Assembly (NCBI GenBank): GCA_031553535.1
Contig: JAVBLM010000017.1
Location: forward strand, 13,542-77,541
DNA: 64,000 nt
Origin: Bacteroidales bacterium
GTDB taxonomy: Bacteria > Bacteroidota > Bacteroidia > Bacteroidales > WCHB1-69
Reading direction: 5' to 3'
Part shown: positions 1 through 64,000 of the stretch, in pieces
Layout: each line of letters opens with the position of its first letter
Position numbering within the stretch: the stretch's first letter is position 1
Made by a program: the position numbers and the translations under genes
Notes under the pieces: model-generated
Seen by the model: the letters and a program-made list of their open reading frames with translations, nothing else
What the model was told of the DNA's origin: nothing
The model's database searches: none

Positions 1-1
1 A

Positions 2-307
2 ATGGGAGGTCCGGGTTATACGATCCCTGCAGAAATTTTATCCCAATTTACACATAAAAAAGGAGCAGTTGCAGCAGCACGCATGGGAGATCAGGTAAAC
101 CCGAAAAAAGAATCTTCCGGGTCTCAATTCTATATTGTTCATAATAGCAACGGAACTCCTCATTTGGATGGCGCCTATACTGTTTTCGGAGAGGTAATCG
201 AAGGAATGGATGTTATTGATAAAATTGCAAATGTAAAAACAGGCCGGGCTGATCGTCCTGTGGAAGATGTTAAAATAATAAGCGTAAGCATTATAAATAA
301 TAAATAA
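2..307 (+). CDS. Cyclophilin-type peptidyl-prolyl cis-trans isomerase, C-terminal part (truncated by window edge)
   Basis: GGPGYTIPAE, SSGSQFYIV, HLDGAYTVFGEVIEGMDVIDKI cyclophilin motifs. Confidence 0.92.
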   Translation: MGGPGYTIPAEILSQFTHKKGAVAAARMGDQVNPKKESSGSQFYIVHNSNGTPHLDGAYTVFGEVIEGMDVIDKIANVKTGRADRPVEDVKIISVSIINNK

Positions 308-309
308 AA

Positions 310-1332
310 ATGAATGAACAGCTAAAACATATCAAAGAAGAAATTGATACGTTTTTAACTATCTCAACGGAAGAATTAGATAAGTTTCGTTTGAAATATC
401 TGGGTAAGAAGGGAATTCTTACCTGTATGTTTGATAATATCCGTACCATTGCTCCGGAAGATCGAAAAGAATTCGGGAAAAACATTAATGATTTAAAAAC
501 AAAAGTATTAGAAAGAGTTGAACAAATAAAGCAATCTATTGAAAACAACAAAACGTATACGATAGACATTCTGGATTTAAGCCGTCCTGCTAACAGTATT
601 CCGTTAGGTTCGCGCCATCCTATTTCTATGGTGACCCGGGAAATTTGTCAGGTATTTGAAAAAATAGGATTTACAGTCTCTAAAGGTCCTGAAATCGAAG
701 ATGACTGGCATAATTTTGAAGCTTTGAATTTCGCTCCGGAACATCCGGCAAGAGATATGCAAGATACTTTTTTCATCAGTAAAGATCCTGATATTGCATT
801 ACGTACACATACTTCATCTATTCAAGTACGGGTGATGGAAAACAACAAACCACCTATTCGGGTTATTTGTCCGGGGCGTGTGTTTCGTAATGAAGTTGTT
901 ACTGCCCGATCTCATTGTATTTTTCACCAGATTGAAGGATTATATATTGACAAAGATGTTTCTTTTGCAGACATGAAGCAGACATTGTTATACTTTGCAA
1001 AAGAAATGTTTGGTTCACATATCAATATACGGCTGCGCCCTTCTTATTTCCCATTTACAGAACCTTCTGCAGAAATGGATATATCCTGTGATATTTGTGG
1101 TGGTAAAGGTTGTAACTTATGTAAATATTCCGGATGGGTTGAAATATTAGGCTGTGGCATGGTAGATCCTAATGTATTAGAGAATATGAACATCGACCCT
1201 AATATATACAGCGGTTTTGCTTTTGGAATGGGAGTAGAACGAATCACTCAGCAGCTATATAAAACGAAAGATATCCGGCTTTTCTTTGAAAACGACATTC
1301 GGTTTTTATCACAATTTAGAGCGATATATTAA
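310..1332 (+). CDS. pheS: Phenylalanine-tRNA ligase alpha subunit
   Basis: HPARDMQDTF, LRTHTS, RPSYFPFTEPSAE, GFAFGMGVER motifs. Confidence 0.98.
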   Translation: MNEQLKHIKEEIDTFLTISTEELDKFRLKYLGKKGILTCMFDNIRTIAPEDRKEFGKNINDLKTKVLERVEQIKQSIENNKTYTIDILDLSRPANSIPLGSRHPISMVTREICQVFEKIGFTVSKGPEIEDDWHNFEALNFAPEHPARDMQDTFFISKDPDIALRTHTSSIQVRVMENNKPPIRVICPGRVFRNEVVTARSHCIFHQIEGLYIDKDVSFADMKQTLLYFAKEMFGSHINIRLRPSYFPFTEPSAEMDISCDICGGKGCNLCKYSGWVEILGCGMVDPNVLENMNIDPNIYSGFAFGMGVERITQQLYKTKDIRLFFENDIRFLSQFRAIY

Positions 1333-1624
1333 CAGAAGTTACACAAGTAGAGAAGTTGCAGGAAGTTATAATTTAGTTCTTTAGCTGTTACGTTGATTAT
1401 TTCTTTCTGCATTCTGCGTATTGATTATTGCGTTTTTTATTTTTCCCGCTAATTTCGCAGACTTTATCCCAGTACCCAGATGATACAGACTATATGGATT
1501 TGGCTTCGTCGAACTAACGGTTCTGCAGATTTTTTTCTTGAATCTTGAACATTGAACCGAGCTTGCGAGCCCAACAAAGTTAATCTTGAATCTATCCTTA
1601 TTTCTGTAACTTGCGTAACTTCTG
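1333..1624. repeat. Intergenic segment bounded by 16-bp imperfect inverted repeats (CAGAAGTTACRCAAGT), MITE/REP-like
   Basis: 1333-1348 cagaagttacacaagt vs reverse complement of 1609-1624 cagaagttacgcaagt; related copies after stop codons at ~12501 and 54423. Confidence 0.5.
1552..1590 (+). repeat. Dispersed 39-bp repeat, copy 1 (TTGAACCGAGCTTGCGAGCYCAACRAAGTTAATCTTGAA)
   Basis: Near-identical to 33031-33069 and 33140-33178. Confidence 0.85.
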
Positions 1625-1644
1625 ATATTAATTCCCTTTAGCTC

Positions 1645-1682
1645 AAAAGAAAAGAGCGAACAATAATTTTATTGTTCGCTCT
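1645..1682 (-). terminator. Rho-independent terminator of the SOD gene
   Basis: agagcgaacaataa/ttattgttcgctct stem with minus-strand U tract. Confidence 0.75.
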
Positions 1683-1708
1683 CTATCCAAACACTATGAA
1701 ATCTATTT

Positions 1709-2383
1709 TTAATTTATTAATCTTTCTACTTCATTCCAGTTTACTACCTGCCAAAATGCTTTTGCATAATCGACACGTTTAGATTGATATTTTAAATAAT
1801 AGGCATGTTCCCAAACATCCAATGCCAATACAGGTTCTCCTTTAACATCTGCCATCGGCATAATCGGATTATCCTGGTTTGGAGTCGAAACAATACGTAG
1901 TTTCTCGTTTTTATCTTTGATCAGCCATACCCAACCCGAACCAAAGCGTCCCAGTGCTTCCTTCTCAAACTCTGCTTTAAAAGCGTCTACACTGCCAAAA
2001 GATTCTGTTAATTTTTTCTCCAACGCCGGTGACATGGGAACAGAATTTGCAGGCGCTAATATACTCCAGAATAAAGTATGATTATAATGACCTCCTCCAT
2101 TATTACGAACCGCAGTGCGAATACTTTCCGGAACCTCATTCAAATCACGCAATAATTCTCCAATTTCTTTCTTTGATAATTCAGGATAACTTTTCAATGC
2201 ATTATTTAAATTATTCACATATGCCGCATGATGGTTGTTATAATGAATATTCATCGTTTCAGCATCTATATATGGTTCCAGCGCATTATAAGCATAGGAT
2301 AATTTTGGTAAACTATATTGCGCAAAAACAACTGTTATAGAACAAAGGAAAATACCTAAAAATAAATAACCTACTTTTTTCAT
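1709..2383 (-). CDS. sodA: Superoxide dismutase, Mn-type signature, with N-terminal Sec signal peptide
   Basis: HHAAYVNNLN, NNGGGHYNH, FGSGWVWL, PNQD, DVWEHAYY; MKKVGYLFLGIFLCSITVVFA-Q leader. Confidence 0.9.
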   Translation of the reverse strand: MKKVGYLFLGIFLCSITVVFAQYSLPKLSYAYNALEPYIDAETMNIHYNNHHAAYVNNLNNALKSYPELSKKEIGELLRDLNEVPESIRTAVRNNGGGHYNHTLFWSILAPANSVPMSPALEKKLTESFGSVDAFKAEFEKEALGRFGSGWVWLIKDKNEKLRIVSTPNQDNPIMPMADVKGEPVLALDVWEHAYYLKYQSKRVDYAKAFWQVVNWNEVERLIN

Positions 2384-2508
2384 TTCTTAATTTTTGTTAT
2401 TCAGAATATAATAAGAATATTTATAATTAATAACAAATAAACTTCATTTTTTGTTTATTTGTTATTAATTATGTCATTATGTGTCTTAAGCAAAAAATGT
2501 ACTTGCAA

Positions 2509-3087
2509 TTATTTGCCGGTAAATCGTTTCTCTACCAAACGCCAATCAATAATATTCCATAAAGCAGCTACATAATCTGCTCTTCTGTTCTGATAGTCTA
2601 AATAATAAGCATGCTCCCAAACATCAAAAGTCAACAAAGGAATTAATCCTTTAGTAAGAGGTGTTCCTGCATTGCTTTCTTTCGTGATTTGAAGTTTATT
2701 ATTATTGTCTTTGGAGAGCCATGCCCAACCGGATCCGAATATAGAAACCGCTGCGTCTGAAAATTCCTTCTTAAAGTTTTCAAAACTTCCCCATTGATCA
2801 TTTATCTGTTTTGCCAATTCCCCTGTCGGAGCCGGAATGAACGGAGGAGTAAACTGTTCAAAATAAAATTCATGGTTCCAAGCCTGAGAAGCGTTATTAA
2901 AGATAGCTCCTTCCGACTTTTTTACAATATTGATTAAACTTTCTTTCTCAAGAGGAGTTCCTGCGATTAATTTATTTAAATTCGCTACATAAGTCTGATA
3001 ATGTTTTCCGAAATGGAAATCAATTGTATGTTCACTAATTGTAGGGTTAAGTACGCTACTTGCGTATGGTAATGTAATAGGATTCAT
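2509..3087 (-). CDS. sodB: Superoxide dismutase, Fe/cambialistic type, cytoplasmic
   Basis: HFGKHYQTYV, NNASQAWNH, FGSGWAWL, DVWEHAYYLDYQNRR. Confidence 0.9.
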   Translation of the reverse strand: MNPITLPYASSVLNPTISEHTIDFHFGKHYQTYVANLNKLIAGTPLEKESLINIVKKSEGAIFNNASQAWNHEFYFEQFTPPFIPAPTGELAKQINDQWGSFENFKKEFSDAAVSIFGSGWAWLSKDNNNKLQITKESNAGTPLTKGLIPLLTFDVWEHAYYLDYQNRRADYVAALWNIIDWRLVEKRFTGK

Positions 3088-3580
3088 AATCTAAATATTT
3101 TAATTATATTTATTCTCTAAATATTATTTAACAATATTCGAGCCAAAAATGTTCATCTTCGAATTTTCTTAATTATATTCTATAAAGGTCTCGTAACCTA
3201 TAATGGCGTTTTTTCTTTGTTGCTTATTGTATTCCATGTAAAAACAAATGGATTTCTGTTATTTTCACTAATCCAACGAGTGTTGTCCGAATATCAACCG
3301 AGAAGTATGCTGTTTTTTGGAAGTTGTCAAACGTTGATTAGTAGACGGGCTCTCTTCCTCCTACATTCCCGGGCAATTCGGGTAGGTTCGACTGTTTCGG
3401 CTTGATGCTGACATGAAAGAGTTTATCACCCGGGTAAAATTTATAAAAGAACAGGAAAAGAAAAAAGTTAATTAGTGGTATATTAACACAATTTTTACGG
3501 CAAAAAAAAGAAAATATATTCATCTGTTTTTCAATACTTAAGAGAGAGAATATGTAACAAACAGCCAATCGCATAAAAAC

Positions 3581-3722
3581 CACTTGTCCTCTCGGTTGGA
3601 ACGACAAGTGATTTCGGTTAAAATGACAAGTGGTTTCAGTCGAGAGGACAAGTGATTCCGACCGAGAGAACAAGTCAATTTTGAGCAAAATGACAGGCCG
3701 TTTTAATCTGAACAACAAGAAA
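3581..3722. repeat. Degenerate 22-bp-period tandem repeat (GACAAGTG core), first unit inverted
   Basis: cacttgtc at 3581; gacaagtg at 3603, 3625, 3647; aacaagtc 3669; gacaggcc 3692; aacaagaa 3714. Confidence 0.8.
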
Positions 3723-3904
3723 TCCATTATAAGATAGAGTATCAATAAATAAATACAGATAGAGTATCGCCGTTTTTTTTCGTTGTTTGTCCTGAAAAAT
3801 AAAAAATTAACAAAATAAATAAAGTGGGTAAAAGATAATTCTCATTGATATAAAAACAATAAACAGTATAGATAGTAAACTAAAAGATTAACAGTAAACA
3901 ATAT

Positions 3905-4426
3905 CTACCAAATACAAGCTTCTTCCTTAAACCATTTGTTTTGAGCACGCAAAGTTTGTTCAATAATATCACGAACACAACCTTCACCTCCTTTACAATG
4001 AGAGAGATAGTGTGATGTTTGTTGTATTTCAATAGCGGCATCAGCAGGACAAGATTTTAAACCTGCTAATTGCATAACATCATAGTCAGGGATATCATCT
4101 CCCATATAAACAACATGTTCCGCCTTAATATCATTATGTTTCAAATATTCAGTAAAAGTTTTTGTTTTATCGGCTACTTTCAAAAAAATATCCATTTGTG
4201 GAAATCCTTGATAACGTAACCGCATACTTTCGGAATACCCTCCCGAAATAATGCATATCCTATATCCTTGTTTTAACGCATATTGAATAGCATAACCATC
4301 TTTCACATCCGTGACACGAAGTTGATCTCCGTCAGGTAAAACCATTACTTTTCCTGTACTTAAAACTCCATCAAAATCGAAAATAAATGTTGTTATATGC
4401 TTTAGCTTTTCTTTATAATTTTTCAT
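3905..4426 (-). CDS. kdsC: 3-deoxy-D-manno-octulosonate 8-phosphate phosphatase (KdsC family HAD)
   Basis: FDFDGVLS, DVKDGYAI, YMGDDIPD, GGEGCVR; ATG at 4426 overlaps the upstream stop. Confidence 0.88.
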   Translation of the reverse strand: MKNYKEKLKHITTFIFDFDGVLSTGKVMVLPDGDQLRVTDVKDGYAIQYALKQGYRICIISGGYSESMRLRYQGFPQMDIFLKVADKTKTFTEYLKHNDIKAEHVVYMGDDIPDYDVMQLAGLKSCPADAAIEIQQTSHYLSHCKGGEGCVRDIIEQTLRAQNKWFKEEACIW

Positions 4427-5202
4427 AGAATATGCTGCTGCTTTTGAATAATTTTTGAAATTAACCGATATAATTCTTTCCAATCTTCATCTTCCATCAT
4501 CCTAATATGCTTATTCATAATGTTTATATCATTACGTATTGCAGGCCCTGTCTGTGCGTCTATTGGAAAAAGACTGTTTACTTTTTCTGCTGTTTCATTA
4601 ATTAAAGGTAACGCAATTTTAAAATCTATATTTTCCTTTTGAAGAATTTGTTGGGCAATCACATACATTCCATTCGAGAAATTAGAGGCAAAAACACCTG
4701 CCAAATGTAAATGCATCCGTTGTTCCGTATTCAATAAACAAGTGATAGGAGACAACTCATTAGCAAGTGTTATAAGTAGACTTTCCACCTGGGGATTAGA
4801 TGCCTCTATACAAACAGGGACATTTTCGAAATCTACAATTTTATTTTTACTAAATGATTGAAAAGGGTATACAACCCCATAGTTATCAGAGAGGTTTTCC
4901 AAAATCTTCATCTCCGAAGATCCGGAAGTATGGACACAAATTGCCGTAGTTTTGGGAAAAGAGGCAATAACTTCCTGATAAGCGTCATCTTTAACAGAAA
5001 TAATATACAAATCAGACAACGGAAGCATTGCAATAGTATCAACCGCTTTTGATTTCACCTGTTCTGCCAATGCTCTTGCATTATCCGGATTTCGACTAAA
5101 CACACAGTCTATTAGATATCCACAGGCAAATAATCTTTTTGTCAGATGCCAGGCTACATTTCCTGACCCAATTACCGATATCGACATTTTTAATGACGCC
5201 AT
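4423..5202 (-). CDS. Rossmann-like/DUF2520 domain oxidoreductase
   Basis: IGSGNVAW, HTSGS, HLAGVFASNF, QTGPAIRND. Confidence 0.85.
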   Translation of the reverse strand: MASLKMSISVIGSGNVAWHLTKRLFACGYLIDCVFSRNPDNARALAEQVKSKAVDTIAMLPLSDLYIISVKDDAYQEVIASFPKTTAICVHTSGSSEMKILENLSDNYGVVYPFQSFSKNKIVDFENVPVCIEASNPQVESLLITLANELSPITCLLNTEQRMHLHLAGVFASNFSNGMYVIAQQILQKENIDFKIALPLINETAEKVNSLFPIDAQTGPAIRNDINIMNKHIRMMEDEDWKELYRLISKIIQKQQHIL

Positions 5203-5203
5203 A

Positions 5204-5785
5204 TTAATAGTCTTTCCGCTTTAAAAAATTCGATAATTTCTCCAATGCCCTTCCCCTATGGCTAATTGCATTTTTTTCATTCAGATTCATTTCTGCAAAC
5301 GAAACAGCATGTTCCAACGGTTGAAAAACAGGATCATATCCGAAGCCCTTTTCCCCGTGTTTTTCACGCAGAATAGTTCCATCAACCTTTCCTTCAAACA
5401 GATATTCTTTTCCATCAAGGATTAATGCAATAACCGTTCTAAAACATGCCTGACGATTATCAACCCCTCTCATTTCATCCAACACCTTATTTACATTATC
5501 TTCAAATGAGCATTGATTGCCTGCATAACGAGCCGAATACACCCCCGGACGACCATCCAATGCTTCAATTTCCAATCCGGTATCATCCGAAAAACAGTTT
5601 GTATGGTATTTCCTGTAGATATAACGAGCCTTTTGAAGAGCATTGCCCTGTAAATCCGGTTGATCTTCCGGTATATCATCATAGCAACTGATGTCTGACA
5701 ATGATAATATATTACAAGTTGCGCCTATTACAGATTTTACTTCTTCCAATTTATGCTTATTATTGCTTGCAAAAACTAATTCCAT
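5204..5785 (-). CDS. rdgB: Non-canonical purine NTP pyrophosphatase (RdgB/HAM1)
   Basis: ASNNKHK, DDTGLE, PGVYSARYAG, GFGYDPVF, ISHRG. Confidence 0.95.
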   Translation of the reverse strand: MELVFASNNKHKLEEVKSVIGATCNILSLSDISCYDDIPEDQPDLQGNALQKARYIYRKYHTNCFSDDTGLEIEALDGRPGVYSARYAGNQCSFEDNVNKVLDEMRGVDNRQACFRTVIALILDGKEYLFEGKVDGTILREKHGEKGFGYDPVFQPLEHAVSFAEMNLNEKNAISHRGRALEKLSNFLKRKDY

Positions 5786-5920
5786 ATATCTTTATTTTAC
5801 CTTTTACTTCCGGATTTGTAGAAACCCTTTACAATAATTATAAAAACTATCAAATATAAAAGCAAATATAATGAAATAATTCAACATTTTGCTCTTTCTT
5901 TGTTTGTTTAGTCTCTATTA

Positions 5921-7042
5921 TTATTTAGGAACTGCTCTTTTAAAACTATTCAATGCAAGTTTGAGAGAAAAAATATGAGAATACAAGGCAGTAGATACGT
6001 TTCCAAGATTACAATATGCATAATCAATTGTAAAAATATCTTTAATACAAATCCCCACACCCATATTTATCTGACAGGTTGTAACTGTTTTTTGTCCCTT
6101 CTCCAAGTCAAGTTTTACTTCCTTCTGAAAATTTCCAACCCCTGTCCGTAAAAAAACAATATTTTTATAACCGAATTCTATTCCCATGTGCGGAGAAATA
6201 TTCATTGCCTTACTACTAATTAACTCATTACGCCTTCCATCAAAACTCAGGTCAAAATCAATTGTCGTCATAAGAGAAAATCCTTTCCCTAACTCAAAAT
6301 CTCTTCCGGCACCAATTAACAATCGAGGCAAAGTATATTCCAACCCATTCTCAGGGATTTCATTTCCCGTAACCTCAAAAACTTCTTTCATCTCATCCGA
6401 GAGATTAAAATACCAGGCATTAAAAGTAGAGGTCAAATCTTTTGCTACCAATCCGAACCTCCATTTTTTAATTTGATACTGGAGCCCTGCATCCAATCCA
6501 AACCCCCATGCTCCTGCAAAATCCCCTATACGGCGATGCACAATCTTGAAATTAGCCCCGAAAGCAAGACCTTTAACCTGTTTAAATGTTCGTCCATAAG
6601 ATAATAGCACTCCCCAATCGGCAGCGGTAAAATAAGTAATCAAGTCATAATTGACATTCCCCTGTTTATCTATCAATTGAGTTGTATTAGGAATATTGTC
6701 AACGCCAAAACGAATAACGGTAGCCCCAATGGCTTGATCTTCATCTATGCGATAGGAAAAAGCACCATAATCATACTTGGCAATACCCGCAAAATACTCT
6801 GCATGCATTAACGACAATTGATACTTTTGCTTCACATTACCCAAACCCGCAGGATTCCAATACCCGGACGTCACATCGTCTGACATGGCAACCTGTGTAT
6901 TAGCCAATGCAAGACCCTTTGCCCCAACACCCAAGGTAAGAAATTCATTGCTATATTTCGATTGCCCCTGTCCGATAAAAGGAACACAAAGAACCGCCAA
7001 TAAAACAAATATGGAAAAATGTCTGCTTTTAGTTTTACTCAT
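5921..7042 (-). CDS. PorV/PorQ-family outer-membrane barrel (T9SS-associated)
   Basis: Signal peptide, KYSNEFLTLGVGAKGLALA, YWNPAGL, alternating beta strands, terminal HIFSL. Confidence 0.8.
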   Translation of the reverse strand: MSKTKSRHFSIFVLLAVLCVPFIGQGQSKYSNEFLTLGVGAKGLALANTQVAMSDDVTSGYWNPAGLGNVKQKYQLSLMHAEYFAGIAKYDYGAFSYRIDEDQAIGATVIRFGVDNIPNTTQLIDKQGNVNYDLITYFTAADWGVLLSYGRTFKQVKGLAFGANFKIVHRRIGDFAGAWGFGLDAGLQYQIKKWRFGLVAKDLTSTFNAWYFNLSDEMKEVFEVTGNEIPENGLEYTLPRLLIGAGRDFELGKGFSLMTTIDFDLSFDGRRNELISSKAMNISPHMGIEFGYKNIVFLRTGVGNFQKEVKLDLEKGQKTVTTCQINMGVGICIKDIFTIDYAYCNLGNVSTALYSHIFSLKLALNSFKRAVPK

Positions 7043-7224
7043 TTAACTCTAGAAAATAGCATTCTGATGTTATAATAAATCTCCATAACACTTTTTTTAT
7101 AACGACAAATCCTTAAAAACATTATATCATATTATTTATATTTTTGAAGGGGATTATAATTCTTGGATAATCATTGTACTGTATGAATGAAGTCTCAAAT
7201 AGAAATATCAATAATTAAAAAATA

Positions 7225-7232
7225 TATCTTTG
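7225..7232 (+). promoter_or_regulatory. Bacteroidota sigma70 -7 box
   Basis: TATCTTTG matches TAnnTTTG just upstream of the ATG at 7251. Confidence 0.55.
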
Positions 7233-7250
7233 TATTTATTAATATAAAAC

Positions 7251-7880
7251 ATGCCTCTATATCTATCAGAAAATATAAATAATACAAGCTTTTTCTCCGT
7301 CTGGAAGTTAACAGAAAGTGAAGAAGAATTACTCCGGTTAAGACCATTATCCGAGCAAGAAAACAGTTGTTTTTGTTTCCTAAAAAACAATAAACGACGG
7401 AAGGAATGGCTGACAAATAGAATTTTATTAACACATCTAATCGGACAAGATTTTTCATTGGATTATCTTCCAAACGGAAAACCGATCTTGCTAAATCCCA
7501 AATTATTTTTATCTATTTCTCATTCCGAGAATTTCGCTGCTGTTTTTATCTCCAAAAATAAAGAAATTGGCATTGACATTGAAAAAGTCAGAGACAATAT
7601 GGGGTCGTTAAAAGATAAATTTTTACTCCCTGAAGAGTCTCAGGTAATCGATCATTCCGATAATATATTACTGCATGTTTATTGGGGAGCCAAGGAAGCA
7701 ATGTATAAAATATATAGTTTATATCATCCTCTGTTTACGGAACATTTATCATTATCTTGCATTAATCTTCAAAAAGGCACAGCAACAGGGAAAATCAAAA
7801 AAGAAGATATTGAGAAAACAGTAAACGTCATTTTCAAGCAAATCGAAGATAATATACTGGTTTGTTGTTTCGAAGATTAA
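7251..7880 (+). CDS. 4'-phosphopantetheinyl transferase family protein
   Basis: GKP, SISHS, IGIDIE, WGAKEAMYK. Confidence 0.88.
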   Translation: MPLYLSENINNTSFFSVWKLTESEEELLRLRPLSEQENSCFCFLKNNKRRKEWLTNRILLTHLIGQDFSLDYLPNGKPILLNPKLFLSISHSENFAAVFISKNKEIGIDIEKVRDNMGSLKDKFLLPEESQVIDHSDNILLHVYWGAKEAMYKIYSLYHPLFTEHLSLSCINLQKGTATGKIKKEDIEKTVNVIFKQIEDNILVCCFED

Positions 7881-8569
7881 TTAACAGCATAACCTAAACA
7901 CGCAACACTAACTTTCGTCGCTTCAAGAGTTAATAATAATTGAGCTGCAGATTCTATGGTTGCACCTGTTGTAACAATATCATCTACCAGCAAAATATGT
8001 TTGCCTGCCAATTTCTCATTTTCTGCCAATTGAAAAATTTCCGAAACATTTTCCCATCGATTATATCTAGTCTTTTTGGTTTGAGTTGATGTTTCCATAA
8101 CACGAATTAACGAAGTATTATCTATTTGCCTAGGTATCACTTCCGCTATTCCCTGTCCTATACATGTACTCTGATTATATCCTCTTTTTCTTAACTTTCT
8201 CGAATGAAGCGGTATAGGTACAATAATATCAACAGACTCAAATTCCTTATTTTCTATCAAGCTTAATCCAAACAAATGACCTAAATAAACCCCTACTTCT
8301 TTATTCCCTCTATATTTTAACTGATGGATAACATTTTGAAAAACACTCCCCTTCTTGAAAAAACAAAACGCAGTGGCTCTAAAAACAGGAACTCTCCCTG
8401 CAAAAACCATTTCCAACGGATTGTTTTTGTATGTATGAAAATTGGTTTTGGGCAAATTCGATAAACAATACATACATAAACATTTCTCTCCTTTTACAAG
8501 CGTTCTTCCACATCCATCACAATATTTCGGATAGAAGAGAGAAACAAAATCAGAGAGATAAGATAACAT
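7877..8569 (-). CDS. comF: ComF family protein (zinc ribbon + phosphoribosyltransferase fold)
   Basis: CDGC/CMYC, VPIPLH, RGYNQS, LLVDDIVTTGAT. Confidence 0.88.
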   Translation of the reverse strand: MLSYLSDFVSLFYPKYCDGCGRTLVKGEKCLCMYCLSNLPKTNFHTYKNNPLEMVFAGRVPVFRATAFCFFKKGSVFQNVIHQLKYRGNKEVGVYLGHLFGLSLIENKEFESVDIIVPIPLHSRKLRKRGYNQSTCIGQGIAEVIPRQIDNTSLIRVMETSTQTKKTRYNRWENVSEIFQLAENEKLAGKHILLVDDIVTTGATIESAAQLLLTLEATKVSVACLGYAVN

Positions 8570-8571
8570 AA

Positions 8572-9417
8572 TTATATACTTACGTATTTATCAATAAATT
8601 CCATTGTCTGCTGTTTCAACAGTTTCTTTTGGGAATGATTATTCATAATGGAAAAAGGTACTTCTTTGATTTTTCTGCTCTTGAATAACTTTCCCGTTGC
8701 GGTATTGTCTTCGTTTTCAACAGCCAAATAAATAATAGTATCTGCGCCCTGGAGTGAAGTACGGATCAGAGGACGAAAAAACAGATCACACGACTTATCA
8801 ATAATTTTATTTCCCATACAAATAATCTTTGTGCTTACTATTCCCGGATCAACACAATTAACTGTAATCCCTTTATGTTTCCAATTTTCTGCCCACTCCA
8901 ACGTAGCATAGTATAATGCTAATTTGGAATGCGAATAATATGCAAACCTGTTAAACCTGGATGAATTACAGGCTAAAAAGTCCGGACTTATTTTCCCATA
9001 TTGCAACATGAGGGAAACCGTATTGATAATTTTTGCTCCGTCGGACATAATCGGCAATAATTGCTCTGTTAAAATATACGGTCCTAAATAATTCACGGCT
9101 ATTGTATATTCCACATTTTCTTTTGTTTTTTGAGGTTCTTTACATAAAACACCTGCATTGTTGAGCAATATATCTATCTGTGTATATTTTGAATGAACTT
9201 CTTTAACAAACTGATGAATAGAATCAAAAGAGGATAAATCCATTTGTATAACTTCTATGAGAGAAATGCCTGTTTCCCGTTTAATCTGTTCACAAATAAC
9301 CTCTCCCTTTTGCTTGTTTTTACACGCCATTACAACCATGAATCCATCTTTTGCCAATGCACTTGTAAGATTTTTTCCTATTCCTCCATCTGCACCCGTA
9401 ATAATCCCTACTTTCAT
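8572..9417 (-). CDS. SDR family oxidoreductase (retinol dehydrogenase-like)
   Basis: TGADGGIG, NNAG, YSHSK, DPGIVST. Confidence 0.88.
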   Translation of the reverse strand: MKVGIITGADGGIGKNLTSALAKDGFMVVMACKNKQKGEVICEQIKRETGISLIEVIQMDLSSFDSIHQFVKEVHSKYTQIDILLNNAGVLCKEPQKTKENVEYTIAVNYLGPYILTEQLLPIMSDGAKIINTVSLMLQYGKISPDFLACNSSRFNRFAYYSHSKLALYYATLEWAENWKHKGITVNCVDPGIVSTKIICMGNKIIDKSCDLFFRPLIRTSLQGADTIIYLAVENEDNTATGKLFKSRKIKEVPFSIMNNHSQKKLLKQQTMEFIDKYVSI

Positions 9418-9598
9418 CTCTTTTTATTATTTTTGCAAAAGTACATTATTTCATATGTTGCTTAACATTAAGAATGATTTTATCTGTTTTTTCTCGTGAT
9501 AAAAAAGTAAAAACGCATAATCTTCAACCATTAAGCAACAAAAAACGTTAAATGTGTATCTAAATAAATATAAAAGAAAATATTTTATTTATAGAAAC

Positions 9599-10903
9599 AT
9601 GAAAAAAGTCATATTTATTTTAGCCATTCTAATCTGCCCTTTTACTTCTTTTTCAGATACAATAACCCCTGCTTCGTGGAAAAAAGGCAACGGAACTGAA
9701 AAAAAACCTTATCTGATTGAATCGGCAGAACATTTATATTATCTTTCTTTGCAGGTTAACAACGGTAATGATTACGAACATATTTATTTTCGTTTAACAA
9801 CCGATATAGATCTCCAAGGAAATAAAAAAAATCAATGGAAGCCTATAGGATCTGCTACCCATCCTTTTAAAGGTAATTTCAATGGAAATCATTTCGAAAT
9901 AATAAATTTATATATTGCAACTCCTTCATTGGATTATGTCGGTTTTTTCGGATATGTTCTTACAGGGAATATTGAGAATACAGGTATCTCTATTAACAGT
10001 TCCGTAACAGGAAAAGATCATGTTGGGGGAATTGTTGGCTATCAAATGGATGGAAGCCTTTCCAATTGTTACAACAAAGCAAGAATAAACGGCAAAAATA
10101 ATGTCGGGGGAATTGTGGGTTATCAATACAACACAATAATCAAATCAAGCTATAATACCGGACCGGTAAACGGAAAATGGTATGTGGGAGGTATTGCTGG
10201 TATGGGTTATGGGAATACCCATATTATCAATTGTTACAATACCGGAAATGTAAACGGAGAATATTATATAGGTGGCATTATCGGGAAAATAGACGGTTAT
10301 AGATACACCGCATCTGTAACAAATTGTTACCAGGAATCCATATTTGATAAAATAGGGCTTATCGGAACCGGAATCTCGATAGAAGTACTCAACTGTTATC
10401 ACGCAAATGTTTCGGGAATGAAGATTGAGAAGTTCGGGACCGTTATGGATCATGATGAAATGAAATCGGATTCTTTTCTTATAAAATTAAGTAATGGGGA
10501 AAATATTTGGACAAAAGATAAAGAGCCATTTGTAAACAGCGGCTATCCTATTCTTGCATCTATGAAGTATAACGGTATTTTTACGAATGAAGCAACGGGC
10601 ATTGCGGAGAAAACAGCCACCTTGCATGGTAATTTTATCTCCGAAAAAGAAACAATTATAAGCAAGGGATTCGAATACAAAGCAGAAAATTCAAGTCAGT
10701 TTACAAATATCACTGTTGAGTCTGAATCATTTTCTTTCGATTTAACCGATCTGACTCCTTATACAAAGTACACATTCCGGGCATTTGTTATAACGGATAA
10801 AGGAAAGATTACCGGAAGAAATATCGAATTTCATACCCTGGCCGAGAAATGCGGACCAGATTGCGGACACAAACATCAGCATCATCATATCTTTGATCAT
10901 TAA
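9599..10903 (+). CDS. Secreted GLUG-repeat protein with FN3-like domain and Cys/His-rich tail
   Basis: Signal peptide from ATG 9599; GNGTEKKPYLI, FKGNFNGN, repeated VGGIVG/NCYNTG; LTPYTKYTFRAF; tail CGPDCGHKHQHHH. Confidence 0.75.
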   Translation: MKKVIFILAILICPFTSFSDTITPASWKKGNGTEKKPYLIESAEHLYYLSLQVNNGNDYEHIYFRLTTDIDLQGNKKNQWKPIGSATHPFKGNFNGNHFEIINLYIATPSLDYVGFFGYVLTGNIENTGISINSSVTGKDHVGGIVGYQMDGSLSNCYNKARINGKNNVGGIVGYQYNTIIKSSYNTGPVNGKWYVGGIAGMGYGNTHIINCYNTGNVNGEYYIGGIIGKIDGYRYTASVTNCYQESIFDKIGLIGTGISIEVLNCYHANVSGMKIEKFGTVMDHDEMKSDSFLIKLSNGENIWTKDKEPFVNSGYPILASMKYNGIFTNEATGIAEKTATLHGNFISEKETIISKGFEYKAENSSQFTNITVESESFSFDLTDLTPYTKYTFRAFVITDKGKITGRNIEFHTLAEKCGPDCGHKHQHHHIFDH

Positions 10904-11293
10904 AACATAATCTCTTTTAAGTAAATCCATCTTTTTGGGGATAAATGTCCATACAGCAATATATAATCCCGTTCCAGCCTTGAGAAACCTGCAAGAACTA
11001 TAAAGGAACAATAAAACAGAATGGTGAATATAGCAGGAAAAACATCATTATTAATATAAATCCGGGGTTTATTTATTTTGATTAATAACTGTTTATTGAT
11101 TCTTAAAGAAGTTTTCCCATTCAAGAAGTTGCAATCAAGTACAACGAAAATCATATTTATAGTGCTTTTGATGGTTTCATTGTTTTCTTGTGACCTTCAC
11201 ATATTTGTGAGATGCACAATAAGTTCAGAATATTTCTGGCGATTAAAACCTTCCGATTTATATCCCGAACCCACATTATTATTAGCTTTAATC

Positions 11294-11325
11294 CCGAATT
11301 TCGGCAAGCATATTCCGAATTTCGG
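11294..11325 (+). promoter_or_regulatory. Candidate LytTR binding site: two palindromic CCGAATTTCGG units 21 bp apart
   Basis: 11294-11304 and 11315-11325, upstream of TAATTTTG (~11380) and the LytS/LytTR pair. Confidence 0.55.
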
Positions 11326-11457
11326 TTATTTATATTTACATTTGAGCAACCTAAATCTAAATACTATTTTGATAAGTGATAATTTTGCAATATGAATAAA
11401 ACTACTTTATAAAGTTTTAATGTTTTTATATTATAAATCCGGTTATAACAAAAAAGT

Positions 11458-12492
11458 ATGAAAAAAACATACAATCCATACAGCACCAAAAATGCGATTC
11501 TGATAGCAATGGCAATTTGTTTATTGCAATATATCTTGCTCACAACCGCATCTTTGCTCACGTTCAATCCGACAAGCCGAAGCGTGGTGTCGGGGGCAAG
11601 TATTATTTATGATGTTGTGATTTCGTATGTTGGCAGTGTTATTTCGGTATTTGTCCTTTTGTTATTCAGTTTTTGGTTGGTGCAGAAAAATAGTGAAGGT
11701 TACAAGAAATATTTGCTTCTGTTTTTCGGATTGTTAGCGATAACTGTACCTTTGAGTTTTCTGTTTTATCATATTTTCGATTTTCTGTTATCCAATCAAA
11801 CTCTTCATGCCGATAAAGTGATTTACAAAAAATTGATGCAAGATGTTGGTTTTGCTTTTATTGTATTTGTCATAACCATTGCAATTTCTTCGATGGTTAG
11901 GAATCAAAAATTGGCAGCAGAGAGCATCTGCAATCGTTATGAAGCTCTTAAAAGTCAGCTTGACCCGCATTTTCTTTTTAATTCACTCAATACATTGGAC
12001 GGACTTATCGGTTATGATGATGAAAAGGCTCATAACTACCTTCAAAATCTTTCTCTGACATTTAGATACACTATTCAAAATAAAGAAATATTAGAATTGG
12101 AGGACGAACTTAAGCTTATTGAAGCGTATGCTTATTTGATGAAAATCCGTTATGGAGATAATTTGTCGATGAAATACAACATTGAAGGACGTTATCGTTC
12201 ATATCTTATTTTGCCGGTAAGTCTTCAATTGCTTGTTGAAAATGCAATAAAGCATAATGCCATTAATGATAAAAATCCATTAACCATATCTATAGAAACC
12301 ACAACAAAGGAGACTGTTAAAGTAACAAACAATAAAAATCCCAGAATCGATAAAGACCTTAATTGTGGTATTGGATTAAGCAACCTGGCAGAAAGATTCA
12401 TGTTGGTTTTTAACAAAAAGATAAAAACAGAAGACACTGATGACTATTTCTCTGTAGAACTGCCATTGATTGAACAAGTGAAAAATAATTGA
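11458..12492 (+). CDS. LytS/YehU-type sensor histidine kinase
   Basis: N-terminal TM helices, LKSQLDPHFLFNSLNTL, LQLLVENAIKHN, GIGLSNL. Confidence 0.92.
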   Translation: MKKTYNPYSTKNAILIAMAICLLQYILLTTASLLTFNPTSRSVVSGASIIYDVVISYVGSVISVFVLLLFSFWLVQKNSEGYKKYLLLFFGLLAITVPLSFLFYHIFDFLLSNQTLHADKVIYKKLMQDVGFAFIVFVITIAISSMVRNQKLAAESICNRYEALKSQLDPHFLFNSLNTLDGLIGYDDEKAHNYLQNLSLTFRYTIQNKEILELEDELKLIEAYAYLMKIRYGDNLSMKYNIEGRYRSYLILPVSLQLLVENAIKHNAINDKNPLTISIETTTKETVKVTNNKNPRIDKDLNCGIGLSNLAERFMLVFNKKIKTEDTDDYFSVELPLIEQVKNN

Positions 12493-12551
12493 AGATATAG
12501 AAGAAGTTACGGGAAATTACAATGAATCAAATCCATAAATAACCAATAAAG

Positions 12552-13313
12552 ATGAAAGCACTAATAATTGAAGATGAAATTGTTGCAGCACAAAGCTTAC
12601 AGCGGCTAATTCAGGAAATAGACTCTGGTATAGAAATTATATCCGTACTTAAAAGTGTTGAAGAAAGTATTGAATGGTTTTCATCCGGAAATTTACCCGA
12701 TTTGATTTTTATGGATATTCATTTATCGGATGGGTCTGCATTTTCTATTTTTAATAAAATAACTATTGATTGTCCGATTATATTCACGACGGCTTACGAT
12801 CAATATGCTCTTAACGCATTTGAAGTAAACAGTATAGACTACCTACTTAAACCGGTAAATAAAAAGGAGCTGGAAAGGGCTATTACAAAATATAAGAATT
12901 TCAGCTCTTCAAAAAAGATTAACAATGACACCTTATCCGAATTATTTGAAATGATAAAAAACAAGAAAAGCGATTATAAATCCCGTTTCTTGATTCCTTA
13001 CAAGGATAAATTTCTTTCCCTGGATGTTGCTGATATCGCTTATATTTACTCTGAAAACAAGATGGCACGCATTGTATCAATGAAAGATCAAGGTTATCAG
13101 ATGAATACTTCTTTGGAAGAAATATCCAAACAGCTTGATCCAACTTTGTTTTTCAGGGCGAATCGTCAGTTTATTATTTCCCGTGAATCGGTAAAGGATA
13201 TATATAGCTGGTTTGATAGTAAATTAGCGGTAAATCTACATGTACCCACTCCTGAAAAGATAGTTATAAGCAGGGCTCGGGTTTTAGAGTTTAAAACATG
13301 GTACACAAAATAA
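12552..13313 (+). CDS. LytTR family response regulator
   Basis: IIEDE, FMDIHL, FTTAYDQYAL, DYLLKP, FFRANRQFII. Confidence 0.95.
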   Translation: MKALIIEDEIVAAQSLQRLIQEIDSGIEIISVLKSVEESIEWFSSGNLPDLIFMDIHLSDGSAFSIFNKITIDCPIIFTTAYDQYALNAFEVNSIDYLLKPVNKKELERAITKYKNFSSSKKINNDTLSELFEMIKNKKSDYKSRFLIPYKDKFLSLDVADIAYIYSENKMARIVSMKDQGYQMNTSLEEISKQLDPTLFFRANRQFIISRESVKDIYSWFDSKLAVNLHVPTPEKIVISRARVLEFKTWYTK

Positions 13314-13378
13314 TTAAGAATTAATAGTTAATAATTAAGCTAAAATGTGAATGAAGAATCATTTATAACTTTCACAAA

Positions 13379-14146
13379 ATGGAACTCAAAGGAAAAACGT
13401 TCATTGTAACCGGAGGGGACAACGACATAGGAAAAGAACTGATTGCAATATTATTGTCAAAAAAATGCAAAGTAATTGCCGTGAATTTCAAAGAATCAAC
13501 CTTACAACAAACAATAAATAATGATTTTTTGACGGTTTTAACTGCTGATATAACCAATGAAAAATCGGTTGAATTATTGTATGAAAAATCACTTTCTATT
13601 TATGGAACTATCGACGGGATTATTAACAATGCCGGAATTATCAAGCCTTTCCGGAATTTAAACGATTTAAGCTTTGAAACAATTGAACGCATTTTCAATA
13701 TTAATTATTACGGGACTTTATATTTATCCAAGATATTCCTTCCTTATTTGTTCTCTCGTCCGGAAGCAAATCTTGTTCTTAGTGTAGGGCCTTCTTTGTC
13801 TGTCTCACAAAAAGCAACTTGCCGAAACTCTAAAGTGATGTCTTCCCTTAAAATGCTGGTGGAAGGATTACGTTCGGAATTGTTGGACACAACTATAAAA
13901 GTAATGACTGTCGCTTCGGGGATCATTCCGGCCAGTAATAATCAAAAAGATAGTTCTACAATATTTCCTTCGGATGCAGCTCTGGCGATTATAAACGGAA
14001 TGGAAAAAGGATCTGCATATATTGACATTGCCAGAAATTCAACTTATATATCCCGTTCGAGTCTATTTATTCACCAAATAATAAAAAGAATAGCTAATTA
14101 TAGACTAATTAAACAAAAAAATCAGAATCAATATGATGTTAATTAA
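13379..14146 (+). CDS. SDR-family protein with degenerate catalytic motifs
   Basis: INNAGII retained; TGGDNDIG in place of TGxxxGIG; no YxxxK. Confidence 0.7.
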   Translation: MELKGKTFIVTGGDNDIGKELIAILLSKKCKVIAVNFKESTLQQTINNDFLTVLTADITNEKSVELLYEKSLSIYGTIDGIINNAGIIKPFRNLNDLSFETIERIFNINYYGTLYLSKIFLPYLFSRPEANLVLSVGPSLSVSQKATCRNSKVMSSLKMLVEGLRSELLDTTIKVMTVASGIIPASNNQKDSSTIFPSDAALAIINGMEKGSAYIDIARNSTYISRSSLFIHQIIKRIANYRLIKQKNQNQYDVN

Positions 14147-14531
14147 TGGCATAAGTCTCCTTATACTGGGGATTTTTACGGTTCCTACCCTGTTTCTTCC
14201 CGACAAATGGGCAATTAAAATCTCACCATATAAAAAACAAGTTGGAATTATTTATCTTGTTTTAGGGATTTTAGAAATAACACTTTGTCTTATAAACCCC
14301 GGTTGGCTTGCTCTTTCATTATTTGTCCGGATAATCACATTGGTATGCGCTGTTGATAAAATAACGGTAGGTTTTATGTTAGGACGTAATATCATAGCAC
14401 GGATTTTCAACAAAAACGATAATAAGAAAATCACAAAAGAGAATATAGATTATATTAATTTTAAGACTACCTTGGGGATTATTTCTATCGGGCTTGGGTT
14501 CTGTCTTATAGCTCTGTACATACTATTATAA
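14133..14531 (+). CDS. Small integral membrane hypothetical protein
   Basis: About four hydrophobic segments; overlaps the upstream SDR stop. Confidence 0.6.
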   Translation: MMLINGISLLILGIFTVPTLFLPDKWAIKISPYKKQVGIIYLVLGILEITLCLINPGWLALSLFVRIITLVCAVDKITVGFMLGRNIIARIFNKNDNKKITKENIDYINFKTTLGIISIGLGFCLIALYILL

Positions 14532-14788
14532 ATAGCCTCTAATCTTACACATCATTAGAGCCTAAGCTAAGACACCCGGAGATATTCTTTGCTTAAGCGC
14601 ATAAATACATTGTGAAACAACTCTATTTAGATAAGATGATTGAGACAGGAATTTCGATCGAATGGAGATTGTTTGTATCCTTTCGCAAGCTAAAACACAG
14701 AAAAAAAACTATGTTAAGGGAAAAATCACAAATATTAATTCAAGAGCTTTTTTATTGTACATTTGTTGTTTTATTTCAGGGTGAAGTA

Positions 14789-15190
14789 ATGAGACTTATA
14801 AAGCAATTTTTTCTTTCTTTTGGATGGGGGATTATTATCTTAATACTGATCATAATTCCCGGGGATTTCATTCCGCATGTACATACCTTTTCAGAATGGC
14901 TGCAATGGGATAAAATTACCCATCTCATTCTATTTGGGACATTTAGTTTTACTATATTGATAGGGTTTTCTAAATATCATCCTTCTGTTATTCGAAAAAA
15001 ACATTATTTATTCGCATTTATTATTTCCGTTTTATATGGAGGATTAACAGAATGCCTGCAATATGTTTTGGATATGGGAAGAGACGGCAATGTATATGAT
15101 TTTTATGCCAATATCGTAGGAGCATTTCTAGGATGCTTGTTATTCTTTTTATATAAAAAACATACTATGAACAAAGTAAAAAGTAATTGA
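14789..15190 (+). CDS. VanZ family membrane protein
   Basis: DKITHLILFG, YGGLTECLQ, RDGNVYDFYANIVGA; ATG 14789. Confidence 0.85.
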   Translation: MRLIKQFFLSFGWGIIILILIIIPGDFIPHVHTFSEWLQWDKITHLILFGTFSFTILIGFSKYHPSVIRKKHYLFAFIISVLYGGLTECLQYVLDMGRDGNVYDFYANIVGAFLGCLLFFLYKKHTMNKVKSN

Positions 15191-15288
15191 TATTAACATT
15201 GTATATGTTTTATAATCAAACAAATAAATTTAAGAAAAAAAAATGCGGTAAAATGCAAAAAGTAAAAATAATTTTACTTACTTTGTAG

Positions 15289-16851
<1,563 letters not shown>

Positions 16852-16871
16852 TCCTTCGAAATAATTAATGT

Positions 16872-17123
16872 ATGAATGTCGAAATTATAACGCCTGAAGA
16901 CTTAGTTTATAAAGGAGAAGTATCATTGATACAACTACCCGGAATGGATGGATTATTCGAATTACTGGAGAACCATGCCCCGATGATAACCGTATTATCA
17001 AACGGAAATGTAAAGCTTGTCGAAAAAAACAACAATACTGTTTTCTTCACAATACAAGGCGGAGTAGTTGAAGTATTAAAAAACAAAGTCCTAGTTCTTG
17101 CTGAAGGTTGCAAACGCAAGTAG
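16872..17123 (+). CDS. atpC: F1F0 ATP synthase subunit epsilon (short form)
   Basis: EIITPE, LPGMDGLFELLENHAP, GGVVEV; follows atpD. Confidence 0.9.
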   Translation: MNVEIITPEDLVYKGEVSLIQLPGMDGLFELLENHAPMITVLSNGNVKLVEKNNNTVFFTIQGGVVEVLKNKVLVLAEGCKRK

Positions 17124-17140
17124 GACCGGTTTATAGATTA

Positions 17141-17174
17141 AAGAACCCTGTCTTTTTAAAGATGGGGTTTTCTG
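17141..17174 (+). terminator. Rho-independent terminator after atpC
   Basis: aaccctgtcttt/aaagatggggtt stem followed by T-rich tract. Confidence 0.7.
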
Positions 17175-17376
17175 TTTCTTAGATCAACAAAAATAGCTGT
17201 TTCATCCTTAACAAATAAACAGCTATTTTGGAAGGACAATTCTTGTGGGTCTTTAACAGATTATGAATCTTGATTTTATTATTAATCATATGAGGTTTGT
17301 TAATAAAAATCATATAATTCTAAACTTTTATCTTTATTTTTCCGTTGAGACAGTATCTTTAACATAACAAATTAAA

Positions 17377-18777
17377 ATGAAAATTGAATTTATAGGCGCT
17401 ATTGCGGAAGTTACAGGAAGTAAATTTCTAATTACTACAAAAAACAACAAAAAACTCCTTCTCGATTGCGGGATGTTTCAAGGGAAAGGGCTTGAAACAG
17501 ATTCCATGAACCGGGACTTGGGCTTTGAACCTTCTGAAATTGATATCCTATTGCTATCTCATGCCCATATAGATCATTCCGGATTAATTCCTTATATCTG
17601 TAAAAAAGGATTTAAAGGAAAGATTTACTGTACACATGCAACACGTGATCTGTGCTCGATAATGCTTCCCGATTCGGGAAATATCCAGGAAAGTGATACC
17701 GGCGATTTCAATAAAAAAAGGAGCAGAATAGGATTGCCTCCGGTAGAACCGATTTATACTGCCCGCGATGCATTTGCTTCGCTTCGTTTCTTTGTCAGTA
17801 TGCCTCTTGATCTGGAAATCACGATCGAAGAAGGAGTAAAGGTTATCTTTACCAACACAGGGCATATTCTGGGAGGATCGGCAGTAAACCTGACTATTAC
17901 AGAAGACGGTGTGGAGAAACGCCTTTGCTATACCGGAGATATCGGAAGATATGACAAACATTTACTTATTGATCCGTCCCCATTTCCACAAGCAGATTAT
18001 ATTATTGCAGAATCAACCTACGGGGACCGGAAACATGAACCTGTCAACTCTGCAGAAGAAAAACTGGCTTTGATTGTACAGGATACATGTGTAAAGAAAT
18101 TGGGAAAGTTACTTATCCCTTCCTTTGCTATCGGCAGGTGTCAAGAGATCATCTACACCCTGAATAATCTTAAAAAAGCAAAGAGATTGCCTGATGTCCC
18201 TATTTTTGTTGACAGCCCGTTAGCGGTATCTGCTACGGATATTTTCCGCTTGCATACGGAATGTTTTAAAGAGGATGTCTTAGATATTATCCGCACTCAA
18301 AAAGATCCTTTCGGTTTCGATAATTTACATTATATCCGTACGGTAGAAGATTCGAAGAAGCTCAATACTTATAATCGCCCATGCATTATTATTTCTGCAT
18401 CGGGGATGATGGAAGCAGGACGTATCAAGCATCATCTTGCAAATAATATTGAAGACAAGAAAACAACAATTCTGGTTGTAGGGTATTGTGCCCCGAGAAC
18501 ATTGGGAAGAAAAATTGTCGACGGAGAAAAAATAGTATCTATATACGGAAATAAATATAAAGTAAACGCCGACATAGAAGAGATTGATGCTTTATCCGGA
18601 CATGGCGACTATGAAGAGATGTACAGATATTTGAGCTGTCAGGATAAGACAAAAGTAAAGGAAATGTTCCTTGTACATGGGGAAGTCCCCGCACAGCAGG
18701 TATACAAAAAATATCTGACCGATAACGGATTTGGAAATGTTTCCATTCCTACAAAAAGAGAAATAGTAGAATTATAA
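17377..18777 (+). CDS. MBL-fold beta-CASP ribonuclease family protein
   Basis: LDCGMFQG, SHAHIDHSG, GHILG, TGDIG, ESTYG, SGHGD, LVHGE. Confidence 0.92.
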   Translation: MKIEFIGAIAEVTGSKFLITTKNNKKLLLDCGMFQGKGLETDSMNRDLGFEPSEIDILLLSHAHIDHSGLIPYICKKGFKGKIYCTHATRDLCSIMLPDSGNIQESDTGDFNKKRSRIGLPPVEPIYTARDAFASLRFFVSMPLDLEITIEEGVKVIFTNTGHILGGSAVNLTITEDGVEKRLCYTGDIGRYDKHLLIDPSPFPQADYIIAESTYGDRKHEPVNSAEEKLALIVQDTCVKKLGKLLIPSFAIGRCQEIIYTLNNLKKAKRLPDVPIFVDSPLAVSATDIFRLHTECFKEDVLDIIRTQKDPFGFDNLHYIRTVEDSKKLNTYNRPCIIISASGMMEAGRIKHHLANNIEDKKTTILVVGYCAPRTLGRKIVDGEKIVSIYGNKYKVNADIEEIDALSGHGDYEEMYRYLSCQDKTKVKEMFLVHGEVPAQQVYKKYLTDNGFGNVSIPTKREIVEL

Positions 18778-18904
18778 TTTATTGAATATCGAGAAGTCGT
18801 GCAAACGATGGTTGGGAAACTACGCACAGCGACTATTTTGAATTCATCTTCAACTGTCTTTAATTATTCCTCTCTATCGGACAACAAACAAGATACAGTT
18901 AAAT

Positions 18905-18937
18905 AAAAAGCCGGTGAAACCTTATAATTTCACCGGC
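18905..18937 (-). terminator. Rho-independent terminator, likely the original terminator of the OmpA-family gene
   Basis: gccggtgaaa/tttcaccggc stem with minus-strand U tract. Confidence 0.75.
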
Positions 18938-18952
18938 CTATGACTATAAATA

Positions 18953-19838
18953 ACGTGAGTTCGGAATCGAGAACAATCATCCGTACATTATCCGGATTAA
19001 TTAAATTGGTAAATTGGGTGTAGAATTGGTAATGCTCTTCATTATAAAGAGGGTTGGGATTTATTCGTTTTATTTTCATGATAAATAGTTTTATATAATT
19101 AATAAAAAATAAATTACAGCATAAAGAAAAAGGGAAAGCGCGGAATGTACCGGCAGCCCGGATTCCGCGATTCTACCTTGTTCCTTGACGTCAGGCAGCC
19201 CAGATTCCGTGATTCTACCCTGTCCCTCCACGTCAGGCAGCCTAGATTCCGTGATTCTACCCTGTCCCTCGACGTCAGGCAGCCTAGATTCCGTGATTCT
19301 ACCCTGTCCCTCGACGTCGGACAGCCTAGATTCCGTGATTCTACCCTGTCCCTCGACGTCAGACAGCCTAGATTCCGTGATTCTACCCTGTCCCTCGGCG
19401 TGGGGCAGCCTGGATTCCATGAGTCTTCCTTGTCTCTGTTGGCGTAAAGCTGCACCAAAAGGAAATATATATGTTCAGAAGGTGGCCCGGCCTCATTTGT
19501 TCTATCAATACCGGCTCCCGGATTCCCAGGGGTATAGCATTTTGTCCGGTTGTATATAAATAAAAAATTCCTGTAAGGAAAGGAATGAATACCTTCTTTC
19601 ATTCTTTTCTCAAAGACCGGAAGATGATGTTGCCTGTTTTGCGGTATCATATAGGGGTCCATTTTAAAATCTTTTCAAGATAAACTACCTCGCAGCAGAG
19701 CTGACGAGGTAGTCAGTTGAATATTTTATTTGTTTTACCGAAGCAAAGCTTCGAGGAATTAAAACCTTTAAGTTATTAAATCATGTAAATCATTTCGATA
19801 TTGTTTAAACAAACTAAATTTTGATTCCGAACTCACGT
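18953..19838. mobile_element. Non-autonomous element (886 bp) with IS982-like terminal inverted repeats and 8-bp target-site duplication; no transposase
   Basis: ACGTGAGTTCGGAATC (18953-18968) and GATTCCGAACTCACGT (19823-19838) are a perfect inverted pair; TATAAATA at 18945-18952 and 19839-19846. Confidence 0.85.
19152..19447. repeat. Tandem array of 7 x 42-bp units (GGCAGCCTAGATTCCGTGATTCTACCCTGTCCCTCGACGTCA)
   Basis: Units start at 19152, 19194, 19236, 19278, 19320, 19362, 19404 (last degenerate). Confidence 0.95.
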
Positions 19839-19853
19839 TATAAATAGAAATCT

Positions 19854-21362
19854 TTATTTATCTATTATTACAACTACCCTACGATTCTTCATTTTCCCTT
19901 CCGGAGTATCGTTGGTGGCTACGGGGTTTACTTCCCCTTTGGAGACAGTCCGGATACGACTGGCATTAATACCGTGACTTATCATGTACTGTTTTACTGC
20001 TTCAGCACGTTGAAGGCCTACTTTCAAGTTTATTTCTTCTGTGCCTGTGTTACAAGTATATCCTTCCAGAAGAATCTTCACATCAGGATATTTCTTCAGG
20101 TCTGCAACTTGTTTATCTGCAAGCTGTTTTTGTGCTTCTGTTAATCCGATAACACCATTTTCGTAATTGTCGATGGTTACAGTTGTAAATGCAGATTGCG
20201 TTGTAGAAACAGGTTGAGCAACAGCAGTTTGTGTTTGAACAGGCTTTGTAACCGGTTGTGTCACTGTAACTGATTCCTGAACGGTCTTATTTTCAGTCTG
20301 TTGTTCCTGAACTTGTTCCTCTATCAGTTTCTCCAGTTTAACAGGTTCTGTTATAGTCTCTGTTACTATAGCAACTATCACTTCTTCTTTCTTTTTCTTC
20401 TTATCCGCTTTAACTTCCTTATCGGCTTTGTCTTTTTTCCCTGCCTCTTTTCCACAGTCGAAAGCAAATTTCACCTTCAGTCCCAAAGATGCAGGATGTA
20501 TTTTGGAAACACTCGCTTGGTTATTACTACCATATGTGGAATTAATAACGCTATTGTTCTGCAATGTAGTGGCCGCCGGATTATTCGGATCGGAAGCAAC
20601 GGTAGCAAGAGGTTGTGTGGGAGATTCTTTCTGGATATTCAAGAAGCCATAGTCAAAGTATACACCTGTATATATGGAGAATATAGGGCATACCCGCCAT
20701 TTTCCTCCCAGTTCTACGGAAGCCATACAGCTGAGCTTGGTTTCAAACTCTTTCTTATCATATGATTTATCGAATATTCCATATCCCATATCGGTATAAT
20801 CGGTTAAATTGGTAGGGTCGTCTCCTCCCCAGGTAGTATTGTCAAAAGGAAAGAAAGCAGATGTAGTCAATTGATTATCTCCAATCTTATAGGTGGCTTT
20901 AACCGGTATTCCCAACTTTGCTCCGAAGGCAACATAAAACTTATGTTTCCCACTGGTTTGGTATTGGGCCATAAGAGGGATATTTACATAGTAAGCACTT
21001 TGCTTTTCTTTGTAGGCATCGAAGCCATATCCGAAAACATGATCTTCGTTGAGATAGGAATCAGCAGCAGCCACGTCGTAGCTGGCGTTAAATCCGTCAG
21101 GAAAAGTTGCCGAAGCGTTATAGCAGGAAAATTCCGCCCCTATTCCCAAACTCCAGTTACGGGTGAAGAAATATGCATAACTCAAGCCAGCATTACCGCC
21201 AAAACCATTCTTTTGCGTACCCATATCCATTTTATAATATAGTGTAGACCATCCGCCTGCCCCATAAATACTAATTTCGTGCTTCTTTTGCTCTTGGGCA
21301 AACCCTGTGATTGTTAATGCTATCATGGCAAATAACATGAGACTTATCCTAGTACTTTTCAT
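19854..21362 (-). CDS. Outer-membrane beta-barrel + linker + OmpA C-terminal peptidoglycan-binding protein
   Basis: Signal peptide MKSTRISLMLF..FAQ; barrel strands (HEISIYGAGG, YVNIPLMAQY, LGLKVKFAF); LEGYTCNTG..NLKVGLQRAEAV..NRRV. Confidence 0.88.
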   Translation of the reverse strand: MKSTRISLMLFAMIALTITGFAQEQKKHEISIYGAGGWSTLYYKMDMGTQKNGFGGNAGLSYAYFFTRNWSLGIGAEFSCYNASATFPDGFNASYDVAAADSYLNEDHVFGYGFDAYKEKQSAYYVNIPLMAQYQTSGKHKFYVAFGAKLGIPVKATYKIGDNQLTTSAFFPFDNTTWGGDDPTNLTDYTDMGYGIFDKSYDKKEFETKLSCMASVELGGKWRVCPIFSIYTGVYFDYGFLNIQKESPTQPLATVASDPNNPAATTLQNNSVINSTYGSNNQASVSKIHPASLGLKVKFAFDCGKEAGKKDKADKEVKADKKKKKEEVIVAIVTETITEPVKLEKLIEEQVQEQQTENKTVQESVTVTQPVTKPVQTQTAVAQPVSTTQSAFTTVTIDNYENGVIGLTEAQKQLADKQVADLKKYPDVKILLEGYTCNTGTEEINLKVGLQRAEAVKQYMISHGINASRIRTVSKGEVNPVATNDTPEGKMKNRRVVVIIDK

Positions 21363-21426
21363 GTTTAATTGTATTATCTTGTTTCTAAATATTCTTGTTT
21401 TCATTTGATTACCATTTTTATAAGGT

Positions 21427-21533
21427 AAGAATATTCAACAGGTGCTTTTTTTGCCCCCTATCCCCTGAAGGGGGAATGCAATAAATTAGCACTTTGTGAA
21501 AGTAGGGGTAAATAAATACCTGTTGAATATCCT
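21427..21533. repeat. ~105-bp MITE/REP-like element with ATATTCAACAGGT terminal inverted repeats and internal CCCC/GGGG hairpin
   Basis: atattcaacaggt (21431-21443) / acctgttgaatat (21518-21530); ccccctatcccctgaaggggga inside. Confidence 0.7.
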
Positions 21534-21543
21534 CATTCTCTTT

Positions 21544-24500
21544 TTATTGAACAATCACTTTCATTCTACCTTTTATTTCTCCTCTTGTTGTTAAACTAAT
21601 AATATAGCTTCCCGGATTTTGCGGCATTTCTACCTGTAAAGAAGCATCCGGGTTTTGTATACTAATGAGACGTCCTTCTATATCATAAATAGACACCACG
21701 ATGTCTTCAAATTCTTCATTTGTTAGTGATGTTTCAATCGTTGCAAAAGATGATGTTTGAGAAGGGTTCGGGAAGATCGACATCTTCAGACTCTTGCTAT
21801 TCATTAAAATAGGACATAACGGAACATTTGTAAATGCCTTTCCATTCTGATCTGTACCTGATACTACAGCATGGTAATATCCTCCTTCGGAAGGCCTGAT
21901 ATTGTTTTTGGTTTCTCCCTGAAGCAATGTATTATCCTTATACCATTTAAAGGAAGTGAATTGATATCCGCCATTATTTACAGGATTATTGATCACAGAA
22001 AGGGAGTTTCCGATCCGTTCCTTGTAGAACTCGGTTCCAAACGGGATTACAACATTTACAGTATAAGTTTTATGATGGTTTCCATCGGCAGAAGTTACTT
22101 CTATCAAAAGGGTTTGTATCCCCGGTTCAAGGAAAGTAAATGTCTGCGAATTTCCACTTACACCATTCATGGTTACTGTTCCTGACTGAGCCGGAGTAGC
22201 CGTAATAGTAGAGGAATTATCTCCACAAGAAAGAGTAAGGGTATAATCCAGCATATCAGAATCGAATGCAGGAGATAACACACCCGTGCTGGCAGTAAGT
22301 CCATCCAGGTATGCATCGGAAGAGGAAAGAATGGTTACCGTAACCATCGCCGTATCGCTACAGCCGGAAGCATTAACTCCAACAATATAATATTGATTTA
22401 CACCCTCGGTAGATACAATATTTCCGACAGAGTTGAAATTGTTGTCATAATAAGTAAAACTTGTGATGCCTGCAATAGAGCCTGACTTAAGCGTCAAAGC
22501 AGACAAATCAACCGTTGCGGGAACATATACCGTGTCGGGGTCTGCAAAGCTGAACTCCGGCTTGGCAAGAATAGTCACATTGGTAACAGATGATGTATCC
22601 ATACATCCGCCTGCATTGCTGACAACTACTTTCACTGTTCCTATTGTGGTACCGTTCCATTGGATAGAAGCAATATTGGTATTTCCACCTGCAATAACAG
22701 TACCTTCTTCCACAATCCATTCATAGAAAGCCACACCGGAGATGGTTGTATATTCTTCTACACTGCCGGCACACACTGATGCAGCGCCTGTGATAGCAGG
22801 AGTAGTATGATCGTCAATAATAATATTAACTAACAATGATGTGTCGGTACAACCATTTGTATTGGTAACAGCTACCTCGATTGTTCCGCTGCCTGCTGTA
22901 CCCCAATCGATCGTTACCATATCGGTTGGTCCGCCTGAAGTTATCAGACCTCCGGTTACAATCCATTCGTAAGAAATCATATCGGAAGCAGTAGAGTAAA
23001 TCTCGGTTGAGTTGGTACATACTGTTTTGTTACCGGTAATATCCGGTGAAGGAAGCGCATTGATAGTTACCTCGATTGTATCCGAACCGAAACAGTTACC
23101 ATTGCTATATGTTACGATAACTTCTCCCGTACCGGCAGCTGTCCAATCCACGGTAATACTGTTGCTATTATGACCTGTGGCGATGGTTCCTCCGGTTACC
23201 GTCCATGCATAATTACTTTTGCCAGATTCTGTACCATATGTTTCCGTTGTGTTTTCACATACGGACAACGTACCTGTAATTACAGGTTCCGGCAAGGGGT
23301 TAACAACCAATGTATCATATACGGCAAGCAGTGTAAGATCACTCACACATCCTGTCATCGTATTTTCTATGGACAACAATTGAGAGATAGTAGTCACTAT
23401 AGGTTGAACCGGAATGGTATAGCTTGTAGCAGGTGTTGGAGATTCCAATTCTTCCACTGTACCCCACGTTGCTCCATTATCCGTAGATAGCCGGTAAGTT
23501 ACTTTGTTCCCGTTATTGGTTACGTTACTGAAAATAAAGTTAGCCGATTCGCCGACGCAAATGGTATCTTTATCCAAAGCAAGGTTAGCGGTTGGTAATT
23601 GGTTCACTGTAATGGTATCATAGATTCCTAATCCTGAAACGTCATAACTACATCCTGTTAATGTGTTTCCCACAAGTAATAACTGTGCAACGGCATTGGA
23701 AGTAGGAGCAATTTTCAATATATCGGATGATGTTAAGATAATATTAGCTCCTATCGGAACATTATTACCTGAAAGAAATGTAAAAGTCAATGTATCTGCT
23801 CCGTTGGTCACCGTTCCGATAGTTATGGTTACGGTATCCCCGGTACATATTTCTGTTGTAGAGAAAGAAAGATTACCGGTAGGAAGACCCACAAGGTCAA
23901 CTGTTCCTTTAATCGAATCACCCCATGTTATGGCTCTATCGGCTGCATCTACAATATAGATATTATAGCCAACGCCTGTATGTGGATTTATGGATTTACT
24001 TGCCAATGTAAAATACGAGGTTGCATCCGTTAATGGGAATCCTGTTAGAGGATGGCCAAAATAGCCTTTCCCGGTCACGTTATCGATAGACATTGGAGCA
24101 AAGGTACCGGTAGCCGTACCATCCAAACTGTATTTTAATTCCAGTGAGTCGGCAAGTGCCGGATTGAGAAGCTCTACGCATACCAAAGCATCTTCTCCTG
24201 CTTTACAATTGGCAACGACAGAAACAGAAAAAGGAACTTCGGTACATGTGACCTCTGCCCCCGAAGCCAAGTCCGTGTTAAGTACAGGTTCAGGCAGTGC
24301 CGTTACGGATACTGTGATGTTTTGTAAATCAGTACTTGTATTTACGCATCCTGTTACCGTATTTTCCAAGCTCATCACTCTGGCCATATAACTGCCTAGC
24401 GCCAAGGGCCCAAAGGTAATTGTGTAGGATGATTCTCCGGGTTCCCCTTCAAGTGTTTGTGTTGCGCCCCACATTGATCCACCATCAGTGCTCAATTGAT

Positions 24501-27336
24501 ATCCTATTTTATTCGTTCCATTTGTTATATTGATAACCGATAAGCTTGCCGTTTCGTCGAGACAGGTAATAGAAGATGACAAGGACAACTCTGCTGTTGG
24601 GAGGCCGGCAAGACTTACCGATCCTGCTATTACATTTCCATAAACAGTAGTATCAACTGCATCTACCATAGCAAACGAATAGTTTACAGTGTCATGAAAC
24701 AGGGTAGATTTACTGGAGATTCTGAAAGAAGACGTGGCATTTATTAAAGGAAATCCCGTTACAGGGCCAAAGAAAGCTTTTCCATTGGAAGCAAAAGAGA
24801 TGGGATACCATTGGCTGTTCATCGTTTCTTTATATTGCAGTTCCAAAGAATCAATAAACAGAGGATCTATTTGGATCAAAGCTTTCACCATCACCTTATT
24901 TTCACAAGTTGTTGAGGTTAAGCCGGTAGATACCTGGAACTCGGTATAATTACAAATTATCGTATCCTTGTCATCCATTCCAACAACCGATAACATCGGC
25001 ATTGCATGCAGGTTTACTGTCTTTTGCATTTCCGCTAAAACAATGGAAGGAGAAGTTGCATCAAGCAATTGCATAACAACAGGCACATTGGAATGCTCCG
25101 CAAAAGATTTTCCGGTTATCCTGAACTTAGATTCAATACCATCTGTCATAGGGAATCCTGTCGAAGGGCCAAAGTAGGCATCTCCCTGACTGTTAAAAGT
25201 CAGCGGTATATATTTTCCTGCATTTACACCTTGTACTTCCAGATATTCAACCAGAATGGAATCCTGTAATGGCGGATCTATATGAGTTAAAGTTCTCACC
25301 ATGTGTCCCCCGCAGTCCGTATGTGTCTGTATAGTACAGGTATCCCGGATACATATATCGGTAGGATAATCATCCGAAGTTAACGAATCACCCTGAACAT
25401 TATTTAGATAAAGAGTGATCCATGGTGATTGAGCCCATACCTGGTTATATTGGCTTGGCTGAGAGGCAGCACCTCTGTCAACACCATCAACCAGTAACAA
25501 TGCAAATTGTATAGTATCTTTGGTTGTTTTTGTAGTCGTCTTGATACGGAAAGCCAAATATCCTGACTCTAAGCCCGACACAGCAACATTTTGCCACAAT
25601 AGAAACTCTCCGGGTTTTCCACTAACCGGCCTGTCCTTAACCGGGTTACTATACGGTTCTCCTAACCATTCAAAATATAAATTTCCGCCAGCATCTACCG
25701 ATAATGGATAAAACTCCACTAAACCAATATCGCTGGAATCTTTAAACTTAATTACTTGATTAGAAGCAGCTCCACTTTTGCAACCGGCTTGTATATCGAA
25801 AACGAGATCATGCTCTTCGTTATTAGCAAAATCACAGGTATAGGTGAAAATATCGGCCAATGGATCGCCGCTAATAAATTCGGAAGGTTTTCCGGAAGTG
25901 TTGTATTTTTTAGGTTGACCATTTACTACGAGTAAGGAATCAACGTATGCTTCGCCGCCCTTTTCGGAATTTCCAAAGCCAATAGCGGGAATGTCAACCA
26001 ACCCATCTACATATAGCGTATATTCCTGGCTTTCGTACCAAACTTCATTATATCCGTGAGGTTGATGACCGGCATAGTCAGTCGTCTTGGAGAAATCGGT
26101 ACTGTCAACAAACTTAATGGTAAAGCGGATTGTATCCTTACCGGTTACATTAGCTGTTTTTACCGGTTTTAGAATGAAAGGTTGCGAGTCCATATTTGCT
26201 TGGTTTTGCCAAAAGATAAACTCACCGGGTTTGTTGGTTACAGGCCGGGTATAAACAGGATTTCCGTAGCTATTATCAATATCCAGCCAATCCCATGCAA
26301 ACGGATTGGGAGAAAACGCAGTTTGGACTATTGGGAAAAATTCAAGTTTCCCCACATCTGCCGAATCTTTAAAACAGATCACCTTGTTGGATGGCAGGTC
26401 TACTTTACATCCTGCACTCACCTCAAATATCAAATTTGTTGAATCCAATGGAGTTGTAGTTTCCCCGGTAGATTTGAAATTGTTAAAACAGGTATAAGCA
26501 GGGAGCGGAGTAGTAGCTATGTCCGGATTAAACACAAAATCGGTTGCATTTCCTGAAATTATTCCATATTGTGCCATAGCAGCAAATTGAGCATCTCCCG
26601 CCATAGCGGAGGTAATTCCAATCTGGGGATCAACATAAATAGTAATTTCCGCGCTTTGTGCAATTACTGTCGTATAATCATGAGGTACGCCCAATAAAGT
26701 CTTTGAAGGATTGGTGTTGTCTACCAGCAAGATTTTAAAGCTGATACTTTTGGCTGTCGTCAATTTCGCAGTAGGGATGATTTTAAAAGCGAGAGTGGAA
26801 TCGACCGAGGTAAGTTTGGTCGCATCCTCCCACAAAATATACTCTCCCGGCTTATCGGTAACATACCTGTGCAGCACAGGATAACCGTAGGTATTGTCCA
26901 TCTCCAACCATTCCCATTTAAGCGTGTCATTATCAAATATCAATGGATAGAATCCAACCAATGCGGCATCGTCAGGATTTGAAAAAGCGATCACTTTATT
27001 GCAAGTATCACCCGGATTACCTACAATTGGAATCATAAATACAAGATTACCGGAATCCAAACTGACAGGTGAAGCGGGACTGCCCGGTGCAAGAGAAGCG
27101 GTTGTTTTCTCACTGCACGTATACACATGTTTCGATGGATCGTTGGAATACACATACTCCATGAGGTTATTCCCAACACTGGGATATTTACCCGGAGCAA
27201 GAGAGTTGAAGTAAGCAGCTCCCGCTAATTTGGCATCACCGAATCCGGTAAAGGATATGCTCATCTGTGCCTTAGATTCAAAGATTGAAAATAAAAGCGC
27301 AGAGGCCAAGATCAATTTAATAAAATTGTTTCTCAT
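21544..27336 (-). CDS. Large T9SS-secreted surface protein (3 unknown N-terminal repeats, 3 FGPxTGFP domains, PKD-like and cadherin-like domains, C-terminal sorting domain)
   Basis: Signal peptide ending KA-Q; internal repeats; Y.WTVTGG PKD-like units; LSPAFDS..Y cadherin-like; IFPNPS..IYDIEGRLI..KVIVQ. Confidence 0.88.
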   Translation of the reverse strand: MRNNFIKLILASALLFSIFESKAQMSISFTGFGDAKLAGAAYFNSLAPGKYPSVGNNLMEYVYSNDPSKHVYTCSEKTTASLAPGSPASPVSLDSGNLVFMIPIVGNPGDTCNKVIAFSNPDDAALVGFYPLIFDNDTLKWEWLEMDNTYGYPVLHRYVTDKPGEYILWEDATKLTSVDSTLAFKIIPTAKLTTAKSISFKILLVDNTNPSKTLLGVPHDYTTVIAQSAEITIYVDPQIGITSAMAGDAQFAAMAQYGIISGNATDFVFNPDIATTPLPAYTCFNNFKSTGETTTPLDSTNLIFEVSAGCKVDLPSNKVICFKDSADVGKLEFFPIVQTAFSPNPFAWDWLDIDNSYGNPVYTRPVTNKPGEFIFWQNQANMDSQPFILKPVKTANVTGKDTIRFTIKFVDSTDFSKTTDYAGHQPHGYNEVWYESQEYTLYVDGLVDIPAIGFGNSEKGGEAYVDSLLVVNGQPKKYNTSGKPSEFISGDPLADIFTYTCDFANNEEHDLVFDIQAGCKSGAASNQVIKFKDSSDIGLVEFYPLSVDAGGNLYFEWLGEPYSNPVKDRPVSGKPGEFLLWQNVAVSGLESGYLAFRIKTTTKTTKDTIQFALLLVDGVDRGAASQPSQYNQVWAQSPWITLYLNNVQGDSLTSDDYPTDICIRDTCTIQTHTDCGGHMVRTLTHIDPPLQDSILVEYLEVQGVNAGKYIPLTFNSQGDAYFGPSTGFPMTDGIESKFRITGKSFAEHSNVPVVMQLLDATSPSIVLAEMQKTVNLHAMPMLSVVGMDDKDTIICNYTEFQVSTGLTSTTCENKVMVKALIQIDPLFIDSLELQYKETMNSQWYPISFASNGKAFFGPVTGFPLINATSSFRISSKSTLFHDTVNYSFAMVDAVDTTVYGNVIAGSVSLAGLPTAELSLSSSITCLDETASLSVINITNGTNKIGYQLSTDGGSMWGATQTLEGEPGESSYTITFGPLALGSYMARVMSLENTVTGCVNTSTDLQNITVSVTALPEPVLNTDLASGAEVTCTEVPFSVSVVANCKAGEDALVCVELLNPALADSLELKYSLDGTATGTFAPMSIDNVTGKGYFGHPLTGFPLTDATSYFTLASKSINPHTGVGYNIYIVDAADRAITWGDSIKGTVDLVGLPTGNLSFSTTEICTGDTVTITIGTVTNGADTLTFTFLSGNNVPIGANIILTSSDILKIAPTSNAVAQLLLVGNTLTGCSYDVSGLGIYDTITVNQLPTANLALDKDTICVGESANFIFSNVTNNGNKVTYRLSTDNGATWGTVEELESPTPATSYTIPVQPIVTTISQLLSIENTMTGCVSDLTLLAVYDTLVVNPLPEPVITGTLSVCENTTETYGTESGKSNYAWTVTGGTIATGHNSNSITVDWTAAGTGEVIVTYSNGNCFGSDTIEVTINALPSPDITGNKTVCTNSTEIYSTASDMISYEWIVTGGLITSGGPTDMVTIDWGTAGSGTIEVAVTNTNGCTDTSLLVNIIIDDHTTPAITGAASVCAGSVEEYTTISGVAFYEWIVEEGTVIAGGNTNIASIQWNGTTIGTVKVVVSNAGGCMDTSSVTNVTILAKPEFSFADPDTVYVPATVDLSALTLKSGSIAGITSFTYYDNNFNSVGNIVSTEGVNQYYIVGVNASGCSDTAMVTVTILSSSDAYLDGLTASTGVLSPAFDSDMLDYTLTLSCGDNSSTITATPAQSGTVTMNGVSGNSQTFTFLEPGIQTLLIEVTSADGNHHKTYTVNVVIPFGTEFYKERIGNSLSVINNPVNNGGYQFTSFKWYKDNTLLQGETKNNIRPSEGGYYHAVVSGTDQNGKAFTNVPLCPILMNSKSLKMSIFPNPSQTSSFATIETSLTNEEFEDIVVSIYDIEGRLISIQNPDASLQVEMPQNPGSYIISLTTRGEIKGRMKVIVQ

Positions 27337-28166
27337 TTCATTTTGTTTTAATTATATTTATTTTATGTTATTTCTTGTGGGGGATGGTTTACGTTGATTG
27401 TCGGCAACACCCATAAACAAACCTGATTGGAAGCAATATTGCATTCCTTCTTTATTCTTAGGATAATAAATGGTTCCCAAATTCAAGTTTTTGATATACA
27501 TTCTAAAATTCATCTCTTCTACATATTTAGCCAAACATTACACTTCCCATGCCAATCCGAACAAGTTAAGAATAAAAAATTAACATCTTATTATTTGCAA
27601 AGTCAGCACAAAAGAATATGCTACAAACGAAAGAAATGAACTTTTGTTCTTGACTTATTACCTTTTTTAAAAGAATAGAAAGACTCCGATTTGGACAAGG
27701 CTTCTGCACATATTATCAGTTATTCGCAAGGCACTAAAGCATCACTCCCACAATGTTGTATATATTTCTTGCTGTTGGTGATAACTATTTTATTGCGAAA
27801 GAATCACCTCCCGAGATTTGAGATAGGCACTCTATTATAACAAAATTACCCTCCAAGATTGAGACTCCCTATCCTCCTATAAATATTCATTATCAGTTGT
27901 TTGATTCAATTATCCTTCTATTCTTTTGAGGTTATACTGAAAGTAGAGATATGATATGCCGCGTCTTTACTGATGTTCAGACAATGGCTTCGCCTTATCT
28001 GTTTTATTCTTACTTTTAGTGCCGTCTCAGATGAACAGGAAGGTTTTTCCATGTTTATTATAATCGTATTAATCAGATAATTTAATTTTTTGTTCAAGCA
28101 AAAACAAAAGCATGATTGAAAGCGTTAAGCAAACATGTTAAAAATAGAATATTAAAATAAAAAATC

Positions 28167-28508
28167 ATGGAAAACAAGTATAAAGACGAACCATTCGAGG
28201 GAAATCCTAACCCTTCTATCACACTAACTCGTGAACAATTTGACAGATGGAACGACCAGGGACATTTTATGTCATTGGAAGATGCTATTAATAAAACAAG
28301 GTCATTTGTAAAGTTACCAAAGAAAATTGCATTGAATGATTATGTGAACACTAATCTATCGGAACTTATCTTTGAACACTATAGATATGTAAAGATAAAT
28401 AATGACGATAGTATTGTGTTTATTACCGAGAACGGAACTGTGGACAATGACTCAATAACCGTAAACGGAGCCTATAAGATCGCTAAAGAAATATCATTCC
28501 ATGCATAA
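28167..28508 (+). CDS. Hypothetical protein
   Basis: 113-aa ORF with A-rich leader and normal composition; no recognised family. Confidence 0.6.
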   Translation: MENKYKDEPFEGNPNPSITLTREQFDRWNDQGHFMSLEDAINKTRSFVKLPKKIALNDYVNTNLSELIFEHYRYVKINNDDSIVFITENGTVDNDSITVNGAYKIAKEISFHA

Positions 28509-28618
28509 TTTTGATATTTACGGGTAAATTATCCTTAAAGAGGGATAATTATCTCAGGGTTGTCGGCAGAAAAGATGCCGGGGATATAAATAATATGCTA
28601 TTTTTGTAGCCTGAATTT

Positions 28619-28676
28619 GGGGAATGGAACTTCCCTTTCATAAACCACTGATTCAAAGAGCTGATAGTTCCTGCTT
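28619..28676 (+). ncRNA. Fluoride riboswitch (crcB motif)
   Basis: GGGAATGGAACTTCCC..AAACCAC..GCTGATAGTTCCTGC fits the GGxGAUGGxGxUCxCC..AAACxGC..GCUxAUGxCxCCUAC pattern with GGAAC/GTTCC pseudoknot; lies directly 5' of crcB. Confidence 0.9.
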
Positions 28677-28736
28677 GTATAATCATAAATGATGATCCAC
28701 AGTAGGATTCTTTCATTTTTAAATAGTATCAATAAT

Positions 28737-29111
28737 ATGATTAAAGAATTATTATTTGTAGGTTTAGGAGGTGGACTAGGAAGCATGTTGCGTTATCTTA
28801 CAACTTTATGTACGAACAAATATTTTCAAACTTCTTTTCCACTTGCCACATTTCTTGTAAATATAGTAGGTTGCTTTTTAGCAGGTATTCTGATCGGATT
28901 GTTTGGGAAATACATATGGTTAAACCACGAATTAAAACTGTTGTTAATAGTAGGTTTCTGCGGAGGATATACTACATTCTCGGCATTTTCAGTTGAAAGC
29001 TTAAACCTGTTTGAGTCCGGCAATTATCTTATTTTAGGGCTCTATATCATTGCAAGTATTTTAGTAAGCCTTTTCGCGGTCTGGCTGGGAAGTCTTATCA
29101 TAAAGATATGA
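28737..29111 (+). CDS. crcB: Fluoride efflux channel Fluc/CrcB
   Basis: GGGLGSMLRY, FPLATFLVNIVGCF, GFCGGYTTFSAFS. Confidence 0.96.
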   Translation: MIKELLFVGLGGGLGSMLRYLTTLCTNKYFQTSFPLATFLVNIVGCFLAGILIGLFGKYIWLNHELKLLLIVGFCGGYTTFSAFSVESLNLFESGNYLILGLYIIASILVSLFAVWLGSLIIKI

Positions 29112-29132
29112 TGGTTTTACTAAAATCATTAT

Positions 29133-29172
29133 AAATAAACCCGCTAATATATAATAATTAACGGGTTTATTT
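29133..29172. terminator. Bidirectional terminator between convergent genes
   Basis: aaataaacccg/cgggtttattt inverted repeat. Confidence 0.65.
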
Positions 29173-29221
29173 CAACATCTCAGGCAGAATTATACCTCCC
29201 TCTATACGTTTTGTTTAAAAA

Positions 29222-30064
29222 CTATTTTATAGTAAGTGGTTTTCTACTTTTTAATTCTTTAAATTTTTCTATGCTGTTGTTCATGGCTTTTACCATTTTG
29301 GTTGCATTGTCTATGCTTATGTTCTCAAAGGCAATTGTAAGTGATCTTGTTTCAGGGTTTTCATTTCCATTGTTAAGGTAATCATCCAAATCATACATGA
29401 TTGCGTTAATCGTCCCCGACAATTTACCCCCTAAATATTTTGTAACTGTTGCTGTTCCAGACGCTATATACCAATCTCCATAATAGTTACTATTGTATTC
29501 TACATAGCCTGATTCATAGTATAGAGCATAGAAGTTCTCGTTTGTAGTGCCTGTTTCATTTAATGTCCCAAAATTTATATACGGATAATAGCCTTCCGTT
29601 TTGAAACCCAAAACACCAACCATATTACCGCTGGAAGAAGTATATTCTTCAGCTTCAATATAAGTGGCGGTCCATTGTACACTCCCAAATGTTACGGTAA
29701 GTGTTGGCTCTGTAGATTCCGGTTGTTCTGCAGCTTCGACTGTAACAGCACATGTAGCAGAATAACCACCATCGGTTGTTGCCACAGTAATTACGGTATA
29801 CCCTTCTGCAACTGTTGTTATCTTCCCGTTATTATCAACAGTAGCAATAGAAGTATTAGAACTTACCCATGTTATGGATTTATCAGCAGCATCGGATGGC
29901 GATACCGTCGCTGTTAGGACTTCAGTTTCTCCAAGCTTTAAAGAGAGGGATGCCTTATTCAGGGTTATACCGGTTACATTTACCGTTTCATCTTTATTAC
30001 AACTTGTCAATACTGATGAGAAAACAAATAAAATTGCAGCTAAAATTAAAATGTGTCTTTTCAT
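29222..30064 (-). CDS. Lipoprotein with Big_2 (bacterial Ig-like group 2) domain
   Basis: Lipobox LTSC; VTGITLNKASLSLKLGETEVLTATVSPSDA..WVSSNTSIATVD. Confidence 0.85.
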   Translation of the reverse strand: MKRHILILAAILFVFSSVLTSCNKDETVNVTGITLNKASLSLKLGETEVLTATVSPSDAADKSITWVSSNTSIATVDNNGKITTVAEGYTVITVATTDGGYSATCAVTVEAAEQPESTEPTLTVTFGSVQWTATYIEAEEYTSSSGNMVGVLGFKTEGYYPYINFGTLNETGTTNENFYALYYESGYVEYNSNYYGDWYIASGTATVTKYLGGKLSGTINAIMYDLDDYLNNGNENPETRSLTIAFENISIDNATKMVKAMNNSIEKFKELKSRKPLTIK

Positions 30065-30419
30065 TACCTTACTTTTTTGTTAATTAATTCTATCATTGTA
30101 ATAGTAGAACGTATTTATCTGATTTTATGATTGTATATTCTACAGACACATGAAAAGACCCTATGGATATACGTTTTTTATAAACCAACAATTATAAAAA
30201 AGTATCATTTAAGGACACATTTTCTTTCTGCGTGTTTTAAATATGCTCTCTAAAGAAGAGAAGTCAATATAAAATATACATTGAGTGAACCTCTTTTTTT
30301 TATTACTTTTGCCGTGAACATTTTTTCAGAGAGACTGTCGCTAACTATTTGTAGCAATGAATATTGTTATCATTCTTTTTTAACATCAGACTTTCGACCA
30401 CTTCAAATAAAGAAACAAT

Positions 30420-32372
30420 ATGGGAAATTGTAATAATTGTAATGATGGGACTTGTGTTGTAGACAAGTCCCCGAAAGACATGGAATCCTCTCATAAAAAA
30501 GGATATATAAGAGCTGCCGTATCTTTTGTATTATTGATAACGGGCATTGTCTTTTCTGCAATAAACCTGCCTTTCTTTGAGATAAAATGGATCAGGTTGG
30601 TGTGGTACCTGGCGGCATATATCCCTGTGGGTATTCCGGTTCTTATTGAAGCATGGGAAACTATTCGTCGGAAAGATATTTTCAGTGAATTTACCCTTAT
30701 GAGTATTGCCACCATTGGAGCATTTTTTATTGAGGAATACCCCGAAGGAGTTGCCGTAATGCTGTTTTATGCCATAGGAGAATTGTTTCAGGATAGTGCG
30801 GTAAACCGCGCCAAGAGAAATATCAGTGCATTACTCGATGTCCGTCCCGAAACGGCAAACGTAGTCAGGATGAATACTGTCTTGGCAGTTTCACCCGAAG
30901 ACGTTAATGTTGGTGATATCATAGAAATTAAAGTCGGGGAAAGGGTTCCGCTCGACGGTATATTGCTTAACGTGTCGGCTTCATTCAATACGGCGGCATT
31001 GACGGGAGAAAGTGTTCCCAGAACGATACGGAAAGATGAAACCGTATTGGCAGGTATGATCCTTACCGATAATGTTTCAAGGATACAAGTCACCAAACCC
31101 TTTGGGGAAAGTGCTTTAGCCCGTATCCTTGATCTTGTCCGGAATGCGACGGAAAAGAAGGCTCCCGCCGAACAGTTTATACGTAAGTTTGCCCGCATCT
31201 ACACCCCTGTTGTTGTTGCATTGGCCGTGCTTATCGTACTGTTGCCATGGGTGTATTCTGTTATCAACCCCGCATTTTTGTACGGCTTTAACGATTGGTT
31301 GTATCGTGGACTTGTATTTCTAGTCATCTCTTGTCCATGTGCTTTGGTGATAAGCATTCCGCTCGGTTATTTCGGCGGTATCGGTGCAGCATCACGGCAC
31401 GGCATCCTGTTTAAGGGGAGTAATTACCTGGAAGCCATTACAAAGGTCAACACTGTTGTGATGGATAAGACAGGGACACTTACCCAAGGTGTCTTCAGTG
31501 TCCGGGAGATAGCCCCTGCCGGTAATTTTTCCGGACAGGAATTGCTCGAATGGATAGCATCGGTTGAAACACAAAGTACGCACCCCATAGCGAAGGCTAT
31601 TGTCGGATATGCAAGCCAAAACCGGACGGAACTACATAATTCCAAGAATGTAAGGGAAATTGCAGGTCATGGGCTGGAAGCAACCATAGAGAATAAAGAT
31701 ATACTGGTCGGAAATGTCAAACTGTTGGCTAGAAACGACATAAAGTTTCCCTCTGAAATAGCATCTATCCCCGAAACAATTGTTATTTGTGCTGTTAACG
31801 GTGTTTATGCAGGTTACATATTGGTGGCTGATGCGCCGAAAGAAGATGCAGATAAAGCGATAAGCGCCTTAAAAGAGCTGGGTATCAAAAATATTGTCAT
31901 GTTATCGGGCGATAAACAGGCGATAGTCACGAAACTCGCATCAGAATTGGGAATAGGCCATGCCTATGGGGATTTGCTCCCAGAGGGGAAAGTCGCGTAT
32001 GTGGAAAAACTGAAATCCGATCCGTCCAACAATATTGCATTCGTGGGTGATGGAATAAACGATGCTCCGGTACTTGCCATGAGTGATGTGGGAATTGCCA
32101 TGGGCGGACTTGGAAGTGATGTCGCGATTGAAACAGCCGATGTGATTATACAAACCGACGAGCCAAGCCGGATAGCTATGGCAATAAAAATAGGTAAAGC
32201 TACGCGCCGGATTATTATACAAAATATCAGCTTTGCCTTTGGCATAAAGGTAATCGTATTGATTCTGGGAGCAGGGGGCATAGCTACTTTATGGGGAGCA
32301 GTATTTGCGGACGTAGGCGTATCATTATTGGCAATCCTAAACGCAATCAGGATTTTGAGAATGAAGTTTTAG
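30420..32372 (+). CDS. cadA: Heavy-metal (Zn/Cd/Pb) translocating P1B-type ATPase
   Basis: TGES, SCPCAL, DKTGTLT, HP, GDGINDAP, ADVG. Confidence 0.92.
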   Translation: MGNCNNCNDGTCVVDKSPKDMESSHKKGYIRAAVSFVLLITGIVFSAINLPFFEIKWIRLVWYLAAYIPVGIPVLIEAWETIRRKDIFSEFTLMSIATIGAFFIEEYPEGVAVMLFYAIGELFQDSAVNRAKRNISALLDVRPETANVVRMNTVLAVSPEDVNVGDIIEIKVGERVPLDGILLNVSASFNTAALTGESVPRTIRKDETVLAGMILTDNVSRIQVTKPFGESALARILDLVRNATEKKAPAEQFIRKFARIYTPVVVALAVLIVLLPWVYSVINPAFLYGFNDWLYRGLVFLVISCPCALVISIPLGYFGGIGAASRHGILFKGSNYLEAITKVNTVVMDKTGTLTQGVFSVREIAPAGNFSGQELLEWIASVETQSTHPIAKAIVGYASQNRTELHNSKNVREIAGHGLEATIENKDILVGNVKLLARNDIKFPSEIASIPETIVICAVNGVYAGYILVADAPKEDADKAISALKELGIKNIVMLSGDKQAIVTKLASELGIGHAYGDLLPEGKVAYVEKLKSDPSNNIAFVGDGINDAPVLAMSDVGIAMGGLGSDVAIETADVIIQTDEPSRIAMAIKIGKATRRIIIQNISFAFGIKVIVLILGAGGIATLWGAVFADVGVSLLAILNAIRILRMKF

Positions 32373-32755
32373 CAAACGAAATAAATCGCGACGGGCTGTA
32401 TTATTAAGAAAACGATTAGAACACACATGGTGAGAATGGGAATCATCAATGACGTGCAACCCCTGTTTATCTAAAGTCATAAAATGAATCTATCCAACCA
32501 GGCAGGGCAAGCGCATTAAAACAACAATGAAAATATAAATATAGAATAATCAAACGAATACATTTTCTCATTGTTTGATTGCTTTTCATTGGATACTATC
32601 AATGACATTTTGCTGATCTTTCTTTTCATTATTGCAATATATTTTGATTTTAATATAATACTGTTTTCGAGAAGAAATTAATAACAAACACCCCTGCAAC
32701 AAGAACCACGCAAGGCTGTATTTGAAAAATTACTGGGCGTGGAATAAGGCCGTGT

Positions 32756-32820
32756 TAAAGTGTCCGGCGCTTACGGGCGTAAGCGTTGCTCGCTTACGCC
32801 CGTAAGCGTCCGACGCTTTA
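32756..32820. repeat. GC-rich nested palindrome (perfect 18-bp inverted repeat whose arms are themselves palindromes)
   Basis: CGCTTACGGGCGTAAGCG (32768-32785) ttgct CGCTTACGCCCGTAAGCG (32791-32808). Confidence 0.9.
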
Positions 32821-32873
32821 AAGCGGAAGCACTACCGTCAGCAATCAGGGATAGAAAAGGAAACAAGAACACC

Positions 32874-32911
32874 ATTAAGAATTAAGAATGAAAAATTAAG
32901 AATTAAGAATG
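32874..32911. repeat. Heptamer microsatellite (ATTAAGA-type)
   Basis: attaagaattaagaatgaaaaattaagaattaagaatg. Confidence 0.75.
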
Positions 32912-32960
32912 AGATAAATACAAACAACAGGCAGAAAGCAGATGTGACAAAGGGAAAAAA

Positions 32961-33006
32961 CGTCATGCTGAACTTGTTTCAGCATCCCCGTCTTTAAGGA
33001 TGACGG
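32961..33006. repeat. REP-like hairpin GTCATGCTGAACTTGTTTCAGCATC
   Basis: atgctgaa/ttcagcat stem, closed by gtcat..atgac. Confidence 0.65.
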
Positions 33007-33030
33007 AACTTGAAATGAAGCTATTAACCA

Positions 33031-33178
33031 TTGAACCGAGTTTGCGAGCTCAACGAAATTAATCTTGAAATCTTAAAATATTAAATCTTAAAATTAACAA
33101 CTAACTGATAATTAACAATTAATAACTAACAACTAAATTTTGAACCGAGCCTGCTAGCTCAACGAAGTTAATCTTGAA
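33031..33178 (+). repeat. Dispersed 39-bp repeat copies 2 and 3 separated by heptamer repeats
   Basis: 33031-33069 and 33140-33178 match 1552-1590; taacaac/taactaa/aatctta-type units between. Confidence 0.85.
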
Positions 33179-33202
33179 TATTAACCTTTAATTAAATTAA
33201 AT

Positions 33203-33277
33203 ATGAAAAACATGAAGAGGATTTTATTAATTATAACATTAATTTTGTTGTATGTACACCCAGGACATGTACAATAA
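33203..33277 (+). pseudogene. Orphan signal-peptide fragment paralogous to the start of the giant protein at 34784
   Basis: MKRILLIITLILLYVHPGHVQ* aligns gap-free with MKRVLFLLTVTLLYLQQVQAQ. Confidence 0.65.
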
Positions 33278-33543
33278 GAGATACATTTACCAGTGTGATT
33301 ATAGGAACTTTGATACAGGGAGATATTTACCATGAGTTTGGATCGTGCTATGCAATTTTGCTACCAAGGAATAAAAGTAACATTTGGTTATCAATACAAT
33401 CAATGATAAGGAATTATGCTGGAAAAAGTATTACAAAATTCCAATACTTCAATTCAAGTAAATAGCGATAAATTGATATAGGAATGTTTCTATATTAACT
33501 GTTCTTTTTGACCGGGGATGATATTGTTTTGCTTAAAAGATTA

Positions 33544-33903
33544 TTAAGAAGGGTCAGGATATTTGTTTTTTAAATTATGAATAAGATCTTCCTGAGTGGC
33601 AATTGTTTTATTCTGAGCATCTATAACTTTCTTAAGCGCATCTATTATTTCCTGTTCATTAAATCTTTTTTTTTCATTTTCTTGGATTGGTTCGGAAGAG
33701 GACACGGCTCCTTCTTTCCGTAACATTTCACCTTTTCCGGTTAAAAGCCAATTCGCATCAATTACGATATATTTATTTAGTAATTTTTCTATGATATCAT
33801 AGCTTGGTTTGTTCTTATATTTATAAATATTTAGTAATACGGCTTCAGAAATCCCTGTCTCTTGTGAGAATTTATACCTTGTATATCCAAGATAATCAAT
33901 CAC
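33544..33903 (-). CDS. XRE/cI-like HTH repressor with C-terminal coiled coil (5' end apparently frameshifted; upstream ATG at 33953)
   Basis: YKFSQETGISEAVL..KPSYDIIEKLL..DANWLLTGKGEM; no S24 peptidase domain. Confidence 0.85.
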   Translation of the reverse strand: MIDYLGYTRYKFSQETGISEAVLLNIYKYKNKPSYDIIEKLLNKYIVIDANWLLTGKGEMLRKEGAVSSSEPIQENEKKRFNEQEIIDALKKVIDAQNKTIATQEDLIHNLKNKYPDPS

Positions 33904-34050
33904 TTGTAAAAATCTTTCATTAATACTAAAGTTTTCTTTTGTTTTTCTTGCATTAATAAATAAATTTATAGTATTTTTGTCATCGGAAATATCAGATTAT
34001 GAAGGTGTTCATATGAATACTAACATGCAAAAATACTAAAAAAAAAATAT

Positions 34051-34236
34051 ATGAAAACATTTAATAAAGAATTACCTCAATTTTTACCGCATGGCTGGCG
34101 GACGGAAGTTGCTAAATCGTTAAATATTCACAGAAATACTGTTTATAAGGCAATAAAGCGTGGAGAAGATGATATTACTTATCGAAAAATAATACATGTC
34201 CTCGAACAAAAATACGGAGAACAGAAAATTAAATGA
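34051..34236 (+). CDS. Small Cro-like HTH protein divergent from the repressor
   Basis: 61 aa; LPHGWRTEVAKSLNIHRNTVYKAIK helix-turn-helix. Confidence 0.75.
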   Translation: MKTFNKELPQFLPHGWRTEVAKSLNIHRNTVYKAIKRGEDDITYRKIIHVLEQKYGEQKIK

Positions 34237-34783
34237 TTTCTTTTAGTAGAAATTCATTCATTATTTCTAAAAAAGAGGAAAAAATCAAAAATAGTTTTCA
34301 TTTCAATTAATTAGTTTTAGATTTTAAATTAAAGTTCTTTTATTATGAAAAAAACCTAAATATTAACGGATAGATATGCATTCTTATTATTGATATTTTA
34401 AAATTATTTTTTATGGGAAGGGTTTGTAAACATTTATATATTTTATTATTTGTACAATTTTATTATTATTTGCTTGAAAGAAAATCACAAAGATTGATTG
34501 GTCAATCCATTGATTTTTTTCGGTTTCCCATCGACGATGATGTAAATCCCAATATACTGAATAATTCTTATTCTAACTCTGTGACATCTTGTGTTACAGG
34601 AGTATGTGATCCCATATTTTGTAATTCCCCTTTAAGATTATAGCACAATACAAATCAAGGCTTAATGATTTTTCGTGAAGCCAAAGAAAACAAGCTGATA
34701 AGCAAAGCCGCTACTTGAAAAATACTAGGAAGAAGCCGAAAATCCTTTTACAGAGTAGGCATAAATTTAAACAAATAACGAAC

Positions 34784-37700
34784 ATGAAGAGGGTTTTATT
34801 TTTATTAACAGTAACCTTGCTGTATTTACAGCAAGTACAAGCACAACGTCAAACATGGACAGAAGATTTTGACGGCACTTTACCTCCCCCTGGATGGACG
34901 GTTTCTTCCACTTCCTTAAGTGGATCCTGGCAGCCCAATACGGTCTACTATAAACCGGGTTCATCTTCAACAAATCCCCAGTCCTACCGGGGAAAGTTAC
35001 CCGGTAATCCGGGAGATTCTATTGTCTTAACGACACCACCTTACGATTGTACGACTTTTGAGTATGTTTACCTGCGCTTCAGCCATATTTGCAAAGTATC
35101 TCCCAAAGACACTGTAAAGATACTATACCGTATAGATGGCATGGGTGCCTGGAATCCCCTGCCGGGAGGATCTTACTACCTGGGAACCTCCAATTATAAC
35201 AGTGCCAGAGGCTTTTATGCAGGCAGTTATCCCGAGTGGCGGGCGGACGACAGTACTGTTTTTCCACAGCAATCCTGGTGGCGGGACGAATTATTTGATT
35301 TGTCCGCTGTAGCAGGCATTGCGCGGGTGGAATTCCGTTTTATTATCAAGCATGGAAGCGTATATGGAACACATGTTTCCTACGGTTGGCTCCTGGATAA
35401 TTTCCAGTTGGATGCAGCCGTGCATGAGATATATCCCCCTACAGTAGAATTCATATCCCCTTATGTAAGGGATACGGTTTACAATACAGGCCCGTGGGAA
35501 ATTAATGCAAAGGTAAAAACCAACACAAGTGCTCCTATTAAAACACCCTGGCTAAAATACAGGGCAACATATAATGGAACGCTTGTTGAGTCCGATTCCA
35601 TCTTAATGACGCATGTCAGGGGTGATTCCTTATGGAGGGCAACCATTAAACAATTTATTGCAGGTACGGAAATTTCGTATTCTGTTACGGGAATTGATAG
35701 CGTTTGGAATACATCAACAGCAAATTCCGGTTATATCATTGCAATAGGGTCTGGAGAAACTCTTGTATTACAGGATGGCAGTACTTCTGTCGGATATTAT
35801 CCGTTTCAGCACGGCTATGGTTACAGTCGTTCCATGGCATTGTACCCGGCAGCAGAAATGGATAAAAAAGTACCGGGGCAGATATCGACTGTAGCCTTAC
35901 GGGTGGCTACAGCAGGGAGTGCCGGTTTTCCCATGAAAATATGGTTGGCGACAGTTCCGGCAAATAAAACCACATGGGATGCCACTGCCGACAATTTGGA
36001 TTGGGCGGTTTTGACGCAAAATGCAACATTGGTATATGATGATGTTTTCCGTTTTGCTACAACGGGTTGGAATGATATTTCGTTAACGAATATGTTTAAT
36101 TATAATGGGACGGACAATCTGGTGGTACTATTTGAACAGAATTGTACAGGCACTTCCTGTGGTAGCTGGATGTCCACCTATTCGCAGTATTATTATTCAA
36201 CAACACAAACAGAAAGGCTATGGTATAAATATTCAGATAATGCTGCCCCAACGGCAAGTTCAACCTTATATCGGTATGCCTACCGTCCGGATTTACGTAT
36301 AGGTGTTATTGGAACCACTGATTCTGTTACAGTGGCAATGCATTCCATTAATATGTCGGATACGGCTGTAATATCCCCTATGACGATGCTCCCTGTTGTC
36401 GCGACTATTAAAAATAAAGGATCGTTAAATTTAGCATCGACAGTAGTATCTTATTCCGTTAATAGCGCTGCCCCTATATCCAAAAACTGGTACATTACTC
36501 CGGGTTTGCCATGGGATTTTAACTATCAGGATACGGTAGGCTATTATACTCCCAAGGTAAACGGCTTTGATACGTTGGTTGTATGGGTCAGTTCCCCTAA
36601 TGGACAGATAGATGTTATAACCTGGGATGATACCTTAACAAAGGTCGTCTACAGTAGCACTGATATGTTTGCCAAATTTGTTAACTCTCCTGCTGATACG
36701 GTATATTCAACAGGGCCTTACGAGATAAAGGTAAAGATATCTACACTATCGGGAACGCCCGTTAATCAGGTACCCTTACAGGTTGCTTGTACGTATGAAG
36801 GAATAACGACGAATGATATTTTAACCATGGCTTTAGACGCATCGGACAATTTATGGAAAACCAGTATTCCTCAGAAGCGTGCCGGTACGGATGTGGCTTA
36901 TTCAATTAACCTGACAGATATTTTAGGCAATAATATACTGTTATCAGGCAGCTATCATATAAAATTATCTTGCGGTAGTAGCATTGCCGGAGTTGCGGAT
37001 TTCCAATATACAGGAAATATGCAATCTGTAATGCTTTCCCCAGGGAAATATGAGTTAGAATGTTGGGGTGCAGAAGGCGGAGCTACCAATGGTGGGGGTG
37101 CTGCTAGTGGCATTTCCAAAATTGCAGGTAAAGGAGGTTATTCTGTAGGGACAATAACTTTAACATCGCGAACTACGGTATATGTTTATGTTGGTGGACA
37201 AGGACTTTCGCAAGCCATTTCGGCTCCCGGAGGATTTAATGGAGGAGGTAATTCTGGCGCAGGCGCAGTAATTGCATGCGGTAGCGGTGGTGGCGCATCA
37301 GATATAAGGCTAGGCGTAGATGATTTGTACGCAAGAGTTATCGTTGCAGGTGGCGGCGGTGCGGCAGGTTTTCAGGAATGTAATGGCTCTAGCGGCGTTA
37401 TTTCAGGAGGTCATGGAGGAGGAACAACAGGGGGAACTCCTATAGCAGGTAGTTATGCTGCAAGGATAGGCCAGGGTGGCACGCAAATGGCCGGTGGTGC
37501 CGGTGGTGCCGAAACTTATGGAAATGGAAATCCGGGTAGTTTTGGTTTAGGCGGAAATGGAGCTGCAAGTGGCACTAGTGCTAACGGTGCCGGCGGCGGT
37601 GGTGGCTGGTACGGCGGTGGAGCAGGTGCTAATGGCTCTAATTGTGCAGCTGGCGGTGGTGGCGGATCCGGTTACGTCTATACCTTGGCAACGGCAAGTA

Positions 37701-40700
37701 ATTATCCGGCAGGTTGTTTACTTCCTAATTCACATTACCTTGCCGATGCCCAAATTATGGGAGGGAACCAATCGTTTTTAGGTCCAGATACTATAAGCGA
37801 AGTAGGACATTCAGGAAACGGATATGTACGGATAAGAACCATATCCCTCTTCGGTGATTGTCCGGATTATGCCGCAGGAACCTATTCCATAGATATGCCT
37901 GATACGATAATGGTATCCCCTGCAGCATTTCCGGTAGTAGCAACCATACGCAATGCAGGTGTACTGGATATAGATTCGGCGATAGTGTCATATAGTGTTA
38001 ACGGTTCTGTTCCCGTATCTAAAAAATGGTATTCTAATCCTGCCCTGCCGTGGGATTTCAATCATCAGGATACGGTAGGTTATTACGCTCCCAAGCTAAA
38101 CGGCTATGATACGCTGGTAGTATGGGTGAGCTTACCCAATGGAGAGATAGACACCATAACCTGGGACGATACCCTGACAAAAGTCATCTACGGCACTGCC
38201 GACATGTTCATCGCATTTGTTAATCCCCCTGCCGACACGGTATTTGCAACAGGCCCTTATGAGATAAAGGCAAGGGTATCCACCTTATCGGGAACGCCTG
38301 TCACTCAGGTGCCTTTACATCTTGCCTATACACATGAAGGAGTAACTACCCATGATATATTATCCATGAACCTGGACGCAGCGGATAATTTATGGAAAAC
38401 GATCATACCTCAAAAACGTTTTGGTACGGATGTGGCCTATTCCATTAACCTGACGGATCTTTTAGGAAATAATATACTGTCGTCGGATAGCTATTTTATT
38501 AAAAAGGTTTGCAGTGGTGGTAGAACCTGTGATACCAATTCGGTAGCATTGAAGTCTGTTAATTCTCCCGGAAACAGCGGGGAACCGGCGGCAATCCCTG
38601 TTCCGGTGCATGTGACCATCCTTAATAAAGGAATAGCCGATCTGGATTCCTGTTTCCTGAACTGGAGTTTAAATGGGGTGGTACAACCCGGAACAACGGT
38701 ATATAAAGGGAAGCTGCTGGATGATTTTACCGACACAATTACCATCGGATACTATATTGCTGTGGCCGGCAAGCGGGATACTGTGGCAGCATGGGTAAGC
38801 ATGCCCAACGGGCATCAGGATTCCACTACGAAGGATGATACATTAAGGGTTTCTCCTCTGGGATGCGCTTCTGTTCTTGCCGGAACATACCGGATAGGTC
38901 AGGGCGGGGCCTTTGCAAGCTTGGATGATGCCTTAACTTCAATACGTAATTGCGGGGTGAACGACCATATTACCTTAGAGTTGAAAGGGACAGATACAAC
39001 GAATGTAAATTTAAGTAATATGTCGGATTATATGCGGGGTTATACCTTAACGATAACCTCGTACGACCATGATGCCGATAGCGCTGTTATTTATGTTAAG
39101 TCCGGTACAGGAATAACATTCAATAATACAAGTAATATCGTATTTAACAATATTACTATAGATGGAAGAAACAGCAACGCACATGTTGTGAGTTTTACAG
39201 CAAAGGCAGATAATATAGTATTTAATCATTGTAAGATTCTGGGTAGCCCTACTACAACAAGCGGTTATTATTGCTTTTATAAAACATCAGGTACGGGTAT
39301 ATTGAATAAATTGACAGTGAAAAACTGTATTGTTGACGGGGGGCATACCGGAATATATTTCTATGTAGGCAGTGGAGACCGTGCAGGAATCACCAACATC
39401 TATATAGACAGCAATAAGTTTATAAATCAATATCACACAGGAGTATATTGTTATTATGTATACCCCACTAGTATTTCTTATAATAGCATTGCTCCCCGTT
39501 CGGCCGGCCAGGGAACCACATGGTACGGCATTAATGTCTATGAAGGGCGCAGCCTGTCAAGCGGCAGTAAGATTGTAGGGAACAGGATACATTCGGATAA
39601 TCCGGGAATAAGCAGTACCCTGTATGGAATGCGGACATATTATGTAGACAGTATGCTGGTGACAAATAATGAAATATATTTGCATTCATCGGCAAGTACG
39701 ACGTATGGGCTTTATATAGATTATCCCAAGGGAGTTGATTATTTACATAACAGTATATTGCTCACAGGTACGGGTGGTTCTACATTTATAGCGGTTTATT
39801 GGTATACATACGAAAATACATCCTGGGATGCGACGATGAAGAATAATATTTTTATTGCCAATGGACCGAACGCAGCATACGCAATGTATTTAATTGCAAG
39901 TCCTGCGTCCTATGCTGCCAATCACAGGATAGATTACAATAATTATTATTCCTCGGGAACCAATATGGGTTATGCCGGTACGGCACGTACAGACTTGGCA
40001 GCTTGGCGATCGGCAGTTACCACCGATATTCATTCGGTAAATATATTGCCGGAGTTTACAGATGTAAGCAGCAGCCTGATATTGGATAATTATACTTCCG
40101 TATTTTGTCCGCGGCTTCCGGGATGTACCGATGATTTACTCAAGGCTCCAAGGAGGTCGACTACTTCAATGGGGGCTTATACGATGCCGATTTCGAGTTT
40201 TGACTTGATGAATTTAGCTGTTACCAACGTACCGGCTACCGTGGTAAAAGGCCAAACCGTTACAGTAAAAGTGAATGTTATTGGTTTGGGTGATACGCTT
40301 ATCCGGAATGCAACTTTTGGATGGTCTCTCAATGGCGTTACACAAACACCACCGCCCACCCATACTTTCGCACCAGTCTTAAATACGTTTCAAACGGCAG
40401 AAATAACCATAGGTACTTTCGCCGCACAGGATACGGTAACAGATATTGTAGTTTGGATAGATCAGGTTAACGGCAAAAAGGATGATAACAGATACAACGA
40501 TACAGCAAATTTCACACTTGTTAGAGTTCCTATGATAGAATTCATGGCTCCTTTTGTAGAGGATACTATTTTTCAGTTATCATTTGGTGTAAATGCGAGA
40601 ATAAATAACGGTACGGGTGCGCCTGTTTCTATTCCTAAACTGTATATACAGACAACAGTAAATGGAAACTATCAATTATACGATAGTATTACCATGGTAC

Positions 40701-43387
40701 GAAGCGGATCCGTCTGGTCGGCAACTGTTCCATCGCAATATTACGGCAGTAAAGTTGTTTATTCATTAACCGTATCCGATAATGTAGGAAATACCGAAAC
40801 AATAACGGATTCTACCTATATAAAATTCAGTGGGAAGGTCACCAGCGGTGATATGACAGTACCGCAAACAGGAAGTAACAGTTATAGCATATGTGGAACC
40901 GTTTATCCTAATTTAGGACCTGCATCCGGAACCAGTGGGGGATATTCAAACAGTTGTAATGGATATTCGGTTATATATCCTGCATTTCCGGGTGTTCTGC
41001 TCCAGGTTTCGGGCAGTTTTGCAACAGAATCGTGTTGTGATTATGTACAGATATACGATGGGGTAGGAATTGGAGGAACAATGTTAGGAGAATACCGGGG
41101 GACGGGAACGATTCCTACCTTAACGTCAACAACCGGACCTATTACGATTAGATTTTATTCCGATGGGTCTGTTAATACAGCTAGTAATGCTAATTACACC
41201 GGCTTTGTTATCCAGGTCAATTGTTACGGGAGCACGCTGTATCCTGATAATCAGTTAGCTGTTTTTAATGTGGTTTCCCCTGTAAATAGCCTTGAGGAAT
41301 TGTGTGAACCCGATAATGCTCCTGTAAAAATTGCTGTATCTAATCTGGGCGAAAATGATTACAATTTCGCTGCAAACCCCATAGAATTAGGAGCAAGGAT
41401 TATCAACCCACTTGGACATGATACTGTTTACATAAGGAGAATAGCCGGCGGGACTTTAGTGTCCGGCAAAACGGATACAATGGAGATTGTACCGGCCATA
41501 CCTGTTATGTATGCAGGATATTATGATATTAAAGCCTGGGTAAGTAGTCCGATAGACTATATTGTTTATGATGATACCATTCATTATACATACCTGTCCG
41601 GAAAAGTAGGGTTACCTGTAGACGAAGATTTTAGCGGAAGCAATCTACCTTCCCAGTTTGTACCCAAACTTCTTGTGGGGACAAATACTTGGACGCCTTA
41701 TCAGCCCGATACCAATGTTTCCCCTGTTAAACCACAATTTGGTGCAGGAATGCTCCGTTTTGCAGGAACTGTCGGAACGATGGCTATATTAAGTACCCGT
41801 CAATTGGATATGCATGGAGCAGTCAATCCGAAGTTAGAGTTCTGGTATTTTCATGATACGGCCGTCTCCGTCAGGGATGAGTCTTATACGGATGTTAAGA
41901 TTGTTGCCGATGGTGTTTCCTCAACGGTATTATCCGTTTCTAAAAAAGGCAGCACATATGGCTGGACACAATATACGGTGAATTTAAGTTCCTATGCAAC
42001 CGCCCAATGTGTATTGATAGAATTTGTATCCACGAATGATAATAAATCGGGATTGCAATCCGAACAATATATCGACCGTATTATTATCACCTCCGACCAG
42101 GATCTGGCAATATCGGAAATCTTTATAACACCGGAAATAACCGCTTGTGATTTGAAGAATAAAGACGTATATGTTATTATTCGTGCGCCCATGGCCCAGG
42201 CGATTGATTTTTTACGTTACCCGACAGGCCTGACTGTAGATATTCCGGGTTATACAACTGTTAATTACCCTCTTCGGGGTATACTGAAAGGTAATAATTG
42301 GGATACGATTCTGATCGCTTCCAATATCAATCTGGTACCGGGTAAAAGTAATATAAGAGCATATCTGACTGTTCCTGTTGATAATAATCGTTTGAATGAC
42401 ACGGTAAGCCTTCCATTGGATATCAGTCCTTCGATTTCGGTAACGACACAACCCATATCAGGAGGAACTACGAGTTGCCTGGCAAAGGGTGGACAGATTC
42501 AACAGGAAGTGAAGGTAAAGAATACGGGCAATGTAGAAATTTCCGGAATAGAATTACTGCTGAATGTAATAACTTCTTCCCAACAAACCCTTACTAAATC
42601 AGTAGGGAGTTTGAATCCGGGAGATTCTGCTATTATCCTCTTCGATGTCTATACCGTTCCTGCCGATGCACAATACCAAGTACAGGTTGTAGGATATATG
42701 AGTTGCGATTCCGCTTTGGTAAACAGCAGCACTTCTGTCTCGGAATGTGTAGATATCCACGATCTTGCTATAACACAACTCCTAAGCCCTGACCCTCTGG
42801 ACGGGGGAATCGATCAGGTGGGTTTAACCAAGGAAATAGAAGTTTCCTTAACAAATACAAGCGATATGACAAACTATCAACATATAGATATTACTACATT
42901 GATCGAGAATGAGAATGGTCAGGTACTGGCCAGGCATGAAGATATTATCCCTGTGATTAATGCCTTGGAAAGTAATAAGTCGTTTAAATTCATAGACAAG
43001 TACACCGTTCCTAACGAAGGAGTATATTATGTAAGGGTGTTTATAAGCAAAGTAGATAATTACCAGGAAAATGATACGATCTTGGTATCACGCAGTACGC
43101 AGAACAGATTACAAATAAGAGAAGATAATGTATTTACAATGAGACAGAATATTCCAAATCCGACGGATAACAGTACTATAATAAGGTATAGTGTTCCGGA
43201 ATCAGGAGAGATTATCTTCCGGATCCATAGTATGAATGGTCAAATACTATATAATAGAATAATTCATTCGGAATCAGGAGATCAAAGTATCGAAATAAAT
43301 ACATTGGAATTATCATCCGGTATCTATATGTATTCGATGGAATATAAAGATCAACGTATAGTAAAACGCATGATTATAAAACGATAA
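34784..43387 (+). CDS. Giant modular T9SS-secreted surface protein/adhesin (MAM-like, CARDB/Ig-like scaffold repeats, Gly-rich, beta-helix, CUB, C-terminal sorting domain)
   Basis: Signal peptide from ATG 34784; EDFD..PPGW..GWLLDNF; ECWGAEGG..GGGASDIR..ARVIVAGGGG Gly-rich domain; TESCCDYVQIYDG..RFYSDGSV CUB; QNIPNP..LSSGIYMY..KRMIIKR. Confidence 0.92.
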   Translation: MKRVLFLLTVTLLYLQQVQAQRQTWTEDFDGTLPPPGWTVSSTSLSGSWQPNTVYYKPGSSSTNPQSYRGKLPGNPGDSIVLTTPPYDCTTFEYVYLRFSHICKVSPKDTVKILYRIDGMGAWNPLPGGSYYLGTSNYNSARGFYAGSYPEWRADDSTVFPQQSWWRDELFDLSAVAGIARVEFRFIIKHGSVYGTHVSYGWLLDNFQLDAAVHEIYPPTVEFISPYVRDTVYNTGPWEINAKVKTNTSAPIKTPWLKYRATYNGTLVESDSILMTHVRGDSLWRATIKQFIAGTEISYSVTGIDSVWNTSTANSGYIIAIGSGETLVLQDGSTSVGYYPFQHGYGYSRSMALYPAAEMDKKVPGQISTVALRVATAGSAGFPMKIWLATVPANKTTWDATADNLDWAVLTQNATLVYDDVFRFATTGWNDISLTNMFNYNGTDNLVVLFEQNCTGTSCGSWMSTYSQYYYSTTQTERLWYKYSDNAAPTASSTLYRYAYRPDLRIGVIGTTDSVTVAMHSINMSDTAVISPMTMLPVVATIKNKGSLNLASTVVSYSVNSAAPISKNWYITPGLPWDFNYQDTVGYYTPKVNGFDTLVVWVSSPNGQIDVITWDDTLTKVVYSSTDMFAKFVNSPADTVYSTGPYEIKVKISTLSGTPVNQVPLQVACTYEGITTNDILTMALDASDNLWKTSIPQKRAGTDVAYSINLTDILGNNILLSGSYHIKLSCGSSIAGVADFQYTGNMQSVMLSPGKYELECWGAEGGATNGGGAASGISKIAGKGGYSVGTITLTSRTTVYVYVGGQGLSQAISAPGGFNGGGNSGAGAVIACGSGGGASDIRLGVDDLYARVIVAGGGGAAGFQECNGSSGVISGGHGGGTTGGTPIAGSYAARIGQGGTQMAGGAGGAETYGNGNPGSFGLGGNGAASGTSANGAGGGGGWYGGGAGANGSNCAAGGGGGSGYVYTLATASNYPAGCLLPNSHYLADAQIMGGNQSFLGPDTISEVGHSGNGYVRIRTISLFGDCPDYAAGTYSIDMPDTIMVSPAAFPVVATIRNAGVLDIDSAIVSYSVNGSVPVSKKWYSNPALPWDFNHQDTVGYYAPKLNGYDTLVVWVSLPNGEIDTITWDDTLTKVIYGTADMFIAFVNPPADTVFATGPYEIKARVSTLSGTPVTQVPLHLAYTHEGVTTHDILSMNLDAADNLWKTIIPQKRFGTDVAYSINLTDLLGNNILSSDSYFIKKVCSGGRTCDTNSVALKSVNSPGNSGEPAAIPVPVHVTILNKGIADLDSCFLNWSLNGVVQPGTTVYKGKLLDDFTDTITIGYYIAVAGKRDTVAAWVSMPNGHQDSTTKDDTLRVSPLGCASVLAGTYRIGQGGAFASLDDALTSIRNCGVNDHITLELKGTDTTNVNLSNMSDYMRGYTLTITSYDHDADSAVIYVKSGTGITFNNTSNIVFNNITIDGRNSNAHVVSFTAKADNIVFNHCKILGSPTTTSGYYCFYKTSGTGILNKLTVKNCIVDGGHTGIYFYVGSGDRAGITNIYIDSNKFINQYHTGVYCYYVYPTSISYNSIAPRSAGQGTTWYGINVYEGRSLSSGSKIVGNRIHSDNPGISSTLYGMRTYYVDSMLVTNNEIYLHSSASTTYGLYIDYPKGVDYLHNSILLTGTGGSTFIAVYWYTYENTSWDATMKNNIFIANGPNAAYAMYLIASPASYAANHRIDYNNYYSSGTNMGYAGTARTDLAAWRSAVTTDIHSVNILPEFTDVSSSLILDNYTSVFCPRLPGCTDDLLKAPRRSTTSMGAYTMPISSFDLMNLAVTNVPATVVKGQTVTVKVNVIGLGDTLIRNATFGWSLNGVTQTPPPTHTFAPVLNTFQTAEITIGTFAAQDTVTDIVVWIDQVNGKKDDNRYNDTANFTLVRVPMIEFMAPFVEDTIFQLSFGVNARINNGTGAPVSIPKLYIQTTVNGNYQLYDSITMVRSGSVWSATVPSQYYGSKVVYSLTVSDNVGNTETITDSTYIKFSGKVTSGDMTVPQTGSNSYSICGTVYPNLGPASGTSGGYSNSCNGYSVIYPAFPGVLLQVSGSFATESCCDYVQIYDGVGIGGTMLGEYRGTGTIPTLTSTTGPITIRFYSDGSVNTASNANYTGFVIQVNCYGSTLYPDNQLAVFNVVSPVNSLEELCEPDNAPVKIAVSNLGENDYNFAANPIELGARIINPLGHDTVYIRRIAGGTLVSGKTDTMEIVPAIPVMYAGYYDIKAWVSSPIDYIVYDDTIHYTYLSGKVGLPVDEDFSGSNLPSQFVPKLLVGTNTWTPYQPDTNVSPVKPQFGAGMLRFAGTVGTMAILSTRQLDMHGAVNPKLEFWYFHDTAVSVRDESYTDVKIVADGVSSTVLSVSKKGSTYGWTQYTVNLSSYATAQCVLIEFVSTNDNKSGLQSEQYIDRIIITSDQDLAISEIFITPEITACDLKNKDVYVIIRAPMAQAIDFLRYPTGLTVDIPGYTTVNYPLRGILKGNNWDTILIASNINLVPGKSNIRAYLTVPVDNNRLNDTVSLPLDISPSISVTTQPISGGTTSCLAKGGQIQQEVKVKNTGNVEISGIELLLNVITSSQQTLTKSVGSLNPGDSAIILFDVYTVPADAQYQVQVVGYMSCDSALVNSSTSVSECVDIHDLAITQLLSPDPLDGGIDQVGLTKEIEVSLTNTSDMTNYQHIDITTLIENENGQVLARHEDIIPVINALESNKSFKFIDKYTVPNEGVYYVRVFISKVDNYQENDTILVSRSTQNRLQIREDNVFTMRQNIPNPTDNSTIIRYSVPESGEIIFRIHSMNGQILYNRIIHSESGDQSIEINTLELSSGIYMYSMEYKDQRIVKRMIIKR

Positions 43388-43407
43388 ATAAAAATCTTTT
43401 TCATTAT

Positions 43408-43437
43408 GGCTACCCCTCCCCGGGGTGGCCTTTTTTT
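43408..43437 (+). terminator. Rho-independent terminator of the giant gene
   Basis: ggctacccc/ggggtggcc stem + T7. Confidence 0.85.
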
Positions 43438-43695
43438 CTTTAAATCTGATGTTGATTGGAACGCAATTGTTAGGGTTAATCTTGTCTCTGCAAAAACTTT
43501 ATTAACGCTGATAAATAAGATTTAAGTTATGAGTAAATGATATTCATTCACATCAGAAATCCTCCATTTTAGGATAAGTGTTAGAGTAAGTAAATAATCG
43601 AAAATTGATAGATTTTAGGCCAAATTCGCAGCAATTGTCAAATTACGTAGAAACAAAAAAAGCTAACAATCTTCCGATTATTAGCTTTCTTCCAG

Positions 43696-43768
43696 TGTTC
43701 CAGCTGGGATTCGAACCCAGGACCCCATCCTTAAAAGGGATGTGCTCTACCTGCTGAGCTACTGAAAC
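43696..43768 (-). tRNA. tRNA-Lys (anticodon UUU)
   Basis: Acceptor GTTTCAG/CTGGAAC, D arm AGCTCAGCAGGTAGAGC, anticodon arm CATCC-CTTTTAA-GGATG, GGTTCGAATCC T arm; TACCTTTG promoter at 43787-43794. Confidence 0.96.
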
Positions 43769-43864
43769 TCCATTAATTTCGAGTTGCAAAGGTACGATAA
43801 TTTTCAATATAAACAACTTTTTTATCCAAAAAAAGAAAAATACACTGTAATTTATTTATAATCA

Positions 43865-44779
43865 TTATCTTATTTTATACCTGGGATGATACGATAAAAT
43901 AGCATCTTCCAAATATTGACGGTCAATATGGGTATATATCTCTGTTGTAGTAATGGATTCGTGTCCCAGCATCATTTGTATTGCTCTCAAATCAGCGCCT
44001 CCCTCTAACAGATGAGTAGCAAAACTATGTCGAAATGTATGAGGGCTGATTGTTTTTTGAATACCTGCTTTTTCTGCAGCCTGTTTAATCATTGAAAAAA
44101 CATATACTCTTGTTAATTGCTTCCCTCTTCTATTCAAAAAAACATAATCTTCATGCCCTTTTTGAATATGTAAATGAACACGAATATCCTTTATATATAA
44201 ATTGATCAACTTAATTGCATAACGACCAATAGGAACAATACGTTGTTTATTCCCTTTTCCATGTACAAAAATGATATTATCTTTAAACCGGAGATTTGAT
44301 AATTTCAAATTCACTAATTCGGAAACACGCAATCCACAAGAATATAATGTCTCAATAATTGCCTTATCCCTGAAATGTTCCGGCTTTGAAACATCCATTG
44401 TATTTTCAATCTCCTCAATTTCCTCAAAACTGAGTACCTGTGGTAATTTTCGCACTCTTCTGGGCGACTCTACCAACTCCAATGGATTATAGCTTATTAG
44501 GTCTTCATATAATAAATATTTATAAAAAGATTTTATCCCCGATAAACAACGCGCTTGTGAATTTTCACTCATCTGTTTTTCTTCATTCAAATAATTCACA
44601 AATTTCTGAATGTTTTCCATTTTTAACTCGACAGGATCAGGTATTTGAACAAAATCTTTCTGCAAGTATTCCTGAAGTAATTCCACATCATGCAAATAGG
44701 CAAATAATGTATTATTGGATAGGGACTTGTCTACCAATAAAAAATTCTTAAACCCGAGAAGTGCATCTTCCCAATTCAT
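43865..44779 (-). CDS. xerD: Site-specific tyrosine recombinase XerD
   Basis: LYSCGLRVSEL, GKGNKQRIVP, SPHTFRHSFATHLLEGGADLRAIQMMLGH, TTEIYTH. Confidence 0.92.
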   Translation of the reverse strand: MNWEDALLGFKNFLLVDKSLSNNTLFAYLHDVELLQEYLQKDFVQIPDPVELKMENIQKFVNYLNEEKQMSENSQARCLSGIKSFYKYLLYEDLISYNPLELVESPRRVRKLPQVLSFEEIEEIENTMDVSKPEHFRDKAIIETLYSCGLRVSELVNLKLSNLRFKDNIIFVHGKGNKQRIVPIGRYAIKLINLYIKDIRVHLHIQKGHEDYVFLNRRGKQLTRVYVFSMIKQAAEKAGIQKTISPHTFRHSFATHLLEGGADLRAIQMMLGHESITTTEIYTHIDRQYLEDAILSYHPRYKIR

Positions 44780-44782
44780 TGT

Positions 44783-46720
44783 TTAGAATCCGATAATTGT
44801 AAATTCCGTACGTCTGTTTAAAGCCCGTCCTTCCGGAGTATCGTTGGTTGAAATAGGCTTGTCAAAACCATATCCGGCGTGAGTCATTCTGTTTGAATCT
44901 ATTCCTTTGCTTACCAAATAATCAAATACGGCTTTTGCCCTGTTTTTGGATAAAGTGGCATTGTGCTCTTTACTTCCAATATTATCTGTGTGTCCACTGA
45001 TCTCCACTTTCATTTGAGGATTTTGTTTCATAAGGGTAACCAAACGATTTAGTTCCACTTCCGATTCAGGTTTCAATTCCGATTTATCCGTATCAAAGAA
45101 TACATTTTTCAATACAATACTTTCCCCCAATTCTATCCGCTTCAATGCAATATCCTTTTCGTAAGGAACCATCTTTGAATACTCTCCATCTATTTCAAAA
45201 TTCTCGGAATAAAATAGATAGTGTTCTTTTGTAGCATTTAAAGCGTAATGACTGTTTGTAGGGATACAAACCAGAAATTCTCCTGTCATAGGGTCGGAAG
45301 AAGAAGTAACAACTACTTTATTTGTCTTCAAGTCAATTACTTCAAATAATGCCTCTAAGGGTTTTTCATCCTTACTATCAAAAATTCTCCCTTTAAAATA
45401 AGTAACCGGTAAAGGTCGCCGGGATTCAGGCAATTCAAACCAATAGAGATCCAATCCTCCGAATCCACCTTTTTTATTGGAAGAAAAAAAGGCTTTATCT
45501 CCTTTTGCATTTACTATTAAATTAAATTCATTAGCAATTGTATTCATAGGATAGCCCATATTTATCGGCTCGCCCCATGTTCCATCTTCCTGTAAGATAC
45601 TGTAAAATATATCTTCTCCACCCATACCCCGATGTCCGGTTGAGGCAAAATAAAGTGTAACCCCATCAGGATGGAAAAAAGGAGAAATTTCATCTTTCAT
45701 CGTATTGATCGGAGCACCTAAATTAACAGGTTCACTAAAAACACCTTCTTCCAGCATGGTTGTTTTCCATATGTCAATATTTCCCAATCCTCCGGGACGA
45801 TTACTCGCATATAAAATAGTTTTCCCATCTGCTGAAAAAGTAGGTTGAGATTCCCAATAACGTGTATTAACAGGCTTTCCAAAGTTTTGAGGTTTAGACC
45901 ATACTTCTCCTATTCTTTTCGACCAATATAAATCACAACTCCCCATACCATCTTCTCTATCACAACCTGTAAAAATAAGATACTTTCCATCAGGAGAAAT
46001 ACATTGCGCTCCTTCATTATAAGAAGTATTAATCGGCCGCCCTAAAGGCCTACGTTTTGCCCACTCACCATCAACTTTTTTACTCACATAAAAATCCTCC
46101 TCTTCCTTGCAATTCGGACATTTGGTCCGACTATCGGCAGGACGACGGACTGTAAAAATCAACTCCGATTCATCTGCTGTTAAAGTAGGCAGGTATTCCG
46201 ACCAAGAAGAATTAATATTCTTTCCCATATTTTGAGGACTAATCGACAATGAATCCGCCATCATTTTTGCTCTCCATAAACAAAGTTCATAGCTACTATA
46301 AACTCCTTGGGTCTTATTCCCATCCGGACGTTTAATAAAAAAAGTTTCAAAATATATGACTGCCTGAGCAGGATCTCCACAATTCATAAATTCATATCCT
46401 GCGGAAAGATATATTTTAGCAGGATGATCGGCATCTATTTCAAGCGCTTTTTTATAATATAAACAAGATTGTTCACAATCTCTCGAAAGAGAATACCCTT
46501 CGGCAATCAAAATGTAAGCATCTACAAAAGAAGGATCTTCCTTTATAGCAAGCTTAGCATATGTTATAGCTTCTGTAAAGTTACGATTGGAAAGTTCTTT
46601 ATATGCTTTCTTAAATTCTTTAATTGCTTTTTTATTTGTCGAAGTAGAAACCGTTTGAGTATAACAATGATTTACAAATAAACAAAAAATCAAACTTAAG
46701 AAAACATACCATCTTTTCAT
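44783..46720 (-). CDS. TPR + PD40 beta-propeller + OmpA C-terminal protein (PorE/PG1058-like)
   Basis: N-terminal TPR; N.G..INT..E..P..S.DG repeats; FFDTDKS..ISGHTDNIG..LSKNRA..NRRTEF. Confidence 0.88.
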   Translation of the reverse strand: MKRWYVFLSLIFCLFVNHCYTQTVSTSTNKKAIKEFKKAYKELSNRNFTEAITYAKLAIKEDPSFVDAYILIAEGYSLSRDCEQSCLYYKKALEIDADHPAKIYLSAGYEFMNCGDPAQAVIYFETFFIKRPDGNKTQGVYSSYELCLWRAKMMADSLSISPQNMGKNINSSWSEYLPTLTADESELIFTVRRPADSRTKCPNCKEEEDFYVSKKVDGEWAKRRPLGRPINTSYNEGAQCISPDGKYLIFTGCDREDGMGSCDLYWSKRIGEVWSKPQNFGKPVNTRYWESQPTFSADGKTILYASNRPGGLGNIDIWKTTMLEEGVFSEPVNLGAPINTMKDEISPFFHPDGVTLYFASTGHRGMGGEDIFYSILQEDGTWGEPINMGYPMNTIANEFNLIVNAKGDKAFFSSNKKGGFGGLDLYWFELPESRRPLPVTYFKGRIFDSKDEKPLEALFEVIDLKTNKVVVTSSSDPMTGEFLVCIPTNSHYALNATKEHYLFYSENFEIDGEYSKMVPYEKDIALKRIELGESIVLKNVFFDTDKSELKPESEVELNRLVTLMKQNPQMKVEISGHTDNIGSKEHNATLSKNRAKAVFDYLVSKGIDSNRMTHAGYGFDKPISTNDTPEGRALNRRTEFTIIGF

Positions 46721-46730
46721 TTTTCTTTTT

Positions 46731-48350
46731 TTAATGTTGAATAAATAGTTTTTTAAAAACAATACCTTTATCCGTCAACAATTCTATGATGAAAACGCCT
46801 GAAGTTAAATCACCCACATTTAAATCTACCATTGATGAATTTATATTTGCAGATCTAATCCGTTGTCCGTTAACAGCATATATTTTATATGAGTGAATTT
46901 GTGTATTCGCTGCTATCCGAACAATATCATTTGCAGGATTCGGGGAAAGTAAAATATTTATTATTTCTTGTTCAAAACGTATTGTATTTACATTCTCATA
47001 AGGATCATATCCATTAAGTACTTCAATACCTGTCCCAAGAGGATCCAGCCAATAATCCAAACGATTGCTATCGGGGCTGTTTCCATTTGTCCATGAATAT
47101 GAAACTTTACCAAACAAATCATACCCGTCATTAGGCAAACTTCCATTGCATTCTGCTATTCCACCTTCCAATTGCCCGATTATTTGTTCCAATACATTAA
47201 ACAAGGCAGATCCTGAAGAACCTCCTTGCGTTGTTCCCGAGTCCCAATATGTAACCTCCCAATGTGTATTTTTAGGGTATGAAGGATCTTCATCTTCCCA
47301 ATTCGAACTATCCAATAATTTATTGTCTTTGGATATTTTTTTCAGGTCCCCGTTAGGATGGTGAATACAAACAGCACCTGCCACCGCAATATTTCGTCGA
47401 TCCCATCCCGCATAATAAGGAAGGGAATCTTTGGGAGGAATATTATTTAATAATAATAAAGCAAAATCGGAATGAGGGTGTTTTGCCAACAAAGTAGCTC
47501 CATTGATTGAATAGGATGGCTTCGCCGTACTCTCTCCACAACCTGTTGATTCGTAATTAAAAACAAATACAAACTGAGATGGGTTAGAAGTCATACAATG
47601 ATTTGCCGTTAAAAAATAAGGTTTCCCATCTTGAGCGGTATTGTTAATCAATGTTCCGGAACAATGTGCACTCCCCCCTCTCAAAATCAATGCAACTGCT
47701 CTCTTTGCATTCGGATACATGCTTCCGATACTACAATTTACATCCATATTGCATTTTTCTGAACTGCCATAGATTCCTCGTTTGAAAAAGAAGTCCTTAT
47801 ATCCATGAACTACAGTTGAAAGATTTAAAATCCCCAAACCCTGATCTTGCGAAGCTTCATAATATTCCAGCACGATAGCATCCCCAGGCAATAACGATGT
47901 GGCAAAATTTCCCCACCGGTTATTATTTTCTCCCGTAAATGATCCTATAACATATGATTTATCTTCAGTATAAATGAAAAGATTGGAAAATGGAGGAATA
48001 TAAAAGCTATCAAAAAGTAAATTTAACGAATATGCTCCCATAGATTGTATTCCCAACCTCCATAGTCGGGCACCATTAGATAATGTATCCCATAAGCCGG
48101 CATTTTCCAAACTGTAATCTACATCTATTTCTTTCCCGAAAATAAACCCTTCTTCTTTTGTGGGAATAACTTCCTCTTTCAATAGTATTTCATTATCCAA
48201 GTACGATAAGAATTCCATATTAAGTGGCGATAAGGATATGCTTTTCTTAAAGCTATATGGTCTTCCTCCATGACCGATTTGTGCCGATGCAGAAAAGAAT
48301 ATCCCTAAAAAAAAGCCAATGAAAATCGTTATTTTACAACTTTTATACAT
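46731..48350 (-). CDS. Lysyl-endopeptidase-like S1 serine protease with T9SS C-terminal domain
   Basis: CSGTLINN, LTANHC, DFALL, IHHP.GD.K, GGSSGS; SPNPAND..LTSGVFIIE..KKLFIQH. Confidence 0.9.
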   Translation of the reverse strand: MYKSCKITIFIGFFLGIFFSASAQIGHGGRPYSFKKSISLSPLNMEFLSYLDNEILLKEEVIPTKEEGFIFGKEIDVDYSLENAGLWDTLSNGARLWRLGIQSMGAYSLNLLFDSFYIPPFSNLFIYTEDKSYVIGSFTGENNNRWGNFATSLLPGDAIVLEYYEASQDQGLGILNLSTVVHGYKDFFFKRGIYGSSEKCNMDVNCSIGSMYPNAKRAVALILRGGSAHCSGTLINNTAQDGKPYFLTANHCMTSNPSQFVFVFNYESTGCGESTAKPSYSINGATLLAKHPHSDFALLLLNNIPPKDSLPYYAGWDRRNIAVAGAVCIHHPNGDLKKISKDNKLLDSSNWEDEDPSYPKNTHWEVTYWDSGTTQGGSSGSALFNVLEQIIGQLEGGIAECNGSLPNDGYDLFGKVSYSWTNGNSPDSNRLDYWLDPLGTGIEVLNGYDPYENVNTIRFEQEIINILLSPNPANDIVRIAANTQIHSYKIYAVNGQRIRSANINSSMVDLNVGDLTSGVFIIELLTDKGIVFKKLFIQH

Positions 48351-48417
48351 AACTTCTGTTAATAAATAATATCAAACTAAAAGCAGCTATACGTCTTTTC
48401 TTCTTGTGAAAAGAATG

Positions 48418-49608
48418 CTATTTCAGAATGTTTAATTCTTTCGCTACTTTAGTAAAGGCATTAATTGCCTTATCCAATTGGTCTGTTTCATGTGCGGCCG
48501 ACAGCTGAACGCGAATGCGTGCCTGATCTTTGGGAACAACCGGATAGCTAAACCCGATTACATAAATACCTTCTTCCAACAAACGATCGGCAAATTTACC
48601 CGCCAAAGCAGCATCATAAATCATTACTGCACAAATAGCAGATTGTGTAGGTTTTATGTCAAATCCTGCAGTTTTCATTTTGGCAATGAAATAGTCTGTA
48701 TTTGCATGGAGTTTATCCTGTAATTGATTTGTTTCATCCATCATCTCAAACATACGGATTCCAGCGGCTGCAACCATAGGAGGGATAGAATTAGAAAATA
48801 AATAAGGACGTGAACGTTGACGGAGCATTTCAATAATTTCTTTTTTCCCTGTAGTAAATCCTCCTATTGCTCCCCCGAAGGCTTTCCCTAATGTTCCGGT
48901 AATAATTTCAACTTTTCCCCTGCAATCATGCAATTCCGTTACTCCCCGACCTGTTTTTCCTACAACACCGGCAGAATGACTTTCATCAACCAAAACCATT
49001 GCGTCATACTTGGCAGCAAGATCCATTATTTTTTTCATAGGAGCAACATTTCCATCCATAGAAAAAACACCATCGGTGACAATTAAACGAAAACGACATT
49101 TTTGTGCATCCTGTAATTGCTTTTCCAAGTCTGCCATGTCTGCATTGGCATAACGGAACCGTTGCGCTTTACACAAACGAACACCATCAATTATAGAAGC
49201 ATGATTTAATGCATCGGAAATAATTGCATCTTCTTCTGTTAGAAGAGGCTCAAAAACTCCTCCGTTAGCATCAAAACAAGCGGCATATAAAATGGTATCT
49301 TCCGTACCGAAAAACTTGGCAATTCTTCCCTCTAATTCTTTATGTAAATCGGATGTTCCACAAATAAAACGAACAGAGGCCATTCCATAACCACGGTCTT
49401 GCAGGCATTTGATTGCAGCATTTTCCAATTCCTTATTATTGGCTAATCCTAAATAATTATTGGCACAAAAATTCAATACTTCTTTCCCTGTGTTAATTTT
49501 TATTTTTGAGGATTGGGAAGAAACCAAAATACGTTCATTTTTATATGTTCCGGATGCTTTTATTTCTTCTATTTGTTGTGTAAGATGTTTTTGAAATTTG
49601 TCGTACAT
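48418..49608 (-). CDS. kbl: Glycine C-acetyltransferase (2-amino-3-ketobutyrate CoA ligase)
   Basis: NFCANNYLGL, SVRFICGT, DGVFSMDG, TLGKA, RQRSRPYLFSN, ARIRVQLSAAH. Confidence 0.96.
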   Translation of the reverse strand: MYDKFQKHLTQQIEEIKASGTYKNERILVSSQSSKIKINTGKEVLNFCANNYLGLANNKELENAAIKCLQDRGYGMASVRFICGTSDLHKELEGRIAKFFGTEDTILYAACFDANGGVFEPLLTEEDAIISDALNHASIIDGVRLCKAQRFRYANADMADLEKQLQDAQKCRFRLIVTDGVFSMDGNVAPMKKIMDLAAKYDAMVLVDESHSAGVVGKTGRGVTELHDCRGKVEIITGTLGKAFGGAIGGFTTGKKEIIEMLRQRSRPYLFSNSIPPMVAAAGIRMFEMMDETNQLQDKLHANTDYFIAKMKTAGFDIKPTQSAICAVMIYDAALAGKFADRLLEEGIYVIGFSYPVVPKDQARIRVQLSAAHETDQLDKAINAFTKVAKELNILK

Positions 49609-50142
49609 ATTTATTTATTTTATAATTAACGTTTAAATTGATTTTACAAAGGTAACATTTTTGAAATTAAAATAATACATAATATACAAAATATATTTGC
49701 CTTATTGGAGTCGTCAAAGGTTGAAAAGATATAACAGGCAGGATGCAGAAAGGGAAACACCGTCATAGGTAATGCCCATGATAAGAAATTAAACCGAAGG
49801 AAATGACAGCAAGCATCTTCTTTTTTACCTCTAAATAGACTGGCTTTGCTGCTTTTCGGGTTGCCGAACCCGTTGGGTTTCATCCTGCCAATGACACTTT
49901 TTTGTTTCTTCAATACATCACTGCCATTACCTGCTCCCATAACGGATAATCGGCCAGTTGACCAGTTGACGAATTGAAAATTAATTCTCCGTAATTAATC
50001 CCATTGAGACATTTTGCCAGATTATAAATGGTTGCGGTTTCCCTGTCATGGAATTTTCCGGACATCTTTCTATATGGATCCGTAAGTATTTCCAGCTCTT
50101 TGGCAGCGCTTACCTCTTTCGGTTCGGGGTGACAAAAATGGG

Positions 50143-50664
50143 ATGCTCTTCATTATAAAGAGGGAAGGGATGGAATTATCGGCAGCCCGGATTCCGTAAA
50201 TCTACCCTGTCCGTTGATGTGAGGCAGCCTAGATTCCGTGATTCTACCTTGTCCGCCGGCGTCAGGCAGCCTAGATTTCGCGATTCTACCTTGTCCGTCG
50301 GCGTCAGGCAGCCTAGATTCCGTGATTTTACCCTGCCGGTTGACGTGTAATAGCCCGGATTTGAGGAATCTTCCCTGTTGTAAAACTTGCAACAGCCGGG
50401 ATTTTACAGCCCCCCCTTATTGCCGGTTTGTTGCAGTTCTTCCCTGACGTAGCGCTTCCCTGCTGAAATCCTCCAAAAGCATTCCTGCGACTTAAAATAC
50501 CTGCCGATATATTCAGGATACCTTTTATTCCGGCTGTGCGGCAGGAAAAAATTCCCGCAAGGGAAGAAACGAATACCTCCTCCCGCCCTGTTCTCGAAGG
50601 TCGGAAGATGATTTTGCCTGTTTCTCTGTTTCATAAAGATATCCATGTAAAACCTTTTAAAGAT
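50143..50664. repeat. Paralogue of the 19.0-19.7 kb module: 42-bp tandem array plus conserved flanks, without IS ends
   Basis: Units at 50181, 50223, 50265, 50307, degenerate 50349, 50391; shared atgctcttcattataaagaggg and ggaagatga..ttgcctgttt flanks. Confidence 0.9.
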
Positions 50665-50738
50665 ACGGTGAATCGTATACCTGATTCTACCTGCAAATAC
50701 ATAACCAAAATATGAATGGATTATTTTGACTTATACAA

Positions 50739-50804
50739 TTGCGAGGAGGAACAATGAAGCGTCCGAATGCGAAGCAGGCGAAAGCATCGAAACGAAATGA
50801 GATG
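50739..50804 (+). repeat. REP-like remnants (TTGCGAGGAGGAAC.., CGAATGCGAAGCAGGCGAAAGCATCG..)
   Basis: GC-rich CGAA-periodic stretch in AT-rich intergenic DNA resembling Bacteroidota intergenic repeats. Confidence 0.4.
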
Positions 50805-51083
50805 ATCTCTCTTTATTTTATCTTTTGACAACTTCTGTAATAAAAAATAAAATCCTCCTCTGTTCGGCTTAGGTTTCAGAGTGTTGTTATGCAACCGGAG
50901 AAATATCAAAATTATATAATAGGGACTTATGTCAAAGAATGGAAAAATGTTACAGAAATGTTTAGCATGACCTTCTCCATTCGATTGCATATTTGGAAAT
51001 AACTCCCTACAAGCATAAATATCCGGCTTAGTATTTGCATAAAATAATATACCTTTGTATTATTTTAGAATCAAAAGAAATAT

Positions 51084-52052
51084 ATGATAGAAGACATAAT
51101 CGATATTAACCCAAAAGATCTTGTTGATATATATGGAATTAACAATGAAAATATTGAATTATTAAAGCGATCTTTCCCTCATTTAAGAATTACGGCACGG
51201 GGAGACCAGATTCGTGTTATGGGACAGGAAGAACAAATTGAAGAGTTCCGTGATTTATTCTCCTTGTTTCTCCGGTTATACGAAAAATATGGCCGCATCA
51301 CAGAAAACGATATTGTAAATTTGATTGATGATAAAGAACATTTCCGGCAAACGTTAGAATCAGGGGAAAAACGTGAAGATATTATCCTGCACGGAAGAGA
51401 CGGACGGATTATCCGGGCAAGAACTCCAAACCAAATAAAAATGGTTAAAAGCATTGCCGCAAATGATATGATCTTTGCCATCGGCCCTGCCGGAACAGGA
51501 AAAACATATACAGCCGTAGCATTGGCAGTTAGAGCACTAAAGGATAAGGAAATAAGAAGAATAGTATTAACACGTCCCGCTGTAGAAGCCGGTGAAAACC
51601 TGGGATTTTTGCCGGGGGATCTCCGGGACAAGTTAGATCCTTATTTACAACCTCTTTATGATGCATTGCGGGATATGATCCCTCCGCAGCGTTTATTAAG
51701 CTACATAGAGGATAAAACGATTGAAATTGCTCCCCTGGCATTTATGAGAGGACGAACGCTTGATAACGCTTATGTTATCCTGGATGAAGCGCAAAACGCA
51801 ACCTCCACCCAATTAAAAATGTTTTTGACACGTATGGGGAATAATGCAAAATTCCTTATTACCGGAGATATAACACAGATCGATTTACCCCGGCATCAAT
51901 CTTCCGGTCTTTTACAAGCTACCCATATTTTACGTGATATCAAGGGAATCGATATTATACAACTTGATACCAGAGACGTAGTCCGCCATCGATTGGTAAC
52001 CTCTGTTATTAATGCGTACGAAAAACTCAAAGAAGGCAATAATAACGGATAG
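51084..52052 (+). CDS. phoH: PhoH family ATPase
   Basis: GPAGTGKT, LTRPAVEAGENLGFLPGDL, PLAFMRGRTL, LDEAQN. Confidence 0.95.
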   Translation: MIEDIIDINPKDLVDIYGINNENIELLKRSFPHLRITARGDQIRVMGQEEQIEEFRDLFSLFLRLYEKYGRITENDIVNLIDDKEHFRQTLESGEKREDIILHGRDGRIIRARTPNQIKMVKSIAANDMIFAIGPAGTGKTYTAVALAVRALKDKEIRRIVLTRPAVEAGENLGFLPGDLRDKLDPYLQPLYDALRDMIPPQRLLSYIEDKTIEIAPLAFMRGRTLDNAYVILDEAQNATSTQLKMFLTRMGNNAKFLITGDITQIDLPRHQSSGLLQATHILRDIKGIDIIQLDTRDVVRHRLVTSVINAYEKLKEGNNNG

Positions 52053-52082
52053 AGAACGTTTTATAGAAACATTTACATATCC

Positions 52083-53135
52083 ATGCAAAGATATTTTTTC
52101 GTATTCTTATTAAGTATATGTTTCTCATTTTCCCATGCTCAAACCGGAGGAGATGAAGTATATAATTTTCTGAACTTACCGGTTTCCGCAAGGGTATCGG
52201 CAATGGGGGGGAAACTTTTTTCCGTCCGGGACAATGAGCCTGCATTGGCAATAATGAATCCGTCTATGCTTAATCCGTCTATGAGTATGGGAACGTCTCT
52301 CAATTTGGTAGATTATTTTTCCAATGCACTTTACGGACATCTTAATTATATCCAATCCTTCCAAAATATCGGAACCTTTGATTTAGCTTTTAATTTTGCA
52401 TCCTTTGGCTCTTTTCAGGGATATGATATCTATGGAAACGAAACGGGAAAATTCACCGCAGCAGATTTTGCAGTAATAATGGGTTATGGGCGGGAATTTG
52501 TCGACAGCATGTTCTCTCTGGGAATGAATGTAAAGTGGATATTTTCCAAGTATGAAAGCTACTTTTCCGCAGGTCTTGGAGTAGATTTTGCCGCTTCTTA
52601 TTACTCTATTCCCAAGAATCTTTCATTGACGCTATTGATTAGCAACGTAGGAACCCAATTCAAAAGTTTTGCCGGAGCCCGGGAAAAGATACCTTTTGAA
52701 ATACAGTTGGCTTTCTCACAACGGCTAAAACATCTTCCTGTCCGGTATAGCATTACTTTGCAGCATTTACAAAAATGGAATTTATCCTATAACGATCCGA
52801 CCGATCCGTATGCAACTATTGATGCAACAACAGGGGAAGTGGCAGAAAAACCAAAAGGCCGCCGGTTTGCAAATAATTTGTTCCGCCATATTGTTTTCGG
52901 ATTGGAAATAATTCCGGTAAAATACATATCTTTACAAATATCATATAATTATAATGTACGCCAAGAAATGAGAGCATATGAAAAACCGGGATTTGTCGGA
53001 TTTGCCTATGGTGTTGGAATACATGTTTATCATTTCGACTTATACTATGCCCGTAATCATAACAATCTGGCATCTACCCCCAATCATTTTACATTATCAA
53101 CAAATATCGGAGCTTTATTGAAAAAAAATAAATAA
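52083..53135 (+). CDS. porQ: Type IX secretion system protein PorQ
   Basis: QTGGDEVYNFLNLPVSARVSAMGG, NPSMLN, RHIVFGLE. Confidence 0.8.
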   Translation: MQRYFFVFLLSICFSFSHAQTGGDEVYNFLNLPVSARVSAMGGKLFSVRDNEPALAIMNPSMLNPSMSMGTSLNLVDYFSNALYGHLNYIQSFQNIGTFDLAFNFASFGSFQGYDIYGNETGKFTAADFAVIMGYGREFVDSMFSLGMNVKWIFSKYESYFSAGLGVDFAASYYSIPKNLSLTLLISNVGTQFKSFAGAREKIPFEIQLAFSQRLKHLPVRYSITLQHLQKWNLSYNDPTDPYATIDATTGEVAEKPKGRRFANNLFRHIVFGLEIIPVKYISLQISYNYNVRQEMRAYEKPGFVGFAYGVGIHVYHFDLYYARNHNNLASTPNHFTLSTNIGALLKKNK

Positions 53136-53138
53136 TCT

Positions 53139-53660
53139 ATGTATATTCTTTTGGAAATAATAAAAATTACGCTTCCTGCATTGATCGTGGCTTGTATAGC
53201 CTATCTTGTGATAAAAAGCACATACGAGAAAGAGTTAAAAAAACAAGTACTGGAATTAAAATACAATTCCAAACAGGTAATAACACCTATTCGCTTACAA
53301 GCCTACGAACGGCTGGCTTTACTTTTGGAGCGCATGAAGCCGGATAGTTTATTGTTGCGAAATTCCGGGAATAATCTTTCTGCTACCCAATACAGAACAA
53401 TTCTACTTACCTCAATTCGTAGTGAGTTTGAGCATAATTTATCCCAACAAGTTTATGTATCAAGTGCCTTATGGGAAGTAACCAAGAAGGCAAAAGAAGA
53501 AATCTCAAAGGTTATTAATTTGGCAGCAGGAAAAGTAGGTGTTGATGCTTCCGGATCGGATTTGGCGGCTAAAATCCTGGATATCTATATGGGAATAGAT
53601 CCGTTACCTTCCGACATCGCATTGGAATTACTTCGAAATGAAATAAAAGAATTATACTAG
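53139..53660 (+). CDS. Conserved Bacteroidota membrane-anchored hypothetical protein
   Basis: N-terminal TM; RLQAYERLALLLER, IRSEFEHNLSQQVYVS. Confidence 0.8.
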   Translation: MYILLEIIKITLPALIVACIAYLVIKSTYEKELKKQVLELKYNSKQVITPIRLQAYERLALLLERMKPDSLLLRNSGNNLSATQYRTILLTSIRSEFEHNLSQQVYVSSALWEVTKKAKEEISKVINLAAGKVGVDASGSDLAAKILDIYMGIDPLPSDIALELLRNEIKELY

Positions 53661-53664
53661 CCAG

Positions 53665-54417
53665 ATGCAAAAAGATACAAAAAACAACCATCTTATCTAC
53701 GGCATTCGTCCGGTAATCGAAGCCATTAATAATGATAAGGAAATAGATAAGATTATCCTTCAAAGAGGAGCAAGCGGGGAAAACTTCAAGGAATTGTTTC
53801 ACTTAATCCGGCAACGGAACATCCCATTCCAATATGTGCCGGCAGAACGACTTAACAGATATACCCGGGGAAATCATCAGGGGGTTGTATGTTTCACTTC
53901 ATCTGTCACATATCAAAATATATACGATATATTACCTATATTGTATGAAGAAGGAAAAACACCCTTTTTATTGGCATTGGACAAAATAACAGATGTTCGA
54001 AATATGGGAGCAATTGCCCGAAGTGCAGAATGTGCCGGAGTGGATGCCATTATAGTTCCCTCAAAAGGAAGTGCGCAACTAAATGAAGATGCGGTAAAAA
54101 CATCTGCCGGAGCTTTGCATACAATCCCGATTTGTCGGCACGATAGATTTCACGAAGCGCTTATATACCTCAAAGAAAGTGGAATAGAACTTGTAGCTTG
54201 TACTGAAAAAGCCAATGATCTTTTTTACCAACATACGTATTCAAATCCTACATGTATTCTTATGGGAAATGAATACGAAGGTATTTCTCCTCAGTTTTTA
54301 TCTCTTTGTGATAAGAAAGTCCGCATACCAATGGTGGGAAGTATAGAATCATTAAATGTTTCCGTTGCAACCGGAATTATGCTATTTGAAGTACTGAAAA
54401 ATCGTTTGGAAGAATAA
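53665..54417 (+). CDS. rlmB: 23S rRNA G2251 2'-O-methyltransferase
   Basis: GNHQGVV, TDVRNMGAIARSA, KTSAGA, GNEYEGIS, IESLNVSVA. Confidence 0.93.
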   Translation: MQKDTKNNHLIYGIRPVIEAINNDKEIDKIILQRGASGENFKELFHLIRQRNIPFQYVPAERLNRYTRGNHQGVVCFTSSVTYQNIYDILPILYEEGKTPFLLALDKITDVRNMGAIARSAECAGVDAIIVPSKGSAQLNEDAVKTSAGALHTIPICRHDRFHEALIYLKESGIELVACTEKANDLFYQHTYSNPTCILMGNEYEGISPQFLSLCDKKVRIPMVGSIESLNVSVATGIMLFEVLKNRLEE

Positions 54418-54475
54418 CTAATAGAAGTTACACAAGTTAAATGACATTACAGAAATAATGATTTATCACTAACTA

Positions 54476-55135
54476 TTAATCATTATTTTTGGTTTCTTTA
54501 GGGGATTCGAAAGAAGCGACAAACCTGGATAAGGATTTATAATAAAATAATATCATCGCAAATAAACCAACAGTTATACTGCTATCAGCAATATTAAAAA
54601 CTGCCGGAAAGAAATTAAAACTGGAGTCCCCCCAGATAGGGAACCAGCTGGGAAAATTTATTGTAAACAAATCAAACTGGAACATATCCACTACTTTCCC
54701 TTGTAAAATAGGGGCATATCCTCCGCCCTCAGGAAAAAGGGTTGCCACAGGACCAAGATATTCGCTGGCACTAAATATCCTGCCATAAAACACACAATCG
54801 AAAATATTTCCCACGGCACCTGAAAAAACCAAGGCTGTGGTAATTATCAGACCCCATGAAACATTCTTTTTCAACATTTTATAGATCACCCATCCAATAC
54901 ACACGGATGCAATGATACGGAACAAGCTCAATATTAATTTTCCCCAAAAGCCACCAAAGAAAACCATGCCGAAAGCCATCCCTTCATTTTCAATAAAATG
55001 TAATTTAAACCAAGAACCTATCAAGTTAATTTCCTGGCCTAAAAACATATTCGTCTTAACCCAGAATTTTAGAATCTGGTCTAAAACAAGAATGACAACA
55101 ATAAGCGAAATAACAATGGCAGATCTTTTTTTCAC
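54476..55135 (-). CDS. lspA: Lipoprotein signal peptidase II
   Basis: LDQILKFWVK, ENEGMAFG, GAVGNIFD, GKVVDMF, VFNIADSSI. Confidence 0.93.
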   Translation of the reverse strand: MKKRSAIVISLIVVILVLDQILKFWVKTNMFLGQEINLIGSWFKLHFIENEGMAFGMVFFGGFWGKLILSLFRIIASVCIGWVIYKMLKKNVSWGLIITTALVFSGAVGNIFDCVFYGRIFSASEYLGPVATLFPEGGGYAPILQGKVVDMFQFDLFTINFPSWFPIWGDSSFNFFPAVFNIADSSITVGLFAMILFYYKSLSRFVASFESPKETKNND

Positions 55136-55148
55136 TCTTTTGCGAAAT

Positions 55149-55544
55149 TTAGCTCTTTTTCTTTTTCTCGTTTATTTTTGCATCATACGATAATGTAGCA
55201 TGAGGAACACTGCGTAATCTCTCCTTAGGAATAAGATCTCCGGTTTCACGACATACCCCATATGTTTTATTTTCAATTCGGATTAATGCTGCTTCCAGAT
55301 TCTTAATATACTTTTCCAAACGAGCGGCTAAACGTCCATTTTCTTCCTTAAATAGTGTTTGCTGCCCTTCTTCCAAAAGTTTAAAAGACGGAGATGTGTC
55401 CGCAATATCATTTCCGCTACTACCACTAACAGCATCTACAAACAATTTCATATCTAGACGTGCCTTTTCAAGCTTTTCTAATATAAGCTCTTTAAACTCT
55501 TGTAATTCTTCATCCGAATACCTTTTATATTCTTTCTCTTCCAT
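55149..55544 (-). CDS. dksA: TraR/DksA family regulator (Bacteroidota single-Cys type)
   Basis: RYSDEELQEF, ALIRIENKTYGVCRETGDLIPKERLRSVPHATLS. Confidence 0.88.
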   Translation of the reverse strand: MEEKEYKRYSDEELQEFKELILEKLEKARLDMKLFVDAVSGSSGNDIADTSPSFKLLEEGQQTLFKEENGRLAARLEKYIKNLEAALIRIENKTYGVCRETGDLIPKERLRSVPHATLSYDAKINEKKKKS

Positions 55545-55910
55545 GACAAACCTCCTTAATATGTTAACAAAAAAACACAATATAATAATGTCTTTCAACA
55601 AAATATTTATATTGTTTCTGACCTCAAAGTTACAACAAAAAACGACAGGAATTATACTTTATTGTTACTTTCTTATAATTGACTGTATATCAATTCGTAA
55701 ATTCCTTAAATATATTTAAATTTCACCATAAAATATAAAAAATAATGTGATGAACATATACCACATACATCAATTATAGAATAGCAATAGAAAAATGTAT
55801 GATTAAGCAATTTTATATATGCCGAATTGGTATGTTAATTTTAAAATATAAATGAAAAGTTAAGAGATAATCGACAAAACGCTATCTTTGCATAATATAA
55901 TTGTTTAATC

Positions 55911-56666
55911 ATGCAAAACAAAAATGCTATTATTGAGGTTTGCGTTGACTCAATTGATTCCTCACTTATTGCTCAATCTGCAGGAGCTTATCGGGTAGAA
56001 TTATGTAATAATCTTTCAGAAGGAGGAACCACTCCCTCTTTTGCTCAAATAGAAATAGCGCGAAAACTTTTAACCATACAATTATATATACTTATCAGGC
56101 CTCGCGGAGGGGATTTCTTATACAATGATATAGAATTTGAAACAATAAAATCGGATATTCATCTATGTGGAAAAATCGGGTGTAATGGAGTCGTTATCGG
56201 CATGTTAAATGAGGATGGGGCCATCGATTACAACAGATGCCGGGAGTTGGTCAGGGTTGCTCATAATTATTCGATGGGCGTTACCTTTCATCGTGCATTT
56301 GACCGATCGGCCGATCTATTCCAAAGTTTGGAAGATATTATTGACCTGGGTTGTGAGCGTATTTTAACTTCAGGAGGCAGAAATACCGCTGTAGAAGGGA
56401 TATCGATAATCAAACATCTGGTAGAAAAAGCAGATGGAAGAATTCACATTATGCCCGGATCGGGTATTGCACCGGAAAATGTTTCCGGATTAATGAAAGA
56501 AACAAAAGCACGTGAAGTTCACGGAACATTCCGAAGCCTGTATCATAGTCATATGAAATATAAAAATACCGATTTGAAAAACATTGAGGAAGAATATAGT
56601 ATATGGCTTGCCGATGCACAAAAGATAAAGCAAACAATTCAAATTATAAATAAGATAACTGTCTAA
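55911..56666 (+). CDS. cutC: Copper homeostasis protein CutC
   Basis: RVELC, EGGTTPS, IRPRGGDFLY, TFHRAFD, RILTSGG. Confidence 0.95.
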   Translation: MQNKNAIIEVCVDSIDSSLIAQSAGAYRVELCNNLSEGGTTPSFAQIEIARKLLTIQLYILIRPRGGDFLYNDIEFETIKSDIHLCGKIGCNGVVIGMLNEDGAIDYNRCRELVRVAHNYSMGVTFHRAFDRSADLFQSLEDIIDLGCERILTSGGRNTAVEGISIIKHLVEKADGRIHIMPGSGIAPENVSGLMKETKAREVHGTFRSLYHSHMKYKNTDLKNIEEEYSIWLADAQKIKQTIQIINKITV

Positions 56667-56676
56667 ATTCAAATAA

Positions 56677-59349
56677 ATGAAAACAATATACAAACCTGTT
56701 TTATCTATTTTATCATTAATCTTATTAACCACATCCTGCAACGAAAAAGAAACCCATTTCTTAACCGACGCTACTTATCGTCAACAAGTTCATGAACAAT
56801 TCTTAAAACGTCAAGACGAAGCCAAACATCGAAATGAAGTTCTGTTTTCTATACTTGAAAGAGAGAGTTTATCTTTGGAGCAAAAAGAAGCGCTGGAATT
56901 TTTGTATGCTTATATGCCATTATGTGATTTGGCGGATTATAATGGAGATTTCTTTCTTAAACAAGTAGATGCCGCTTTCAACGCCCGGGATTATTTCCAT
57001 TGGGGTAAAACCATTCCTGAGGATATCTTTCGTCATTTCGTATTGGTCTATCGTGTTAATAACGAATACCTGGATACTGCCCGACTGGTTTTTTTTGAGG
57101 AGTTAAAGGAACGCATAAAAGACATGACGATGGAGGAAGCGGCACTGGAAGTAAATCACTGGTGTCATGAAAAGGTTACATATCGTGCCACCGACGGACG
57201 TACTTCCGCACCCCTGGCATTGGTACGTACTTCATGGGGACGTTGTGGAGAAGAATCAACTTTTACCGCCACCGCATTACGGGCTGTGGGGATTCCTGCA
57301 CGTCAATGCTATACTCCACGCTGGGCACATACAAACAGTAATCACGCTTGGGTAGAAGTATGGATTAACGGACAATGGCACTATATGGGTGCCTGTGAAC
57401 CTGAACCCGAACTGAATGTAGCATGGTTTACAGCTCCTGCTAAACGGGGAATGATGGTGCATACCAACGTCTTTGGCCTCTATACCGGACCTGAAGAGAA
57501 AAATTTCGAAAGCCCGTTGTATTCCAGGATCAATTTATTAGCAAATTACGCACCTACCCGTCAGGTTAAAGTGAAGGTAATAGATGAAAAAGGGCAACCT
57601 GTAAGCGATGCAACTGTAAAGTTTAATGTTTACAATTATTCCGAACTATATCCTATCACAGAAAGCATGACCAACGCCGATGGGCTTACATCCATTACTT
57701 CCGGAATGGGAGACCTACTTATCTGGGTAAACAAGGACGATTTATCCGGATATAAGAAATCATCTCCTGAAGATGAGATGGTAACAATAACAATAGAAAA
57801 CTCTTCCGGTAAGATATTCGATGAAACGTTCACAATGAACCCTCCCCAGGAGCAAAAGATCAAAGAACTATCTTCTGAAAAAATAGCAGCAAATACGATT
57901 CGTCTTGCCTATGAAGATTCTATTAGGAATGCATATATGAATACATTTGCAACCGAATCGTATGCCTGTGAATTAGCTGAAAAGATGAAGTCAAACAAAA
58001 ACGAAATGTGGAAATACCTACAGTTAGCTCAAGGCAACTGGCGTGAAATCGAAGCCTTTATTAAAGACAATAAAGATAATCCGCGTTTATTTCCGTTTTT
58101 ATCCTCATTACTGGAAAAAGATTTACGCGATACTCCGTCAGAATACCTAAACGATCATATACAAAATGGAGGAAAATCATCTTCTGGTATTCCCGAAGAT
58201 ATATTTGTCACGAAAATACTTTCTCCCCGTATTGCTCTGGAATTGATCAAGCCCTGGAGAAGCTTTTTCCAACAAAAAACAATCGCAGAAGAGATAGCCG
58301 GGACCAATCCTAGTGTAAACCATATTATCGATTACATTGAGAGAAACATCCAAATCAAGAATGAAGAAAACTATTATAATTGTTTAATCACTCCTCGTGG
58401 TGTTTATGAATTGAAAATAGCGGACAGCCGTTCCCGTGATGTATTCTTTGTTGCTGTCTGTAGGAGTTTATCAATAGCTGCTCAAGTAGATGAAGCAACC
58501 GGAAAACCCCAATATTACCAAAATGGGAAGTGGAACGATGTGATTTTTGACAAAGAATCCACCATAGAAAAAAGTGATATTTCCAAAGCTAAACTTACGC
58601 TTTCTAATGCCAAGACTAATGTAATAAAACCTGAATATTCAACCCATTATACGCTGGCATATTTTAAAGAAGGTGATTTTCGAACGTTAAACTACAGAAA
58701 CAACCCTGTATTAGCCACTTATCCTTCCACCTTGGATTTGGATGAAGGCTATTACCGTTTAATAACGGGAAGCCGTGCAAACGATGGTTCCGTGACTGTT
58801 CACAGCGACTATTTCGAGTTAAAACAGGGCAAGCCACATTCAATAACCCTGCAACTTCCTGAAATTGTAGGAAAAATATTTGTACAGGGAAGTATAGACA
58901 TGAATACGGTTGTTACGCTGGAAAACAATGATAAAAAGTCATTGAAAGAACTTGCCAATGGAAAAGGATTAATGCTTTGCTTTGTTGACGTGGGAAAAGA
59001 ACCATCCAAACATATATTACAGGATCTTCCCCAACAACAAAGTGCACTTGAGCGATGGAATGGAGGAATTTTATTGGTAACCCCTGATGACAAACTCAAT
59101 AATGCTTTTCATGCTTCCGCGTTCAGGAATTTACCAAAGCAAACTACCTGGGGGGTTGATAACCAACGTGCCTTATTAAAAACAGTTGCAGAAACATTGC
59201 AAATCAATTTTAACGATAACTTTCCTTTAACGATTTACTTGTCAACAAATGGGGGTATTTTATATTATTCCGTAGGGTATCGAATCGGTATCGGAGAAGA
59301 CATACTGAAAACAATTCATTTAGAGAAAGAAAGTTTGATCTCAAAATAA
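56677..59349 (+). CDS. Transglutaminase-like domain lipoprotein
   Basis: Lipobox TTSC; GRCGEEST, NHAWVEVW, GACEPEP; second inactive TGase-like repeat. Confidence 0.9.
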   Translation: MKTIYKPVLSILSLILLTTSCNEKETHFLTDATYRQQVHEQFLKRQDEAKHRNEVLFSILERESLSLEQKEALEFLYAYMPLCDLADYNGDFFLKQVDAAFNARDYFHWGKTIPEDIFRHFVLVYRVNNEYLDTARLVFFEELKERIKDMTMEEAALEVNHWCHEKVTYRATDGRTSAPLALVRTSWGRCGEESTFTATALRAVGIPARQCYTPRWAHTNSNHAWVEVWINGQWHYMGACEPEPELNVAWFTAPAKRGMMVHTNVFGLYTGPEEKNFESPLYSRINLLANYAPTRQVKVKVIDEKGQPVSDATVKFNVYNYSELYPITESMTNADGLTSITSGMGDLLIWVNKDDLSGYKKSSPEDEMVTITIENSSGKIFDETFTMNPPQEQKIKELSSEKIAANTIRLAYEDSIRNAYMNTFATESYACELAEKMKSNKNEMWKYLQLAQGNWREIEAFIKDNKDNPRLFPFLSSLLEKDLRDTPSEYLNDHIQNGGKSSSGIPEDIFVTKILSPRIALELIKPWRSFFQQKTIAEEIAGTNPSVNHIIDYIERNIQIKNEENYYNCLITPRGVYELKIADSRSRDVFFVAVCRSLSIAAQVDEATGKPQYYQNGKWNDVIFDKESTIEKSDISKAKLTLSNAKTNVIKPEYSTHYTLAYFKEGDFRTLNYRNNPVLATYPSTLDLDEGYYRLITGSRANDGSVTVHSDYFELKQGKPHSITLQLPEIVGKIFVQGSIDMNTVVTLENNDKKSLKELANGKGLMLCFVDVGKEPSKHILQDLPQQQSALERWNGGILLVTPDDKLNNAFHASAFRNLPKQTTWGVDNQRALLKTVAETLQINFNDNFPLTIYLSTNGGILYYSVGYRIGIGEDILKTIHLEKESLISK

Positions 59350-59609
59350 AAAGTGAATACAGTAGAACTTTGACAGAAAGGAAAGGATTATGAGGCATTT
59401 TCTTTCTACCCATTGTATATGTTCTATTACTTTTATTATCAAAAAGAGCGGAAGTGCGGTTACCTTTTGTATTGATGGACAGTTTAGCGCCCACAATGTT
59501 CGCCGCTCAGCAGTCATGACGCGTTAACAGTATGTTTTAAAATTTTATAGTTTGATATAAAGAAAGATAATTGTAAACTTTGTTAAAACAGTAACTAAAA
59601 ATTCCTACG

Positions 59610-60350
59610 ATGGTAAACACAAAGAAAACACGGTCAGAGAAAGTCGAAATAACTTCGGCTTCTGAAAAGGATAACATTTATAAAAACAAGAATTCTTTCT
59701 CAAACAAACGCTATACAAAGCAAGAAGAAAAAATGAATGTACTTACCCACTGGATAGGTACTATTATTGTGAGCCTGGGATCAGGTTGTCTTATAACGCT
59801 AAGTGCATTGACAGGTTCTGCTGTAAAAATTGTCTCTATGTGTATATTCAGTTTCAGCATGATAACACTTTACTGTACTTCTACACTCTACCATTTCGCC
59901 GAAAACGAAAATACAAAAAAGAAACTTAGAGTATTAGACCATTCTTCTATTTATCTTCTGATAGCGGGTACATATACACCGTTTTTGCTGATTAACTTAA
60001 AGGGCACTACAGGTATAGTACTTTTTATAATTGTGTGGAGTATGGCTCTTTTAGGAACAATAGCCAAAATATTTTTATTAAATAAATTCAAAAAGATGTC
60101 CATCGTGATTTATCTGGTTATGGGCTGGCTTATTATTTTTGTATTAAAGCCGATGATTAACACAACAAGTGTAACAGGTCTTATTTTCATTGCTTTAGGA
60201 AGTTTGTTTTATTCCGGCGGAATCTATTTTTATATACGTAAAGATAAGGAATTTTATCACGGTATATGGCACATTTTTGTTTTACTGGGGACTATTATGC
60301 TTTTCTTCGCGGTTTTGTATGGCTCTTTACTTCCGATAAAGCTCATGTAG
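59610..60350 (+). CDS. Hemolysin III / PAQR family membrane protein (TrhA-like)
   Basis: EEKMNVLTH, STLYH, LDHSSIYLLIAGTYTP, YLVMGW, HGIWHIFV. Confidence 0.92.
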   Translation: MVNTKKTRSEKVEITSASEKDNIYKNKNSFSNKRYTKQEEKMNVLTHWIGTIIVSLGSGCLITLSALTGSAVKIVSMCIFSFSMITLYCTSTLYHFAENENTKKKLRVLDHSSIYLLIAGTYTPFLLINLKGTTGIVLFIIVWSMALLGTIAKIFLLNKFKKMSIVIYLVMGWLIIFVLKPMINTTSVTGLIFIALGSLFYSGGIYFYIRKDKEFYHGIWHIFVLLGTIMLFFAVLYGSLLPIKLM

Positions 60351-60446
60351 GGTTCAGTCTTTTCCAATTTAATGAATCATTTATTATTTGATGTTTCGAA
60401 TCAAAATTGTATTTTTGCGTATCAAATTGCATCAATAATATTAAGT

Positions 60447-60818
60447 ATGGAAAATAAATATTCTTATGTAACGAAACTTGACATCTTGTTCAAGCATTTG
60501 GAACGGATTGACGTTCCGAAAATGGTAGCTGAATGTACGGACAAATGGTTTAATCAAACGCTCACAAAAGTCAACAATAGTGTTGTGAGGATCGGCATTG
60601 TTGAGGGCGAATACCATTGGCATAAACATGATAATGACGATGAATTCTTTTTTGTGCTTGAGGGACAATTGTTAATAGATCTTGAAGACTGTACCATTGA
60701 ATTAAATCCATTTCAAGGAACTACTATCTCAAAAGGAATAATGCATCGCCCGCGTGCCCCTAAGAAAACAGTAATGCTAATGGTTGAAACCTGTGCAATT
60801 CAACCTACTGGAAATTGA
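60447..60818 (+). CDS. Cupin domain protein
   Basis: GEYHWHKHDNDDEFFFVLEG, GIMHRP. Confidence 0.88.
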   Translation: MENKYSYVTKLDILFKHLERIDVPKMVAECTDKWFNQTLTKVNNSVVRIGIVEGEYHWHKHDNDDEFFFVLEGQLLIDLEDCTIELNPFQGTTISKGIMHRPRAPKKTVMLMVETCAIQPTGN

Positions 60819-61040
60819 ATTTATGGTAAAACGATGAAAAACATCTACGCTTTATTTTATTGTCAATTGTGTAAACCTCCCTGTCAGACTTGAAACGGAA
60901 GCAAAAACAGATTGACAGAATGCCGAATTTTCAACTGGTGTTCTCATACAAGCAACAACACCTATCTAACAAGTTCCATTTTGGTGATGAAAAATATAAT
61001 TGTAAATTTGCACAATTATTAATCAATAAAAATGATAGAT

Positions 61041-61442
61041 ATGAAATTCAGCAATGTAAGATTATTAGTCAAAGACTACAAAAAATGTTTCAAGTTTTAT
61101 ACTGAGAAACTTGGTTTGGAACCGCTTTGGGGAGATGAAGACGGATGTTATGCTTCATTCAAAGTTGCGGATGGTATAGAAGGATTAGCCTTGTTTGTAT
61201 CTGATTTTATGGCTCCCGCAGTTGATAATGCAGACAAAGACCAGCCCACAGGCTATCGTGAGAAATCAATGGTATCCTTTGAAGTAGAAAATGTGGATGA
61301 GACCTATAAAACACTTTTGCAAAAAAACATCCAATTTATTAATCAACCAACAGATATGCCGGATTGGGGAATGCGCGTTGTTCATTTGCGAGACCCTGAA
61401 GAAAATCTAATCGAATTTTTCACCCCTTTGAAAATGGAGTAA
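61041..61442 (+). CDS. VOC/glyoxalase family protein
   Basis: RLLVKD..FYTEKLGL, FEVENVD, WGMRVVHLRDPEENLIE. Confidence 0.9.
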   Translation: MKFSNVRLLVKDYKKCFKFYTEKLGLEPLWGDEDGCYASFKVADGIEGLALFVSDFMAPAVDNADKDQPTGYREKSMVSFEVENVDETYKTLLQKNIQFINQPTDMPDWGMRVVHLRDPEENLIEFFTPLKME

Positions 61443-61520
61443 TTGCAACGAATCTGTATCTGATGAGGTATTAAATCAAACAAAATATAAATTGTCCGAA
61501 AGGATATAAAATTAATTGAA

Positions 61521-61796
61521 ATGGAAAGTAATGTACAAATTTGTCAGAGTTGCGCAATGCCCATCAGCGAAAATAAGCAGAAAGGTACTAATGAAGATGA
61601 CAGTTTATCAAATGACTACTGTTCGTATTGTTTCAAAAAAGGAAAATTCACGAATAATGTTACGCTTGATGAACAGGTTGAAATGGGGTTAAATTATTAT
61701 CCACCTTACAAAAAAGCTCAAACACAGGAAGAAAAAGATGCGATAAAACAACAAACAAAAGATTTTTTATCCGCTCTTAAAAGATGGAAACCCTAA
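61521..61796 (+). CDS. Putative zinc-ribbon domain protein
   Basis: CQSCAMP..GTNEDDS..YCSYCFKKGKF..LKRWK. Confidence 0.85.
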   Translation: MESNVQICQSCAMPISENKQKGTNEDDSLSNDYCSYCFKKGKFTNNVTLDEQVEMGLNYYPPYKKAQTQEEKDAIKQQTKDFLSALKRWKP

Positions 61797-61882
61797 ATCA
61801 AACATCGTCTTAAATTTGAACTTTTGTGTTAGACAACGAAGTAGAAAATTAAATTTATTCATATTAAAAATTTATAACTCCG

Positions 61883-62164
61883 ATGAAGAAAAAAATCGTA
61901 ATCGCAAAAATCCAAATCATTGCAGGAAAAGAAAAAGAATATCTGAACATTGTTCCGGCATTGATTAAAGCAACAAGAAACGAACCGGGCAATTTGGTTT
62001 ACAACTTGTACCAAAGTACTGAAAGCCCTTCGGAATTTTTGGTGTACGAGGAATATGTCGACGAAGCTGCTTTTAATACCCATCGCACTTCCGAAGCATT
62101 TCAAACTTTCGTAGAACAAGCTGGGCCTTTGTTTGCCAAAGAGTTGGATATACAAACTTTCTAA
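61883..62164 (+). CDS. Antibiotic biosynthesis monooxygenase / putative quinol monooxygenase
   Basis: TRNEPGNLVYNLY, FLVYEEYVDEAAFNTH. Confidence 0.88.
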   Translation: MKKKIVIAKIQIIAGKEKEYLNIVPALIKATRNEPGNLVYNLYQSTESPSEFLVYEEYVDEAAFNTHRTSEAFQTFVEQAGPLFAKELDIQTF

Positions 62165-62631
62165 TGGCAATGGAAAATCTTACCGCAAAACAAAAAGAAT
62201 GTCTGGAAGTCATGGAACAGGCTTCTTTTGTAGAATTAACCACGATTGATTCCGCCGGATTTCCTTCCACGCGTGCCATGTTGAATCTTCGAAATAAGCA
62301 ACAATATCCGCACTTAATAAGCCTTTATGAAAAGGAAGAAAATCCTTTGACTGTATATCTGACCACCAACACCGGTTCCGAAAAAATAAAAGAAATCGAA
62401 CAAAACGGGAATGCCTGTTTATATTTTTGTGAAGTTGACGATTTTCACGGCATTCTATTGCAAGGAACGGTTGAGCATGTTACAGATAACGAATTTCGCA
62501 AGCAAGTTTGGCAAAAAGGCTGGGAAATATATTACCCAAAAGGTGATGAGGATTTTTCGATTTTGCGATTTGTGCCAAACAAACTGAAAACGTATTCGGA
62601 GTTTCACGTGGAAATGGAGGATGTAGAATAG
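62164..62631 (+). CDS. Pyridoxamine 5'-phosphate oxidase-like (general stress protein 26 type)
   Basis: LTTIDSAGFPSTRAM, TNTGSEK, WEIYYPKG. Confidence 0.82.
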   Translation: MAMENLTAKQKECLEVMEQASFVELTTIDSAGFPSTRAMLNLRNKQQYPHLISLYEKEENPLTVYLTTNTGSEKIKEIEQNGNACLYFCEVDDFHGILLQGTVEHVTDNEFRKQVWQKGWEIYYPKGDEDFSILRFVPNKLKTYSEFHVEMEDVE

Positions 62632-62746
62632 TAAGATTAATGAAATGTTACTTCAGATTATGTCAATATTCAAAGAAATACATTCATCCTGAAATTTTAA
62701 TGTAAATGTATGTCGAAATCTAGTAATTAAAAAAGACAATGTTATC

Positions 62747-63310
62747 TTGATTTTAGAAAAAAGGACAGAATATATATTATTGACAGAAAGACTTGGTTTA
62801 AGACGATGGATAGATTCGGACACTGAGCCTTTTGCAAAAATGAATATGGATAAAAAAATGATGAAGTATTTTCCTGGCACCTTATCCTATTCGGAGACTC
62901 AGGACTTCGTAAATAGAATTACGTCACATTTTGATAAATATAACTTTGGACTATATGCGGTTGAAGAAAAATCAACCAAAGAATTTATTGGGTTTACAGG
63001 ATTCAGTATTCCAACTTTTGAGGCTTCTTTCATGCCTTGTGTAGAAATCGGTTGGCGATATAAAAAAGAATTTTGGGGTAAAGGTTTGGCTACTGAAGCT
63101 GCAAAAACATGTTTAACATATGGTTTTGAGGCTTTACATTTTGATAAAGTAGTTTCATTTACTTCAGCCTTGAATATAAACTCAGAAAAAGTAATGAAGA
63201 GAATTGGAATGACATTCATTGGTTATTTCGATCATCCGAAAATAGACAAAAACAATCCTCTATGTCAACACGTTCTTTATCAAGTTGAGAATGAAAAACG
63301 AAAGGTGTAA
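62747..63310 (+). CDS. GNAT family N-acetyltransferase (RimJ/RimL type)
   Basis: TERLGLRRW, VEIGWR, WGKGLATEAA, NINSEKVMKRIGM. Confidence 0.9.
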   Translation: MILEKRTEYILLTERLGLRRWIDSDTEPFAKMNMDKKMMKYFPGTLSYSETQDFVNRITSHFDKYNFGLYAVEEKSTKEFIGFTGFSIPTFEASFMPCVEIGWRYKKEFWGKGLATEAAKTCLTYGFEALHFDKVVSFTSALNINSEKVMKRIGMTFIGYFDHPKIDKNNPLCQHVLYQVENEKRKV

Positions 63311-63418
63311 CAAATGAGTAGTTTGTTGCCAACTGCCGTTCTGTTGTCAGCGAATGTAACATCGTCAGCAACCATAAATAAGTGAAAGCATGAATAAAAA
63401 TGTATTAGATAAAGAGAA

Positions 63419-64000
63419 ATGAACACAAAAGACCAAAGTAAACGGGAATATATTGCGCGGATAAACAAGGTAATGGACTATCTTGAAAAACATTTAGACG
63501 AGCCGGTAAATCTTGCTAAAGTTGCAGAAGTTGCACATTTTTCGCCGTTTCACTTCCACCGGATTTTTACAAGTTTGACTGGAGAGACATTGAATTCATT
63601 TATTCAACGGATACGAATAGAGAAGGCTGCCAAACTGCTCAAAAACGATGAAACGCTATCTATCAGTGAAATTGCGGATAAATGTGGATTCGGTAGCTCC
63701 TCTGTTTTCAGTCGTGTATTCCGGAAATATTTTGGCTTGACAGCAAAGGAATTTCGCAATACAGAAAAAGCGGTGCTTGTAAAAGGTGGGTTATATTATA
63801 GCAAGAATGGTCAATTGGTTAGCAAGGGTTATCAACTGGATTCCGATTTTATAATGGAACTTTGCAGTGATAATTCAAACCAATTTATTCATTCAAATTT
63901 TATTATTATGGACACAAAAATTGAAATCAGAGAAATGCCTGAAATGCAAGTAGTGTATATTCGCCATACAGGCCAGTTTAATCAAATCGGAAAAGCATAC
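63419..64000 (+). CDS. AraC family regulator with C-terminal GyrI-like domain (truncated by window edge; absent from ORF track)
   Basis: MNTKDQSKREYIARINKVMDYLEKHLD..FSPFHFHRIF..CGFGSSSVFSRVFRKYFG..VVYIRHTGQFNQIGKAY. Confidence 0.9.
   Translation, partial: MNTKDQSKREYIARINKVMDYLEKHLDEPVNLAKVAEVAHFSPFHFHRIFTSLTGETLNSFIQRIRIEKAAKLLKNDETLSISEIADKCGFGSSSVFSRVFRKYFGLTAKEFRNTEKAVLVKGGLYYSKNGQLVSKGYQLDSDFIMELCSDNSNQFIHSNFIIMDTKIEIREMPEMQVVYIRHTGQFNQIGKAY

Follow-up and report, generated by a model that had tools for sequence, protein, structure and literature searches.

A probably old family of likely adhesins with one repeatedly swapped domain junction in a gut Bacteroidales bacterium

The open reading frame at positions 34715-43387 (+) of the 64,000-nt stretch of Bacteroidales DNA analyzed here (the window) contains the gene for a giant protein. 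We give a probability of about 0.7 to what we consider its best explanation, that it belongs to an old family of adhesin or ligand-binding fibrils with one junction at which domains have been swapped. The protein would be a chain of conserved spacers of two kinds, Ig-like (B) and CARDB-like (A), that alternate with the binding-type modules X, G, U, H, and M. The junction leading from B to A would be a hot spot of evolution at which entire domains of jelly-roll type are gained, lost, or replaced time and again, with breakpoints that coincide exactly with the domain borders. The swaps appear to be old, the outcome of paralogue duplication and recombination followed by divergence rather than of programmed or ongoing shuffling. 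The role of adhesin or ligand-binding fibril is read from the domain types only, and the surface location and binding function are putative; the beta-helix modules (H) could be enzymes rather than binders.

In the database copy of the protein (P0002), translation starts at Met24 of the open reading frame (nt 34784) and yields 2,867 aa. The order of modules is given in Table 1. The C-terminal domain (CTD) matched two models of the T9SS sorting tail, PF18962 (Por_Secre_tail) with 34.5 bits at a cut-off of 27 and TIGR04183 with 40.8 bits at a cut-off of 23, and 143 matches to such CTDs were found across the genome. In the stalk that precedes the tail, the MAM match of module M is weak (E 0.012). 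The genome comprises 3.88 Mb, and the GC content within the window is 32-45%. The source bacterium lives in an invertebrate gut.

Table 1. Features of the giant-protein gene and its 5' leader, in window coordinates
Feature	Position	Strand	Basis or remark
Rfam DUF805b cis-regulatory motif, 5' leader, immediately upstream of the start codon	34726..34761	+	45.8 bits vs gathering score 35.6
Start codon and signal-peptide-like N terminus, MKRVLFLLTVTLLYLQQVQAQ	34784..34846	+	Read from sequence; length of P0002 agrees
N, family-specific N-terminal domain, ~223 aa	34847..35443	+	No Pfam match; 53 genome copies
B1, Ig-like spacer	35444..35746	+	Self-comparison; PPAD Ig-like fold match
Slot 1, X, lectin-like jelly-roll beta-sandwich, ~190 aa	35747..36325	+	No Pfam match; fold matches
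A1, CARDB-like spacer, first half of duplicated block	36326..36643	+	blastn, self-comparison, fold match
B2, Ig-like spacer, second half of duplicated block	36671..36967	+	blastn, self-comparison, PPAD Z 10.3
Slot 2, G, ALK/LTK-type TNF-like plus glycine-rich domain	36971..37870	+	Pfam PF12810, profile, fold
A2, CARDB-like spacer, second copy of block	37871..38182	+	blastn, self-comparison
B3, Ig-like spacer, second copy of block	38210..38506	+	blastn, self-comparison
Slot 3, empty, 9-residue linker VCSGGRTCD	38507..38533	+	Two cysteines
A3, CARDB-like spacer	38534..38851	+	Self-comparison
H, right-handed beta-helix module, ~448 aa	38852..40198	+	Weak Pfam DUF4957 match
A4, CARDB-like spacer	40199..40513	+	Self-comparison
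B4, Ig-like spacer	40535..40828	+	Self-comparison
Slot 4, U, CUB domain	40829..41245	+	Pfam CUB PF00431
Constant C-terminal stalk A5-M-A6-S-A7	41246..43087	+	M MAM-like; S unnamed, ~120 aa
T, T9SS type A C-terminal sorting domain and stop codon	43088..43387	+	PF18962, TIGR04183

The protein resembles T9SS type A cargo such as PPAD and the gingipains of P. gingivalis, or surface-attached T9SS adhesins, in its signal-peptide-like N terminus, its Por_Secre_tail CTD, and its PPAD-like Ig domain. PPAD and the gingipains have one Ig-like domain before the tail, whereas here four B domains form internal spacers in a protein of ~2900 aa. Unlike those proteins, the giant protein has no protease or deiminase domain, and three of its domain families (N, B, and X), which had no model in a Pfam search, are undescribed in that sense. 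Similar by description are proteins of Synergitannerella mixotrichae, an ectosymbiont of a termite-gut protist and likewise a Bacteroidales bacterium of an invertebrate gut. According to PMC12483993, 51 of 56 proteins with Ig-like domains in that bacterium have T9SS signals and are predicted adhesins, and both repertoires would number ~50 Ig-like proteins with a signal peptide and a T9SS tail. It is a different organism, with a genome of 3.16 Mb and 48.4% GC, and the passages cited here give neither domain grammar, protein sizes, nor a slot analysis.

Each of the four B domains had been proposed, from the sequence alone, to precede a different content, and this is what we found: X, G, an empty Cys-x5-Cys linker, and U follow in that order. 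The predicted model of X (residues 111-298) superposed on the phi812 baseplate (9euf) and the Bxb1 tail tip (9d93), both with a Z score of 10.7, and on the lectin-like domain of Cwp84 (4ci7) with a Z score of 9.9. The genome holds 65 copies of X, each directly after a B domain. In the ESM Atlas, the matches of X were all to clusters lacking a name, and many were viral; they scored 0.97 at best, with a recognition value of 2196 that lies below the 2300 mark, and we treat this result as a lead only. The match of U to the Pfam CUB model (22.8 bits at a cut-off of 21.4) is partial, covering profile positions 46-104 of 110, and U occurs in 3 copies in the genome.

The assignment of G is carried by several kinds of evidence. 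Its match to PF12810 (ALK_LTK_GRD) reached 148.6 bits against 24.5 (E 4e-43) and spanned positions 2-242 of the 243-position profile. In searches of the PDB sequences, phmmer with the G sequence alone returned no match, and an alignment profile of G returned ALK (E 2.6e-8). The predicted model of G (residues 112-401), in which pLDDT is mostly 80-97, superposed on ALK 678-986 and on the TG domain of LTK with Z scores of 16-17 and 24-28% identity (rmsd 2.8-3.3, 185-201 residues aligned), as a TNF-like plus glycine-rich fold would, and also on the Bxb1 tail-tip protein 9d93_Qa (Z 9.9). According to PMC9608196, a unit of this TNF-like plus glycine-rich type serves phage tail fibres as their receptor-binding tip and resembles the ligand-binding region of ALK. 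By PF12810, profile, and superposition, G is like the TG domain of ALK/LTK; the glycine-rich tail-fibre tips of Pam3 (gp24) and S16 (gp38) are further close counterparts. It differs from both in being a single optional internal module between bacterial Ig-like spacers. A glycine-rich domain of the ALK type, familiar from the receptor kinases of animals and the tips of phage tail fibres, would also be an optional module of the bacterial cell surface.

Fold matches for individual domains were obtained with VIA-align on three-domain predicted models. B1 (model residues 4-110) aligned over 100 residues with residues 359-465 of P. gingivalis PPAD, its Ig-like domain (5ak7_A; Z 12.1, rmsd 2.5). A1 (model residues 301-408) aligned with the CARDB domain of PF1109 (3idu; Z 10.8, 107 residues) and with a second CARDB structure (2l0d; Z 10.1, rmsd 2.4, 100 residues), and the models point to a CARDB fold for module A. 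The Pfam CARDB model (PF07705) scored 13.6 bits on A1 alone, below the cut-off of 22.7; the same model is precomputed on many full-length homologues. Homologues of H carry PF13229 (Beta_helix) and PF05048. There are 157 copies of H in the genome, 155 of them with an A domain on both sides.

In addition to its swap junctions, the gene holds an internal A-B duplication. The sequence-only reading had described a block of ~205 aa duplicated at the DNA level, and we confirmed it, as a CARDB-like plus Ig-like block, at 73.6-76.6% identity. In blastn, positions 36444-36964 and 37983-38503 were 76.6% identical over 521 nt (E 1.7e-110). Over the extents first proposed for the block, 36341-36963 and 37882-38503, 460 of 625 aligned columns were identical (73.6%), as compared to a mean of 48% and a maximum of 50.7% in 200 shuffles. 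At the protein level, residues 529-753 matched residues 1043-1266 with up to 81% identity per 120-aa window (E 1.6e-66) in a self-comparison run as fragment-against-chunk BLAST; a whole-protein self-BLASTP gave the identity match alone. The more diverged copies of the B half were recovered too, at residues 242-358 and 1939-2056 (nt ~35444-35746 and 40535-40828; E 1e-12 to 1e-18). Between these copies, a DNA remnant of 43 nt persists (35438-35480 versus 40529-40571, 74% identical).

The genome contains 53 paralogues of the gene, which occupy 509,232 nt, or 13.1% of 3.88 Mb. Their grammar is N-(B-[X/G/U/none]-A)1-3-(H-A)1-7-(B-[..]-A)0-1-M-A-S-A-CTD. Modules X, G, and U stand directly after B only; none of them follows an A, H, M, or S. 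The 118 B domains of the 53 paralogues are followed by X (65 cases), nothing (37, with a linker of 4-14 aa), G (10), CUB (3), or another B (3). The grammar was unchanged in the external members, 44 in one set and 100 in a second, of which the first was found with a G-containing query and is therefore enriched for G. Homologues do not share one fixed domain order: we counted 35 distinct architectures among the 50 complete genes of this genome, 35 among the 44 external members of the first set, and 44 among 54 complete members of the second, in line with the expectation of variable contents. N and the sorting tail are present in each of the 50 complete genes, and the few partial open reading frames are either halves split by a frameshift or situated at the end of a contig. 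Relatives have 0-13 matches to the family as opposed to 53 here, and the N+B pair matches 617 of 1.84 billion cluster representatives. Literature searches found no description of the family or its grammar. The family is probably old and lineage-restricted, and its members are probable adhesins that share a recurrent domain-swap junction.

As had been suspected, the protein family truly varies at the junction between B and A: collinear paralogues differ only there, and the differences have sharp edges. Two paralogues that are ~70% identical in every module (C44_2325 and C19_17024) hold X and U, respectively, at one slot. G is cleanly present or absent at two slots between C33_229328 and C19_27403, as is X between C3_97105 and C58_20529. 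On a tree of B domains, we counted 4 changes of position class and 27 of slot content, with 44-47 content changes in five listed shuffles of 200. First-slot content changes 9 times on a tree of N+B1 (shuffles: mean 14.1, minimum 11), and the C-terminal tree gave 17 changes (shuffles: mean 27.7, minimum 22). These change counts may be inflated, since the trees were built quickly from short domains and support was below 80 on 16/49 inner branches of the N+B1/C-terminal trees. Along the giant-protein gene, the nearest paralogue per module switches from the C19_17024/C44_2325/C9_126591 group to C33_229328/C63_72784 and back. By these sequence affinities the gene reads as a mosaic, with both ends from one subfamily and the middle (A-B-G-A-B-A) from a G-bearing subfamily, and recombination would be the cause.

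The passengers had been proposed to sit inside a display loop, which our results contradict. B and A are complete, separate domains beside filled and empty slots (HMM positions 1-100 and 1-105, and separate fold matches), so a passenger sits in the linker between two domains. Complete spacers are equally expected of plain beads on a string, that is, a protein with no special slot, in which tandem repeats are duplicated and deleted in the usual way and the cysteines are incidental or G's own. This simpler reading also agrees with the three-domain models (pTM 0.60-0.62, with low pLDDT at the linkers) and with Foldseek, whose best whole-model matches were strings of Fn3, MG, or Ig domains and, for the B-X-A model, generic beta-sandwich strings alone (TM 0.15-0.25). 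It would likewise explain why the spacers, thought at first to be a conserved scaffold, are conserved no better than the other modules (median best-hit identity: B 63, A 60, X 54, G 60, M 67, S 74, T 80). However, it is at odds with passengers that occur after B only, and the exchange of X for U between the two collinear genes described above substitutes content at a single junction rather than altering the number of repeats. We consider the beads-on-a-string reading unlikely, and the flanking cysteines bear on it as well.

The border cysteines of slot 2 are Cys753 (36971-36973) and Cys1049 (37859-37861). They mirror the pair in the empty linker, as had been noticed in the letters, and lie at the same distances from the B end and the A start. 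In the genome's own and external members combined, 21 of 42 G slots have both cysteines, 21 have neither, and none has a single one; of 50 empty linkers, 34 have none, 15 have two, and one has one. Such co-occurrence at fixed positions in filled and empty slots counts against incidental cysteines, whereas the X slots, 119 of 137 of which lack a flanking cysteine, fit them. All 21 G slots with flanking cysteines precede the helix block, and 19 of the 21 G slots that lack cysteines are the last slot before M. Unlike in ALK/LTK, a pair of cysteines from the spacer borders flanks G in half of its slots. The proposal of a disulfide clamp around the slots may hold in part: co-occurrence at the G slots favors it, the X and CUB slots do not, and it covers only part of the G and empty slots. 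Within a swap-junction family, slot borders upstream of the beta-helix block would often carry a coupled cysteine pair, and the likeliest role of this pair is a disulfide bond by which the empty linker is closed or G is stapled at its base. In the predicted model, pLDDT is below 50 at the slot 2 cysteines (residues 108-113 and 403-407).

The sequence-only reading had gone further and suggested a running system of combinatorial display and antigenic variation, with passengers held in disulfide-clamped loops and scaffold DNA as the substrate of recombination. A family of 53 paralogues with 35 architectures among 50 complete genes, a mosaic gene with an internal repeat of 76.6% identity, and a tyrosine recombinase gene 478 nt downstream would all suit such a system, but the DNA of the family does not. 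None of 1,445 paralogue HSPs reached 95% identity, and most fell within 60-80%; only two were at least 90% identical, one of them in the sorting tail. These counts come from a 78-contig assembly with several family genes at contig ends, in which near-identical paralogue DNA has possibly been collapsed or lost. There are no silent cassettes, each complete copy having its own N domain and sorting tail. Across 414 slots (118 + 119 + 177), three passenger kinds alone were found, which does not support combinatorial exchange. The neighboring recombinase adjoins a tRNA gene and is an XerD equivalog (341.3 bits at a cut-off of 329.6), and the inverted repeats upstream of the giant-protein gene are short, AT-rich, and weak; near the gene, we found no dedicated recombinase or invertase with target repeats.

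An independent strain from another study, 98-99% identical in its contigs, agrees with the giant-protein gene in what each of the four slots holds; contigs from three samples of that study bridge all four slot borders with this content. Contigs of 4 runs showed one form at all slot borders, although assembled contigs drop rare variants. The listed contig joints were considered as candidate rearrangements and rejected: their sides are 21-44 letters long with <95% likeness, and we read them as coming from paralogues or the internal repeat. The data do not support active shuffling or antigenic variation, and we find a running system scarcely credible; the family provides no evidence of a new mechanism of DNA shuffling.

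The pilE/pilS and vlsE systems and the variable surface proteins of Mycoplasma are cases of cassette-based antigenic variation. The family described here resembles them in being a multigene family of putative surface proteins with mosaic members. In contrast to them, no silent cassettes, near-identical tracts, or dedicated recombinase were seen in it, and assembled contigs show one form.

A stable repertoire could also serve variation if few of the 53 genes were expressed at once, through phase variation or mutually exclusive expression. The size of the family, its 13.1% share of the genome, and its excess over relatives (53 versus 0-13) would be in keeping with this, as would the ~65 nt directly upstream of the start codon, which several family genes have in common. 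Upstream blocks with 88-98% identity are common to 20 of the 53 family genes. As family-specific regulation, however, they were rejected: apart from these ~65 nt, they belong to a dispersed repeat with 158 genome matches, only 16 of which lie near family gene starts. Neither an invertible promoter nor a dedicated invertase was found near the gene, and we judge selective expression of the repertoire highly improbable. The DUF805b motif in the 5' leader was likewise rejected as a common leader of the family, as it has 11 genome matches and lies upstream of only three family genes, namely the giant-protein gene, C42_2768, and C19_171377 (three tandem matches).

A stronger version of the swap-junction reading would make the B-to-A junction a pre-adapted docking site, stapled by a disulfide, and the 53 genes a set of switchable specificities, by analogy with the variant surface-protein families of parasites. 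It would require that the geometry of B and A be the same whether the slot is empty or filled, that the ends of a passenger lie together, and that X and G be of the phage receptor-binding type. Taken as one joint claim, this is decidedly unlikely. If true, the repertoire of docking sites would serve attachment to host cells or particles in the invertebrate gut.

As an old family with a swap junction, the proteins also invite comparison with giant adhesins such as SiiE, MpIBP, and the Bap/RTX-type proteins, which are among the structural matches and likewise combine chains of Ig-like beta-sandwich spacers with a few ligand-binding modules. Those adhesins use type I secretion, are mostly single-copy, and have near-identical tandem repeats. 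In contrast, the present family has predicted T9SS export, comprises 53 diverged paralogues, and has spacers that strictly alternate with functional modules. With ~50 diverged paralogues, a strict grammar, and one junction at which whole putative binding domains are recurrently gained, lost, or swapped at exact borders, it offers a clean case of modular evolution. The commitment of 13% of a 3.9-Mb genome to one family points to attachment as central to life in the gut.

At the level of short repeats, a family of 20-nt direct repeats (D2) sits at the ends of B domains and the starts of A domains. These repeats reflect the shared strand motif YSI(N/D)..D, and a deletion between two copies would truncate B.

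The database copy of the giant gene product (P0002, 2,867 aa) starts at Met24 of the ORF (nt 34784), opens with a signal-peptide-like stretch (MKRVLFLLTVTLLYLQQVQAQ) and ends in a T9SS sorting domain (PF18962, 34.5 bits against a cut-off of 27; TIGR04183, 40.8 against 23). A Pfam scan of the whole protein matched ALK_LTK_GRD at residues 771-1042 (E 4e-43), together with a marginal CUB and a weak beta-helix-type match. Part of the gene is duplicated: blastn aligned nt 36444-36964 with 37983-38503 (76.6% over 521 nt, E 1.7e-110), and with the block bounded as in the sequence-only reading, 460 of 625 columns were identical, the maximum of 200 shuffles being 50.7%. The four Ig-like spacers (B) are followed, in order, by a ~190-aa domain lacking a Pfam match (X), a glycine-rich domain (G), a linker, and a CUB domain (U). 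The two cysteines on either side of the glycine-rich domain (nt 36971-36973 and 37859-37861) lie as far from the end of B and from the start of the CARDB-like spacer (A) as do those of the linker. Thus, the duplicated block, B copies, four slot contents, and mirrored cysteines were all found where the sequence-only reading had placed them.

Features of the giant gene and modules of its family (nucleotide positions in the window; residues in the giant protein)
Feature	Description	Position	Strand	Copies	Basis
ORF	single ORF containing the whole finding	nt 34715-43387	+		
A	CARDB-like spacer	residues ~529-641, 1043-1160, 1271-1402, 1849-1930		4 in the protein	fragment-wise protein self-comparison
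B	Ig-like spacer	residues 242-358, 642-757, 1160-1266, 1939-2056		4 in the protein	fragment-wise protein self-comparison
Slot 3 linker	VCSGGRTCD	nt 38507-38533	+		
N	N-terminal domain, ~223 aa			53 in the genome	
X	~190 aa			65 in the genome	
G	glycine-rich domain			10 in the genome	
U	CUB			3 in the genome	
H	beta-helix, ~448 aa			157 in the genome	
M	MAM-like, ~169 aa			51 in the genome	
S	module of ~122 aa				
T	sorting tail				

The A-B-G-A-B segment matched 151 places in the same genome (3.88 Mb, 78 contigs), within dozens of open frames of 2,000 to 4,700 aa; ORFs of at least 1,000 aa make up 24.8% of its DNA. HMMs were built from the gene's own domain copies and iterated, and the stretches between domains were then clustered. 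This yielded 118 B domains in 53 ORFs and 387 A domains in 59, and a common grammar, N-(B-[X|G|U|none]-A)1-3-(H-A)1-7-(B-[..]-A)0-1-M-A-S-A-T. X, G, and U were placed nowhere but directly after B, and 155 of 157 H modules had A on both sides. The giant gene (NBXABGABAHABUAMASAT) is the only member with all four slot states. The 53 genes total 509,232 nt, or 13.1% of the genome. The grammar is undescribed, and three of the family's domains have no Pfam model; in kind, the family consists of modular secreted surface proteins that have expanded within one lineage. Two members are each divided between overlapping ORFs (C3:13331-20979, NBXAHAH + HABAMASAT; C11:542-10113, NBXAH + HAHAHAHAMAS), apparently through frameshifts or sequencing errors; a truncated copy (NBAH) lies at C42:35000-36964, and the member at C3:2560-10674 has four tandem B domains separated by single residues (NBBBBXA...), the sole case of B following B.

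The B-to-A junction behaved as a slot of variable content. After the 118 B domains we found X in 65 cases, A after only 4 to 14 residues in 37, G in 10, U in 3, and B in 3. The 119 slots of 44 external members, retrieved with a G-containing query, held X (71), G (32), nothing (13), U (1), or odd contents (2), and the 177 slots of 100 further members, retrieved with an N+B1 query and hence without bias for slot content, held X (104), nothing (58), G (7), or other contents (8, all in proteins terminating right after the passenger). No fourth kind of passenger was found among these own and external slots. One external protein, P0024, reads B-G-X-G-65-A, and may have X nested inside G or two partial G matches. 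Distinct architectures numbered 35 among 50 complete genes of the genome; in the two external sets they numbered 35 of 44 and 44 of 54.

The clearest evidence for the slot comes from collinear paralogues. C44_2325 and C19_17024 are ~56 to 86% identical in all 60-column windows except at one junction, occupied by X in the first case and by U in the second or the reverse. In pairwise alignments, G is cleanly present or absent at two different slots of C33_229328 and C19_27403, and of C3_97105 and C58_20529 one has X where the other lacks it. The trees agree with this pattern, although their change counts are upper estimates since they are quick trees of short domains. On the tree of 118 B domains, position class (first, middle, or after the helices) changed 4 times and slot content 27 times, with 44 to 47 content changes in the five printed of 200 shuffles. 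First-slot content changed 9 times on the N+B1 tree (shuffle mean, 14.1; minimum, 11), and last-slot content 17 times on the C-terminal tree (mean, 27.7; minimum, 22). Thus, homologues vary in order and content around conserved scaffolds with sharp breakpoints at the scaffold edges, and the notion of a slot is upheld as an evolutionary pattern.

Two slots were modelled: B1-X-A1 (408 aa, mean pLDDT 88.0, pTM 0.60), for which 31 paralogous segments were aligned, and B2-G-A2 (512 aa, 83.6, 0.62), for which 25 sequences were used. Their domains were compared structurally by VIA-align. B matched residues 359-465 of 5ak7_A, the Ig-like domain in the peptidylarginine deiminase of P. gingivalis (Z 12.1, rmsd 2.5, 100 aligned), and A matched CARDB domains (3idu, Z 10.8; 2l0d, Z 10.1). 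X (model residues 111-298) matched jelly-roll domains of the phage baseplate or tail tip at Z 10.7 (9euf and 9d93) and, at Z 9.9, the lectin-like Cwp84 domain. For G (model residues 112-401) the match spanned the complete unit of TNF-like and glycine-rich parts in ALK (678-986) and LTK (Z 16 to 17, rmsd ~3 Å, ~195 residues aligned, 24 to 28% identity), and its sequence profile also retrieved ALK (E 2.6e-8). Jelly-roll and TNF folds have chain ends that lie close together, so a passenger could occupy the linker without separating B from A. A flexible chain of beads would account equally well for the low pTM of both models, their weak linkers, and the generic Foldseek matches of the whole models.

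According to PMC9608196, a phage tail fibre has a TNF-like plus glycine-rich unit as its receptor-binding tip, the glycine-rich lattice being built of loops extending from the TNF-like sandwich. In BFVD, by far the best viral match to the B1-X-A1 model (m483dd30a56a4) came from an uncultured tailed phage (A0A6J5NL19, an uncharacterised protein of 463 aa, E 1.4e-16, TMq 0.44, 18% identity), and the ESM Atlas look-alikes of X were largely viral too. G also occurs in quite different proteins outside the family: in tandem arrays within 6,343- to 6,694-aa frames of relatives of the same taxonomic family (G021 and G073; loci L018, L023, L026, L033, and others), in ~520-aa proteins of G021 and G073, and, in threes or fours with Cadherin-like and dockerin domains, in apparently Firmicutes proteins (P0050-P0075).

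Statistically, the pairing of border cysteines held in one class of slots. Both border cysteines were present in 21 of 42 B-G-A slots (10 own, 32 external) and neither in the other 21; single cysteines never occurred. All 21 flanked slots lay upstream of the beta-helix block, and 19 of the 21 without cysteines were the last slot before M, the other 2 being upstream. This coupling is good, if indirect, evidence for a putative disulfide joining the two borders in that class. Of 50 empty linkers, 34 had no cysteine, 15 had two, and 1 had one. The border pair does not extend to most X slots (119 of 137 lack cysteines) or to the three U slots of the genome, where the only cysteine is internal to CUB. 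In the B2-G-A2 model, Cys109 and Cys405 sit where pLDDT falls below 50 (residues 108-113 and 403-407).

The giant protein is most likely an adhesin, as predicted from its domains. It may form a surface fibril that binds ligands, a reading suggested by the T9SS tail, the Ig-like and CARDB spacers, and the lectin, CUB, MAM, beta-helix, and tail-fibre-tip modules. A published parallel of comparable scale is the repertoire of a Bacteroidales ectosymbiont of a termite-gut flagellate, in which T9SS signals occur in 51 of 56 Ig-like-domain proteins, predicted to be adhesins (PMC12483993). The ectosymbiont and our organism differ in genome size and G+C content.

On the N+B1 tree the nearest relative of the giant gene is C9_126591 (NBXABXAHABUAMASAT; SH-aLRT 94). 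When the giant gene was compared module by module, C19_17024, C44_2325, and C9_126591 came closest to its N domain and to its C-terminal half (A-B-U-A-M...); its middle, A-B-G-A-B-A, was closest to the G-bearing subfamily of C33_229328 and C63_72784. An old recombination between subfamilies may have assembled the ends and the middle. B2 and B3 are mutual best matches (77%); an internal A-B duplication would have given two slots, one now holding G and the other only the Cys-x5-Cys linker, which may equally be ancestral or what remains of a lost G.

The sequence-only reading had also proposed shuffling between conserved scaffold DNA as a combinatorial display or antigenic-variation system. Such a running system is not supported. 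In an all-against-all blastn of the 53 genes, none of 1,445 HSPs reached 95% identity, the bulk lying at 60 to 80%, although the 78-contig assembly may have dropped near-identical copies. Only two HSPs fell between 90 and 95%: one is a 240-nt sorting tail, the other a 990-nt 3' stretch shared by a pair of genes from the same contig. Nor was the scaffold specially conserved, with median best-hit identities of 63 for B, 60 for A, 54 for X, and 60 for G (H, 46; M, 67; S, 74; T, 80). No complete copy lacks an N domain or a tail of its own. A XerD equivalog adjoining a tRNA gene lies 478 nt downstream, and the inverted repeats upstream are short and AT-rich. Contigs of three samples from a different study covered 29 of 30 bins at 98 to 99% identity and spanned B1/X, X/A1, B2/G, G/A2-B3-linker-A3, and B4/U with unchanged slot content, a check on assembled contigs that rare variants may escape. 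The joints listed in these contigs had short sides (21 to 44 letters) and fit paralogues or the internal repeat.

N-domain matches numbered 53 in the genome, 13, 2, and 6 in three congeneric genomes (each a fragmented assembly), and 0 to 7 in others of the taxonomic family; 1 of 16 other families of the order had any. Among 1.84 billion cluster representatives, N+B1 matched 617 proteins at E <= 0.001, 225 of them at E <= 1e-30, named, where at all, 'hypothetical protein' or 'T9SS type A sorting domain-containing protein [Bacteroidales bacterium]'. The public run best containing the locus is an invertebrate gut metagenome.

The Rfam motif DUF805b, a cis-regulatory element, matched 22 nt before the start codon (34726-34761, +, 45.8 bits; cut-off, 35.6); five of its 11 matches in the genome precede three family genes (the giant gene, C42_2768, and three in tandem at C19_171377). 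The 2.4-kb gene-poor stretch upstream holds copies (32961-32989 and 33059-33122) of a dispersed intergenic repeat of roughly 90 to 150 nt (158 blastn hits in both orientations on most contigs, 72 to 100% identity), which accounts for the 88 to 98% identical blocks upstream of 20 of the 53 genes. Of two small ORFs in this gap, 33544-33903 (-) had no family match and 34051-34236 (+) weakly matched an excisionase-type helix-turn-helix (TIGR01764, E 1e-4, below the cut-off). A near-perfect 36-nt hairpin palindrome (32750-32826, 86% complementary, 5-nt loop) is G+C-rich amid AT-rich intergenic DNA. A second giant T9SS protein of a different family (21544-27336, -, 1,930 aa; PKD_6 x3, Cadherin-like, Por_Secre_tail) lies farther upstream, and Por_Secre_tail has 143 matches in the genome in all.
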